A stretch of DNA of 64,000 nucleotides from Octopus bimaculoides (GCF_001194135.2 NC_068985.1:86101249-86165248); one strand, 5' to 3'. Numbered from the stretch's first letter, positions 1 through 64,000 are shown. Made by a program: numbers and translations. Notes: generated by a model not told the origin, from the sequence alone.

Positions 1-464
1 AGCGATTAAACCAACTTTTGCATGAAAATTCTCGTCAAACAACAAGGGAATTGGCAGAGAAAATGGAATGCTCCCACAATGCTATAGAGAAGCATCTTCA
101 CTTGATGGGAAAGGTTCAGAAGTATGGAGCTGGGGTTCTGCATGCTTTAAGTGAAAACAACAAAAACCAACGAGCCATAATCTCTGCTGGTTTGCTTGCT
201 TGTCACCGCTCAACTCAGGGACACAAGCAATGATTTCTTTACCGAATCCTTACTGGCGACGTAAAATGGTGCCTGTACATCAATATGAAGCAGCATAAGG
301 AATGGCTTAGCCCCAGTAAACAGGCGACACCACGCATGAAACGAAATCTTTATCTGCGTAAAATGATGTGCATATGGTGGGACTAGGAAGGGATTATCTA
401 TTATGAATTGCTTAAACGGAGCCAAACAGACAACACAGAACTCTATGTTCAACAGATGGAACAA
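1..464 (+). mobile_element. Decayed mariner (DD34D-type) transposase fragment: HTH, linker and first catalytic Asp
   Basis: Frame +3 reads ENSRQTTRELAEKMECSHNAIEKHLHLMGKVQKYGAGVLHALSENNKNQR, then through TGA 231-233 into FLYRILTGDVKWCLYIN...MMCIWWD*EGIIYYELL. This matches the mariner WVPHxL, TGDEKW and WWD motifs. Internal stops make it non-functional. Confidence 0.9.
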
Positions 465-518
465 TCTCTTGAAAGATTACTTGGACATTAAGTGATGATG
501 ACGACGATGATGATGATA

Positions 519-604
519 TATGAGGGGGTACCCAAAAGTAACTGTTACATGGAAGACTTAATTCTTTGGTTTAGCAGCATTTCTGATTTTTTGGGTACCT
601 TCAA
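519..604. mobile_element. About 85-bp mariner-like MITE or internal-deletion derivative
   Basis: Left end TA-TGAGGGGGTACCCAAAA (519-537) is an imperfect inverted repeat of TTTTGGGTACCTTCA (589-603). The TA+GAGGG start is typical of mariner TIRs. Confidence 0.55.
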
Positions 605-1090
605 TGAAGGAACATGGTACTGGTCTATGGCATGAAGCTAGCTTCAAACCACACCCACATTAAAACTCAGGGTCCTGAAGAGTGCCATAAGTAGAGCTCT
701 TCCACCTGAGTGAATGATTAATTAGAAAAGGTAAGGTAAGAATGAGGGTGATCATCATTGTCATCATCATGGCAATGATGATGATGATGATGACAGTGAT
801 GATGACGGTGATTATGAAAGAGATGATGATGATGATGATGATGATGCTTTCATAACCCGCAGCCATAAAACATTCACCAATCACCAAAAATTCTATCTGC
901 AGCAAAGAAACTACAAAACCTGTTATGAAGTGGAAGCCATTTACCATTATTTGTCATCTCCTCTGAAGAATATCAGTGATAGATGCATGGAAATTGAAAG
1001 AATGGTGGGGGTGGGGAAGGNNNNNNNNNNGTGATAATGGATATCTACAGTCATCGCCTTATAAATTATTTGACTGGCACAAGTTTACTG

Positions 1091-1121
1091 ATTGGTGCAC
1101 AAGGACCAATTAAGAACCAAT
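1091..1121. promoter_or_regulatory. Cluster of three CCAAT (NF-Y-type) boxes
   Basis: CTGATTGG (inverted box, ATTGG at 1091-1095), CCAAT at 1106-1110 and CCAAT at 1117-1121, all in unique sequence. Confidence 0.3.
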
Positions 1122-1402
1122 GAATGTTTCTTGTGTCCCTTTTTTTTGTTTTGTTATTCATTTTTATTATCCTTTCTTTTGAAAAGAACATTTCCATCCC
1201 TTATGTCTTCATCAGCTCAACTATGTAATTACTTTAATTAGTTAGCATGTGCAGCGCAAGAATGTATCACTAACTGCTACCATTACGACTACCACCAAAG
1301 CAAGGCAGCAACAGCAATTGTAGCAGTTGTTGATGATGATGATGATGTTAGATGCTTGTGGAGTGCATGTTGGGGGTTGGTGAGGTTGTTGTTAGCAGTA
1401 AG

Positions 1403-1415
1403 AGGTCAGAGGTCA
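1403..1415 (+). promoter_or_regulatory. Perfect DR1 nuclear-receptor element
   Basis: AGGTCA-G-AGGTCA. Function is inferred from the motif only. Confidence 0.3.
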
Positions 1416-2479
1416 GAGAGAAAGTTATTTGAGACGAAGGATGCATAAAGGCAGCAGAAAACGAATCCTTGTTTTATCATAACATTGACGACTGGGGTAA
1501 TCAGCTCTACAGCTGCACACACACACACACACACACACACATTGTTTAAAATTATATAAAAGACAAAAAAAAAAATAGAGACAGGTTAGGGAACAACAAA
1601 TAGGGTTGCATTACCTTGACACTTGGGGAAAAATGGAAGAAGTCTTTGATGTTTCAAACCTATGTTCTTCAACAGAAAGAAATGAGTAGAGAAAACAGAT
1701 GGAGAGAAGGCAAAAAAAAAAAAAATGGAGAGGTGGGGAAAACAAAAACAGGTCTGGGCTAACAGCTGTACATGTTGAATTATATATGTGTGTGTGTGTG
1801 TGTGTACATACAGATAGAAAGAGGGAGAAAGAGAAAGAAATTAAGCAGTCATCAAAAGGATCTGACTACAGGTAAGGGTAAACATGTTATAATATGCATG
1901 TTGGTGGTGGTGGTGGTGTTGGTGGTGGTGGTGGTGTTGGTGGTGGTGNNNNNNNNNNTCAAGCAATCAAAATGTTGTTTTTCTTACATTTTAAGTCTGT
2001 AATTGTCTCATTCTCAATTTTGTTTTTGCTATCTTTGTTTTATATTTTTCTTGTTCTTGGCTGTTAATTAATTCATGAGTGTGTGTGTGTGTATAATATA
2101 TATGTCTGTGTGTGTGTATAATATATGTCTGTGTGTGTATTTGAGTGTAATTCCTTTTCAACACTTTTTTTGTTGCATTTGAACTTAAGAAGTTAGGGTA
2201 ACGGTGGTGGTTTATTATACAGTTAGTAGTAGTAGTAGTAGTAGTGATGGTGGTTGTAGTGGCGGTGGTAGTGGAACTGACAGCTTACTTGACTGACTGA
2301 TTGACTGCTGCTCCGTTTATTGCTGATGGTGGTTATTATTATTATTATTATTATTACTGTTGTTCTTCGTCATGGTATTGATGATGATGATGATGATGAC
2401 GACGACGGTGGTATTTATTTATTTCTGCTGCAAGTGTCGAACCTGTTGTTGTTGTTGTTGTTGTGGTCGTTTAGTCATG

Positions 2480-2489
2480 CTGTCAATCA
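2480..2489 (-). promoter_or_regulatory. Perfect PBX-MEIS/PREP decamer TGATTGACAG
   Basis: Plus strand CTGTCAATCA lies in a CpG-rich unique segment. A near match, TGATTGACTG, is at 2298-2307. Confidence 0.3.
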
Positions 2490-2566
2490 GCGTGCAACGT
2501 CTGGATCACCAACCAGAGAGCTGATGTCGCTGTCGTATACAACTTCATCGGTGATCTCCCCTTTCA
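2487..2566 (-). CDS. Candidate terminal coding exon (xKGEITDEVVYDSDISSLVGDPDVAR*)
   Basis: Acceptor TTTTCTGAACAG, branch-point-like CACTAAC (2614-2620), phase-1 frame open to TGA, CpG-rich and non-repetitive. The polypyrimidine tract is weak and I recognise no homologue. Confidence 0.25.
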
Positions 2567-2724
2567 CTGTTCAGAAAACCCGCGCTTTTTTCTTTTTATT
2601 TACGTATATTATCGTTAGTGTCTGTATGTGTATATGTGCTCAGTGTGTGTGTGTGTGTATGAGTATGTGCATGCGTGTAAGGGTTTTCTTGTCTTGCCAC
2701 TACTTGAGAGGTGTAAATCAGTCA

Positions 2725-2900
2725 TTCACTTCCAGAATTCTGTGAGAACATGTTTGGCCATGAAGGAAATTGCCTTATTTGGGAACAAGTGAGTGTTGGT
2801 GAAAGAAAGGCTCTCTGACCATAGAAAACTGACCTCAAACAGGCTGTGTCTAACCTCTGCAAGCATAGAAGAATGGATGTTAAATAATAATGATGAGGAT
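2725..2900 (+). mobile_element. RTE-type 3' end, variant subfamily
   Basis: Ends in GCAAGCATAGAAGAATGGATGTTAAATAATAATGATGAGGAT, a degenerate form of the recurrent tail ...GGACGTTAAA(TGA)n. Confidence 0.6.
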
Positions 2901-3299
2901 GGACCAGACACACACTGAATTTGCCACCAAATATCAAACCTCAGTCTCCTTGCTTCTTCCCATTGTTATTGGAGTCTGCACTCAGAATTTATAAGTGGCA
3001 TTTCTCAAGTTTGTCTTAGGTGAGATGGAATTCACTTTAGACAAGCTCATCCACTTCCATTGTTATTAACCTGGCTTAACTTTAAGACAGCCCTAAAAAA
3101 AATCCATTTTTTTTTCAGTAACTTTTAAAGAGTTAACTATTTTTCACCCTGCCACTTGCAGACAGTGAAGTTGTCTACAACTTAGTAGCAGACCTCCACA
3201 ACTACCTCAAAAAATTTTATATCAAAACTTATATTTATTTCCAACTTTTAGTTGTGGAAAATTTTGTAACTGTTTAATAAATTCTGAGATAAGTATAAA

Positions 3300-3610
3300 T
3301 TTCCTGCCTCAGTTTCTTTCAATGAATCTGGAAATGATTGACTATGCTGCATGCAACCTTATGCAACCTTCTTCAAAGCCTTTTCTCAATCAGCTTACTC
3401 AAGTTGCCAAATGGAACCTTACTCAAAATTCTAATCAATTGTAAATACATTGTTACATTCAGTGATCTCTACAGATTACATCTTAATCTAAAAAGAATTA
3501 TTTCACATTCTTGAAGATTCTAAATTCTTATGATGGCAACAACATAGAATTTTCGTTGGTAAGAATGAAGTTTCTCAAATGGCTTGAGAAGTTCAAAAGA
3601 TTGCTTTGAT
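3300..3610 (+). mobile_element. Highly decayed CR1/L2-like reverse transcriptase C-terminal remnant
   Basis: Frameshifted segments QVAKWN, DLYRLHLNLKRII and EKFKRLL resemble the CR1 motifs ASQVWNP, GDLIEVYKI and FKxxLD. Confidence 0.3.
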
Positions 3611-3883
3611 CCAATGGCAGAATGTCTGTCATGGTTACAAAAGGTGTGGGTTTCATCTCACAGTGAGCCTTTGACATATTTTATTCAAACAGTAAGAAAC
3701 CAATATTTACATGGTATTATTTGTTTTCTTTGCTTTGAGATATACCATTCCTCAAACAGAAATATACATGTGTGTGTGCGTGTATCTATATATACATACA
3801 CAAATATACACACAAATCCATACACACTCACTCACTTATGCGCACTCACTCTGTCTCTGCTTGTCTCTCTCTCTCTCTCTCTC

Positions 3884-3925
<42 letters not shown>

Positions 3926-4226
3926 ATATTTCATAATAAATTTGACTCTCAGTATTGTGCTTCTCCATCAGCAAAAGTTCTGTTATCAAATTTGATTTCA
4001 AACAACCTTAATTCAATATTTATATTGAGGTGTGTTTCTCTGTATACACATATAATATATAATATTATGGCTGTGTATGGATATATGTGTGTGTGTAGGT
4101 GCACACACACACACACACAGTAATATCTAATACCATAAAGAGAAAATTCTAAACAACCGCTGTCACACAGACACAGACAGACAGAAAGACAGACAGAAAG
4201 ATAGAAAGGCAGATTAATGGAGAGAT

Positions 4227-4228
<2 letters not shown>

Positions 4229-4283
<55 letters not shown>

Positions 4284-4491
4284 NNNNNNNNNNNNNNNNN
4301 NNNNNNNNNNNNNNNNNNNNNNNNNNNNNNNNNNNNNNNNNNNNNNNNNNNNNNNNNNNNNNNNNNNNNNNNNNNNNNNNNNNNNNNNNNNNNNNNNNNN
4401 NNNNNNNNNNNNNNNNNNNNNNNNNNNNNNNNNNNNNNNNNNNNNNNNNNNNNNNNNNNNNNNNNNNNNNNNNNNNNNNNNNNNNNNNNNN

Positions 4492-4552
<61 letters not shown>
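4229..4552. repeat. (CA)n microsatellite spanning an assembly gap
   Basis: Pure CA runs flank the N-run at 4284-4491. Confidence 0.95.
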
Positions 4553-4554
<2 letters not shown>

Positions 4555-5853
4555 AAACAGTGGATCTCCATCAGTTTCTATGAGGAGCATCCAGTTGTTC
4601 GATCAACTTGGTTACCTTCTCAATGAAGCAAACTGTAAGAGGTTGAGTGTACCACAGTCATATGTATCCTTAAAGCAATTCAAAGTCAGATTCAAGATTA
4701 CACTCTGAGACAAAGCTGTACATTTAAATAAACATATGCAATCACAATGATGATGATGATGAATCCCTCTAACTGCTTTATACAGTTTGTTTTAATGTAG
4801 TTTTACTGAGCTGATAGTATAGGACACTTGTTTGAGTTGCCATGCAGTGTGGTTGGACCTCGGACCTTGTAATTGTGAAGTGAATGTCTCAACCATTAAG
4901 CTATATGTGCAAACCTACATAAAGCATAAAGCACACACACAAACATTAGATGTATATATGTATGTATGTATATATGATGATAATGATGACAATCACGATG
5001 GCTGTCCACTTATGACCTAGGAAGACTGTCACTGATCATTGCTTATGCCAAAGTTCAGCAATGCCTGTACATAAGGTTATTGTACCTGTAGCTGACTTCA
5101 CCTAGATTCATGCCCGTGACTTCCATATTCACTGCGGTACCCACCTACATCATCAGACAATCACCTCTTGGCCGATTGCATAAACTGAAATCTTAGGCCA
5201 ATAAGGCTTGCCCAGTATCTCACAAATCCCTCTCCATCCTACAGACATGATTCGGGGGTAAACCAGGGCAAGATATCCAGTGTCAATAGTATCATCAGGT
5301 TGATAACTGTAGAAACAAATAAAACATCAAGCACTTTTATACTCCAACTTTATTGGTTTTAAAGCTGCTCTTTGCAGGGTCAGGAGAAAATTATGACAGT
5401 GATAGGGGTAGACTAAAAGATAATGAGAATTATAGAGGTTTTATACAATAACAGTGACTGGGTGCATGTTGCAAGAGGTGAATAAAATGGTTAGCCACAA
5501 CAATGGCATCCAATCTTATGACAGTTCTTTAAACAATAATTAATAAATAGAACATCTGACCCATACTGGCATGGAAAGGTAGATGTAAATTGCTGTTGCA
5601 GCTGAAATATTGAGTGTACTATGTTATGATGGTGAGATCATTGGTTCCTTTGCATTGAAGTATGTTTGGGACAAAAACAAGGTTGTCTGCTAAAACCTTA
5701 CTCTTCCAACATTTTCTTAGAATTTGCCATGAAAATGTTCAAAAGACTTGAATAAATGTCTGGCACTCACTGGCACTCTTGCCATAAATATTAGACACAG
5801 TGATGAAACAATCCAAATATAGATCGATAGATTTCTATTAGGTGATCATTGTA

Positions 5854-5886
<33 letters not shown>

Positions 5887-5911
5887 CACATGCACGAGTA
5901 CACACACACAC

Positions 5912-5950
<39 letters not shown>

Positions 5951-6381
5951 GTTGTCTGATTATATTTTTGCTGCCTGTTTTGGTGGTGACTTTGTTTTGT
6001 GGAAATGAGAGGTGATTACATTTTTGCAATCATTTGGCACACAATGTTAACATGAAACTTTATGTCTATCTTGAGGCATCAAGATCTTTTAGTTGTAGTG
6101 TTTCCTTTCTTTCTTTCGTCATCTTTTCTCCATTGTCAAAATCTTGTCTGTTTAGCTGCTGCTGCTGCTTCTCTACAAAATAGTCTTTAACCTGGCTTCA
6201 CTCCTTACTTGCTGACAACAACAACAACAACAACAGATTCTCTCTCTCTCTCTCTCTCTCACCACATTTTATATCAACCATAATGTGAAAAAGACAGAAA
6301 GCAATAAAAGAAAAATACAAAAACAAAAGCTGCCAGCAGTAACTACTAATTTTGTGTACAATCTTGTCTGTTATCATCATC

Positions 6382-6417
<36 letters not shown>

Positions 6418-6438
6418 ATTATTATTATTATTATTTAC

Positions 6439-6516
6439 ATGTTCTTGGAGCTGTTCTTTGACAAAGATGCAAAGAAGATTTAAGGAGAGTTTTGTCGTTG
6501 AATGTAGAAATCCCAT
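6439..6516 (-). CDS. Weak candidate 78-nt internal exon
   Basis: Strong acceptor TTCTTCTTTCTCTCAG and weak donor AT|GTAAAT. Open in two frames; phase 1 reads GISTFNDKTLLKSSLHLCQRTAPRT. Confidence 0.12.
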
Positions 6517-7375
6517 CTGAGAGAAAGAAGAATCTTTCATATAAAATTTATGAAATATCTTCAGGGCTGGTGAAATATCTCTGTAGTAAATCCAGGCAGA
6601 ATATTTCATGAATACCATGTCCAGGCATGTACAGAAAAGATAAATAACTTGCTTTCAGAGTAAAATGACATGTAGCAATGGCAGATGGGAGAGTATTTTA
6701 AAGAATGGTCTTTCAAGGTGTTATGACTGGAAGAAATACATAAAACGGTTTGAAATATGCTGTAATGTCATGGGGAAGTAGTCTTCTGTCTATACATCTT
6801 TGGTACAAACAATACACAATATCATGTGTAGATATATTTATATATATATACACACACATGTCTGTATTCCATATAATGATATAAAGCGTATATAGAGAAA
6901 TATATTCTCTAAATATTCATATGACAACTATGCCGGCCTGTATAATATACGTAATTCTAGAGTTTATAAAATATATTCAAAACAGACCATCAACATAAAT
7001 GGAATCATGAGAAAATAAATGTGGAAACTCACCCCTTCTCACGTGTCCAAATGTACATACACACATTAGGGAGTTCTATATATATTGTCACATTCCATTC
7101 TGTCTCTTTCACTCAATTTGTGTGTATATATATATGTATATATATGAGCAATCATAAGGTAAATCTCAAGCTGCAAATCAAAATAGTCCATTGTAATTAT
7201 CGAATATATGCAAATGGATTACAAAGTGCACAGAATTTTGAAATGATGTACACACAATATGCTTAACAACGAGAGACATGCAAAGGAGATATAAATAGAG
7301 AACAATCGAGAGAAGCAAAACAAGTTCTGTCTGAAAGTATTAAGAGTCTCTACATATAAAATCCTCATAAAAACA

Positions 7376-7525
7376 TTGCTGTGTGGTTTTGGTACTTGTT
7401 TCCCAGCCACAAGGTTTTGGTTTCAGTCTCAAGTGTTGAAACTTAAGTAAAGGTCTTGTATTATAGCATCAGATCAAAGAAAGCTTTGTGAGTCCCCTTG
7501 GTAGACAGAAAATGAAAGAAGTGCA
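7376..7525 (+). mobile_element. tRNA-derived SINE family B, degenerate head
   Basis: Aligns by eye to 23212-23380 (GCTGTGTGG...GGTAGACAGAAAATGAAAGAAG). Confidence 0.65.
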
Positions 7526-7548
7526 TCATATACATACAGGCATACATC

Positions 7549-7928
7549 CCAATGGCCCAGTGGTTAAGGCAGTAGACTCACAGTTGTAGAATTGTGGTTT
7601 CGATTCCCAGACTGGGTGTTGTGTTTATTGCGCGAAAACACCTAAAAGCCCCACGAGGCTCCGACAGGGAGGTGGGGGTGGGGTGGCGAACCCTGTTGTA
7701 CTCTTTCACCACTGCTTTCTCCCACTCTTTCTTCCTGCTTCTGTTGTACCTATATTTCAAAGGGGCCAGCCTTGTCACAGGCTGTGTCATACTGAATCTC
7801 CCTGAGAACTATGTTAAGGGTACACGTGTCTGTGGAGTGCTCAGCCACTTGCACATTAATTTCATGAGCAGGCTGTTCCGTTGATCAGATCAACTGGAAC
7901 CCTCGTTGTCATAAATGACAGAGTGCCA

Positions 7929-7929
<1 letters not shown>
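7549..7929 (+). mobile_element. tRNA-derived SINE with family-A 3' tail and a distinct body
   Basis: A-box-like TGGCCCAGTGG and B-box-like GTTTCGATTCC. The 3' part (AAAGGGGCCAGCCTTGTCACA...GGAACCCTCG...GAGTGCCA) is shared with 12273-12572, 27160-27402, 41870-42166 and 51640-51950. Followed by (TA)n. Confidence 0.85.
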
Positions 7930-7973
<44 letters not shown>

Positions 7974-7999
7974 CGTAAATATAAGGGACAGCTATATAT

Positions 8000-8325
8000 C
8001 TCACCTGTTTTTGTTCCTTTCTCATACTTTCACCTCTCATCAAATGGTATAAAGCTACTTCCCTTGAGGCTGTTCCATGCTCAGTTGAGCGATCTTTGCT
8101 TTACAAATCACTTAATTATCTCACTAGTGCTGGTATCATGTAAAAAGCACCGAGTACACTCTGTCAAGTGGTAGGCATATTAGGAAGGGCATCCAGCTGT
8201 AGAAACCACACCAAAGTAAACAGTGGAGCTTGGTGCAGTCCTCTGGCTTTTGTTAGCTTTGGTCACATCGTCCAACCCAAGCCAGAATGGAAGATGGACA
8301 TTCAATGGTGATGATGATGATGATA
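8000..8325 (+). mobile_element. RTE LINE 3' end
   Basis: TTAGGAAGGGCATCCAGCTGTAGAAAC core and (TGA)n tail. Confidence 0.85.
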
Positions 8326-8544
8326 AATATTAGTTATTAAAGTGGTTACTAACATACTTAATGAAATGAACTAAAAAATATTTATTAATTAAAATTAACC
8401 CCATAGTGATATGAACATAATGTCTTTCTACCCTCTCTCCCTCTCTTCCTCTCTCTCTCAATATATATATACACAGAGAGAGTGCGTGAGACAGACACAG
8501 AAATAAAGAGTATGTATATATAAATATATATATATATATATCAT

Positions 8545-8865
8545 AATCATCATTTAACATCCGCTTTTCATACTGGCATAGGTTGGATGGTTTGACTGGG
8601 GCTGGCAAGCTGGAAGGCTGCACCAGACTCCAATCTGATTTAGCATGGTTTTCTATGGCTGGATGCCCTTCCTAATGTCAACCACTCTGAAAGTGTAATG
8701 GGTGCTTTTATGTGCCACCAGCATGGGTGCCAATTGTGTGACACCGGTATCTGCCATGACTGCAATTTTGCTCAGCTTGATGGGTTTTCTTCTCAAACTT
8801 GACATAATACCAAACGTCTTAATCATTGCCTCCGTGAGGCCCAACGCTTGAAAGAAACTCAGCCC
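8545..8865 (-). mobile_element. RTE LINE 3' end including the last ORF codons
   Basis: Reverse tail CATCATATTTAACATCCGC. The minus frame gives LGLTEAMIKT, matching LGLTEAMTTD at 25731-25899. Confidence 0.85.
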
Positions 8866-9184
8866 CCCCCCCCAACACACACAGATAGATAGATAGATAG
8901 TTAGGTAGGTAGATAGATGGATAGAATAGATGGATAGATCTACATTGACCTTTTTTCTGTCTCACTCTCCTGTGTCAGTTTCCCATGAATACCGTTTAGT
9001 TGACTTTGTTGTCAGAATTGAAAAGATATTCTGTTCTGTGGGATTCTCTACAAGAATTATTTAACCAATTTGGTCTTTTACATTCGCAATGAAATATGAC
9101 AAAATCAAACTACGTTGACTGCAATGTGTGTGTGTGTGTGTGTGTGTGTGTGTTGCCTGAAGAAAAGAAGGTGTAATTTACAAG

Positions 9185-9395
9185 GATAATAGTCTTTCAT
9201 GCTATAGGCACAAGGCTCAAAATTTGGGGAATGGGGTCTAGTCAATCATATTGATCCTAGTGCTTATTTTATTGACCCAAGAAGACGGAGAGCAAAAGCA
9301 ACCTCAGGGGAATTTGAACTGAGAATGTAAAAAGCTGGAGGAAATGTTGCTAAGGATTTTGACCATCCTGTTAACAATTCTGGCCCTTGACCACC
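9185..9395 (-). mobile_element. tRNA-derived SINE family E (Meta-domain-like core)
   Basis: TGCTTATTTTATTGACCC...GGAATTTGAACTGAGAATG (inverted B-box). Similar copies at 37800-38015 and 61505-61700. The domain name is recalled, not searched. Confidence 0.65.
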
Positions 9396-9589
9396 TTAAT
9401 CTAAAATATTTAAAAAGCAATAAACTGGAAAAATCTATTTCTTTTCTTTTTTTTTTCATTATTCTTTCCATGTTACAAATTCCAGAGCTTCTCCCCATAT
9501 TTTCGAATGAATTTTAGTTATTTTTGTTATTTTTAATTAGCCAACTCTTAATAAGCTCTTACTAAAATTTCTCTTTACATATAGTTGTT

Positions 9590-9810
9590 GTTGTTGCTCT
9601 TGTTGTTGGTAGTGGTGATCAGCAGTTATCTAATGAGCCCGTGATTAAAGGCATATTGGTTATGGCATCCCTTGGGAATTGTATATTTAGGCCCACCTAT
9701 CCAAAATGTGTCACCCTTGTTTTCAGATGGTAGGGTAGGATTTGAGGATAATTTTATCAGGCTGCTGTTTCCAGCAGATGAATGGATCATAGAGAGGCTT
9801 CTATGATTGA
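9590..9810 (-). mobile_element. Retroposon 3' end family F, (CAA)n-tailed
   Basis: Shares GATTAAAGGCAT...GGATTTGAGG...GCTGCTGTTTCCAGCAG with 21655-21810, 24175-24375 and 49185-49345, and inverted with 42275-42470, 61295-61445 and 62075-62345. Confidence 0.55.
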
Positions 9811-10029
9811 CTTGTCTTTATATTGTTCTGAATAGTCATAGAACTACTTCTAGGAATTCTTGAGATCAGATCTGAAATCTGAAATTAAATTTGCAGATGA
9901 AATTGCTGATGTAATTAAATGATTTTCCTAAAAATCAATAATTGAAATTTATAACACTTCTTATATCTAATTTCCTCTTTATTAATATATAACCAAAGAC
10001 TACTGCTATGTCAACAGAAACTTGCACTG

Positions 10030-10122
<93 letters not shown>
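10030..10122. repeat. Compound (ACT)n(GCT)n microsatellite
   Basis: Directly visible. Confidence 0.95.
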
Positions 10123-10489
10123 TTACTTAAATAAAAAACACTTCAATGTCAACAACCATCATTATCTATGATATATATTTCTTACATTGGAACATGGCTC
10201 TAAATTACATTGACCCCAGTATATGACTGATGCTTAATCTTATTGACCCCCTCATTAGAAATGTCAGCTTTGGTGTGGATCTATATCAGAACAGGAAATG
10301 ACACAACTAAATGCTGCAAAGATTTTTGTTGTCATTCTCACTGTTTGGTCTCGATTGCCAATAATCTCAACAGCAACTGTCTCTGCTATAAGTAAAACAC
10401 CTTAACTTATCCCCCCCCCCCCCTTCACACATTAGCCTCTCAATACCTGGCATATACAGTCCCCCCCCTCTGTCTGCAACAACAGCTTC

Positions 10490-10725
10490 ACTCAGTTGAG
10501 GGCTCTTCTTTGTCATGTGGGTTGTTTGGTAACCTCACTAGTGCTGGTGCTATGTAAAAAGTATTCAGTATGCTCTGTAAAGTGGTTGGCATTAAGAAGG
10601 GCATCCAGCCGTAGGAACCATGCCAAAGGCGACGCAGGAGCACAAGGCAGTCCTCCACATCATTAGAATCTATCCAACACATGCTTGCATGGAAGATGGA
10701 TGTTAAATGATGATGATGATGACAA
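10490..10725 (+). mobile_element. RTE LINE 3' end
   Basis: CACTAGTGCTGGTGC...AAGAAGGGCATCCAGCCGTAG...GATGGATGTTAAATGATGATG. Confidence 0.85.
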
Positions 10726-12272
10726 CAGCTACGGCTTTTTCACCACTGAGGTAATATCAGATCAGATCAGGTGAAGGGATGAGGTCAGGTGATAACAGGC
10801 CAGGAGAATCTATTAAATATATGAGAAAGTGGATAAATGGAATCATATTATATATAAATATTCTGGACCAAACATTTTCATGATTTTTGGTTAAAAATGA
10901 AACAATATGGAAAGTCAAGCAGTGCAAAAGTTTGGTTTCAAATAAGAGATATTCTGATTCTTGATGCTTTACATCAAAATCAACAATGCACTTTGTTGCC
11001 ATCATTTGGTTTCTTTTTCGAATAATAACCAAAAATATTCTCCTGAAGTTTCCCATATATATTTTATTTATTTACTTATCTTTTTGTTACACTTTGTTAT
11101 TGAAGTTGACTTCTTTTCTTTCATTTTTGTCAAAAAGAAATCTTCCATTAGGATTCAGGATGATGAAATAAAGAAAGGTGAACCGTGCAGTCTTTTAATT
11201 GTCAGTTTATACTTTATAGAGATTCCATTATTCCATTATTATTATTATTAGTTTCTTTATTTAAAACAACAACAACAAAATAAGAGAAACAGAATAAAAG
11301 AAATGATTAATTGTTAGAAGAGATGATAATTGTTAAGAAGAAAGATTCCTTTTCATTGCTGTCTTTTTTTTATTCTTGTTTTTTTCTAATTTTTTTGCTT
11401 GTTTTGGTGTGGATGGCATCGTTGGAAAGGGGTATGGGTGGGTGATATTGCATCATTCTTGTTTTTTTAGTTCTTTTTATTTTTTTCATTCTTCCCATAG
11501 AAAATAGATTGTCAAAAATGTTTGAAATAATGAAAAAAATAAGGAAAAGAAACTGAAATAACAGCAGCAAAAGGAATCTCATTGTTGTAGTTTATATTCA
11601 TGTTAAGGGAGAATTTCTATACTTTTTATATTGCCTTTTCCAGTCTCCCGTACTTTTACACACACACACACACTGACACATGCACAAAACTCATAAATAC
11701 GTATATATATTTATATATATACATACATATACATATACATATATATATACATATACATACATANNNNNNNNNNNNNNNNNNNNNNNNNNNNNNNNNNNNN
11801 NNNNNNNNNNNNNNNNNNNNNNNNNNNNNNNNNNNNNNNNNNNNNNNNNNNNNNNNNNNNNNNNNNNNNNNNNNNNNNNNNNNNNNNNNNNNNNNNNNNN
11901 NNNNNNNNNNNNNNNNNNNNNNNNNNNNNNNNNNNNNNNNNNNNNNNNNNNNNNNNNNNNNNNNNNNNNNNNNNNNNNNNNNNNNNNNNNNNNNNNNNNN
12001 NNNNNNNNNNNNNNNNNNNNNNNNNNNNNNNNNNNNNNNNNNNNNNNNNNNNNNNNNNNNNNNNNNNNNNNNNNNNNNNNNNNNNNNNNNNNNNNNNNNN
12101 NNNNNNNNNNNNNNNNNNNNNNNNNNNNNNNNNNNNNNNNNNNNNNNNNNNNNNNNNNNNNNNNNNNNNNNNNNNNNNNNNNNNNNNNNNNNNNNNNNNN
12201 NNNNNNNNNNNNNNNNNNNATATATGTATGTATATATACACACATACATACATACATATGTGTATGTGTGTG

Positions 12273-12572
12273 AAGACACATGGCTTAGCGGTATTTGGCT
12301 CATGATCGTAGGGTCATGAGTTCGATTCCCAGTGACACGTTGTGTCCTTGAGCAAGACACTTCATTTGACTTTATTGCTCCAGTCCATTCTCGCTGGCAA
12401 AATTGAGTTGTACCTGTATTTGAAGGGGCCAGTCTTGTCACATGCTGAGAAGTAAGTGAAGGAGTATGCATGTCTGTGAATTGCTCAGCCACTAACACTT
12501 TAATCTCACAAGCTAGCTGTTCCATTGATTGGATCAGCTGCAACCCTTGTCATCATAAGTGACTGAGTGCCA
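12273..12572 (+). mobile_element. tRNA-derived SINE family A (CORE-like body)
   Basis: B-box GAGTTCGATTCC, GTGTCCTTGAGCAAGACAC body, family-A tail, followed by (TA)n. Confidence 0.85.
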
Positions 12573-12761
12573 GTATATATATATATATATATATATATGA
12601 ATATATATTGTTATATTTTGAGATTGTCATTTTCTTCTTGTTTTTGTCAAAGAAATAAATAACTAAATAAAAAAGTGACCATCCCGAAATATAACAAAAT
12701 CTGGTTCAACATCATCATCATCATTGTTTAAAATCTGGTTCTTGCAGAAGAAATTCATAAG

Positions 12762-12793
<32 letters not shown>

Positions 12794-12809
12794 CCTTTTA
12801 CCTTAATTC

Positions 12810-13192
12810 TTTTACTTGCTTCAGTCATTTTGACTGTGTCCATGCTGGAGCACTGCCTTAAAAGGTTTTGTTTTTTTAGTCAGACAAATCAACCCCAGGA
12901 CTTATTTCTTAAACCTGCTACTTATTCTATCAGTCTCTTTGGCTGAACCACTAAGTTACAGGGCCATAAACACACCAGGACCAGTTGTCAAACACAGACA
13001 AACACAGGCACAAAGATACACACATAGATTTATACATGCATATGACAAAATTCTTTCAGATTCTGTCTCCCAACTTAGCCACAAAGCTTTGGTTGGCCCA
13101 GGGCTATTGTAGAAAACACTTGCCCAAGGTGCCACACAGTGGGACTGAACTTGGAACCATGTGGCTAGGAAGCTTTACCACAGCCACACCTG

Positions 13193-13194
<2 letters not shown>
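12810..13194 (-). mobile_element. Full-length SINE family B
   Basis: Reverse complement of the 23212-23634 layout: head, CA/TA-rich spacer, tail. Confidence 0.85.
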
Positions 13195-13276
<82 letters not shown>

Positions 13277-13547
13277 AAAAGTTAGACAGAGAAGGGAAAA
13301 ATAGATGAAAATTGAGCAAAAACATAATGGACAGAAAAGGAAGACAAAAACAGAATACAAGGAACATTTGCAACTGACTTTATGTGACTTTGTGAATTTC
13401 TACAACTCTTTGTGTTTTCATCCAAAATGGAGATGAACACCATCCCTCCATGTGACTGGCTTGAAAATGTGTTAAGATATTAGTATATTTTTTTGTTAAG
13501 ATGAAACCAATGCTGGCTTTAATACATAAATAAATACATATACATAT

Positions 13548-13588
<41 letters not shown>

Positions 13589-14194
13589 CACACTCATACA
13601 TATACACACACACATATATATACATATACATCACCACCACCACCACCACCACCATCATCACCATTTAGTGCCCAACTCCCATCCCAACATAAAAGATGGA
13701 CATTAAATGATGTTGTGCATATGTGTGTGTATATATATATGCATATAAATANNNNNNNNNNNNNNNNNNNNNNNNNNNNNNNNNNNNNNNNNNNNNNNNN
13801 NNNNNNNNNNNNNNNNNNNNNNNNNNNNNNNNNNNNNNNNNNNNNNNNNNNNNNNNNNNNNNNNNNNNNNNNNNNNNNNNNNNNNNNNNNNNNNNNNNNN
13901 NNNNNNNNNNNNNNNNNNNNNNNNNNNNNNNNNNNNNNNNNNNNNNNNNNNNNNNNNNNNNNNNNNNNNNNNNNNNNNNNNNNNNNNNNNNNNNNNNNNN
14001 NNNNNNNNNNNNNNNNNNNNNNNNNNNNNNNNNNNNNNNNNNNNNNNNNNNNNNNNNNNNNNNNNNNNNNNNNNNNNNNNNNNNNNNNNNNNNNNNNNNN
14101 NNNNNNNNNNNTATTAACCCCAAGAAAAATAAAAATATTTGTATAATTAAAACAAAAACTAAAATTGTTTCAAAATCAATGAAACTAAATAAAA

Positions 14195-14197
<3 letters not shown>

Positions 14198-14263
<66 letters not shown>
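14198..14263. repeat. (AAT)n microsatellite
   Basis: Directly visible. Confidence 0.95.
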
Positions 14264-14398
14264 CATAGCAAAAAATGTATACAATAGCAGTATAGCAAAG
14301 TCATTGAAAGGGGTAAATTTTAAAGCAGCCTTCCAGCTGTGACCAAATACATTAGCTTAATCAATATGTGTGTGTGTGTGTGTGTGTGCATGTGTGTG

Positions 14399-14451
<53 letters not shown>

Positions 14452-14565
14452 NNNNNNNNNNNNNNNNNNNNNNNNNNNNNNNNNNNNNNNNNNNNNNNNN
14501 NNNNNNNNNNNNNNNNNNNNNNNNNNNNNNNNNNNNNNNNNNNNNNNATATATATATATATACAC

Positions 14566-14605
<40 letters not shown>

Positions 14606-14607
14606 TT

Positions 14608-14660
<53 letters not shown>

Positions 14661-15604
14661 GTACATACTCACACAAACATGCGTATATATCTATTAGTTT
14701 ATTTGTTGATCTCTGTGTCATTGTGTGTGTGTGTGTGTGTGTACATACATGCATTTTTTCCCCTGGTATATAATTACGTTTGGATATTTAAAGTGAAGAG
14801 AAATAATGAAATAAATAGGAAAGTGTTTACATAGTTAAATGTTGTAATTATAGATGAAATTAATTATTTTGATTTGATTTTTCAGTTTAATTAAATCATG
14901 TCTCCCATTTGTGGGGTGGTGCTGATAAAATGCATTCATATTAAACAAATTCAATATTTTTTATTCCATGCTGTTATTAAAATTGTTATGGTAGTAATTC
15001 CAGGACTTGAATTTATACTAATTTTAAATGGTTTCATTTCAATCTTTAACCACTTATATACTCTTTATAAACCACTCTATCAACTCCAGCCCTATGTATC
15101 CTAGAGGAAGGCCTAAATCTCCTCCTTTGAAATTAAACCCACAAGTTTTCTTTACCCTCTCTTATTAACCCCTCACTTTACTTTTATCCTCTCCCCTAAC
15201 TCTGACTGTTTGTTTCTAAACAGGCACCCAAAACCAACATAAAAATCTATTTTGCTTCCACTTATCTTACTTTTCAGCACATATTACAGTATTATACTCT
15301 GCAAAGATTGCATAAACACATACATATATATTGTATATATATATATATATATATAATTTTAAAATGAATGAATGACATAATTTCTTGAAGACACAGGTTT
15401 CAGCTGTGTATATATCAGATAGAAGACAGTGGAGTACAGTAAATATGATTTGTTCTAAATCGTTTATATTGTGAAGTTAAAGTTGTCAATACTTATTGAG
15501 TTATGAAACACAAGATCTGATTCCAGTTGAATCAAATACATAAGTTAATCTCATTATAAAGAACTGGTGAAATGTTTTTGATTGGGCAAGGATGGTCAAC
15601 AAGG

Positions 15605-15750
15605 CTTAAGAAGTTCATTTTGAAATCATAAGGTGCTGGGTTCAATCCTGCTGTGTGGTAGCTTCAACAAGTGTCTTTCTCCCCAGCTTTAGGCTGATCC
15701 AAGCCTTGTAAGTGAAATTGGAGAGATGGAAATGGTGTGGAAGCACGTAG
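15605..15750 (+). mobile_element. SINE family B head, degenerate
   Basis: GGGTTCAATCC B-box and CAAGCCTTGTAAGTGAAATTGG. Confidence 0.6.
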
Positions 15751-16559
15751 CAGCTACATCACAAGAAGGATATGATGGGTATGGCTGGAATAACCTAGAT
15801 CACAGATTTACTCAGGCAGGGCTAACCTTGGGCTAAACAACAAGTTGTTTAAGGTAATCTACAAACACTAAACCCCTAACAACTGATAATTAATTAAGCT
15901 GAAAATATGATTGGTAATTTGAATATAATTAACTATTGATACACTAAGTAGTTTGTTATTGAACCATAGAACGAATCTCTTGTAGCAGTACAAGTTTTAG
16001 CCAACACTAATTGACACAAGGTTTAATTGGATACACAAGGTAAAAACATACTGCTTAGCATATCAATAATTAATTGATTGATTAAACTAGTTGCCAACAC
16101 TACGCTATTTATGCAAATTGGGTTTTCCGGTTTAGTATCGTATTTAATTGTAGCGATTGTTTTCATATTATATATGTATGGATGTCCCAGCATGTCCACA
16201 GTCCAAAGATTGAAACAAGTATTAAAGAAACAAGTTTGTATGTATAGTGTCCCCCTAGGCAGACAACAGGTAAGTTCTTAGTTCCTGCTGAGTAGTATCC
16301 CAAATAAGACCACAACAATTTGGACTGATTTCTCCTTTTCTAACCATGGACAGATTGTAAAGGCATCATTTGTTTACCTGAAACTAACATATCTCAATTA
16401 CACACAAAATATTGGATAAATCTCAGACTTCTGCAATGGATTTACGGGAAATGTGAGACCAAGCGGTTAGAGTGCAGTGCTTACAATTGTAAGTTTGTGT
16501 GTCTGGTTCCTGAAGTGAATCATGTGTTGTTTCTTTAAGCAAAACATTTCATTTGTCAT

Positions 16560-16895
16560 TGATTCAGTCAACTCAGGTGGCAGGTGAAAATACATTTGAG
16601 CGAGGTCGTTGCCAGTGCTGCTGGACTGGCTCCTGTGCAGGTGGCATGTAAAATACACCATTTTGAGCATGGCCGTTGCCAGTACTGCCTGACTGGCCAA
16701 CGTGCTGGTGGCACGTAAAAGCACCAACTACACTCTCGGTGTGGTTGGTGTTAGGAAGTGCATCCAGCTGTAGAAACTCTGCCAAATCAGATTGGAGCCT
16801 GGTGTAGCCATCCAGTTCACCAGTCTCCAGTCAAATTGTCCAACCCATGCTAGCATGGAAGGCGGATGTTAAACAATGATGATGATGATGATATA
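16560..16895 (+). mobile_element. RTE LINE 3' end with an internal tandem duplication
   Basis: Two GTTGCCAGT...GGTGGCA(T/C)GTAAAA units, then TTAGGAAGTGCATCCAGCTGTAGAAACTCTGCC and a (GAT)n tail into (TA)n. Confidence 0.9.
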
Positions 16896-17499
16896 TATAN
16901 NNNNNNNNNNNNNNNNNNNNNNNNNNNNNNNNNNNNNNNNNNNNNNNNNNNNATATATATATCATACACACATACAAAATTAAAAAAGATAAAAATTTTA
17001 ATTTCAGTTTTGTTAATTTATTTCTTTTTAATATTTGTTATTAATTTTACTGAAACTGTTTGATAAAGTCCATAATGTCACAGTTATAAACAAAATTAAA
17101 TTAAAACCCAAACAGAATAAAGTCTAAACAAACAATAAAAATTAAAGAAATGCAAACAACTACAGAGGAAAACTCTGTGACTGTGACAAATTGTTGTTGT
17201 TGTTGTTAAGCTGTTTAGCCCTAGGACAACGTGGTTGAGTAGACTATGATCAAAGGTACTGTAATTATATCTTGCTTTTTTTTTTCAGGCATTGTATATC
17301 TGAAACTAAATTATCAAATATGTCCATCCCTTTTATTGTACAGTAGGTTGTGAGATGAGGAAGATTTAACTGTTGTTTGTAGCACAATAAAACACCAGGT
17401 AGAAAAAAACCCAACAAAGATGGAAAAAAACAGAAAACCCCACAGGAAACTGTAAACTTAGGGAACATGTAATAAAAGTGACTCACAAGAAGATTAGAA

Positions 17500-17690
17500 A
17501 TGGCACATTGCGTTCCAGTATGCAAAGCATTGGAACTGGTAGCACTTGCAGCTGCAAGTTGCTTGCCAAAAATCTATGATGACATCAGTTAATGTTGGTC
17601 CATTGCAATTTTGTGCACCAATTCCTACATCTAAAACAGTATAATGAATGTAGTGAAGACAGTGGAAAATTTTACACACAACATTGCTGC
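17500..17690 (+). mobile_element. hAT transposase fragment, duplicate of 20179-20240
   Basis: VHQFLHLKQYNECSEDSGKF here versus LHQFLHLKEYNECSGDSANF at 20179; near-identical DNA. Confidence 0.5.
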
Positions 17691-18189
17691 AGTATGGCAG
17701 GCCTAGGCCTCATTCCTTCATTGATGACCAAAGCACTTTTGCAGGCTTGTGCTGAGGTTTTCTGAAAGTTAAGCCTTATTTTTACTTTATCCATCACATT
17801 GCAAAAAAAGAGCCGGAAACCTGGATTTTATTTATAGCAGACATTTTGAAAAAAAACTCTTCTGTTTTGTGAGTGACTCTGACTTCCAGCAAAAATATCG
17901 GCATTTTGTGTCTGCTTTCTATGTTGGCATAAGTTGGACAATTTGAGAGGCTCTTCTGGGTGGGAGGATCATATTTTACTCCAGTGATTCAGTTTTGGAT
18001 GCCCTTCCTAGCATTAATCACTTTACAAAGTGTATTGAGTGCAATTTTTCAGGGTACCATCACTATAGAAGTTACCCAGCCCTCCTCAACAAGACTAATC
18101 TAACCACACAAATCCTGTGTTGTCTTTGTTCAATTCACTAATATAAAAATAATCCTTTAAAATTAACACAAGTGGCATCAATTTCCAAC

Positions 18190-18430
18190 TCACAAGACAA
18201 AAGGACCACACTGCCGAAAGTAAGAATATGGGGCAAAGTGATGAGTTTGGGTGAGCTGTTGAGAGAAGTTACAATATGATGGAAGGGAGAGATTTACAAT
18301 TGTGAGAGAGTGCGGAGGTGGGGAGAGTAATACATGGTGAAGGAAAAGGTAAAAAATGACAAAATTTAGATGTTGATGGAAGTTGTCCAAGTTTGGTGAT
18401 GGAAGAAGTATTTCATAGAATTGATTTAGT
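18190..18430 (-). mobile_element. Possible Penelope-like RT remnant
   Basis: LNQF...NFHQHLNF...PYSYF loosely resembles PLE RT (NFHPxLKF...IPYSQF). Shares ACAATTGTAAATC with 31540-31570. Confidence 0.3.
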
Positions 18431-18469
18431 TGGGCAAAAAAAAAAAAAAAAAAAAAATATATATAATGG

Positions 18470-18790
18470 AAGTCTTTCTGTGATGGTGAAGAAATTTTGT
18501 TTGATCTTGTCTTTAAATAAATGCAACAGTCTTGGTGATAAAAATACTGAGAAAAAAACAGATTGAAAAAATGCAGAGCAAATTGTTCTGTGAAAACAGC
18601 TGAGATACACCAAAACAACCCTTTCATGATGCATTTGAACAACTGAAAGGATTTTTCCATGCTTGTACAACTTCGGATGAATCTACTGATATATGTGATA
18701 GTGTCTAGTTATATGGTTTTGTAAGAAGAATTGATGATAATTTGAGCATCTTTGAAAAGCTTTCTGTTCTTGAGTTGCTTTAATGAAGGA
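18470..18790 (+). mobile_element. hAT (SPIN/GTF2IRD2-like) transposase, first catalytic-Asp region
   Basis: KSFCDGE and SDESTDICDSV*LYGFVRRIDDNLSIFEKL (DESTD at 18676-18690) match the family motifs KPFSDGE and DESTDxxDxAQLxxFxRxxDxxxxxxEEL. Confidence 0.75.
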
Positions 18791-19082
18791 AAAGTAAATC
18801 TGACAAAGATATTCTTGGAAAATCTAGAAATGCATTTTAGGGAATCCATCAGTATTCTTCGGGCAGACAAAATTCAGTCAATGATCAGGAATTGGGACTA
18901 TGACTTTCCTTGCGACTTAGAGCTTTTAGATTCTTCTCTGCTAAAATGTCTCTCTATCATACATCCAGTATCATTCTAAATAGATTGTTCTTTACTAAAA
19001 TATCACTAAATTATGCCTCAAGAATTACTGAATGAAGAAATTTAAAAACTGCAACACGTTTATGGTAGTTGTTAACTGGTTT

Positions 19083-19295
19083 ATCCCTGTAGCATTTAAA
19101 CCAAGCATATGTGGCTCAAACCAGCCAGATTAGACTTCTCAGATCTATCCAACAATGTCGTTCTAAAAATAAACAATCATGTCATTGGAGAGCTGAACCC
19201 TAACCCTTGATTAAAATAAAACAATGCAAATAAATAAGCATTGCACTTGACAGAGTAATCTGGATGATTAATAAAGAGTTAATAAATTTAGAAAA
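19083..19295. mobile_element. TTAA-flanked (piggyBac-type) MITE, degenerate
   Basis: Left end TTATCCCTGTAGCATT, right end ...GACAGAGTAATCTGGATG...AAAGAGTTAA. The TIR match is imperfect and the family is recognised from memory. Confidence 0.45.
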
Positions 19296-20039
19296 AAAGA
19301 ACACAGAACAGACAAAAGTTTTGAAAATACTATTGAATATTTGATTTTGAGCAGGGTTTATGGACTTCTAGGGGTGAACGTTAGCAGGTGTAAGTAATAG
19401 ATTAGGAAGCCACAGGATGGGAAATTAATTTTCTAGCTAAAATATCCCAAGCTTTGTGCAGTTGTTGAGCCAATTGTTCTACCTTTCCCAAGTTTGCATA
19501 TGGTTCTATTTTGGTTTAGTCATGTGTATTATTTACTAGACACTTTGATCACAGCTCAAACTCAGATTCGGAACCTGATGCTTGTGACCTTCTCCACTGC
19601 CCACCAAACCCATCCTTTCCATTCAATTCATAAGTCAAGCATTAAAGGTGCATTTTTTCACTTAAATCCTTTCATACATTCATTAATTAGTTAGATTTTG
19701 TGATTGAATACTCAATTACTCAATTAATTTGTTTGGTGATAAATGGAAATTAAATTTTCTTAGTGTGTGTGTGTGTGTGTGGAGAGTATTAAGTAAAAAG
19801 CTTGAAAAGCTTTGATTTAGAATATATTGATCTTGTTCCCCATTGTGATGTGTGATGGCTTTTTAAAGTTAGGTTCTTGATTGAATTTGGAAACCGAAAA
19901 CCACTCTTTATAATTTGCCAGAAGAGAAAAACACTCTCCGAATGAAATCTGTCTTTTATACATAACAATCGTAGATTCTAGTTAGTATATCTGTAGTTGA
20001 TGTAACAGATTACCAGAGTGATTAAAATATGTAAGTGCA

Positions 20040-20095
20040 TCATCGTCATCATCATTTAACGTCCGTTTTCCATGCTGGCATGGGTTGGGCTGCAG
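20040..20095 (-). mobile_element. Very short (about 55 bp) RTE 3' end
   Basis: CATCATCATTTAACGTCCGTTTTCCATGCTGGCATGGGTTGG is nearly identical to 25463-25520. Confidence 0.8.
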
Positions 20096-20109
20096 GGCAA
20101 GAACTAATT

Positions 20110-20340
20110 GTTTTCTACCTTAGCGACTAATATTTATACATTCAAAAGGAAATTAAAACTGCTCGGAAAATGAAGATTTGCACCAATTCCTACATCTAAA
20201 AGAGTATAATGAATGTAGTGGAGACAGTGCAAACTTTACAAAATATCTTGAAAAATAAATCAGGTTTATTGCAAGAGTTATTTGAAAATCGATTTCTGTC
20301 ATTTTGCTAAAAAAGAAAACTATTCATTCTCTTGATCATT
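20110..20340 (+). mobile_element. hAT transposase fragment (middle to C-terminal)
   Basis: Across frameshifts reads LATNIYTFKRKLKLL / EDLHQFLHLKE / LFENRF, matching the AFKxKLxLW, HFPxL and EFxxRF motifs. Confidence 0.65.
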
Positions 20341-20700
20341 TGCTTTGCATACATTTTTTTAATGTTAGCATGGGTTAGATGAATATATTAATGAAGCATT
20401 GTTTTTAAAGCCAGGTGCCCTTCCTATCAATGACTTTACCTGTCTTTTAAGTAAAGAATCTTTTTTATGTCATCAAAGAAGCAAAGTGTTAACAGGAGAA
20501 GTAACTGCTGCAACATGGGCTTGTAGTGTGCAGAGTCATGTCGAGACACACTGGCACACATTCGCATACGATGTTTCTAGTTATTTAATTCACTCACAAG
20601 GCTTTGGCCCGAGACTCAGCCAAAGTACTGTGCAATAGGACTGAACCTGAAGTCACATTGTTAGGAAGCAAACTTCTTAACCACATGACCAGGCTTGCAC
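20340..20700 (-). mobile_element. RTE-variant tail plus SINE-B head inserted into the hAT remnant
   Basis: AGCATGGGTTAGATG...TGCCCTTCCT (RTE variant), then CACTCACAAGGCTTTGG...GGACTGAACCTG...AAACTTCTTAACCAC (inverted B head). Confidence 0.7.
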
Positions 20701-20704
20701 TAAG

Positions 20705-21150
20705 TCTACTCAAATTTATAAATCCATTTTCACTTTGTGAACAAAGACAAAATCTAAAAAGAAAACATAAAATGTCTGATAATTTACAAATGGAAACTTA
20801 TTGACTTGAAAACACATAATTGAAAATGAAATTTAATGAGTTTCCCTCACTTCCAAATACTGTTTTGACATGATTAATTTCCGTTGATCATTAACCTGCG
20901 AACATTTTGCAGAACTAAGAGATTTGTCCAGAGTTACATCTGTTATTTTGGAACAATGTACAGATGGGAACAAACAGTTTCCTTCATAAAAAACAAAACA
21001 GAAAACTAACAAAAGCCAAAAAAAAAATGAAACAAAGTCATGATTGATTGATTCAAATTTGAAGAATTCTCTGCTGCTCTTGTATCTAATTTAACTCCAG
21101 ATATTAAACAATTTGGTCAAATCAAAAGACAGACTCAAAAACAGATGCAT
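20705..21150 (+). mobile_element. hAT transposase C-terminal dimerisation domain remnant
   Basis: FINPFS, DNLQME-LIDL, FGTMYRWEQTVSFIK, LIDSNL and SNLTPDIKQ match SPIN-family NPF, LQMELIEL, FGSTYxCEQxFSxMK, LTDxHL and PDI. Confidence 0.8.
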
Positions 21151-22363
21151 TAAATGAGGACATTTTTAGATTGTAATTTTTTAAAGTTGCTTTTTATCAT
21201 GTAAAAATGGTTAATATATCTATATTAATAGATAAAGAGTTGGGCAAAGAAGTCTGGCTCCGAAGCTGCTTAAAGAAGCCTTGTGATGGCTATGAAAGCT
21301 GAAACTTGATTGACCCCCCAGCTGGGTCAAATGGTTGAAGGGGGGAAATTCAGGGCCAAAACACTTGTTGGAGTGGAGTTTTCTCCTCTGAAAACCTGTT
21401 GTTCAGTTCTCCTCAGAATTTCATATGGCTAATAATACATCTCAGAGCATCTGTGGGATCTATCTTGGACCAGAAGAATATGCAAAAATTCAAAAGAGTA
21501 TAACATTTGCATGGTACTGAACTCATGTTTGACCAAATCTGTGTATGGAATGTCAACCTGGGGTCACTCCTGATGCAGACGTTTTCTGGCTGGTTTCACA
21601 ATAATTTTGTTATTTAGAAGTGGATCTTACTCTTTCGCTCTTTCTTTTCCTTTCCAAAAGAACTATTGATATTCCAGCTATGACCATCATCATTTTGTGT
21701 GTATGAATTGCAGTTCTACATCATGATAGGCATACTTCTTTTATTTAAGGGATTTGAGGGATGTTAGCTGCTCGTTTTAGCAGGGTTGGTGACCTTATAG
21801 CAGTTCTCTGATACAAAGATGACATCTATAAATAACAGGTCCCTGCCATTACTAAATAACAAAGCAAAAAATATTGTTGTTTTCCATATATGGCAGTAAG
21901 ACTTGTGGAATAATCCCAACAATGTCTAAATTAAAATAGCCATTGTCTATCAATGGTAGTTTATTAGTTTCATTAACGATGCAAATTATGAGTTCCTAAT
22001 TATTCATCACAATTTTGAATATTTTTCTTTATTTGTAAAGAAAATTTAGTAATTTAACAAGAAATTTATAGAATACTATTTTCCCAAACATGGCTGTGCT
22101 TAAAAGAAAACAAACAAAAATTCCAATCAAATAAAAAAAAAATAAGGCAAGAAATTCAATATGGAGTTGAGATTTCTGTAAAATGCCACACAAGTATATA
22201 CAGACTACCGCAAATGCCTTCATACATGTACATTTGTAAATGTACACATATATATATGTGTGTGTGTGTACAGATACTCACATACACACATCTTTAGAAA
22301 ATGTTTGACTTGTTCATTCCCTCAAGGAAAACAATAGCTCTTAATATGCTCTTGGTTGGAATT

Positions 22364-22365
<2 letters not shown>

Positions 22366-22420
<55 letters not shown>

Positions 22421-22452
22421 NNNNNNNNNNNNNNNNNNNNNNNNNNNNNNNN

Positions 22453-22508
<56 letters not shown>
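22366..22508. repeat. (GA)n microsatellite with a gap
   Basis: Directly visible. Confidence 0.95.
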
Positions 22509-22513
<5 letters not shown>

Positions 22514-22991
22514 GTATTTTATTTGTTGAAACAGCTGAAATGAGGTTGCCATTTACAAAGATGAAGAAGTGTACATTCTTCAGCCAATTTATATTTTATT
22601 GATTCCAATAAATGTCGCTTATCTTGAACATTTCAAAGAAACATGTCAAACCTCAGGTCCCAGTTGACTGAATTAATAGCAGGTGGAGTGAAGTCGGATA
22701 AAAACAGTGCACCACAAAAATAATGTTTGGAGCTGTCAACATAAAGTCTCTTTTCGTTCTTTTGGGGGTAATGTATAAAAATTATTATTACTAGTTGCTT
22801 TGAATGAAGATTTGGGTGTTGTAGCATCTCAAGAAATTTGTGTGAAAATTTAACATCATGCTTACATATTTATTCAACAGCTTTTACATTCAGCTTGCAA
22901 CAAATGTGTTTGTATGTCGTTTTTTTATGTACAAGGATTTTCTTGTATATGTGTATGCATGTGTATATATATATTTATATATATATATATA

Positions 22992-23190
22992 GTGAGGACA
23001 CATGTCCTAATGGTTAAAATGTTGCACTCACGGTTGGGAAATTGAGGTTTCAATTCCTAGACCAGATGGTGCATTGTGTTTTTGAGTAAAACACTTCATC
23101 TCATGCCGTTCTGTGATCTCGTCAACACCTGACGTGTGGAACACTATGCACCTGTACAGGTAACGTTGATTTGATGATGGGAGTGAGCAC
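22992..23190 (+). mobile_element. tRNA-derived SINE, third body type
   Basis: The head resembles 7549 and 12273 (ATGTCCTAATGGTTAA...GGTTTCAATTCC...TTTGAGTAAAACACTTCAT), but the 3' body differs. Confidence 0.6.
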
Positions 23191-23211
23191 ATACATTTAA
23201 TTACTATAAAC

Positions 23212-23376
23212 AGCGTAGGAGTGGCTGTGTGGTAAGTAGCTTGCTTAGGAACCATGTAGTTCCAGGTTCAGTCCCATTGCGTGGCACCTTGGGCAAGTGT
23301 CTTCTACAATAGCCTCAGACCAACCAAAGCCTTGTGAGTGGATTTGGTAGACGGAAACTGAAAGAAGCCCGTCGTA

Positions 23377-23407
<31 letters not shown>

Positions 23408-23634
23408 NNNNNNNNNNNNNNNATGTGTGTGTGTACATGTTTGTGTGTCTGTGTTTATACCCCCAACATCGCTTGACAACCGATGCTGGTGTGTTTACGT
23501 CCCTGTAACTTAGCGGTTCGGCAAAAAATACTGATAGAATAAGTACTAGGCTTATAAAAAATAAGTCCTGGGGGCGATTTGCTTGACTAAAGGCGGTGCT
23601 CCGGCATAGCCACAGTCAAATGACACAAACTAAA
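23212..23634 (+). mobile_element. Full-length, well-preserved SINE family B
   Basis: A-box TGGCTGTGTGG (23222-23232), B-box GGTTCAGTCC (23265-23274), CCTTGGGCAAGTG CORE-like segment, internal (TA)/(TG) array, tail ending GGCGGTGCTCCGGCATAGCCACAGTCAAATGAC. Many CpGs retained. Confidence 0.9.
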
Positions 23635-23714
23635 TCATTTGTGCAGTAATGACAAAAAAAAGCTGACCACTCATGTCATCTTCAACTGGAACACGTCCAT
23701 CATATATATATATA

Positions 23715-23759
<45 letters not shown>

Positions 23760-23959
23760 TAGCAGACTGGGTCTAAAAATATTGGTTGCCAGGAGACTTG
23801 TTCATGGCATACCAAGAACTCATTCTAAACAGAAAATAAAACTTTTTAATGATGTTAAATTGAATTGTATACATCTATGTTCCAATCCCTTAATTAACTA
23901 ATTAACTTTGATTTGGTGTGACATTGAAGGCTTGAGAGAGAGATGGAGGACACCACCAA

Positions 23960-24108
23960 CCCTAAGTCAGTACTCATTATTAGCTGAGTAGACCGGAGCA
24001 ATGTGAAATGGAGGGCCTTGCTCAAGGACACAATGTGTCACCCAGTCAAGGAGTGGATCCCATAATTTGCTGATCCTAAACCCACTTAATCACTTGGCCA
24101 TGAGCCTT
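23960..24108 (-). mobile_element. SINE family A head, partial
   Basis: Inverted CCTTGCTCAAGGACACAA. Confidence 0.65.
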
Positions 24109-25462
24109 TACATTAATGTTACACAGACAGACAGAGTAAAGCAACAGACATTAAAATATTAAATAATAATAATGTTGTTGTTGTTGCTGATGTTTACCCC
24201 TGGGTCAGACACTTGAACATGGAGCTCCAGCCATAATAAACTTGTCTTTTTGCAGACCTTGGACTGTATTTTTTAGTGTTTTGTTCCTTTGTTACAGCAA
24301 AAGGGTGTGCTTTGAGGGAAATTTGATTGTTATTTCTTACAGGTCAAGTGACTCCATAGAAACCCTTTTGCTGCCTCAGTCAAGACTGTGTTGAGCTCCC
24401 AGGCAAGTTCCATAACTCGACTTGCCTTATACTGTTTAGCTGACAAACGGGTTCCACTTGTATTGAATGTTGATTAGTTAATGACAGGAAATATACATCT
24501 GGGTGGACAAAAAAAAAATATATATATATATAAATAAATAAACATTAAAAAAATACCCATTGTAGCACCAACTAAAACTGTCCACCAATGCTAATATATA
24601 AAAAATAAAAGACAGAATTTGTTGTTGCCCCAGTAATGGCTAATTACTCAATCATTTTAATGAAGCCAATTCATAATGCAATATCTGCAATATTGTTTTT
24701 AAGAATCAGATCAATATAAAGTCACTCAATCACTGTGTGTGTGCATGAATGTATGTTCGTGTGTGTTCGTGTGTGGAGAGAGAGAGAGAAAGAGTGAGAG
24801 AGACTGAATGAGGGAGAAAGAAAGAGAGAGTGAGATCTACTTCTAAATATCAGAACTTTGTTGGAGAATTGAGTTGCCAAGAGCATGCTTCGATGCAACT
24901 TCTCTCTGTCTCTTTCTCTCTCCCTCTGTCTGCCTGTCTCTCTCTCTCTCATACACATACATGCACAACATAAGCACATACACATGTAGACATGTGCAAT
25001 CTCAGATACATACATGCATTGATTTTCTTACAAAGGCACAAAGACATAATTGTGTAGGAAACAGATGCAGTTGATTAAATTGATGCAGAGTGTTACTGTT
25101 GTACATTTCAACGATGCTCTCCTTGCCAATAAAAGGAAAAAGCAGAGAAAACTTTTAGAGGTTTTTAAATCCATAATTTAATCAAACTTGATTGGGTTTG
25201 AACCCCTAACACAAAGATAGCTGTTGCTTCATTTTGACCCACAACAAAAAGCAACTAAATATCATCATCAGGAGTAGGATGTCTTGGGGTGGGTCCAACT
25301 GTTTCACTATCCTTAGGGTTCTGCTGTTGTTCTTCACATATTTCAAAATATATATTTATCTTTTGGATGCCCAAAATGCACACACACACACACGCACACA
25401 CACATACACATATATACATACATGTGTGCATACGTACACATATACATATATTTATGCCTATA

Positions 25463-25899
25463 CATCATCATCATCATCATCGTTTAACGTCCGCTTTCCA
25501 TGCTAGCATGGGTTGGACGATTTGACTGAGGACTGGTGAAACCGGATGGCAACACCAGGCTCCAGTCTGATTTGGCAGAGTTTCTACAGCTGGATGCCCT
25601 TCCTAACGCCAACCACTCAGAGAGTGTAGTGGGTGCTTTTACGTGTCACCCGCACGAAAACGGCCACGCTCGAAATGGTGTCTTTTATGTGCCACCCGCA
25701 CAAGCCAGTCCAGGGGCACTGGCAACGATCTTACTTGGCTTGCCGGGTCTTCTCACGCACAGCCCATTTCCAAAGGTCTCGGTCCGTAGTCATCGCCTCG
25801 GTGAGGCCCAATGTACTAAGGTCTTGCCTCACCACCTCAGCCCAGGTCTTCCTGGGCCTACCTCTTCTACGGGTTCCCTCAACTGTTAGGGTGTGGCAC
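25463..25899 (-). mobile_element. Young 5'-truncated RTE-clade LINE (ORF C-terminus, 3' UTR, (TGA)n tail)
   Basis: Uninterrupted CHTLTVEGTRRRGRPRKTWAEVVRQDLSTLGLTEAMTTDRDLWKWAVREKTRQAK* carries the RTE GRPxxxW...DR..W motif. CpG-rich and embedded in TA-rich repeats. Confidence 0.92.
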
Positions 25900-26059
25900 G
25901 TATAATATATATATATATATATATACACGTGTGAGTATATGTACACATATGCATATATTTATACATATACATGTATAATGTATATATATGTATAATATAC
26001 AATATATATACATGCACACACAAACACACACATGTACATATATATACACATACATACTT

Positions 26060-26715
26060 CCAGTGCTGATTGTTGTAGGACAAAAAAAAATGTGCAAGGA
26101 AGAGGAGTCGGTTGGTATGGTCATGTGATGCATATGGATGAAGACAGCTGCATAAAAAAAAAGTATTGATCTCTAAATGTGGAGGGAATTTGTGGAAAAG
26201 GAAAACCCAGGAAGACACGAGACAATGTTGAAAACTGATTTTCAGAAGTTGAGCTTCACAGAGAAGATGACACAGGACTGAAATAAACGGGGATGTGCTG
26301 TGCTTGAGAAAACCCTTCCAGCTAATTAAAATGAAGGCCATAAAGGCATGTCTTTTATATTTATGGCCCTGCACATAACCTGTCCCTTTCAAATCTCTCC
26401 CAAACAACTCACCTTCCTAACATCACGTCATTCACTCCACCTGTCCTATCCTTGGGTCTACTTCCCTTATATACACCCCTCCCTGTAACTTAGAGTGTGT
26501 CCTCTCCTGTCACATCTTCCCCCTCTCCTCTCTCTCTCTCCCCTACTGAGGTAGTCATGTATCTCTTCTACAGCAAAACATCTAGTTCTGTCCCTCAACC
26601 CATACCCTAACCTCTCATCACCTGGCACAAAGCTACTTCCCTCAAAACTATCCCCCCTCACACACACACCAATCAAGGGATCTTGTCTTGTAAGTTATTT
26701 GGTGACCTTACTGTT
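26060..26715 (+). mobile_element. Older RTE LINE fragment (ORF end and long 3' UTR)
   Basis: Across frameshifts: WYGHVMHMDEDSCIKK...VEGICGKGKPRKT...CAVLEKT, followed by a pyrimidine-rich UTR. Confidence 0.8.
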
Positions 26716-27159
26716 ACATGATTGGAGCAGACATGTCATATATTTGAGATCTTTGAAATCAGATTGAAAAATTAAGATAGTTTCTCTATTTAACAATATC
26801 TGATGTAAATGGCTTGCTGGCTGGTTGGGTGGTTGGTTTGTTCTTCAGTCACACTTTATAGGGAGAAATAAAAGGAGAGTAAAAGAATGATAAAGAGAGT
26901 TAAGGGGTGCAAGACAAGAGCACATACTAGGCTTGGTGTCACACAAAAAATAAAACAATGCTACACACATACACACACAGTGAGAGTGAAAGAATCATAG
27001 AAATGGAGGAAGTAAACGACAGAGTGCTTATGGGAAGTGTTACGCAAATAGGAAATAAATGTCGTTCTGCCAGATTGCATTAAGAATGAATATGTACGGT
27101 TTTGTTTTGTTTAATTCTATTTTAAAGGAATTAATACTTTTCTTTTGAAAATTTGCCTT

Positions 27160-27402
27160 CATTGTCCTTGAGCAAGATACTTCATTTCCCATTGCTCCAA
27201 TCCACTCAGATGGCAAAAAATGAGCTGTGTGTGTAATTCAAAAGGTCAGCTTTGTCCCATTCTGGGTCTCACTGAATCTCTCTGAGAATTACATTAAGGG
27301 TACACATGTCTGTGGAGTACTCAGCCCCTTGCATGTTAATTCCACAAACAGGCTGTTCCATTGATTGGATCAACTGGAACCCCATCCTTCCTTGTAACCA
27401 AT
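27160..27402 (+). mobile_element. SINE family A, 5'-truncated
   Basis: GTCCTTGAGCAAGATAC...GGATCAACTGGAACCC. Confidence 0.85.
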
Positions 27403-27789
27403 GAAAAGTCCCTGTCATTTCATAATTTTGTATAAACATCAAGAAATTTGATAAAAGTCAAATCATAATTATTGTATGGAGGTCATAATTTCTGATATTG
27501 CTCCAGGATGGCAAAAGTATTTTTGCAATGTTATCTGTCAAATGACAGATAAAACTTTTGTTAATAAAAGAAACACTTTATTACAACATTGACAGCTTTT
27601 AATCTCAGTGGAAATTAAAAAAAATAATTACACCTATAAGAATGCTGAAATTCAGCTTTCCCCTGTGGGCATAAGCAGCCCTAGGGCTATATGCGTATAT
27701 GTGTATATGTGAATATATATATATATATTTATGCACATAGTAGATAGTTGATAGCACTCCATCTTGTTGAAGATATGACAGATGTCTGG

Positions 27790-27992
27790 TTCCATTGGGT
27801 TGGTATTAGGAAGGACATCTGGCCATAGGAACTCAGACAAAAATGAAACACACAAGTGGGATGTGGTTTTTGATCCAGTCCTACTGAGCAGTGGCCTCTG
27901 AAACGAACATTTTATCTCTGACTGTCACAACTCATCAAACCCATACCAGCATAAGAAGTAGAGGTAGACCAATGATGATGATGATGATGTAT
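27790..27992 (+). mobile_element. RTE 3' end
   Basis: GTATTAGGAAGGACATCTGGCCATAG core and (GAT)n tail. Confidence 0.7.
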
Positions 27993-28372
27993 AATGTAAT
28001 CCAACAAGGTAGAGATATTTCAGTGATTAAATATACATGTACCCTGTCATATTCACTTTCACTTTATTAATAAAAAATGATATATCTAAATATATACACA
28101 CATATATGTACATATACATATTTATATCTTCAGGTGTCAAAGACTTTTATCATGTGTCTGTTACCTGGTTACTGAAGTTCCATTTCTCTCTAAAACTAAT
28201 TTTGTTCTGTTAAAAAAATTTCTTGTTTTAATATTCAGAAAACTTATCAGCCAGTAAGACCTTGTACTGTTGCTAAGGCAACTATATATCTATGAAAGAA
28301 TGTGCTTGCTTTTTCTTTTTTGTATCAGCCTGTTCAGCTAATATTTACTGTGTGTGTATGTATTTAATATAA

Positions 28373-28463
<91 letters not shown>

Positions 28464-29049
28464 GTGCACATATATAAAAACTAAATATAAAACAAACACA
28501 ACAGCACAAGCTCATATACAGTGTCCCATACATGAGGCAGTATTTAATACTTGACTGTTGTGTAAAAGCTGATGGAGTTGTGGAACACATTGTGTGTTAT
28601 AAAGCTTTTGCTGACAATCAGAGAAATCTTAAGTCTTAGAAAAATCAACAGTGCAGAGATTACATTGATAATTCTCTCTGCAAACATCTCCAAGAGAATT
28701 CTTCAAACTGAGTTCAGTCTATGTAAGATAATGGACTTGTTTGCCTTTGACAAAATTTGGATTAAAAATAAATTAGATTTGAAGGGAATTTTTATTCAAT
28801 ACAAACGGAAATTTTTCAGGAGAATTAGATTGAAAAAAATACATACACACCTACACATGTAGATGTATGCATGTAGGTATGTGTATGTATTTATATATAT
28901 GTATATATTTATGTGTCCATGTATGTATGTCATCTTTAAACACACACGCACACAAACAACAGATCGGTGGTTGTGAATACCAAGTTTTGCCTGTATGAAG
29001 AATGTACTGTTCAACATAAAATAGTAATTACTGTCATTAGTTTAAAAAG

Positions 29050-29790
29050 CAGACAGATCCAGTGACTGAACGTTACCTGGAGTAGGAAATTATGGAAGCT
29101 GTATATCAAGAAGAAAGAGGAAACAAATGTAAAACAAAAAGCATAACTGGGAATTTGTGTCTCATCTTTGAGCAATGTTCCAGCCAAAGAAAAGGTAACA
29201 TGAGGCAGTGAGGTATGGTAGGTAAAACAGACACTAAGGGTTGGGCCTGGAATGAAAGGCAGAATTTTGGAAGACAGAGGGAATATGAAGTAGTGAAAGA
29301 GTAGGAGCAACCAGCAAAGAGAGAAATGGAAGGAAGAGATTTGCTGATTAAATTACAAGAATTTAGTGAATGAAGAGAATTGCTTGGATAGCAAAGAACT
29401 ATTCTGAGTAAAGCCAAGCTGAGGGATCAGGTTCTGAAGGTGAAAGCTAAATAGATGGAATAACCATTAGGAGTATAAAAGTAAGGAGAGGGAGATGGAT
29501 CATCAGGGGAAGGTGCTGGACTACTGAAACTATCCAATGATGAAGAATTAGGGTTGATGGATTTACAGCTGTTGATAATGGTGAAGTTGAAAATCCTTTT
29601 GCAGAAGAATGAAGAACTTGAAATATTCTCTGAATGGAACAACAGAAGCAGTCATTGAAGTAGACCAAGAAAGGTTATTCCCAATGATTGATACAGTAAT
29701 ATCATAATCAATGATTGGCTCAAGAAAAAAGGGGGGATGCTCTAGAAACTGATGAACCAGGTTATGAAAGATAGAGAAAGAGTTTGAGCA
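29050..29790 (-). mobile_element. Probable decayed Penelope-like element (RT C-terminus to GIY-YIG linker)
   Basis: Fragments DITVSIIGNNLSWS, VPFREY...QKDF and LPFIPGPTLSVCFTYH parallel the PLE motifs LDISVSIxGxxLSTS, IPFSQF...DF and CPFI...GP...ITDHFTC in the expected order. Confidence 0.45.
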
Positions 29791-29824
29791 CAAACTAATT
29801 AGAAAAAACTTTCACTATTTCTAA

Positions 29825-30030
29825 CATACGTTGATCTGAAGAAGGTTTTTTGAGAAGGTACCATACTGTGAGGTTTAATGGTTAATAAGAAAACAAAGCC
29901 TAGATATTTGGTTTGTAAAAGATATGCAAGCTACATACAGAAATACCATTAACAAGGTGAGGTTAGAGTTTCATAAGGAATGGAGAAAGTTGAGGGTTCA
30001 CTTCTCAGTCACCCCCTACAATTTAAGTAA
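29825..30030 (+). mobile_element. RTE reverse-transcriptase core remnant
   Basis: YVDLKKVF...QATYRNTINKVR...EG-SLLS-PLQF corresponds to FVDLEKAFDRVP...QAMYxxxxSKVR...HQGSVLSPLLF. Confidence 0.65.
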
Positions 30031-30344
30031 ATACAAGGAACAATAAAAAGGATAATAGACAGGGAAGAAAGTTTGACAAATTAGGTTCAAACACTTCGAA
30101 TGGAAAGTGAAAGTAAATTAATATTTCATATATTTGTCTTTCATCACTAGAAAGAAAGAGAGAGAGAGGAGGAAAGAGAGGAGAGAGGGAGAGGGAGGAG
30201 AGAGATAAAAGAAAGAGAGAAGAGGTGAAGGTTAGAGGGGAATGGTACTGTATGTGAGGGGGAGTTATAAAGGAAGGAATCCATGGGAACTTCTATATAA
30301 TAATGACCTTTAACCATGTGGTCAGGAAACAAACTTCTTACCAC

Positions 30345-30615
30345 ATGAGAATCAGCTGAAAAGTTCCTCGGCTGATCAAGATACTCTCATAGGATGTGAC
30401 CAGATGTGATTTATTTTTCAACATGGTCCTCCTTGTGGTCCACACACTTTTCCCATCAATGTGCAGAGCTTGGATCCCATAAGTGAAGAAGCTTTCACCC
30501 TGTTGGTCAAAAAATTCATCAACAGCAGATATGACATCACCATCATCACTGTGATACTGGTACCCAGCCAAGTGTTTGACCATGTTGGGGAACAGCTTTT
30601 AGTCAGATAATAGTC
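30345..30615 (-). mobile_element. Mariner transposase 3' end with TIR remnant
   Basis: DYYL...PNMVKHLAGYQYHSDDGDVISAVDEFFDQQGESFFTYGIQAL...KSVW matches the mariner C-terminus DYHLFPNMKKxLAGxxY...GIQAL.HRWKKCV. Ends CAGCCGAGGAACTTTTCAGCTGATTC. Confidence 0.85.
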
Positions 30616-30870
30616 ATATATATGAAATATGATATATATATATATACTTATATATATATTGTATTTCGAGATGGTCATTTTTACATTTCATTTTTTTTTT
30701 TTGCCAAATAAACATATGCACTATATATATTTTTTATTTTCTTCACTCATTTATTACTGCTCTTATTTCATTATTTTAACGCCTGTCCATCGTCCGGAAA
30801 TCTTTCATCACACATCTGTGACCTCTTCAGTGACACTATTCATTTCCATGTGTGTTCTTGCTCCACTTAC

Positions 30871-30967
30871 TCTTCTTAGACGAACAGAATGGAGTTGTTC
30901 CCTTGACAATCCTTTGTGGTTGAGTGTCTAAATACTTTCGAAACATCCATTGCAGGCTTCTGAACAA
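30871..30967 (-). CDS. Candidate 97-nt internal coding exon (LFRSLQWMFRKYLDTQPQRIVKGTTPFCSSKK)
   Basis: Acceptor CACGTTTCACCATTACAG, donor AGA|GTAAGT, one frame fully open (phase 0 to 1), unique CpG-containing sequence. I recognise no homologue. Confidence 0.35.
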
Positions 30968-31814
30968 CTGTAATGGTGAAACGTGCATAGGAACTATTAT
31001 ATAAACTCGTGTTTATCCTCATTTCTCCTACATTTGCTCTGTAGCTCATAACTGGTAATACTACTCAGTGTAGAAGTTATCTTTAATTATTTAAAGAACT
31101 CTACATGAAGCAGACTCGATTATGAGACTCTGCATTGAGATCTAGACATTAACAGTAGCAGTTGTACATCTATTCATACAATTAGTTTCTACTGTATATA
31201 CATATATACATATACATATCTTATATTGTATTATATATATATATGTATGCATGTATGTATGCACGTATGTATGTGCCAAAATATACAGAAAACAGAAGCA
31301 CCCACTTTCAAATAGAAGGTTCTCAATGCATGATGTTTGTAGAGTGAGAAAGGGCTTCATTTGATAAAAATCAACATTTCCAAGATGATTTTGTTGGGTT
31401 TTTTATGCTCTTCAGAATGTCAAGTCAGAATGAAATAACGATGAAATGTAAGTGAAGTTAATTAAAATTGTTTTGAAAATCAAAGTGAAATCAAAATAAA
31501 ACACTGCTACTGGTCAGAAAGATCAATAACAAGTTAGCATTGATGGATTTACAATTGTTAATAATGGTGACAGTGGAAAACTGTTTGTTGGGGGGAGGGG
31601 AGAGCAAACGAAGAGCATGAAATGCTTTATGAATGGAATAACAGAAACAATAATTTGAAAATGCATCAGCTGATGGATGCACACACACACAGATATAAGC
31701 CACTATTAGCAGTGTACAAAAGCGAAAATCTTTGTAAGAGAAAATCTTTACTATTTCAGTTGAAATAGTAAAGATCATTCCAAACTGTTGAAATGGGATT
31801 TTGCAGACAAAACA

Positions 31815-31925
31815 GAAATCCCTTCAGGTAGACAGCCCTGCTTGATCTGTAGAAAAGTCGTTAGTAGAAATTTCATAAGATGTACCCAGTGTAAGCTATG
31901 GATACATGAGAGGTGCAGTAACTAT
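31815..31925 (+). mobile_element. RTE ORF cysteine-rich (PHD-like) segment remnant
   Basis: SGRQPCLICRKVVSRNFIRCTQCKLWIHERCS matches the RTE motif GKxPCxxCRKGVGxNSIxCxxCxxWxHKRCS. Confidence 0.7.
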
Positions 31926-34624
31926 ATTTTGTAGTTGAAAAATAAGAAAAATTAGAGCCATGTTTTCCCTCTTTCACACTCTCTCTATATTCTGTCTTAA
32001 TTTAAATCACATTCATTTTTTTTAATTGAAGATTTTAATGACTTATGTTTAATTTTGTCATTGATTTAGTGATATTGGATTATGAATCTATATAGAATTT
32101 AGAAATGCTCCAACTGGCCTCAATGATGAAGTGCCAAACTACTGTTTAGAGAATCACACAAATAATGAGTAAGTTTGAGAAGCAAAGAGGAGACAAATAA
32201 ACAAATAGAATGTGGAGTCAGACAAGCAGAATCCTGTGCTGGGAAATGTATAGAAATACAAAGAGACAAATGCAACAATCAAAGAAGTGTACATGGAAGA
32301 TAAACACACCAAAGGAAGACACAGTAGAGAGTCTATGTTTTTGGTGGATATTCTTCATCAAAAGAGAAGGAAACGAACTGAGAGACAAGAGAAAGAGAAA
32401 AAAATGTACAATACTGAATATAAAATATCTGTTTAAATATGTGTAGATCAGTAAAGTAGACTGGGCTAACATGAAATGAAAAACCTTACTCAAAGACCCA
32501 GCATCTCGTTCAGTCTAGAATTTAAACTTACAACCTTTAGATGCTGAGCTGAACACTCTAACTACTAGGACACACATTTTCATAGGCAGTATTTTTTCAG
32601 TAGAAATAAGTTGTTGGAAGATTTCATTAGAATCTGACATATGCCTTCAAGTGAGTGGTTATCTCCCTTTAATCTGATGCTGTTAAAAAAGCTCACTTCA
32701 TGGCTCAAGTTGTACATTTTGTAGAGCAACTCACAGCTTTTGCCTGACATAAGAACATTGCTGTTTCTTGTTTCTCTCTAAAAATATAGGGTTCTGTGTA
32801 CAGAGCTAAAACTAAAAGTCATTCATTAATATCAAAATGTAATGTTGTTGATTTCAAACTGTTGAAAGCTGGAGTTCAAATTTTACCTGATCACATTCTT
32901 GAAAAATCTGTGAATGTGAATGATTTATCAGAAACGAAATTGTAATAAATATTTACTTAATGAACCCAGCAACAGAGAAGTCAGAGGTTATGAAAAAACA
33001 AAACTAAACAAAGCAAAACATCCACACAAAGCCACGACTTCAAACTCTTTAAACTACACAGCTGTTTTATCACAAATTACCAGGGGGACATAAATCAGAG
33101 CTAAAAATTGATAATATAGAGTCCCATGAAAGGAATAACCATATTTTTTTCATTATTACAAATAACGTTTATTGTGATCATGCTGCTGCTGCTGCTGATG
33201 GTGATGATGGTGATGATGGTGATGATGGTGATGTTAATATTGATATGATTTGTGTGATAAAATTAATTTGCTATATGTTTATATCTTTATTCCTATTTCA
33301 GTTACAGTCTAAAATTGTGCACCAACAGTGTCCTATTTATGCAGTGTTGTTTTTTAACTTTATTTTTAGATTTTTATTTACTTATTTATTTTTGTTTGTT
33401 TGTTTTGTAATTTTTATCTGATATGCTTCAAATATAGAAAAAGAAATGTTAAATATTGTACAGGAGGGAACTGAAAAATTCAAATATTTCCTTATCAACT
33501 ATATCTTCCTTCTTCACTGATATTACAATTAATTTCTTTTCCAATGCAACAATTTTGTTTACAGATTCTTCGCCAATTCCACTCCGTGAATTGATTTTGT
33601 TTTACATTTAGGCGAGTTCACCTTGCTTTCTGTTTTCTTGTTCTTAATTTTATTGTTTGTTCTTTTATTTAAAAAGAAAAAATGTATTTTGTACTTATAC
33701 ACTTTTCTGCACGCAATAACCTTATCAGTTAACACAGTTTCTTTTATTTCATTTTGGGTTTATATTATTATTATTATTATTATTATTATTATCATCATTT
33801 ATTTATTTATTTATTTATCATTTACCTTTTGGATATTTCTGAGAGAAAGAAGAAAATACATAAATACTTTAAAATCAAAATGAAAATGAAAAGTTCTGTA
33901 AAAAAAAAAATCTCTGGAGATGAGTCAAAACTTTGAGTACAGAGTGGACTCTGAGGAATAAATTTTTTTCTTCAATATTTTATCTTAATACTTCCATCAA
34001 ATAACAGTTCTTGAAGAAAGAAGGCAGAAAAAAAAATCCAGCATGCTTTATTTTCTGAATACATATTCTATATTGGCAAAGAAAATATTGAGGTGTTATT
34101 TTTCTCTTAAAGTTTATTAGGAAAAAAAAAAAAATGAACAAATGTTCTCTTCGTTGTAGAGAAATGTTGGTATCAATTAAAATTTTCTAACACAGGTATT
34201 ATTCAAAAATTTTAAATCTGACAAACATCACAGATAATAACTTAATGAAAAATTCTATTAGATTTAAAAAGAAAAAGAAAAACTTTAATTTGATGCATGG
34301 CTAAAAATAATAGGAAGCTTATCTGCATCTAAAAGAATTCTTGAAGAGGAACCACTGTGTTTCGTGTCTTCTGTAATGAATGATAGTCACTCTATCATTA
34401 AATCTGAGAGTAATTAATATAAGACTAATGAAGAACAATGCAACAATAGTGAAGACAGATTGGGTTTAGGGAGTTCTTCTGAATTAGTTGCACCCATATT
34501 TCTGATTCTGGAAGGGATTTTTGTTTTTGTTGAAAGTTTCATTATTTGCAGACTGTTGGAGTTATTATCGTCTCAACTGGATATCATCATCATCATCATC
34601 GTCATCAACATCGTCAGCAGCAGC

Positions 34625-34870
34625 ATTATCATCATCATCATCATCATTGTCATTTAATGTTCATATTTCATACTTGCGTTGATCAGACAGAATTTTTTTG
34701 CGGTACCTTTGCTATAGCTTGGTACCCTTTCTGTCACCCACCCACACCTGTTCCCCAGCAAGGTAATATACCCCCACCCACTCCCGTGGCCAGACATATT
34801 TTTCACAGAAGATTGGAAGTGAGCAACATTGTTTGTTTAAAAGTCATACTCGCTTACAACCATCGCGATT
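34625..34870 (-). mobile_element. RTE-variant 3' end
   Basis: Reverse (TGA)n tail at 34625-34660, and GTGGCCAGACATATTTTTCACAGAAGATTGGAAGTGAG shared with 52090-52140. Confidence 0.65.
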
Positions 34871-34909
34871 TATCAAGACAAGGGCGCACACACATACACA
34901 TGAACATAT

Positions 34910-34982
<73 letters not shown>

Positions 34983-35019
34983 CATATGTATGTGTGTGTA
35001 TGTGTGTGTGTGTGTGTGT

Positions 35020-35172
35020 GTGACAAGTCTCTTCTGGTTTCCACTCTCCAAATCCATTGATAAAGCTTTGGTCAGTCTGAGGCAACAGAAAGACACTTGC
35101 CCAAGGTGCTGTGCAGTGGGACTGGACCTAAGACCACTAGGTTTTTGCAGTAAGTCTCCCAAACACAACAAC
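35020..35172 (-). mobile_element. SINE family B head
   Basis: Inverted GACACTTGCCCAAGGTG...GGGACTGGACC next to a TA/TG array. Confidence 0.75.
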
Positions 35173-35589
35173 TAAAAATTATTTGCAGTGCAATTAGTGG
35201 TACCTGTTGACATTCAGTTGAAAGAAGGCAATTAGAATTGTAAATCTCGACCAGATTGACCGGTAAATTAGACCACAACAACGACTGTGGAGAGATTTAG
35301 ATTCCTCGTTGCCACTTGACTGGTCAGGGTTGTAACAGTTTAAACTCATTGATTGAAAAGAAAAATGAAACTTTAACTTCTTTAGTAAAAGATTTGATCT
35401 AAAATAATATGTTGAAAGCACAAATTGATCAGTTTAGAATTGATGTCTATTTAAGATTGTGTCATGCATTTAAAATCTTCATTTATGTACAATTTTTCTA
35501 GTTTTATTCTATGAATATATTATAAACTATAAATTAGAGAATTAAGGGAGTCATTTGAGTTTTGGACAAAATACACTGACATTTATTTT

Positions 35590-35715
35590 GGCGATTTACA
35601 TTCTCACTTCAAATCCTGTCAAGGTCAATTCACCTTTTTGGGGTCGATAAAATTTACCAGTCTATAATGGATTAGCCCATTCCCTCAAAATTGCTGGCTT
35701 TGTGCCTGAATCAAT
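35590..35715 (+). mobile_element. SINE family E fragment
   Basis: CTTCAAATCC...GGGGTCGATAAAATTTACCAG. Confidence 0.6.
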
Positions 35716-36051
35716 AATTTATTATAAAGTGTCAATACTTTTATTGCACACAAACATTCTAGTTACAAACACTATTTCTCTCAAATTTATTCAATTTTAA
35801 CATTTTTTTGTTTTCAAAGATTTCTAAAGTTTGTTAATTTACTTGGCATCTTCTCTCATCTTGTTCAAAAGGAAGATTTTTTGTTGTATTGGAAAGACTT
35901 TGGTAAAATAAGATGGGACCGTGGAATTGAGACTCCTGTATACCAATGTGAGATTAAAAAAAATTAAAACATGAATTAAATTATCAGGAAAAGTAGAGAT
36001 ATTCTTGTTTGAAGTTTTATTCATTAAAAAGAAATCATAGACAAAAAAATA

Positions 36052-37189
36052 TACAAGATGTTCAGGTTAAAATATTTTATGTCTCTTTTGTTCAGAAACA
36101 GTTTGATGTATTGGTGAATAGTCAATGGTGTTGGAGAGCATAAAGATTAAAGTTGCAGCCAAGAAAAAGTTAGCTGACTTGGAGAACTGGAAGCCATCTG
36201 AATATTGGAAAAGAGTCACCTGTATCATTATGGTTCACACTATGTATCGAAATGCTGACATGACTGCTGCTCAATGTTCTGTTCATGCTGTAAAGTCTGT
36301 AAGACATAACATGCACAGTTGCAACAGAGACTACACAGCAGTTGCCTGAAGGAAGGGATACAGCAAACGTTGTGAGGGTGATGTCATGCTGCCTGACATC
36401 TTTGAATAGGGTGTTAGGCTCTGTTAAGATATATGAACCTGCTGGAGACTGTGGTCAAACCCTGGCTGGAGTGGGTTGCTGTTCGAAGGCCGTAAGTGTG
36501 GCAGCAGGATGTGACTCTTTGCCATACGTTCAGAAAGAGTCAGAAGTGGTTGTTGGAGAATTTCTATGACTTCACCAGCCTTCATTTCTGGTCTCTCAAT
36601 TCCTCTGATTCTAATCCTATGGATTTCGATGCATGGATACATTTGAGAAAGACACCAACTGCTCTTCCTATTCAACCAAGGCTGAGCTGGTAGCCAAGAT
36701 GAAGAAAGTGTCTGAAGATCTTCTCAAAGGACACAGTGAGGACTGCATGCATCAGATTCTGGAGCCATCTTGAGGTTTTGATGGTAGCCGAGGGGGGTTA
36801 TTTTCAGTAAAATGCTATCACTCTGCCATAATTTCATTGATTTAAAAAAACAATACTTTTACATTTGGATGGAATATTGTGTTTACTTTTCCTTTTATGG
36901 CATTAGGAAGGGCATCCAGCCATAAAACTATGCTAAAACGACCGTGATGGTGGTCTGTAAAAAGCACTCAGTAATGTGGTTGGTGTTAAGAGGGGCATCC
37001 AGTGGTAAAAGTTGTATCAAAACAGAGCTTGGTGCAGTTCCTTACCTCCAGTCACACCATATCTAACCCATGCCAGCATGGAAGATGGGCATTAAATGGT
37101 GATGATGATGATAATGATATATGCTTATACATGTTTTTATTTATATAAATATAAACATATATGTATCCATATATTTCAACCATCTTATA
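36052..37189 (+). mobile_element. Internally deleted DD37D (maT-family) Tc1/mariner element with both TIRs
   Basis: WQQD-(37 aa)-D in QQDVTLCHTFRKSQKWLLENFYDFTSLHFWSLNSSDSNPMD. The N-terminal segment WKPSEYWKR...RKGYSKRCE is joined directly to GDVMLPDIFE. TIRs TACAAGATGTTCAGGTTAAAATAT (36052-36075) and ATATTTCAACCATCTTATA (37171-37189). Confidence 0.88.
36898..37118 (+). mobile_element. RTE 3' end nested inside the maT element
   Basis: Two AGGAAGGGCATCCAG-type cores and a (GAT)n tail between the transposase stop and the right TIR. Confidence 0.85.
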
Positions 37190-37799
37190 CAGCTAGTTTC
37201 AAACAACAAAGGTATTTTTTCATGTAACTCTCCCTCTCTCTCTCTCTAATTTGAATGTATAACTTAGTTAATTCTTTCTTCTAACAGATCATTCCTATAC
37301 ACAGTCCATGTAATAACATTAATAGTATTACATGTACCTTCTTCATTATCACATAACAGTAAATATCACCTGTGGGACATTCTAATGTATTTTAATGCAT
37401 ATATCTACACACTTATTGTGGTATTAATGTTATTGCTTGCTTTTCAATTTCGACAATATCTCATTTCTTTCTCTCCGTTATATGGCTGCCTTTGGTACTG
37501 ATTTGAAATTTAGTTATTACAATGTGTTTCGATTTCATATAAGCGTTCTGGTTTTCCTGACTCATATATTTCCCAGACTTTTTTTTATGTTTCACAAATG
37601 TTTCATTAAACAATGTGTTCAACAGGTGTGCGGGGGGGGGGGGATCACTAAATTCAGTTTGATAAACTAGTGCTTTACCTGTTGTATATCTTGTGTAAGT
37701 ATCATTTAGACTCTTTGTATATATTTTATCAAAACCAAGGCTTTGGTCCTTAATTCTTTGATTGGTGTCTATTGTGACATACAATGTGTCTTGGGCATT

Positions 37800-38015
37800 T
37801 TTAGGCCTGGTTCAGCCCATTCCTCAGAGACAATTTCTTTCAGAAAGAAAGACAGAAAAAATACCGAGTGTAAGAGAGCTGACCACTGGTATTGTATCTA
37901 TTGTCCTCAAAAAGGATAAAAGACAAATTTGACTTGAGCAGAATTTGAACTCAGAGTCAGAAGATCCAGAATGATTGCCACAAAGCAATCTTTCCAATTC
38001 ACTCATCATTCTGCC
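37800..38015 (-). mobile_element. SINE family E
   Basis: GGTATTGTATCTATTG...AAAGGATAAAAGACAAATTTGAC...GAATTTGAACTCAGAG. Confidence 0.65.
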
Positions 38016-38835
38016 TTATATTTTTCATATTTATAGAATTGCATATTGTTTGTTCTTGAAGACTGGCAAACACATGAGCTCAGCCTGATTTTTACTTATA
38101 TAATTAGGATTTTACCATTTCCACGTATTTCACTAAAAGCTTAGCGTTTTCTTATATTTTCTTATGTTTGTGAGTCCTCTGAGTTGGTTTTGAGCAGTTT
38201 TTTTCTATCTTTTGTTTTGCTTTAAAAAACTTTTCTTTCCTATGAATTCTTTAACATTGATTTTTCCAGTTCTTTCCAGTTCTTCCAGTAATAGAACCAC
38301 CCATTTTCTTGCACAACAACAACAACAACAATAATAATAGTGCATTATACCATTTTCTTTATTCGCTATACTCTATTTTTTTTCCTTTTTTTTCTCTCTC
38401 TTTCTTTTGCTGTCTTGGATTTCACCTGATAATGATGATATTCTTCAACATTAGGCATTAATTTACTGTTGCTCAAGTCTTCATTTAGTTTTTGGTAGAA
38501 TCTCTATTGTTTGGTATGGAACATGCAATTCTGCCTGTATTGATTTATTCTCTGTAGAAATCTATTAATTTTAATTGTTGCCAACATAAGTCATTCCTCC
38601 AATCACAAACTCAAAACCATTTCTCTTCATTTCTTTTTGTCACGATCCAAATATTTTACCACCTTTTTCCTCTCAGTCGTATTTCTTCTTATCCACACTC
38701 AGCTTTCTTCCATCATTTCTCTGACTTTTCATTTATTTCTATCAAGTTTAGTCTTCATTTCCCAGCAATATACTTCTTAATGATAATAATTAAGTTATTT
38801 TCCTCTCTACTACTATCAGTTCCAATGTAATTTAC

Positions 38836-38879
38836 TTTGGCATAATCATGGCATTCACCTGACTTGTCTCTACCTTCAC
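38836..38879 (-). CDS. Weak candidate micro-exon (21 or 44 nt)
   Basis: Acceptor CATCTTACTTTCAG. Donors CAG|GTGAAT (exon 38859-38879) or AAA|GTAAAT (exon 38836-38879). Phase 1 reads EGRDKSGECHDYAK. Confidence 0.15.
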
Positions 38880-39454
38880 CTGAAAGTAAGATGTCTCCAT
38901 GAATAAGAAATTAATTGATGTTCACATAAATCATTTGTTCAAATCCAGAACACAAAGTATTTCTTTTAAAATTAATCTCTGGTCATGGGTAATACTCAAC
39001 CTAGACTGATAAGCTCGACTGATGCTTTGTCTGAACATTTGTTGCTCAAAGTCTACAGAGAAGAAGAAACAAGGACGTTGGTAACTCAAAAATATGGTAA
39101 CCTTACTAACACAGACACTTTAGGCATTTGAATTACCATTTCTGTTCCGTTGTAAATGGACACAATTGTATATAACAAGGATTTTATTCCCCAACCTAAC
39201 TATTCTACTTATCCACTGTACCCAATAAAAATTAAAGAAGATGAAATATTTCACTTGATAGTGTTTTTATATTTGGATGGTGTTTTGACATATTTTACCA
39301 AAATATTGCCATTTAGGCAAGCTACATCACTTAGCATACAAGTCTTCGAACAATTGATGACTACTTGGTTTGATCTTATGTCATTGTGTGCATGCATGTG
39401 TGTGTGTAATATATATTTTATGTGTATGTGTGTGCATGTTTGTATATATATATC

Positions 39455-40100
39455 ATCCTCATCATCATCATTTAACAGCCATGTTCCAAGGTATTATGGA
39501 TTTGATGGTTTAACAAGATTTGATGTGTCCAAGGGCTGCATTGTGCTCCAATATCTGTTTTGGCAGGGTTTTTGTGACTGGATGCCCCTCCTTTTGAATG
39601 TCAAACACTTTACAGCATGGACAAGGGGATTTTTCATACCACTCTCACTATTGAGGTCATCATGTAGCTCCCAGAATTACAAACCCTTGCAGAAAGTGAG
39701 TGGTCAGCTTCATGTTAGTGAAGGAGATTGAACAATGAGAAGTGGTGGTGGTGGGGAGGTTCTTGTAGGGGGAGGAGAGAAAATGGGTTGTAGGAGCTGA
39801 AAGAGATAGCTAATGAGAATGAGTTCCTAAGTGACCCCTACAAGGCACAAGATGAGTTGGTGAATCAGTTTACAAGTTTGTATGTGAAGGAGATGAGGGT
39901 ACAGGGGATGATGGGGAGGCAGACTGCCAGAATAGATAGGGTTGAAGAGTAAATGAGCAGGGAGCCATGAGTTGGTGGAGATGGAGGGATGCAAAAGAGA
40001 GTGCATCATACCCTTCCTGGATCATACCCTTCCCAATGCCAATCCCTTTACAGTGAGTAACGATTGCTTTTTTGGTGCCACTGGTACTCAAGACATTTTC
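39455..40100 (-). mobile_element. RTE 3' end with long 3' UTR, decayed
   Basis: Reverse tail CATCATCATTTAACAGCC, ACTGGATGCCCCTCC core, purine-rich upstream UTR on the + strand. Confidence 0.65.
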
Positions 40101-41869
40101 ATGCAGCCTACAAGATGAAAATCTCTTTGACTGAGTGGGTCTACTGTAGGGAGAAATATTGCTTTATGCTATGGGATGAAGGGTCCAAAACAGAATAGGT
40201 TTCTTGCTGTAGGGGAGCTACACAACTCCTGATAGACCTCTGTTCTCGATATTTTAATAAGTTCACTTTATATTTTAATATATTTAAATGGGTCACTAAT
40301 TTGCTCTTAAATGTCTGAAATTTTGTATAGAGGAACATCTTCTAGATGAAAAGGTCGTGAAGAATGTAACTTTTTCTGACAGCTCCAATAAACCCTGGAC
40401 AAGACTGCATATCACAACCACCACCACCAACACTATCACCATCATCACCATTGCTGTAACTCTCCCTCTCTCCAGGCCTTGGCAATCCTTTACCTCCATG
40501 CCCTCCTGACCACACAAAACTGATGCTAGTTTCTGTTCAGTAACAAAGGGTTGGCAGAATCAATAAAACTTCAAACAAAATACCTTGTAGTATTTATTTA
40601 AATTCCATTTTTATTCAAAGGATGACATTGCCTTTCATCTTTATGGGTTCAATGAAACAAACTACCAGTCATATGCTTGGGTTCATTCAATTGATTACAC
40701 ATGCAGAACATTTCTGGCCTTGAGTCTTCGTTCAATTATCTGTTACTTCGTTTTATAATCATATTTAGTATTTCATCTAATTAAGTATTAAACTTCATCA
40801 GCTCAGATAAAGGGTTTATTTTAATCTCAATATTGGTTTAAAATTTCAGTTAAATACTTTATACCAGAAATGAAATGATTTGAGCTGAGTGGGTGGTGCT
40901 AGATTCCCTTGTTCGTCGTATAGCCAGCTGGAGATGATGTCTCCTGGGGCTAATTTACAGCAACATTCATCCTAAAGTAGGACTGCCATGTTATCGTGGC
41001 AAAAATCTTTACTATTATAATAATATTCAGATTTTGCTTTGTGTCTCTATGAGCTGAGTTCAAATCTCACCCAGAGACTGCAAGGGACAGCAAGTTATAA
41101 GTTCAAGCAAACATTATGATAGGATGGCTGGTTACTTTGTTAAAACCTTAAACCCAGAGATTAAGTGGTCTACTGTTTCTATCCCATCGTTGCAGTATCG
41201 GCACTTTGGGTCTACACCATTTTTCATCACATTGTCTTGATAGTTCAGAGTCAATAAGCTCCGAACAGCCAAAATAAAGCCGTCACTTTCTGCCTTTGGC
41301 CCTGAGCTCCATAGCCAGTGATGGGTGCACTTCTAGTATACATCAGCTGCTCAAGAGGCCACACAATGGGACTGAACCTGGAACCATGTGGTTGGGAAGC
41401 AAACTTGTTACTACACAGCTGTGCCTGTGTTTACAAACCTGCTCTGAATTTTAAAACAGTTTCCATGAATATCTAAGTACATGTGTATGTGTGTGTGCGA
41501 TTGTATATTTAGGTAGATGAGACAGAGATTGTGTGTATGGATATTTGATGTCTAGTCAGACACTGGTGAGAATTCTATAAAATATATAAAAATGTGTAGC
41601 CTTAAGTCAGACATAAACACTTTAATCTTTATTATAGATGGAAGGAATTTAGGATAAATACCTTTAATTAAAAGCAAAAAAAAAAATAAAAGATCTAATT
41701 AAGGTGGTGAAACATTAGAGTTATTACAATGTTGTATAATTTGATGATAATATTGATGTATTTGATGATAATATTGAGGTTCATTGGGTACAAACAACAA
41801 ACACCATTGACTACGGAAGCAGACAATTTGATAGTCTGTTGATGTGATTAAAGTGTTTTTATTTGGTAC

Positions 41870-42166
41870 TCTGTTGGTTATGATGATGAGGGTTCCAATT
41901 GATCCAATCAATGGAACAGCCTGCTCGGGAAATTCACGGGCAAGTGGCTGAAGACTCCACAGACATGTATACCCTTAATGCAGTTCTCAAAGAGATTCAA
42001 AGAATGTAACAAGACTGGTCCTTTGAATTACAAGTACAGCTCATTTTAGCCAGCTGTGTGTGAAATAAAGTGTCTTGCTCAAGGACACAATTCACCACTG
42101 GGAATCGAACTGATAACCTCATGGCTGGGAGTTGAATACCTTTACCACTAAGTCATGTGCCTTCAC
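41870..42166 (-). mobile_element. SINE family A, full length
   Basis: Inverted tail GGGTTCCAATTGATCC, GTCTTGCTCAAGGACAC body, GGGAATCGAAC inverted B-box. Confidence 0.85.
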
Positions 42167-42274
42167 TGTGGTAAATTGTTTTTCTATGGTAAAAATATAT
42201 TAGATTGGAACACACACACACACACACACACACATTCAAAGCAATGTGGCAACCTCTACCTGGTTGTTACATCT

Positions 42275-42470
42275 GCTAAAAACATCAACTAAATCTCCCT
42301 CATGTTGTGCACTATTTCTTCAAAAAAGAGGAATGCATTGGATGATGTATTCCTAGATATGCATTGCTTGAGAGATGGATAGGTATGATGATGGCTGGAA
42401 CATAAGCAAATCTATTGGATCAGAGATGCTTTAGATGGAAGGTTAACAACAACAGTATCAACAGCATACA
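42275..42470 (+). mobile_element. Family F retroposon 3' end
   Basis: CTGCTAAAAACATCAACTAAATCTCCCTC...GATGGCTGGAAC...(AAC)n. Confidence 0.55.
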
Positions 42471-44287
42471 CACACACACACAACAAACACACATAAACAC
42501 ATACACAAACACAAAGCATGCACACACACACACATAAATATTTTTGGATCCTCATAAACATTTCCCTCATAATCTTGTATCAAATTCTATGGGTCAATAA
42601 AATTAGAATCAGTCAAGTCCTGCGGTCAATGTAAATTACTAGCCACCCCTGCCCTGCCCCCCAAATTTCAAGCTTTGGGTCTTTAGCAGAAAGGATTATT
42701 ACTTTTATTATTATCAAGATCGTCATCCTCTCAGTTTCCTTAAGGCTTATCTTCTTAATTTTAATTTTGCTGAATATAAATTGAAGAACACTCTTTGGTG
42801 TTTATTTAACAATTATTTTTTATTTACTGATTTATTTGTCCCTTACATTCACACACACACACACACACAGACACGTTTATAATCATGAATGTCAGGTCTC
42901 ACTCTTCAGTGCTACTGGTTACATATGATGCAGTACATCCAGTTGCATGGTTAGACTGTTGGGGACCGAACAGGCAATGGCACCAAGCATGCTTAAAGAC
43001 TGGTAGTTTCTGAAGACTCGGTAGGATGAAAAATAAAACCTGTTAAAGAGCAGAAGAACTGAGAATTGTAAACAGCCATCTAATTGCATGATATATATTT
43101 GTATGTTTTAAGGCATAAAAATTTCTGATCTGATACCCTGGTATGCATTTAGCCCAAAAGGGTGCGTTTGACTCTATGGGAAAAGCACCTAATCCAGATG
43201 ATGGAGAACTCTAAAAGAAAAGCCAAAATTATGTTGTTCATAGAATTTATGGCAAACAGTGGCACCAAGTTTCTGCTATCAACATTTCTAAAAAGTGTGG
43301 TTGGTCCAGCACAAACCTTCACCACTGAAAACAAATCATCTGTGTGGGGGGTCTGATGGCTTATGGCTATTGGACCCACATACATCAAAACCAATGGGAG
43401 AATCCACTATATGTATGTATGTGTGTGTGTGTGTATTATATTTGTCCAAAATATATGATTAGCTACTTTCTATGAAGTTTAGCCATATGTATATAGTTTG
43501 GACAGCATAAATTAGTAGTAGTAGTAGTAGTATTAGCAGTAGTGGTGGTGGTTGTGGCAGAAACCCTTTGTATCAATAATACTATTTGGCAAACAGTCTA
43601 TAAATGCGTGCACAATGCAAAGCTATTTTGGCAAATGTTTGTCAGTCGAGGTAAGCCTTAAAAATGAATTAACCAGCGAGAAAAAGCTAGGGAGGAACAC
43701 AATTGTGGACATAAATCTAATCCATTTTAACAAAGTGTACGCAATGCAAAAAGATATATAAACCATGAATTGCTCAACGAGTGAAGGATTTTTATGACAC
43801 CTACGATCTATCCTTTGTGTTGGCACAGAACTGATTGGCAGTATAAAAACATCATCTGTGCTCCAAGCTGTTTGGTCATGCGAATAATTTTAAGCAAATA
43901 TCTAATGATACTGAGAGACAGAGAGAGTCAGAGGAAAGGAGAGAAAGAGGGAGAGAGAGAGAGAGAGATAAACGAAGTTCTATTTATTTTGCTAAAGCAA
44001 TAGGATTAAACATTCTCCATTGGACGATATAGTCTGAGTCGTAATGCTACAAAAATACCTGAACTGTTTGTTACTCTATTTAATATTTGCTGCAGAACAC
44101 CCATAATCATACATTCACAGCTTTTGTGTTTAGTAACAGGGAGATATTTTTTGAAGCATTTTTTCAAGCCCCTTTGAGGGAGAGCGAAAAAAAAAATCAT
44201 TGAACTAGGCATAAAAATAAATGGTAAATTGCATAATCAAATTGTTCTTTGTTTTCGTTATAGTTTTTTTTACTTTAAAAATATTTA

Positions 44288-44290
<3 letters not shown>

Positions 44291-44362
<72 letters not shown>
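44291..44362. repeat. (AT)n microsatellite
   Basis: Directly visible. Confidence 0.95.
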
Positions 44363-44367
<5 letters not shown>

Positions 44368-44915
44368 TATGCATATATACACAACAAGCAATGTGGCTTA
44401 TAAAATACTAATAATTTTTCTACTTAGCATGAATGTGAGCTGGTTGTACTGGAAATGCTAGAGTTATAAAACATCAAAATGCAGCCACTTCATAGAATAT
44501 CTAACAGTGTTCTTTTTTTTTTTTAATCTTCAAACCAAAAATAGTTAAGTGCTTAAAAAAGTATAACAACAACAACAACATAAGAGGTGCATCAGAATTA
44601 TAAGATAAAGACTTTTTTCAAAATGAATTCTTTTTCCTAAAAATGATGGAATGCTGAAAAGCTACCTAATTAAATTTCTAATATTGAAAATAGTTTAAAT
44701 TTGAATATCAAGAAGAATTTTAATATAATAGGCTTAATTGTAAAATAGAAGGAAATCAGTTAACAAGCAATATGACATCAATTTCCATGAAATAATTTTA
44801 GGAGAAATATCCCTGTGGATAGAGAAGAGCATTTTGCTGTTAAAGAGTCATAGGAACTTGGTGCTTATACTACAAAGATGCCTGTGAATTTTCTCCAACA
44901 TACCATAAGGAAGTG

Positions 44916-44960
44916 TTTTTCTTTTTTCTTTCTTTCTTTCTCTTTTGCCTTCAGGTAAGT
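44916..44960 (+). promoter_or_regulatory. Candidate recursive splice site (3'SS directly abutting a 5'SS)
   Basis: A 37-nt pyrimidine tract (44916-44952, one G) is followed by AG|GTAAGT, with the junction at 44954/44955. Confidence 0.45.
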
Positions 44961-47520
44961 GAATGAGTGTCAAGAGAAAACAGGCTTTTAAGCAGAGCTA
45001 CTGTGAGCTTTAATCAGAATCAGCAGAAAGTTGAGTGCGGGGGAAAATTATTTGCTTCCAATCAAACACAGAATCCTGGGAGATATAAAAGTTATAATTG
45101 AAAATATTCTCAACCATTCTGGTTATCGGGTGCATCAGTTACTAATTAGAAGAAAATTTCAACAATATGCTACCATAATTTTCACAAAAGCTGGATTTAA
45201 AGATCATGACTTGACAATAGTCTTCATATGTGTGTGGGAATTAATCGAATACAACACTGGCATATCTTCTTCACAATCTTCTTTCTTTACAAGTAGTTGA
45301 TGATGGAGATTTCCCTCTCTCATTATCTCCCATTCTTTCTTTCTTTTTTCCCTTCCATCTTCAAGAAACTATAGAAATAGTTGCCTAAGTATTAATAGTA
45401 ATATAGGTCAGCATCATTATCTCTAATTACTCTCAGAGAAAATCACAGCAGTTTTGTCCATACTGGAGCCTTGTTACAAATACCATTAAATCTTAATATA
45501 ATTACTGAATTAGTGAAGAAAAAAAATAACATATTTCTTCAATAATTATAACAACAATAATAATAATAATAATGACGATGATGATGATGATGATGATAAC
45601 AATAGCAACAACAACAACAACATATTTATTTTTACCTGCAGGAATGATAAATAGAGCAATACATCTAACAATTTTATTTAAATTTAGATATCCATACATA
45701 ATCACTGATATCATTCCAATGGGAAATACACTTACTGACTACTGGAGGGGAAAAAATAGCATTGCAATCATACCTTTCCCAGGTAAATTAGTGAATTAAA
45801 TGAAGTAAGAATTCCATATAAAATTTATAAATTGTAATGGTAAATAAACATGGAATGATGGCAATTAAGAAGACAAGAATGGCTCTCTGGTTAAAAAGTT
45901 TGTTTTGTGAGTGAGTGTTTCTGGTTGTTGAGCAAACACTGTCGTTTTCTATCGCATCATACTGATCAATACGTTGTGTATAGAATTTGGCAGACAGAAA
46001 ATGTCTATATATGGACATCACATGACCATACACCAGCAAAGTCTTCTCTCTTGCACACTACATTCGTTTCCTCTTATGTTCTGCTTTTCTCTCGGCTTAT
46101 TTATATTCAATCATTCATGTACACAAGTATTAAACATCAAGTGGAACAGGCTTGATCCAATTCTCTGTGTTTGTGTTTATATATGCAAACACAGAAAGAG
46201 AGAGAGAGAGAATGAGGACTCTTTCATTCTTGGAGGGGACAAAGGGCAATTTCACAAACACTAGTTGAAGACGTGACAAGCCCTTAAGTACTGATACCAC
46301 CATAAGAAGCATCCAATCATCTCAGAAGTGATTTGAAGTAAGAAGGACATGCAGCTATAGAAACCACACCAAAATGGAAAATATGAATGAAGTGTGTCCC
46401 CCTAGGAGAATAGCAACTGTAAACAACATCAGTTTAACAAGAAGTTTGTATCATTTAACCAGGGATGGTCTCAGGTGGAGTGGCATCAGAATGATGAATT
46501 GGTTTTGTGTGGAGAAAGGGGATGTACCCATAGTTGTGTGACATCTCCACCTTGATGCTAGGATTACTGAGATTGAAGTGATTGATGTTCTGTTTAACGA
46601 AATAAAAGTTAATGGCTGCAAGGGGGTGGGGGTCAACATTGTTGTGTGGAGGAAGGACTGGTCAAGTCAGTAGGTGTGAAGATGTTTCCTTCACAGCAAA
46701 GTAGAACATTGGACCATTTTGGTATATTCACTGGTGAATTGTTTTCAAAATATTTTCTAAGATAACAAGTGACACATGATGTCTGAAATAGAAAGGCCAC
46801 AAGCATTCTTACAAAGCTCCAAGACAAAACTGGAGACATTAATTTTCAAAAAACAAAAAAAACAAAATAAAGAATGGAGATGTAAAAAAAGATAAATAAA
46901 AAAAAAATGGTGCGAAGAAAATGTCTTGATTCAATCTCGATTTAATATATGAAACTTGAAGGTTTTGGAGATATTTTGGGAATTCAAATTTTTGTTCTTT
47001 TGTTTTCTTTTTGTATTCATTGTCCTTCTTAGCAAACAGATAGCAAAAAAAAAAGAAGAAAAACAAGAGAAATGACAGGAAGAAGAAAAAGATTGAATAA
47101 ATGAATGTATGTAAAATCATGGAGACACAGACACACAGTTTGGTATATCCACTCAAATATGTGTGTATGTGTGTATATATATATACATATATTTACACAC
47201 ACACNNNNNNNNNNNNNNNNNNNNNNNNNNNNNNNNNNNNNNNNNNNNNNNNNNNNNNNNNNNNNNNNNNNNNNNNNNNNNNNNNNNNNNNNNNNNNNNN
47301 NNNNNNNNNNNNNNNNNNNNNNNNNNNNNNNNNNNNNNNNNNNNNNNNNNNNNNNNNNNNNNNNNNNNNNNNNNNNNNNNNNNNNNNNNNNNNNNNNNNN
47401 NNNNNNNNNNNNNNNNNNNNNNNNNNNNNNNNNNNNNNNNNNNNNNNNNNNNNNNNNNNNNNNNNNNNNNNNNNNNNNNNNNNNNNNNNNNNNNNNNNNN
47501 NNNNNNNNNNNNNNNNNNNN

Positions 47521-47561
<41 letters not shown>

Positions 47562-47656
47562 ATAGACATATGCATATGTACACACAAACAGTTGCAAGTA
47601 GCCACAAAAATACACATACCTATAGATATATTTAAACACATTCACGTCTATTTTGG

Positions 47657-47695
<39 letters not shown>

Positions 47696-48014
47696 CACTA
47701 TTGTATGGAACGTAGAAAACTAGCAACTCTTAAATTGACTATCAACAAACTGGAGTTTTCCAACAGATGAACTTCTTTATACGACTGACACTTCTCTTTA
47801 GACTAGAGCAGTTACCCACAGTTCTTAAATACTAAAGTTAACTTCTGTTATGTCAGATGGATGGCTATGATGACAGGCTGACAGCTAAAAAGCTCAGCAA
47901 TTCATAGTATTCTGTCCATGTTGAAAACATCTAACTGTCAATGACCGTCAAATGCATTTAACTATAAAAAAAAATGTCACATTCAGTTGTTTTACTCTTT
48001 ACTGAATTTGGAGA

Positions 48015-48248
48015 TCAAACCCTTTTCTAAGCACATTTCTCTTGAAATTCACTGCCCTTATTTCAATTTAGAAAAATTTAGAAAGATTTAGAAAAATAGC
48101 TTTATTATCATTATTAAGCTAGTGATTCAACCATATATTAACATGAAATTTTTAACGGAATATCTTAATTTAGATCTCTTTAAAACAAGAAGTTTATCTC
48201 AGAGAATCAGGTTGGAGAGTAAGGATCACAGATGCATTTGAGTTAAAT
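48015..48248. mobile_element. TTAA-type MITE, degenerate
   Basis: Starts AAACCCTTTTCT and ends GAGTTAA, with an AT-rich body of a recurrent cephalopod MITE recalled from memory. The TIRs are poor. Confidence 0.4.
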
Positions 48249-48589
48249 ATTGTTAAGATTAAATTCAGAATCATATCTGGGAAATGTCAGGAAATTGGTT
48301 TTGTACACAAATTCTAATTTTAGTTGATGCTTAAGTGATGACCCACTGTGTCAGAGGGCCACACCTTAAAGCGTTTGTATTTCTAGGCACAAAAGTGGCT
48401 GGGCAGTAAGGGAGGTTTTGGACTCAGTCCCACTGTTCAGGTCCTTGAACATATGTGTGTTACCATAGCTTTGGACTAATGAATGCCTTTGGGTGCATTT
48501 GCAAGACACAAGCTGAATGAGATGCATTTATGTTTGTACATGTATATGTCTGTGTGTGTTACTGTCTCCTAATTTTGGCATTGTGTGGT

Positions 48590-48835
48590 TTGTGCCATGT
48601 GAAAAGCAATGGCACTCATGACATGAAAAATCACTCATGCTGGTGCCACATAAAAAGCATCCAGTACACTCTGTAAATTGGCTGAAATAAGGAAGGGCAT
48701 CCTGCTGTAGAAATCATAGCAAACAGATAATGGAGCCTGGTGCAGCTCTATGGCTTGCCATCTCCTATCAAACCATCCAACCCATGCCAACATGGATAAT
48801 GGACGTTACATGACGATGATGATGATGACAATGAA
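48590..48835 (+). mobile_element. RTE 3' end
   Basis: AGGAAGGGCATCCTGCTGTAGAAA core, GGACGTTACATGACGATGATG tail. Confidence 0.85.
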
Positions 48836-48877
48836 GTGTCATACAATTAGTGTCCTTCACTTTCAGTCACCATTGTT

Positions 48878-49100
48878 GTCATCATCATCATCACCATTTA
48901 GGGTCTGTTTTCCATGTTGGGATGAGTAAGATGGTTCAACAGGAGCTGGCAAGGCTGGAGGGCAGCACCAGGGTCCATTGTCTGCTTTGGCATGGTTTCT
49001 ATGGCTGGATGCTCTTCCTAATGTCAACCACTTTACAGAGGGCACTGGATTCTTTTTATGTGGTACCAGCATGGGTGCTTCATATGCAGCACCAGCACAG
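48878..49100 (-). mobile_element. RTE 3' end, tail-to-tail with the previous copy
   Basis: CATCATCATCACCATTTAGGGTCTG...GGCTGGATGCTCTTCCTAATGTCAACCAC. Confidence 0.85.
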
Positions 49101-49942
49101 TGTAATCTGAGGGATGTTTGGCTGTTACCTCTAGGATGTTAGGCGACATCCTGTCATTGGCTCATCTGCCTAAATCTGTTGCTTGACTGCACATTAATCC
49201 TGATCAAAACAATCCAACTATGACATCCCATCCTCTTATAAATTCAGGAATCCTTCATTATTTTTCTCAAGACAGTAAGGTGTGATTGAATGAGATTTGG
49301 CTGTTATTTTCTCTTGGTTCAGATCTATTGACCACAAAGGGCAGCTCTCCCCACCCAGCCCATAGGGTGATTCATATTAAAAATGGTATTTTTTAGAAAT
49401 AGACATAAAAAATAGATAAAAACCCTCAAAAAAGTGCTCAGAAATCCAGGTTCGTTTTTGTATGAATGAACTGTTAAATTCTGATTTTTGCTCCACCGGT
49501 TATTGTTTGATGATATTCCATGAAATACTGAGCTGTTAGATTGCACACTCTACATACAGCAGTTTTGCTATTTAAAACTAGTCTGTTTAAATAAGCATAT
49601 TTCTATGACAGCTGCTGCTGCTGCTGCTACTGCTGCTACCTGATGTGGGGTTTTATGTCCTGTTCTTGTACTAAGAAATAAGTAGCTTTCACTAATCCAA
49701 TTGTATTGTGCGAAAAAGAATAACTGATAGCTCTCTCTCCTATCTCAAGAATTATCTACATTTTCTCACTCTTCCTCTCTTTCGTTTTTTTACCCACCTC
49801 TCTTCCTCTCTTTCTATATTTCTTAATTGTTCTTTTCTTTTCTTTTCCTCTTTTTGTCTTCCCTTATAGTTATTGTCATGAAGAAGCCAACAGAAAGTTG
49901 AATACTTTGTCAGTTGAACAGAATTTATGCTGTTCTGCATTG

Positions 49943-49978
<36 letters not shown>

Positions 49979-50507
49979 TAAAGCCTATTGAAAGAATATT
50001 TTTTCGCTACCATCATTTTAATTCTTTGCATTATGATTAATGATATAGGTACATTTAAATCTTCCTTTCCCATACACACAGACATGTTTGTGTGTGTGTA
50101 TGTGTGTGTATGAATATATATATACGTATATGTGTCTGTGTGTATATGTATATATGTATGTATATGTATATACATACATACACCTGCACACAGATGTATA
50201 CACAAACACACACACACACATTTGAATGTTTATGTTTGTGCATGTGTATATATGTTTGTGTATGTATAAGCGCAGGGAGAGAGAGAGAGAGAGAGAGATC
50301 AATTGATCTATACATTACATAGGCAAAAAGTTAAGCAGTTGCTTTGCAATCATGAAGTCCCTGTTTCCATTCTACTGCATAGCATCTTTGGGCAAATATC
50401 ATTTTTTGATAGCATCAGGTAGGCCCACAAAACATGTTAGATGCATTGTATCTTATAATTCGAAAGTACAGCCTTGTAACACAGTGTGTCATCAGACAGA
50501 TTCCGAT

Positions 50508-50686
50508 TCTTTAACTTGTCTCAGTCATTTTGACTGTGGCCATGCTGGAGCACTGCCTTTTAGTTGAAGAAATCACTCCTGTAACTTAGCAGTTTGGCAA
50601 AAGAGACCAATAGAAGTTTCGGGGATGTAGACACACTAAGATCAGTTGTCAAGTGATGATAGAGAGACAAACACAGACACAAACAC

Positions 50687-50725
<39 letters not shown>

Positions 50726-50884
50726 ACAGACTTCTTTCAGTTTCCGTCTACCAAATCCACTCACAAGGCTTTGGTTGGCCCAAGGCTATAATAGAAGGCA
50801 CTTGCCCAAGGTGCCACAAAGTGGGACTGAACCCAGAACCAAGTGGTAGGGAAGCAAGCTTCTTACCACACAGCCACTCCTGCA

Positions 50885-50887
<3 letters not shown>
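50508..50887 (-). mobile_element. Full-length SINE family B
   Basis: Tail (CAGTCATTTTGACTGTGGCCATGCTGGAGCACTGCC), internal (TA)n, head to CACACAGCCACTCCTGCAC. Confidence 0.9.
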
Positions 50888-50919
<32 letters not shown>

Positions 50920-50922
<3 letters not shown>

Positions 50923-51085
50923 AGCAAGATGGGCTTCTTTCAGTTTCCATTTCCCACATCCTATGGCAAGGTTTTGGTTGGCCCAATATTATAGTAGAAA
51001 ACACTTGCCCAAGGCACCACACAGTGGGTCTGACCTCAGAACCATGCAGTTGGGAAGCAAGCTTCTTACCACACAGCCACATCTG
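50920..51085 (-). mobile_element. Second tandem SINE-B head
   Basis: Repeats 50722-50887 after a (TA)n spacer. Confidence 0.85.
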
Positions 51086-51639
51086 TCATTCTAATGACAG
51101 CAACCTTTCCATTCTTGCATGCATTCAATAGAATTCATTGACGTAGATTTTCGATAGCTGAATGCCCTTCCTCCTATCAACTCTCGCATGTTTGCAAATA
51201 GGACATGTTTTCACAATTGAAGGACACCATTTACATGACAACTTTTTTTTTCTATCGTATCTTATATATATACACTCCTATGTGTAAGTTACACACAAAC
51301 ACACGCATCTATATATTGTATTTATTTTATGTTGTTTTAAATACAATTTTCAATATCATTGTTAACCTTATATAAAAACCATAATGTGATTCCCTATATT
51401 TGGTGTAATTATGTTCATTCACTGGAAACATTAACTGCTTCTTACACAACAAACCACAATGATTAATTGCTAAGATTCAATGCATCAGTCTTTCTCTTTT
51501 CTTTACTTTTTTGTTCTCTTCTTTTTTTTTTATTTCTTTCATTAATGAGATTATACTCACACTCTTTTAATATGTAACTCTTATTGTACACGTGTGTGTG
51601 GGGGTGGGAGGCGGTGCGTGTTTGCTTATATCATTGCTT

Positions 51640-51950
51640 GCTTCAGTGGTTAGGGTATTCAACTCATCCTCATCAAGTTGTGTGTTTGAATCCCAGTGAC
51701 ACATTGGGTCCTTGAGCAAGACACTTTATTTCATGTTGCTTCAGTCCACTCAGCTGGCAAGAATGCTTTGTACCTGTATTTTAAAGGGCCAACCTTGTCA
51801 CATGCTGTGTTATGCTGAATCTCCCTAAGAACTATATTGGGGGTGCCTGTGTCTATGGAGCACTCAGCCACATGCATGTCAATTTCATGAGCAGGCCGTT
51901 CCATTGACTGGAACAAATGAAACACTTGTTGTAACTGATGGAATGCCAGT
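51640..51950 (+). mobile_element. SINE family A
   Basis: GTTTGAATCCC B-box, GGTCCTTGAGCAAGACAC body, family-A tail. Confidence 0.85.
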
Positions 51951-51964
51951 TGTTGTTAGTAGTT

Positions 51965-52200
51965 ATCATCATCATCATTGTTTTACCACCACTTTTCTAT
52001 GCTTGCATGGGTTAGATGGAATTTGTTGAAGCAGATTTTCTGTGGCCAGATGTCCTTCTTGTCATCTGTTTCCAGGGCAAAGATAATATTTCCCCATGGT
52101 CAGACATGTTTACATAGAAAATTGGAAACAAAGGACACTGCTTATGGGACAGTGATGCTCCTTCAATAACCATCACATGATGTCAAGGCATGGAGACACA
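51965..52200 (-). mobile_element. RTE-variant 3' end
   Basis: CATCATCATTGTTTTACCACCACTTTTCTATGCTTGCATGGGTTAGATGG. Confidence 0.75.
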
Positions 52201-52407
52201 AAATGCATTCATGCACGATGCTGCTCCTATACATGCACACCCCTGCATCTATACATGCACACACGTATTCATATGTGACAAGCTTCTTTTGCTGTCTGTG
52301 CAAAAACTCCACTCAAAAGGTTTTAGTCATCTGGGGGCTATAGGAAGAGAGACTTGCCCAAGGTACCGTGCAGTGGAACTGAACTCTCATTGGTAAGAAA
52401 GAGCTTA

Positions 52408-52521
52408 GATGATGACGATGATGATGACGATGATGATGATGACGATGATGATGATGATGATGATGACAATGATGATGACGCTGATGATGATGATGATGAC
52501 GACGACGACGATGATGATGAT
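52408..52521. repeat. (GAT/GAC)n trinucleotide array
   Basis: Directly visible; it produces the poly-Asp ORF artefact. Confidence 0.95.
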
Positions 52522-53470
52522 ATACACCTTACAGTTTGATGTCTCTTCTCTCTGAACTACCTCTAAACTTTTGTAATATATTTACTGACAGATGAAAGAT
52601 GTCAAAATAAGAAGTTAACAAGAAACTATTAAAGAATAAATAAAAATCAATAAATATATTTCAAACATTATTGATTGCCCACCTGCAGTTTTCTTTTACC
52701 TATTCTTTAAAACTTGTAGCTTAAAAATATGCTCCACCTTTTGTGAATATAATTTTGATCAGGTATGGCTGTATCACCAAAAAGAGTTTTTAGTCTATTT
52801 TAAGATTATATAAATTGCCTGGTGCTGCCGCTGGGTTTCCAGACCTCAGTCAAACCGCCCAATCCATGCCAGCATGAAAAACGGACGTTCAACAATGATG
52901 ATGATGATAAAGGAAGTGATATTTTAATGAACTGATGTTTTATGAGCAACTTTGAAATTTTTGCCTTAGAAACTGGGGTTAAAATTACCGAAACTCAGTG
53001 AAGAAATTGTTAAAATTTTGAGAGTAAAATGAAACAATTTGAAAATTTTGGCAACTCAGCTTTGAGAAGTTTTTAAGTTGTTTTAAGAAGAATTCAAGCC
53101 AAACACAAACAATGTGACAAATCTTCATTTGTGTAAATGATTGAATTCATAAAACTTCTTGGAATTACTTGGCCACATGTGGTGAGTGAGCAGATCTCTT
53201 GTGTATACATTGTATGTATGTGTGTGTGTGTGTTTATGTACTTCATTACTACCAATCCCATAATTCCCTAGCTTGTGAAAATATATGATACATGGAGCAG
53301 AGGTGGCAGCATTTATGATTCTTCAGTCACTCATTTGACTGTCCTCTGTGATTAATGTACTCTAAGAAGTACAGACATCAAAAAGATCGAAAAGGAGATG
53401 ATAATCAGTGAATCTGATGGTCAATGACCAGTAAGTAGCAAACATAGACATACATACAACACACACACAC

Positions 53471-53531
<61 letters not shown>

Positions 53532-53916
53532 CAGAGAGAGAGAGCAAGCACATGCATATACATACAAATACATATACATACTTGTTGCCATGAAGTTAGA
53601 AAGTCCACTTTGCTACCTCATGGTTATGGGTTCCAGTTGCAAATTGTTGTGGATAACAATTGGCTAAACAATGGCATATGAATGGAGTTGACAAATGGAA
53701 ACTGTAGGAAGCCCACCATATGTATGTGTGTGTGTAAATGTTCACTTTTTATGTCTAGTTGCATATAAAAACATTTTCCCATTAAACAGAAGGCTTACTC
53801 AATGCTTTTTGAAGAGAATTTGTTCCTTAACTAAACTGATGCATTATGAGCAAGCCAAAACTTCAAAGTCACTGTCAACCATGTTTACTTTGTAAAAGTT
53901 TATTTATTTATTCACT

Positions 53917-54028
<112 letters not shown>

Positions 54029-54159
54029 TATGTGTATGAGAGCATGTGTAAGTGCATGTGTATACACACACACATGCATAAAGACAGATACATATAAATA
54101 CACACACACATACACGAGCGTGCACACACACACACGTATATATACACAGCAGTATATAT

Positions 54160-54312
54160 TGGTAGTTCCCATCTACCAAATCCATTCACAAATCTTTGGT
54201 CGACCCTGAGGGTATGGTAGAAGACACATACCCAACGTGCCATGCAGCAAGACTGAACCTGGAACCATGTAGATGGGAAGCAAGATTCCTGTCATACAGC
54301 CATGCTTCGTGC
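54160..54312 (-). mobile_element. SINE family B head
   Basis: CTACCAAATCCATTCACAAATCTTTGGTCGACC...GACTGAACCTGGAACCATG. Confidence 0.75.
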
Positions 54313-55047
54313 ATGTATGTATGTATGTATAAACACACACACACATACACACAAGTACATAAACATATAATACACATATATTTATTTATACACACATATG
54401 CATTCACATATATACATTATACAGATAATCATTGAGTGGAGAGAGAGAGAGAGAGAGAAGATAAATCATATTTCATTTCATATTTTGTTGGTTGCTGCAG
54501 TAGACTTGTTTACTTGATTGAGAGATTAGAGAGAAAAATGAATAGGAATATAGGAATATATATGATATGAATATATATATGTGTGTTTGTGTGTGTGTAT
54601 AAAAATATATGAAATATATAAAACAATATATAGAAAGAAATAATCTATATAAAAATATACAAAACAATATATAAAAATAAATATGAATATATAAGAAATA
54701 TATATAAAAAAAAATGTATATGAATATATAAGATGTGAATTTTGATTTCAGGTATAAATTTCCTCAAACCAAACTTAAAATGTCTGCAACACTGAATTTG
54801 ACTAACAGTCTCCTTCCTGATGGTACTCACAATACACACGCATAAATTCATACACACACACACACACACACACACACTAACACACACACTAACACACACA
54901 TATATATATAAATGTTTTTTAGAAACAATTTTTACTTGATTTCTAATAAAGTTATAAATGGTCTGATCAAATAATATCTTCCTTATCCATCATGACATAT
55001 CTGTGACTGCAGTCATAGCCACATGATTTAAGTAATTGTATCATTCA

Positions 55048-55244
55048 TTTACTTGTTTTGATAATTTAACTGTGGCCATGCTGGAGTGCTGTCTTGAAGA
55101 ATCTTAGGTGAAAGATTCAACTCCACGACTTACTTTTGAAACCTGGTACTTATTGTATCAGTCTCTTTTGCAGAACTGCTAAGTTACTGGGACACAAACA
55201 AGCGAAAACCTGTTGTCAAATGGTGCTGGGGTACAAATACTCAT

Positions 55245-55278
<34 letters not shown>

Positions 55279-55412
55279 GCACACACTCACTCGATGGGCT
55301 TATTTCAGTTTCTGTCCCCCAAATCCACTCACACGGCTTCGATTGCTTGGGGTGCCATGCAGTTGGACTGAACTCAGAACCTTGTGCTTGGGAAACAAAC
55401 CTCTTAACACAC
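55048..55412 (-). mobile_element. Full-length SINE family B with internal (CA)n
   Basis: Tail 55048-55240, (CA)n 55245-55290, head 55292-55412. Confidence 0.8.
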
Positions 55413-55919
55413 AGTCACGTAATCATGTGATTGTGGGCTCGATTTTGCTTTGCCTCAACTTGGGCAAATGTCTTCTAATAAACCCTCAGTTTGACCAATA
55501 CAGAGAAAGTGAAAGTAGATGAACAGAAACTGAGAGGATATTTATTGGAGGAAAGGCAGAACCCATGACTTTCTACAGGGCCTCTGAGACTGGTTAGAGG
55601 GAAGGGGTACCTTCTAATTAGAGATGTGACTTGAATACTTGCAAAAGGGTGATTTTTGCTAAATCCACCCAAGTTGCCAAATGGTGATGTTAAAGTGAGG
55701 GAAGGATTAAGATGCCTTGTGATGTTTCTTCCATTTCTTTTCATTCTATCTAATTTCAAATCCCTCCTGGACCTACTTGTTTGGTAGATTTGATTTGTAA
55801 TTGTCTGGACCTTGGCTACCTTTAATGGAGTCTTTTCGGTTTTAAGCAATCCACCTTATATATCTATATATGTATGCATATTTGTGCATATGTATGTATA
55901 TATGTGTGTATGTATCTTT

Positions 55920-56112
55920 ATGCCTGTGCTTGTCCTGCACCATTGCTTAATGACCAGTGTTGGTTTGTTCACATCCCTGTAACTTGGTGATTCAGCAAAA
56001 AGAGGTTGATAGAATAAGTGCAAGGCTTAAAGTAATGTACAGGTGTCAGTCAGTTCAACTAAACCCTTCCAGTTGGTGCTGCAGCATGGCCACAGTTCAA
56101 TAACTGAAAGAC
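55920..56112 (+). mobile_element. SINE family B tail
   Basis: CATCCCTGTAACTTGG...GATAGAATAAGTGC...GGTGCTGCAGCATGGCCACAGTTCAATAACTGAAA, following a TA/TG array. Confidence 0.75.
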
Positions 56113-57015
56113 ATAAAAGATCTAAGATGTTTCTCATCAATCTTGGATGCTTTGTAAATGATGGTGGGTGCTGCTCTTCCCTTCTGACTAAGTGGCAAAG
56201 AAAACAATTTCCTCTCATTCAGGTCAAAGGCCACAGAAAACTTTACACCTTTCTCTTACTTTATCTGGAGACTCAGAGGTTACAGATAAAAATCTGAAAT
56301 AGCAAGGAGCATTATCAAAACTGTCACACCATACAATCAGAAATTGTGTGCTATGTGTTACTAAAATGACTGAAGAAAAATATTTTTTGGATAATTTTCA
56401 AACACCTGAGATTCCTAGATGTAACAAGTGGAATCCCAGATAAACAGATTCAACAAGTTCTACATGTCTGGACCAGCAGAGCAGATTGACCAGCAATAAT
56501 AATATCTTGAGTTCCCCACCTATTTGACAATATGGTCAGCCTCAACCAATGAAAATCAACCTAGTTAAATCTCCTTCTAACATTTAACTTTGTTCATTCA
56601 TCTAATGTTGCCTGGCTGATCCTGTGTAAACAACATGTGGAGAACTCTGACAAGCGATGAAGTAAATAATCAACAATTCTCATTAAATAACCTCACTCTG
56701 TATGGTGCATTGCATACTGCTTTCTCTTATATGCAAACAGAAACATACGTGTGTGTGTGTGTGTGTGTGTATCTATTGAAATGAAATATGTTGTACCTAT
56801 TCATGCATGCAGACAAACAAATATCATTTATATATATATATACAGAATCATAGAGAAACATATACATTATTTTATATAGTTGTATTCACATATATACACT
56901 CATATACACACACACACAATATGCTCTTAATACTATTTCATACAGTCACATGAAATAGTATTTCTCTTAAAATTAACTCCATCATCATCATCGTTTTAAT
57001 GTTCTCTTTTCCATG

Positions 57016-57065
<50 letters not shown>

Positions 57066-57319
57066 CAAAATGTAGGTAGGGTTTATTCTCTTCTATTAAA
57101 CCATATTTCATGCCTTCCACTGCTGAACTTACAACCCATGGGATTAATCACATTGTTCGATACGTTGATGTTAAACTACAGCAGACATTATTTCTGTCTA
57201 ACATCAAAATATTAGATTTTTACTGAATTAGCCATTGAATTTCACGCATTAAATTAGCATTTTTATAATGAATTTCAAACAAATTTTTATATTTATTTCC
57301 ATTCATTTTCTCTGCTCGC

Positions 57320-57480
57320 TCTTTCTTGGAGGATGTAGAGGCAAAGTCCTCAGGTACATCCTCCACAGGTTCCCATCAAAAATGACTGTCATTAGAATTC
57401 CTGGCTAGATTCCCAAGCATGACCAACTATAAGACTCCTAGTCTGGGGAGGCACAGCCAACATTTTCAACTCAGTGAGCA
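57320..57480 (+). mobile_element. Possible RTE/BovB-like RT remnant
   Basis: ILHRF-HQK*L...MTNY resembles LERFHQRCLRxIL...VTN. Confidence 0.3.
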
Positions 57481-58369
57481 CAACTCAGACTATTATGGCT
57501 CATTCCAGCCATGCTAGCATGAAATGTGGGCATAAAATGTTGGTGATTATATATAGACAACGTCAAGTAAGTAGATAATCCTTATTAAACCATTTTACCT
57601 GAGCAGACATTATCAGGTGCTTCAAACTTAATGTATTGTGCGCAACATATATTTACAAAATCTGAGATCAAATGTTTTTAAATGCATCAAGTGACATTAT
57701 TTTGTTTCTACAAATACATATTCTAACAGCAACAGTGTCTATTTACTTTTGAGATGTCTATGTATGTGAAACACACACACAAACATATGTGTTTATATAT
57801 ATATATATGTATATACAAACAATATATGAGTATATGCATATATATGTACATGTATGTATATACGTTCATCTACATGTACATATAGATACATAACTGGGTA
57901 CATGATGTGGCAAAAGAGCAAGGACAAAATGGTAAACAAGGTGCAACAAACAAGCAGGCCACATAGAAACATCCCCTTCATCAGCTGCCACCATTAAAAC
58001 TCCGGCGTTTCAAAGAATTAAGGCAGTATGCATCGTTAAAATGGTTCTTCCCGGCTGCTATTCCTTTTCGTTCTTGGAATCACCAAGCTCGCACGTACTT
58101 CCTTGCCCCTTCTGTACATGCTTCACAGTGTTCAAGACATACACACTTCACGTCTGGCTGTACAACCTTTTTGTTTGTTTATTTCACCGTTTCGTTTTCC
58201 TATCTTGTTTTCCGTCCGCCACTACCCTCCATGAAAACAATTTAATTTATATACATACATGCATATGATGTATACATACATGCATATATATATATTTTAC
58301 ATGCATATATATATTTTATGTGTATAATATATTTGTATGTTTGTATAAATTTTTATAGTTTTGTTTTAA

Positions 58370-59225
58370 CATGCCTCTCACCAATGCTTGGTGATGTGTT
58401 GTCTTAGCAATGTTTTTGGGGTCACAAGGCATTTTAGCTTTTTCAACATGAGACCCCTTATCCAGTCAACCCAGCTGGAATTGATCAAGTCCCAGCTTGC
58501 TTTCTCATAGCAGCCAACCACTGGTGGACCTGCTTTGTGCAAAGCTAGTTAATGGCCTTCTTTGCAACTCCAGCAACAAAATTTATGGCCCTCCTCTTTG
58601 TTGTGCCAGCAACTGCAAGCCTAGTCAGAGCTTTGCAGTCAGAAAGTCCCAGAAAAATCTCTCATCAGCTCCTTTCTACTGCCGCACAATCTGCCTGACA
58701 GCCTCAGTTTCTGCACTGCTCTACCAGTTCCCGGTATTTGTCAAACTTCTCATGAGCTTCCTCTATGTGTTCCTCCTCAGTTCCCACAAAGTCATTTATT
58801 TGGTGGCATTTGAGAAGATCTCTAAGAGCAGGTGGAGTAGTGTTGGTACAATGTATTCTAGGAAATTTAACTGTTCCACAAGATTCACTCTCAGTTGCCA
58901 GTCTGGGCCTGTGGAATGTTGAAATGAAAGTCATTGAAGCTTCAATGAAATGGGTATCTCTCTGACTCTGATAAAAGTGATGGCCCCTTTCCTGGGGTGG
59001 TATTTACTGGGTTGAATCACTGTCAATAGCACTTCAGCTACTTCCTTAAGCACCTGCTCATACCACAAGTAGTAGGGGCCATCAATTACAGCTCTGGTGC
59101 AGCTGCTGAGGAGATGTTGAAAGGATCTTCATTGCACAATGGACATGGTTGAGTTTCGATCCTGTCCCATGTGAAAGAGTTTACTAGACTTGGTAGAATG
59201 TTGTAGACACTTTGCCAAGAATCCA
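58370..59225 (-). mobile_element. HERO-type (restriction-like endonuclease) non-LTR retrotransposon, decayed 3' part
   Basis: In order across frameshifts: QSVYNILPS..TWDRIETQPCPLC, QHLLSSCTRAVIDG.Y.WYEQVLKEVAE (CCHC knuckle), KFP, EEHIEEAHEKFDKYRELVEQCRN, LCKAL...GTTKRRAI. This matches the HERO RLE architecture. The 3' UTR-like segment reads GCTGGGACTTGATCAATTCCAGCTGGG. Confidence 0.85.
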
Positions 59226-59933
59226 TAAATCAGAAAAAATATGGACTTGTATAGATTTTCAGTCGAGTGTGCTTATTAACGAAAGTACATAGTCTTATAA
59301 ATCCATATCACCTGATCTTATCAATCAGTTTCACACTGGGTATTAAATAACCAGATGTTAGATAACAACACAGTTAAGTAATACTATATGCTCTTCAGAG
59401 ATAGTAAGAATGGAAAAAATGAGGCAACATGTTTTTTCTATTCCTACTAACTCTCAAGAGCTCATTGTAATGCTTAACCATGCTCTTATACAATACCCAA
59501 TTATTTAATATTCTCTGGAAAACCAATTGGTGAGATTAGCTGGACTGTCTCTATAATACTGTATACTTTAATATATATGTATATATATATATAGAGAGAG
59601 AGAGAGAGAAAGAGTTGTAAAATATAAAAAGATATATTTTACTTAGAGCAAGCATTGTTTGTTACTGAACTCAATACACTGCCTACAGTTGACAGTTTTC
59701 ATTCTCAATATAGATAGATAGATAGATAGATAGAAAGCTAGCTAGCTAGATAGATAGATAGAAAGCTAGCTAGATAGATAGATATATTGATACATTATGC
59801 GTATGTATGTGTGTAGGGGGGTTGCATACATATTTTGATAACTATTTTCCCATTTTCTTGCAGATAGAATACTTTTAAAATCTTTGACATTTTTAATTCT
59901 GCTGGGGCATGGGAAGGGGGGAGTTAAATATTT

Positions 59934-60083
59934 TTACATTTTGCTGCCTATTTTACTTCTTATGCCTCGATGCCATATTGTCACTATAATTTGAATAGCT
60001 GTATCTCTTAAAATAGCCACAAGCTCACTAGATATGTATTGTAGATATCCAAGTTCTCCAGCTTCTTTCTGTGAAAATGCCAT
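59934..60083 (-). CDS. Weak candidate small ORF or first coding exon (MAFSQKEAGELGYLQYISSELVAILRDT...)
   Basis: AAAATGG start context, upstream acceptor CATACATTTTAG, optional donor CTA|GTGAGC at 60029. 49 codons in a TE-poor island. Confidence 0.12.
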   Translation of the reverse strand: MAFSQKEAGELGYLQYISSELVAILRDTAIQIIVTIWHRGIRSKIGSKM

Positions 60084-61504
60084 TTCTCCTTAGTTTTAAA
60101 GACACTAAAATGTATGAACTGTCATAACTCTAAAGTATTTTTTCTTAAATATTATTAAACAAGAGTTATGATTATTGAAGAACCAACTTTTTTATTTTTT
60201 ATCAAATTTTGTGATTTATTTCAGTTCACAGCTTGTTTATTCTCATTTTTCATTTGCTTAATTTTGAAGCCAGGAGCATGAAGATCACTAAGTCATCATC
60301 ATTATTTATTATTGTCATTATTTATTATTTTTTTTATTTAATAGAGTTGCAGTCAGAATGAGAACAAGGATATACACACTGTGATTTTAAAAAAACATTA
60401 AAAAATATCGAACTTTTCTGTCTGGCACCCTGTGTTAGGTCCTCATTAATAGAGCTCTGAGAAAGGAAACAAACATGGTACTAGAATAAGCAAAACTATG
60501 ATTTTTGACAAAGCAAAACTTTCCCAAGATTTTGTAAGCAAGAAAGGACAAAGGAACATTTTGAAGTCTTAACTTTATAAAATTCACAACAGAGATGGTA
60601 CCTTGACAAGTGAATTTATCTTTGATGGAAAGATGAGAACAAGACATCTGAACAATAAAGAAGATGAAGAAAATTGGTTTAGAGCAATTGTACTAGAATT
60701 GGATTGGTATTTCAAATGCAAAGAAAAAGATTTTGTGGCTTTTTGCCAAAAGCTAACATTATATCTATGAACAGTTGGAAATAAATGTGCAAAGCATAGT
60801 ATCTATGGACTTAAAAGTCATATAACTTAACCTTTTCTTTATAGAAAAAAGGTTGTTTGTACATAACTTTCCTAATTAAACTTAAAATCATACAACATTG
60901 TGACATCTTTATCCATTAATGTTGTTATATGTCCTTAATTAAACCTAATCAAAATTACTTAAAGAATAACATTATTCATTTGTAAAATGAAAATTTGGTG
61001 GCAAGTCTCTGCTTGATGTACAATTAAATTTGAATAGTTTTGGATAATAGGAAAATAAAGGAATATCTACATAAAATTTTGAAAAGGACATTTTTTTTTT
61101 TTTTCTGAAAAGGACATTTTTTTTTTGGTGATACACTTTTTCAATTTATTAGTAAAAATATAATGTTAGGGTGGAGCCTGATTTATGAGTAAGTTAGCAG
61201 CCTGAGTTTCCTTCTTATGAATGCCCCAAGTGCTTCAAATTAATGATTAAATTAATAAGCAATCAACCTACTGGAAATAGCAACCAAATCCTTTTCAATT
61301 ACTACCTCTTAAGTAAAGAGGGATATATTGAATAAAGCAGTCTGTCATGACGGTCATATTTGAAATACATTTGATCATAGGCCTGCTTGATCAGGGCTGA
61401 CCAGGGGTTAAACAGCAATAATAACACCACCAACATCAACCAAGGTGCTTCACGTTTTGGTGCATACATATAGCAAAGTTTTATAGCATCAACACTTGTG
61501 CAAA

Positions 61505-61700
61505 ATAATAAGTCCTTATTTAGGCCCAGGGCCAGCAATTTTGAAGGGAGTGGGTTTAATTGATACTTTCAACCCCAGGAGTTGATTGGTACTTTATTTC
61601 AATGAAAGGATGAAACGCAAAGTTGACCTCATTGGGATTTGAACTCAGAATGTAGTCAGCTGAAAAGAGCATGTTTTCTAATGCTCTAATGATTCTGTCA
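61505..61700 (-). mobile_element. SINE family E
   Basis: TGGTACTTTATTTC...AAAGGATGAAACGCAAAGTTGACCTC...ATTTGAACTCAGAATG. Confidence 0.7.
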
Positions 61701-61834
61701 GTCCAGTGTGAAATAATGAATGTGTGTTCGGTAGAGCAACAACATGACCTCACAACCATTGTGACTGTCAGTTCCCCTGCAGTTAGGAGTGAATGCAGAA
61801 AGATGTACATGCCTCAATGCTTTTGTGTGTGTGA

Positions 61835-61860
61835 GAGAGAGAGTGAGTGAGTGAGTGAGT

Positions 61861-61909
<49 letters not shown>

Positions 61910-61970
61910 TGGGAGAGAGAGTGGGTGAGAGAGAGAGAGTGGGAGAGAGAGTGGGTGAGAGAGAGAGAGA
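61835..61970. repeat. GA-rich microsatellite with a higher-order duplication
   Basis: The unit GAGTGGGAGAGAGAGTGGGTGAGAGAGAGA occurs twice. Confidence 0.9.
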
Positions 61971-62074
61971 AATCGCCAGTTTATTTCTTTCTTGGAAATA
62001 AATGGGAAATATGAACCAGTTTAGTTGACTATTTCGACAAAAAGCCAACAAGAAACCGCATTATGATTAATAAG

Positions 62075-62345
62075 CAAGCTAGAAATAGCAGCTAAATCTC
62101 CTCCATATTTGAAATTTACCATTTAAGAAAGAGATAAAATTCAGCATAATGTCTTTCAAGATAAATTATGCATGAAATAAACCAGATTGGTCATGACAGA
62201 AATACTAATGATCATAGGTCTGCTCAATCCAGACTGACCTAGGGCTAAACAACAACAGCATGGTCGTCCCTGGAACGCCTTTGATCATAGATCTGCTCAG
62301 TCAGAGTTAACTTAGGGTTAAAACACAACAGCAGCAGCAACTGCT
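62075..62345 (+). mobile_element. Family F 3' end with a tandemly duplicated tail
   Basis: GATCATAG(G/A)TCTGCTCA...AGGG(C/T)TAAA(AAC)n appears at about 62209-62258 and again at about 62283-62335. Confidence 0.65.
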
Positions 62346-62594
62346 TCAACTAATTCAATAAATTGGTCATCATAATTGGCAGTTCAATGTAAAACTGTTG
62401 GAAGAAAGACAAATTTGATAGAATATGCACAATACAATTTCGAAATTAAAAATAAAAATGGGAAAAAAACAAAACAAAACAAAATCAAAACAAAATTTAA
62501 ACAAAAGACTGAAAAATACATACAAAACAACACAAAACGTGCAAAAACAAACAAAACTAGTTTCATATTATGTTGGTCCCTTTGAATTCTGGGT

Positions 62595-62625
<31 letters not shown>

Positions 62626-63043
62626 CAGTGGTGGTGATGATGATGATGGTGGTGGTGGCAGTGGTGATGATGATGATGATGATGACTCTAAACATTGATC
62701 TATGATCAGAGAGTCTTGTATTATAATGTTTCACGCAGACATGCTTGAATTATTGTATATCTGAATAATATTGAAGCTATCATTACAGAAATGGTTACCA
62801 TTTTTATTTATTGTTTTTGTTTTGGTTTTGCAGGGTTTTGTTCCTACCCCCACCACCTTCCTTATCCACCAAACTTATTGAAATCTAGTTTTCAATAGAT
62901 TAATGGTTGGGTTTGGTAGTAGATGTTATGTCTGCAAATGTACTAAACACCAGAGTTTAGTGGATAATTGTAGCAGATGCAGTAAAATTTTTCATATTTT
63001 TTGTTTAGGAAATCAGTTATTATTATCATTATTATTGTTGTTG

Positions 63044-63083
<40 letters not shown>

Positions 63084-64000
63084 CATTTGCAAATAATATA
63101 TTATTTCCGAAACAAATTATAGCATGTCTATTGTTTGTCAAGTTAGAAGGTCAATAATAAGCACACAGCTTTGCCCATGTGAATATTACAAATTATTACA
63201 AGTTTTTTTTACAGGCAGGACAATAAAAAAACTCCAAAAGAATCAAAAGAATGTTGAGCATCCAGTTTATGAATCATGGTTCATTTCTTNNNNNNNNNNN
63301 NNNNNNNNNNNNNNNNNNNNNNNNNNNNNNNNNNNNNNNNNNNNNNNNNNNNNNNNNNNNNNNNNNNNNNNNNNNNNNNNNNNNNNNNNNNNNNNNNNNN
63401 NNNNNNNNNNNNNNNNNNNNNNNNNNNNNNNNNNNNNNNNNNNNNNNNTATATGATTCGCCATGCTGGACTGCTGAAAACTACAAGTTTATTTTCTTTTA
63501 TTCCTTTCTGTTGAAGAGCATAGGCTTGAAACGTAAAAGACTTTTTCATTTTCCCAAGTGTAAAACTAATACATTTGCTTGCTCTTCATACACCTCTCTT
63601 TGTTTTTTGTTTTTCTATAAATTTCGACTATATATACATATATATCTAAAATTATTAAATAGTGCAATACAGTAGTATTGCTTCCCAGTAAAACAAAGCA
63701 TCATCAGGTTAAAGTATAGGTAAGATGGTGTTACAACAATGCAGTGAAGCTTTATTATAGCATCGTTGCAGAAAATGTGCAAAAAAACTGACATTAATCC
63801 TCCAAATCAGTAAAAATTTGCAAGACATTCCAAAAATTCTCCAAATGAGATTCTTATGTGAACAGATATACACACTTGGGTGTATGCATCGACAAGTCAA
63901 GCAACACACCAACTCAACCACATATTTACAAACACTAGGAACTCTCTTACACAAAATGTCTTGTTGCTTTGTTAGTGACTGGCTTGAACTCTTTCAAAAA

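What the first reader, a model, noticed from the sequence alone, without database searches (positions are those of the whole stretch)
44916..45008. Textbook recursive-splice (ratchet) site with a stop-containing RS-exon
Seen: a 37-nt pyrimidine tract with no AG from 44914 to 44952, then CAG|GTAAGT, so a strong acceptor directly regenerates a perfect donor. A second donor (ACT|GTGAGC) lies 48 nt downstream, and the 44955-45002 segment has stops in all three frames. The site sits in a TE-poor island. Established: this AG|GT architecture defines recursive splice sites in long Drosophila introns and RS-exons in long vertebrate neuronal genes. Inference: this window may be part of a giant + strand intron removed stepwise. 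I am not aware of recursive splicing being characterised in cephalopods. Caveat: the tract is partly (TTTC)n, so it could instead be a normal donor of a pyrimidine-rich exon, or chance.
Basis: partly seen in the sequence, partly recalled or inferred. Interest (0 to 1): 0.72.

Follow-up and report, generated by a model that had tools for sequence, protein, structure and literature searches.

The report
Candidate recursive splice site, untested
A perfect back-to-back "end of intron / start of intron" signal sits alone in gene-free DNA, so it is a good candidate stepping stone for removing a giant intron in stages, but nothing here shows that the region is transcribed.

Summary
A 37-nt tract (36/37 pyrimidine, no AG) runs into CAG|GTAAGT at 44952-44960. 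A second donor, ACT|GTGAGC, lies 48 nt downstream.

The junction is a strong outlier. Of 333 AGGT sites on both strands it scores 15.8 bits; the next best scores 4.8. It is the joint-best donor and fourth-best acceptor in the window. I expect 0.002-0.008 sites this good per 64 kb by chance, which still means tens to hundreds in a Gb-sized genome.

The supporting details are weak. A downstream donor this good appears by chance 20% of the time, and two of the three stop codons come from GTAAGTGA itself.

All sequence-level criteria of a Drosophila-type ratchet point with a cryptic RS-exon are met. The three decisive criteria could not be tested: a sense-strand long intron, splicing intermediates and conservation. 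I found no coding exon, no homologue and no related DNA, and I did not confirm the organism.

Verdict: a credible but unproven ratchet point (about 0.4). The rivals are chance (about 0.3) and an ordinary boundary of an unannotated non-coding or first exon (about 0.2). If real, it is a new member of a known kind.

The parts
44897..44912 (+). Inferred branch-point region. These are the nearest adenosines upstream of the tract, and the best UnA match is catAAg with A at 44908.
   Evidence: There is no A between 44913 and 44952, so any branch point for the 44954 acceptor lies at least 42 nt upstream. The match to yUnAy is poor. This part is inference only.
44916..44952 (+). Polypyrimidine tract of the putative 3' splice site. 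It is partly a degenerate (TTTC)n array.
   Evidence: 36/37 pyrimidine with no AG. TRF period 4 and 7 arrays at 44916-44941. The acceptor half scores 11.1 bits, fourth best of about 7100 AG sites in the window.
44952..44960 (+). Ratchet-point core CAG|GTAAGT: the acceptor AG at 44953-44954 directly abuts a consensus donor.
   Evidence: The donor is the joint best of about 7100 GT sites (8.9 bits). The combined score is 15.8 bits against 4.8 for the next best AGGT. Chance expectation is 0.002-0.008 per window.
44955..45002 (+). Putative cryptic RS-exon, 48 nt, with stop codons in all three frames.
   Evidence: The length agrees with the roughly 50-nt cryptic RS-exons of Drosophila (PMC8605326). 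Two of the stops come from GTAAGTGA itself.
45003..45008 (+). Putative RS-exon donor ACT|GTGAGC, much weaker than the ratchet-point donor.
   Evidence: It scores 1.4 bits against 8.9 bits. It is the best GT within 150 nt downstream, but a site this good occurs by chance in 20% of 76-nt spans.

Best explanation
The site is a candidate intronic ratchet point (recursive splice site) with a cryptic RS-exon, on the + strand.

Proposed mechanism, all inferred:
1. If a + strand pre-mRNA runs through here, U2AF binds the 37-nt pyrimidine tract. The 48-nt segment 44955-45002 is recognised by exon definition with help from the weak donor at 45003.
2. The upstream exon is spliced to 44955. This removes the first part of the intron as a lariat.
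3. The new junction rebuilds a consensus donor (exon end|GTAAGT). That donor out-competes the weak GTGAGC donor.
4. The 48-nt segment and the rest of the intron are therefore removed in the next step, leaving no trace in the mRNA.
5. If the downstream donor were used instead, a stop-containing 48-nt exon would be included.

Shown here: only the sequence anatomy and its statistical rarity. Not shown: transcription, strand, intron membership and use of the site.
For: The tract, CAG|GTAAGT and the second donor are exactly as described. The junction is an extreme outlier at 15.8 against 4.8 bits. It is at once the joint-best donor and the fourth-best acceptor in 64 kb. Chance expectation is 0.002-0.008 per window.

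The published rules are met. Ratchet points are tandem acceptor|donor pairs with a short cryptic RS-exon of about 50 nt and a downstream donor, and the ratchet-point donor is generally the stronger of the two (PMC8605326). Here that is 48 nt, and 8.9 against 1.4 bits.

The setting fits a deep intron. There are no coding exons or protein homologues anywhere in the window, and only three weak splice-bounded open segments. No usable acceptor lies within 650 nt upstream, so this is not the end of an ordinary internal exon. The 1.1 kb around the site is single-copy in the window.

In every invertebrate tested by Shepard et al., such motifs are 4 to more than 20 times commoner on the sense strand of large introns than on the complement (PMC2773006). 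Most very long fly introns use them (PMC6110457).
Against: There is no evidence of transcription, of a + strand gene or of any exon. The window could equally be intergenic or lie in a - strand gene.

At 0.002-0.008 per 64 kb, a Gb-sized genome should hold tens to a few hundred equally good chance sites. The tract is partly a (TTTC)n-type array, of a kind that is common here: 25 pure pyrimidine runs of 20 nt or more across the two strands.

The RS-exon donor is weak and has a 20% chance expectation. No good branch-point match lies in the only place one could sit. Conservation could not be examined.

Vertebrates, whose introns are long and rich in repeats as this window is, show almost no sense-strand enrichment of the motif (ratio 0.9-1.5). 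My weight matrix uses generic metazoan frequencies from memory, not this organism's.
Confidence: 0.4

Rival explanations
1. Chance. A degenerate (TTTC)n-type pyrimidine run happens to be followed by AGGTAAGT in untranscribed DNA, or in DNA transcribed from the other strand, and has no splicing role.
For: Pyrimidine runs are abundant: 25 pure runs of 20 nt or more on the two strands, and TRF calls this one a microsatellite-like array. GTAAGT occurs 24 times in the window. A rate of 0.002-0.008 per 64 kb gives tens to hundreds of such sites in a Gb-sized genome, and a scan of many windows will surface them. The extra features add little. No sign of a gene was found.
Against: Within this window the coincidence is rare, at p about 0.002-0.008. 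The site is 11 bits above the next best AGGT. The full architecture, including a downstream donor, is about five times rarer still.
Confidence: 0.3
2. An ordinary 5' splice site. 44954 is the end of an unannotated first exon or non-coding exon (5' UTR or lncRNA) whose 3' part is pyrimidine-rich, and CAG|GTAAGT is simply its donor. One specific version is a first coding exon that starts at ATG 44878 and encodes a 25-residue hydrophobic, signal-peptide-like start (MPVNFLQHTIRKCFSFFFLSFSFAF).
For: CAG|GTAAGT is also the consensus for every normal donor. An ATG at 44878, with A at -3, is in frame up to the junction. TATAAAA motifs lie at 44399 and 44465.
Against: No acceptor better than -1.8 bits lies within 650 nt upstream, so an internal exon is unlikely. 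Open frames upstream are at most 111 nt, and most of the 'peptide' is just the translated TTTC-type tract. The region is 29% G+C with no promoter-like features beyond AT-rich words. No downstream coding exon or homologue was found.
Confidence: 0.13
3. An expressed 48-nt cassette or 'poison' exon (44955-45002). It would be used as a normal alternative exon of a + strand gene, and its first bases happen to read GTAAGT. Mechanistically this overlaps with the expressed RS-exons of vertebrates.
For: A strong acceptor is followed 48 nt later by a GTGAGC donor, and stops in all frames fit a non-coding or NMD-inducing exon. Mammalian genomes are reported to hold thousands of expressed exons that begin with a donor-like sequence (PMC8605326).
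Against: The exon's own donor is weak (1.4 bits) next to the 8.9-bit donor rebuilt at its 5' end, so competition should favour skipping (PMC8605326). There is no transcript evidence.
Confidence: 0.07

Closest known systems
Drosophila intronic ratchet points with cryptic RS-exons (Ubx, kuz, Bx; Hatton 1998, Burnette 2005, Duff 2015 and Joseph 2018, as summarised in PMC8605326 and PMC6110457)
   Same: A long T-rich tract is followed by CAG|GTAAGT. A short cryptic exon (48 nt here, about 50 nt in flies) follows, with a weaker downstream donor and stop codons. The site stands alone in DNA without exons.
   Different: For fly sites the long host intron, saw-tooth RNA coverage, junction and lariat reads and deep conservation have been demonstrated. 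None of these is known here. The organism is not an insect, and its genome is far richer in repeats and microsatellites.
Vertebrate recursive splice sites and RS-exons in long neuronal genes (Sibley 2015, as described in PMC5126111 and PMC8605326)
   Same: A YAG|GT junction, recognition by exon definition through a downstream donor, and an RS-exon carrying premature stops that is skipped when the rebuilt donor wins.
   Different: Only nine fully suppressed intronic sites were noted definitively in mammals. They lie in genes hundreds of kb long and were found from brain RNA-seq. Vertebrate large introns show almost no sense-strand excess of the motif (PMC2773006). Here neither the gene nor its expression is known.
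Computationally predicted RP-sites in large introns of other invertebrates (sea urchin, mosquito, bee, beetle; Shepard et al. 2009, PMC2773006)
   Same: The prediction comes from sequence alone, as a combined acceptor-donor consensus. Those predicted sites were likewise never validated one by one.
   Different: Those predictions rest on a genome-wide sense-versus-antisense enrichment inside annotated introns. This is a single site with no annotation and no enrichment test. No mollusc was included in that study.

Membership tests
Intronic ratchet point / recursive splice site (Drosophila type) | [quoted passage not shown] | tested here: met
   36/37 pyrimidine tract, CAG|GTAAGT. 15.8 bits, top of 333 AGGT sites. 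Definition from PMC6110457 and PMC8605326.
Intronic ratchet point / recursive splice site (Drosophila type) | Short cryptic RS-exon (about 50 nt) bounded by a downstream donor | tested here: met
   48 nt to ACT|GTGAGC. Caveat: a donor this weak is expected by chance in 20% of 76-nt spans.
Intronic ratchet point / recursive splice site (Drosophila type) | Ratchet-point donor stronger than the RS-exon donor, so the cryptic exon is skipped | tested here: met
   8.9 against 1.4 bits with a generic metazoan matrix. Rule from PMC8605326.
Intronic ratchet point / recursive splice site (Drosophila type) | Lies on the sense strand inside a very long intron | not testable with these tools
   No annotation was reachable. 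No exon or homologue was found on either strand in 64 kb. That fits a giant intron and intergenic DNA equally well. Strand skews are inconsistent.
Intronic ratchet point / recursive splice site (Drosophila type) | Splicing intermediates: junction reads into the site, lariats from it, saw-tooth nascent RNA coverage | not testable with these tools
Intronic ratchet point / recursive splice site (Drosophila type) | Acceptor|donor motif conserved well above its flanks | not testable with these tools
   An exact scan for the 25-nt core in metagenome contigs found nothing. A control with the window's own interspersed repeat also found nothing, so that collection holds no relatives. The other collections are prokaryotic or viral.
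Vertebrate RS-exon (Sibley type) | RS-exon carries premature stop codons or shifts the frame if included | tested here: met
   Stops in all three frames. The test is weak because GTAAGTGA itself supplies two of them.
Vertebrate RS-exon (Sibley type) | Host is a long, typically neuronal gene, and use of the site is seen in brain total RNA | not testable with these tools
   The host gene, if any, is unknown.
Ordinary internal exon ending in a normal donor | A usable acceptor upstream within exon range, and for a coding exon an open frame | tested here: not met
   The best acceptor within 650 nt upstream scores -1.8 bits, and open frames are at most 111 nt.
Interspersed repeat / transposable element carrying the motif | Further copies of the surrounding sequence | tested here: not met
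   44400-45500 has no other copy in the window beyond microsatellite-level matches. Genome-wide copy number could not be tested.

The most novel reading that the evidence does not exclude
This is a working ratchet point in a giant intron of a cephalopod gene. It would be the first recursive splice site described in a mollusc or any lophotrochozoan. That would show that stepwise removal of long introns through cryptic RS-exons is ancestral to bilaterians and persists in a repeat-rich genome with very long introns.
Probability: 0.35. Interest if true: 0.5.

Novelty: new member of a known kind. Interest (0 to 1): 0.35.

Why it matters
Recursive splicing has been shown directly in flies and vertebrates, and has been inferred from motif enrichment in a few other invertebrates. 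The searchable literature holds nothing on molluscs.

Cephalopods have very large genes and elaborate RNA processing in the nervous system. How they remove giant introns accurately is therefore a reasonable open question.

A validated site would extend a known mechanism to a new phylum. It would also give a concrete locus for RT-PCR, lariat mapping and antisense blocking. One unvalidated motif does not do that. Its main value is as a seed for a genome-wide sense-versus-antisense test, which would settle cheaply whether the mechanism is used in this lineage.

Tried and rejected
1. Finding the host gene through proteins. I searched the ORF next to the site. I then searched two concatenated sets of all clean stop-free segments, covering 37-58 kb and the rest of the window. 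None gave a hit.

2. Exhaustive HMMER of the ORF at 45010-45300 against 1.84 billion representatives. The only hit (E 4.7e-4) is a bacterial Listeria-Bacteroides repeat protein that shares the word VWELIEY in four repeats. I rejected it as spurious.

3. Pfam on ten ORF fragments, including a 141-nt open 'exon' at 45642-45782. Nothing reached a gathering score.

4. Rfam across the whole window gave no family. ARAGORN found no tRNA-like sequence.

5. Orthologous DNA. An exact scan of metagenome contigs for the core gave no hit, and the control repeat gave none either. This route is uninformative rather than negative.

6. Retroposon tail idea. The purine-rich minus strand could be an A-rich tail of a retrocopy. 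I rejected this because there is no AATAAA upstream on that strand and no other copy in the window.

7. Strand of transcription from composition. GC skew and TA skew change sign from bin to bin and point in no consistent direction.

8. Primary papers by Duff and by Sibley were not held. I used the secondary accounts in PMC8605326 and PMC5126111.

Full report
**Observation**

- The tract TTTTTCTTTTTTCTTTCTTTCTTTCTCTTTTGCCTTC (44916-44952) is 37 nt with 36 pyrimidines and one G at 44947.
- There is no AG from 44914 to 44952.
- CAG (44952-44954) abuts GTAAGT (44955-44960).
- ACT|GTGAGC lies at 45000-45002|45003-45008.
- The 48 nt between the two donors have stops in all three frames.

Tandem Repeats Finder calls 44916-44941 a degenerate period-4/period-7 array (TTTC / TTTTTCT).

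**Is it more than chance?**

AGGTAAGT occurs twice on the + strand and never on the - strand. Only this copy follows a pyrimidine tract.

I scored all 333 AGGT sites on both strands with a combined acceptor-plus-donor weight matrix. The frequencies are generic metazoan values from memory, not this organism's. This site scores 15.8 bits and the next best 4.8. It is the joint-best of about 7100 GT sites as a donor and the fourth-best of about 7100 AG sites as an acceptor.

The expected number of sites as good or better per 64 kb, both strands, comes out as follows:

| Method | Expected sites per window |
|---|---|
| The window's own acceptor and donor score distributions, treated as independent | 0.0018 |
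| Real upstream contexts with Markov models of order 3 to 1 for the next eight bases | 0.0022-0.0077 |

The junction is therefore a rare coincidence within the window. It is not rare genome-wide. If the genome is about 2.7 Gb (my recollection for Octopus bimaculoides; the organism is unverified), these rates give roughly 80-320 equally good chance sites.

The accessory features add little:
- The second donor scores 1.4 bits. One as good falls within a 76-nt span 20% of the time.
- GTAAGTGA itself creates the stops in two of the three frames.
- The 'TE-poor island' is a 4.5-kb stretch (42639-47156) without in-window repeats. Only 12% of the window is repeated in-window anyway.

**Surroundings**

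The window is 34% G+C and full of microsatellites. It is interrupted by 11 runs of N and carries several interspersed repeat families. This is typical of a draft assembly of a large animal genome. I could not verify the cephalopod origin.

The 1.1 kb around the site is single-copy within the window. Rfam and ARAGORN found nothing.

I looked hard for a host gene and found none:
- The ORF just downstream (45010-45300) has no homologue in the indexed protein collection.
- Against 1.84 billion representatives, that ORF gave only a spurious match to a bacterial repeat protein.
- Two concatenated queries of all clean stop-free segments, covering 37-58 kb and the rest of the window, gave no hit.
- Ten ORF fragments gave nothing above Pfam's thresholds. 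There were only faint transposon-type hints.
- Only three weak splice-bounded open segments exist in 64 kb.

The window therefore contains no detectable coding exon on either strand. This fits the inside of a giant intron and fits intergenic DNA equally well.

Strand composition does not decide the matter, because GC and TA skews change sign from bin to bin. One oddity is that GTAAGT is more frequent on + (19 against 5). Published counts show no sense-strand excess of donor motifs in large introns (PMC2773006), so I do not read this as evidence for the strand.

**Anatomy of the acceptor**

There is no adenosine between 44913 and 44952. A branch point would therefore have to sit at least 42 nt upstream of the AG, around 44897-44912. 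The match to yUnAy there is poor. A distal branch point behind a long tract is acceptable but is not 'textbook'.

No acceptor better than -1.8 bits lies within 650 nt upstream of 44954, and upstream open frames are at most 111 nt. This argues against 44954 being the end of an ordinary internal exon. A first exon is still possible, for example one starting at ATG 44878 and giving a 25-residue hydrophobic peptide that is mostly translated TTTC-type tract.

**Comparison with what is known**

Ratchet points are defined as tandem acceptor|donor pairs. In flies they have these properties (PMC8605326; PMC6110457):
- They lie mainly in long introns.
- Their motif is ultraconserved.
- They include a cryptic RS-exon of about 50 nt with a downstream donor.
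- The ratchet-point donor is usually stronger than that downstream donor.
- The RS-exon content is poorly conserved and disruptive if included.
- 63% of fly introns longer than 40 kb have at least one high-confidence site.

The vertebrate model is the same in outline. However, only nine fully suppressed intronic sites were noted definitively.

Shepard et al. counted combined motifs in introns longer than 50 kb (PMC2773006):

| Group | Motifs per 100 kb, sense strand | Motifs per 100 kb, complementary strand | Sense/complement ratio |
|---|---|---|---|
| Sea urchin, fly, mosquito, bee, beetle | 0.48-2.2 | about 0-0.12 | 4 to more than 20 |
| Vertebrates | 0.08-0.14 | 0.07-0.12 | 0.9-1.5 |

No mollusc was included. 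I found no paper that links recursive splicing with octopus, cephalopods, squid or molluscs beyond incidental mentions.

**Membership**

Here the sequence-level criteria are met: the motif, a 48-nt cryptic exon, and donor strengths of 8.9 against 1.4 bits. The criteria that actually establish a recursive site could not be tested with these tools:
- location in a sense-strand long intron;
- splicing intermediates and saw-tooth coverage;
- conservation.

A DNA scan for the core in metagenome contigs found nothing. A control with the window's own repeat also found nothing. That absence therefore says nothing about conservation.

**Weighing**

The posterior depends mostly on something unknown: whether this lineage uses recursive splicing as widely as the tested invertebrates or as sparingly as vertebrates.
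- If real sites of this quality number in the hundreds, they outnumber the tens of chance sites that show the full architecture. The probability would then be well above one half.
- If real sites number only a handful, chance dominates.

The genome resembles vertebrates in repeat load and intron size, but the tested invertebrates all show enrichment. I therefore put the ratchet-point reading at about 0.4, pure chance at about 0.3, an ordinary donor of an unannotated first or non-coding exon at about 0.13, and an expressed 48-nt exon at about 0.07. The remainder is unassigned.

**Verdict**

If real, it is a new member of a known kind in a phylum where the mechanism has not been described. That is of moderate interest.

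The decisive steps are cheap with the right data: place the window on an annotated assembly, look for junction, lariat and saw-tooth signals in stranded total RNA, check orthologous loci, and run a genome-wide sense-versus-antisense motif count.

Noticed in passing
whole window, e.g. 12452, 16270, 44955 (+) against 57132, 45735 (-): The donor hexamer GTAAGT is strand-asymmetric: 19 copies on + against 5 on -. The binomial p is 0.0066, uncorrected, with about 16 motifs inspected. All copies sit in different contexts, so the excess does not come from one repeat family. AATAAA shows the opposite, non-significant trend (81 against 101). I have no explanation for this.
   Followed up: partly
window 13080-13173, 41307-41400, 50762-50855, 50965-51058, 54188-54281: An interspersed SINE-like repeat family of about 140 nt has five copies with 78% mean column identity. 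ARAGORN finds no tRNA-like head. Two copies lie in tandem at 50691-51085, and an inverted copy lies at 23217-23407.
   Followed up: partly
window 8252-8356, 10654-10758, 16820-16889, 27916-27985, 37043-37147, 48757-48861, 52839-52943: A second interspersed repeat family has seven copies. Each ends in a (GAT)n/(ATG)n microsatellite, with core TCCAACCCATGCCAGCATGGAAGATGGACGTTAAATGATGATGATGAT.
   Followed up: no
window 45642-45782 (+): A 141-nt stop-free segment is bounded by an acceptor-like ...tttttacctgcag| and by cccag|gtaaat, which is a second, weak AG|GT junction (3.6 bits). It lies 690 nt downstream of the finding. Pfam gave no match, and it did not pass my exon-candidate thresholds.
   Followed up: partly
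window 3-230 (+), 30341-30598 (-), 31764-31931 (+), 41135-41332 (-), 58707-59128 (-): These are decayed ORF fragments that look transposon-derived. By eye they are mariner-like (HTH and C-terminal parts). Sub-threshold Pfam hints are zf-RVT (E 0.003), C1/PHD (E 2e-5) and HTH. None reaches a gathering score, and none found a homologue in the concatenated protein searches.
   Followed up: partly
window 1021-1030, 1949-1958, 4284-4491, 11764-12219, 13752-14111, 14452-14547, 16900-16952, 22421-22452, 23408-23422, 47205-47520, 63290-63448: There are eleven runs of N, totalling 1715 bases. Most are flanked by dinucleotide microsatellites. These are assembly gaps of a draft genome, so distances across them are unreliable. 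The nearest to the finding is 2.2 kb downstream.
   Followed up: no
window 45010-45300 (+): A 96-codon stop-free segment starts 7 nt after the putative RS-exon donor. Its only database match (E 4.7e-4) is a bacterial Listeria-Bacteroides repeat protein that shares the word VWELIEY. I judged it a chance match, so the segment is probably non-coding.
   Followed up: yes
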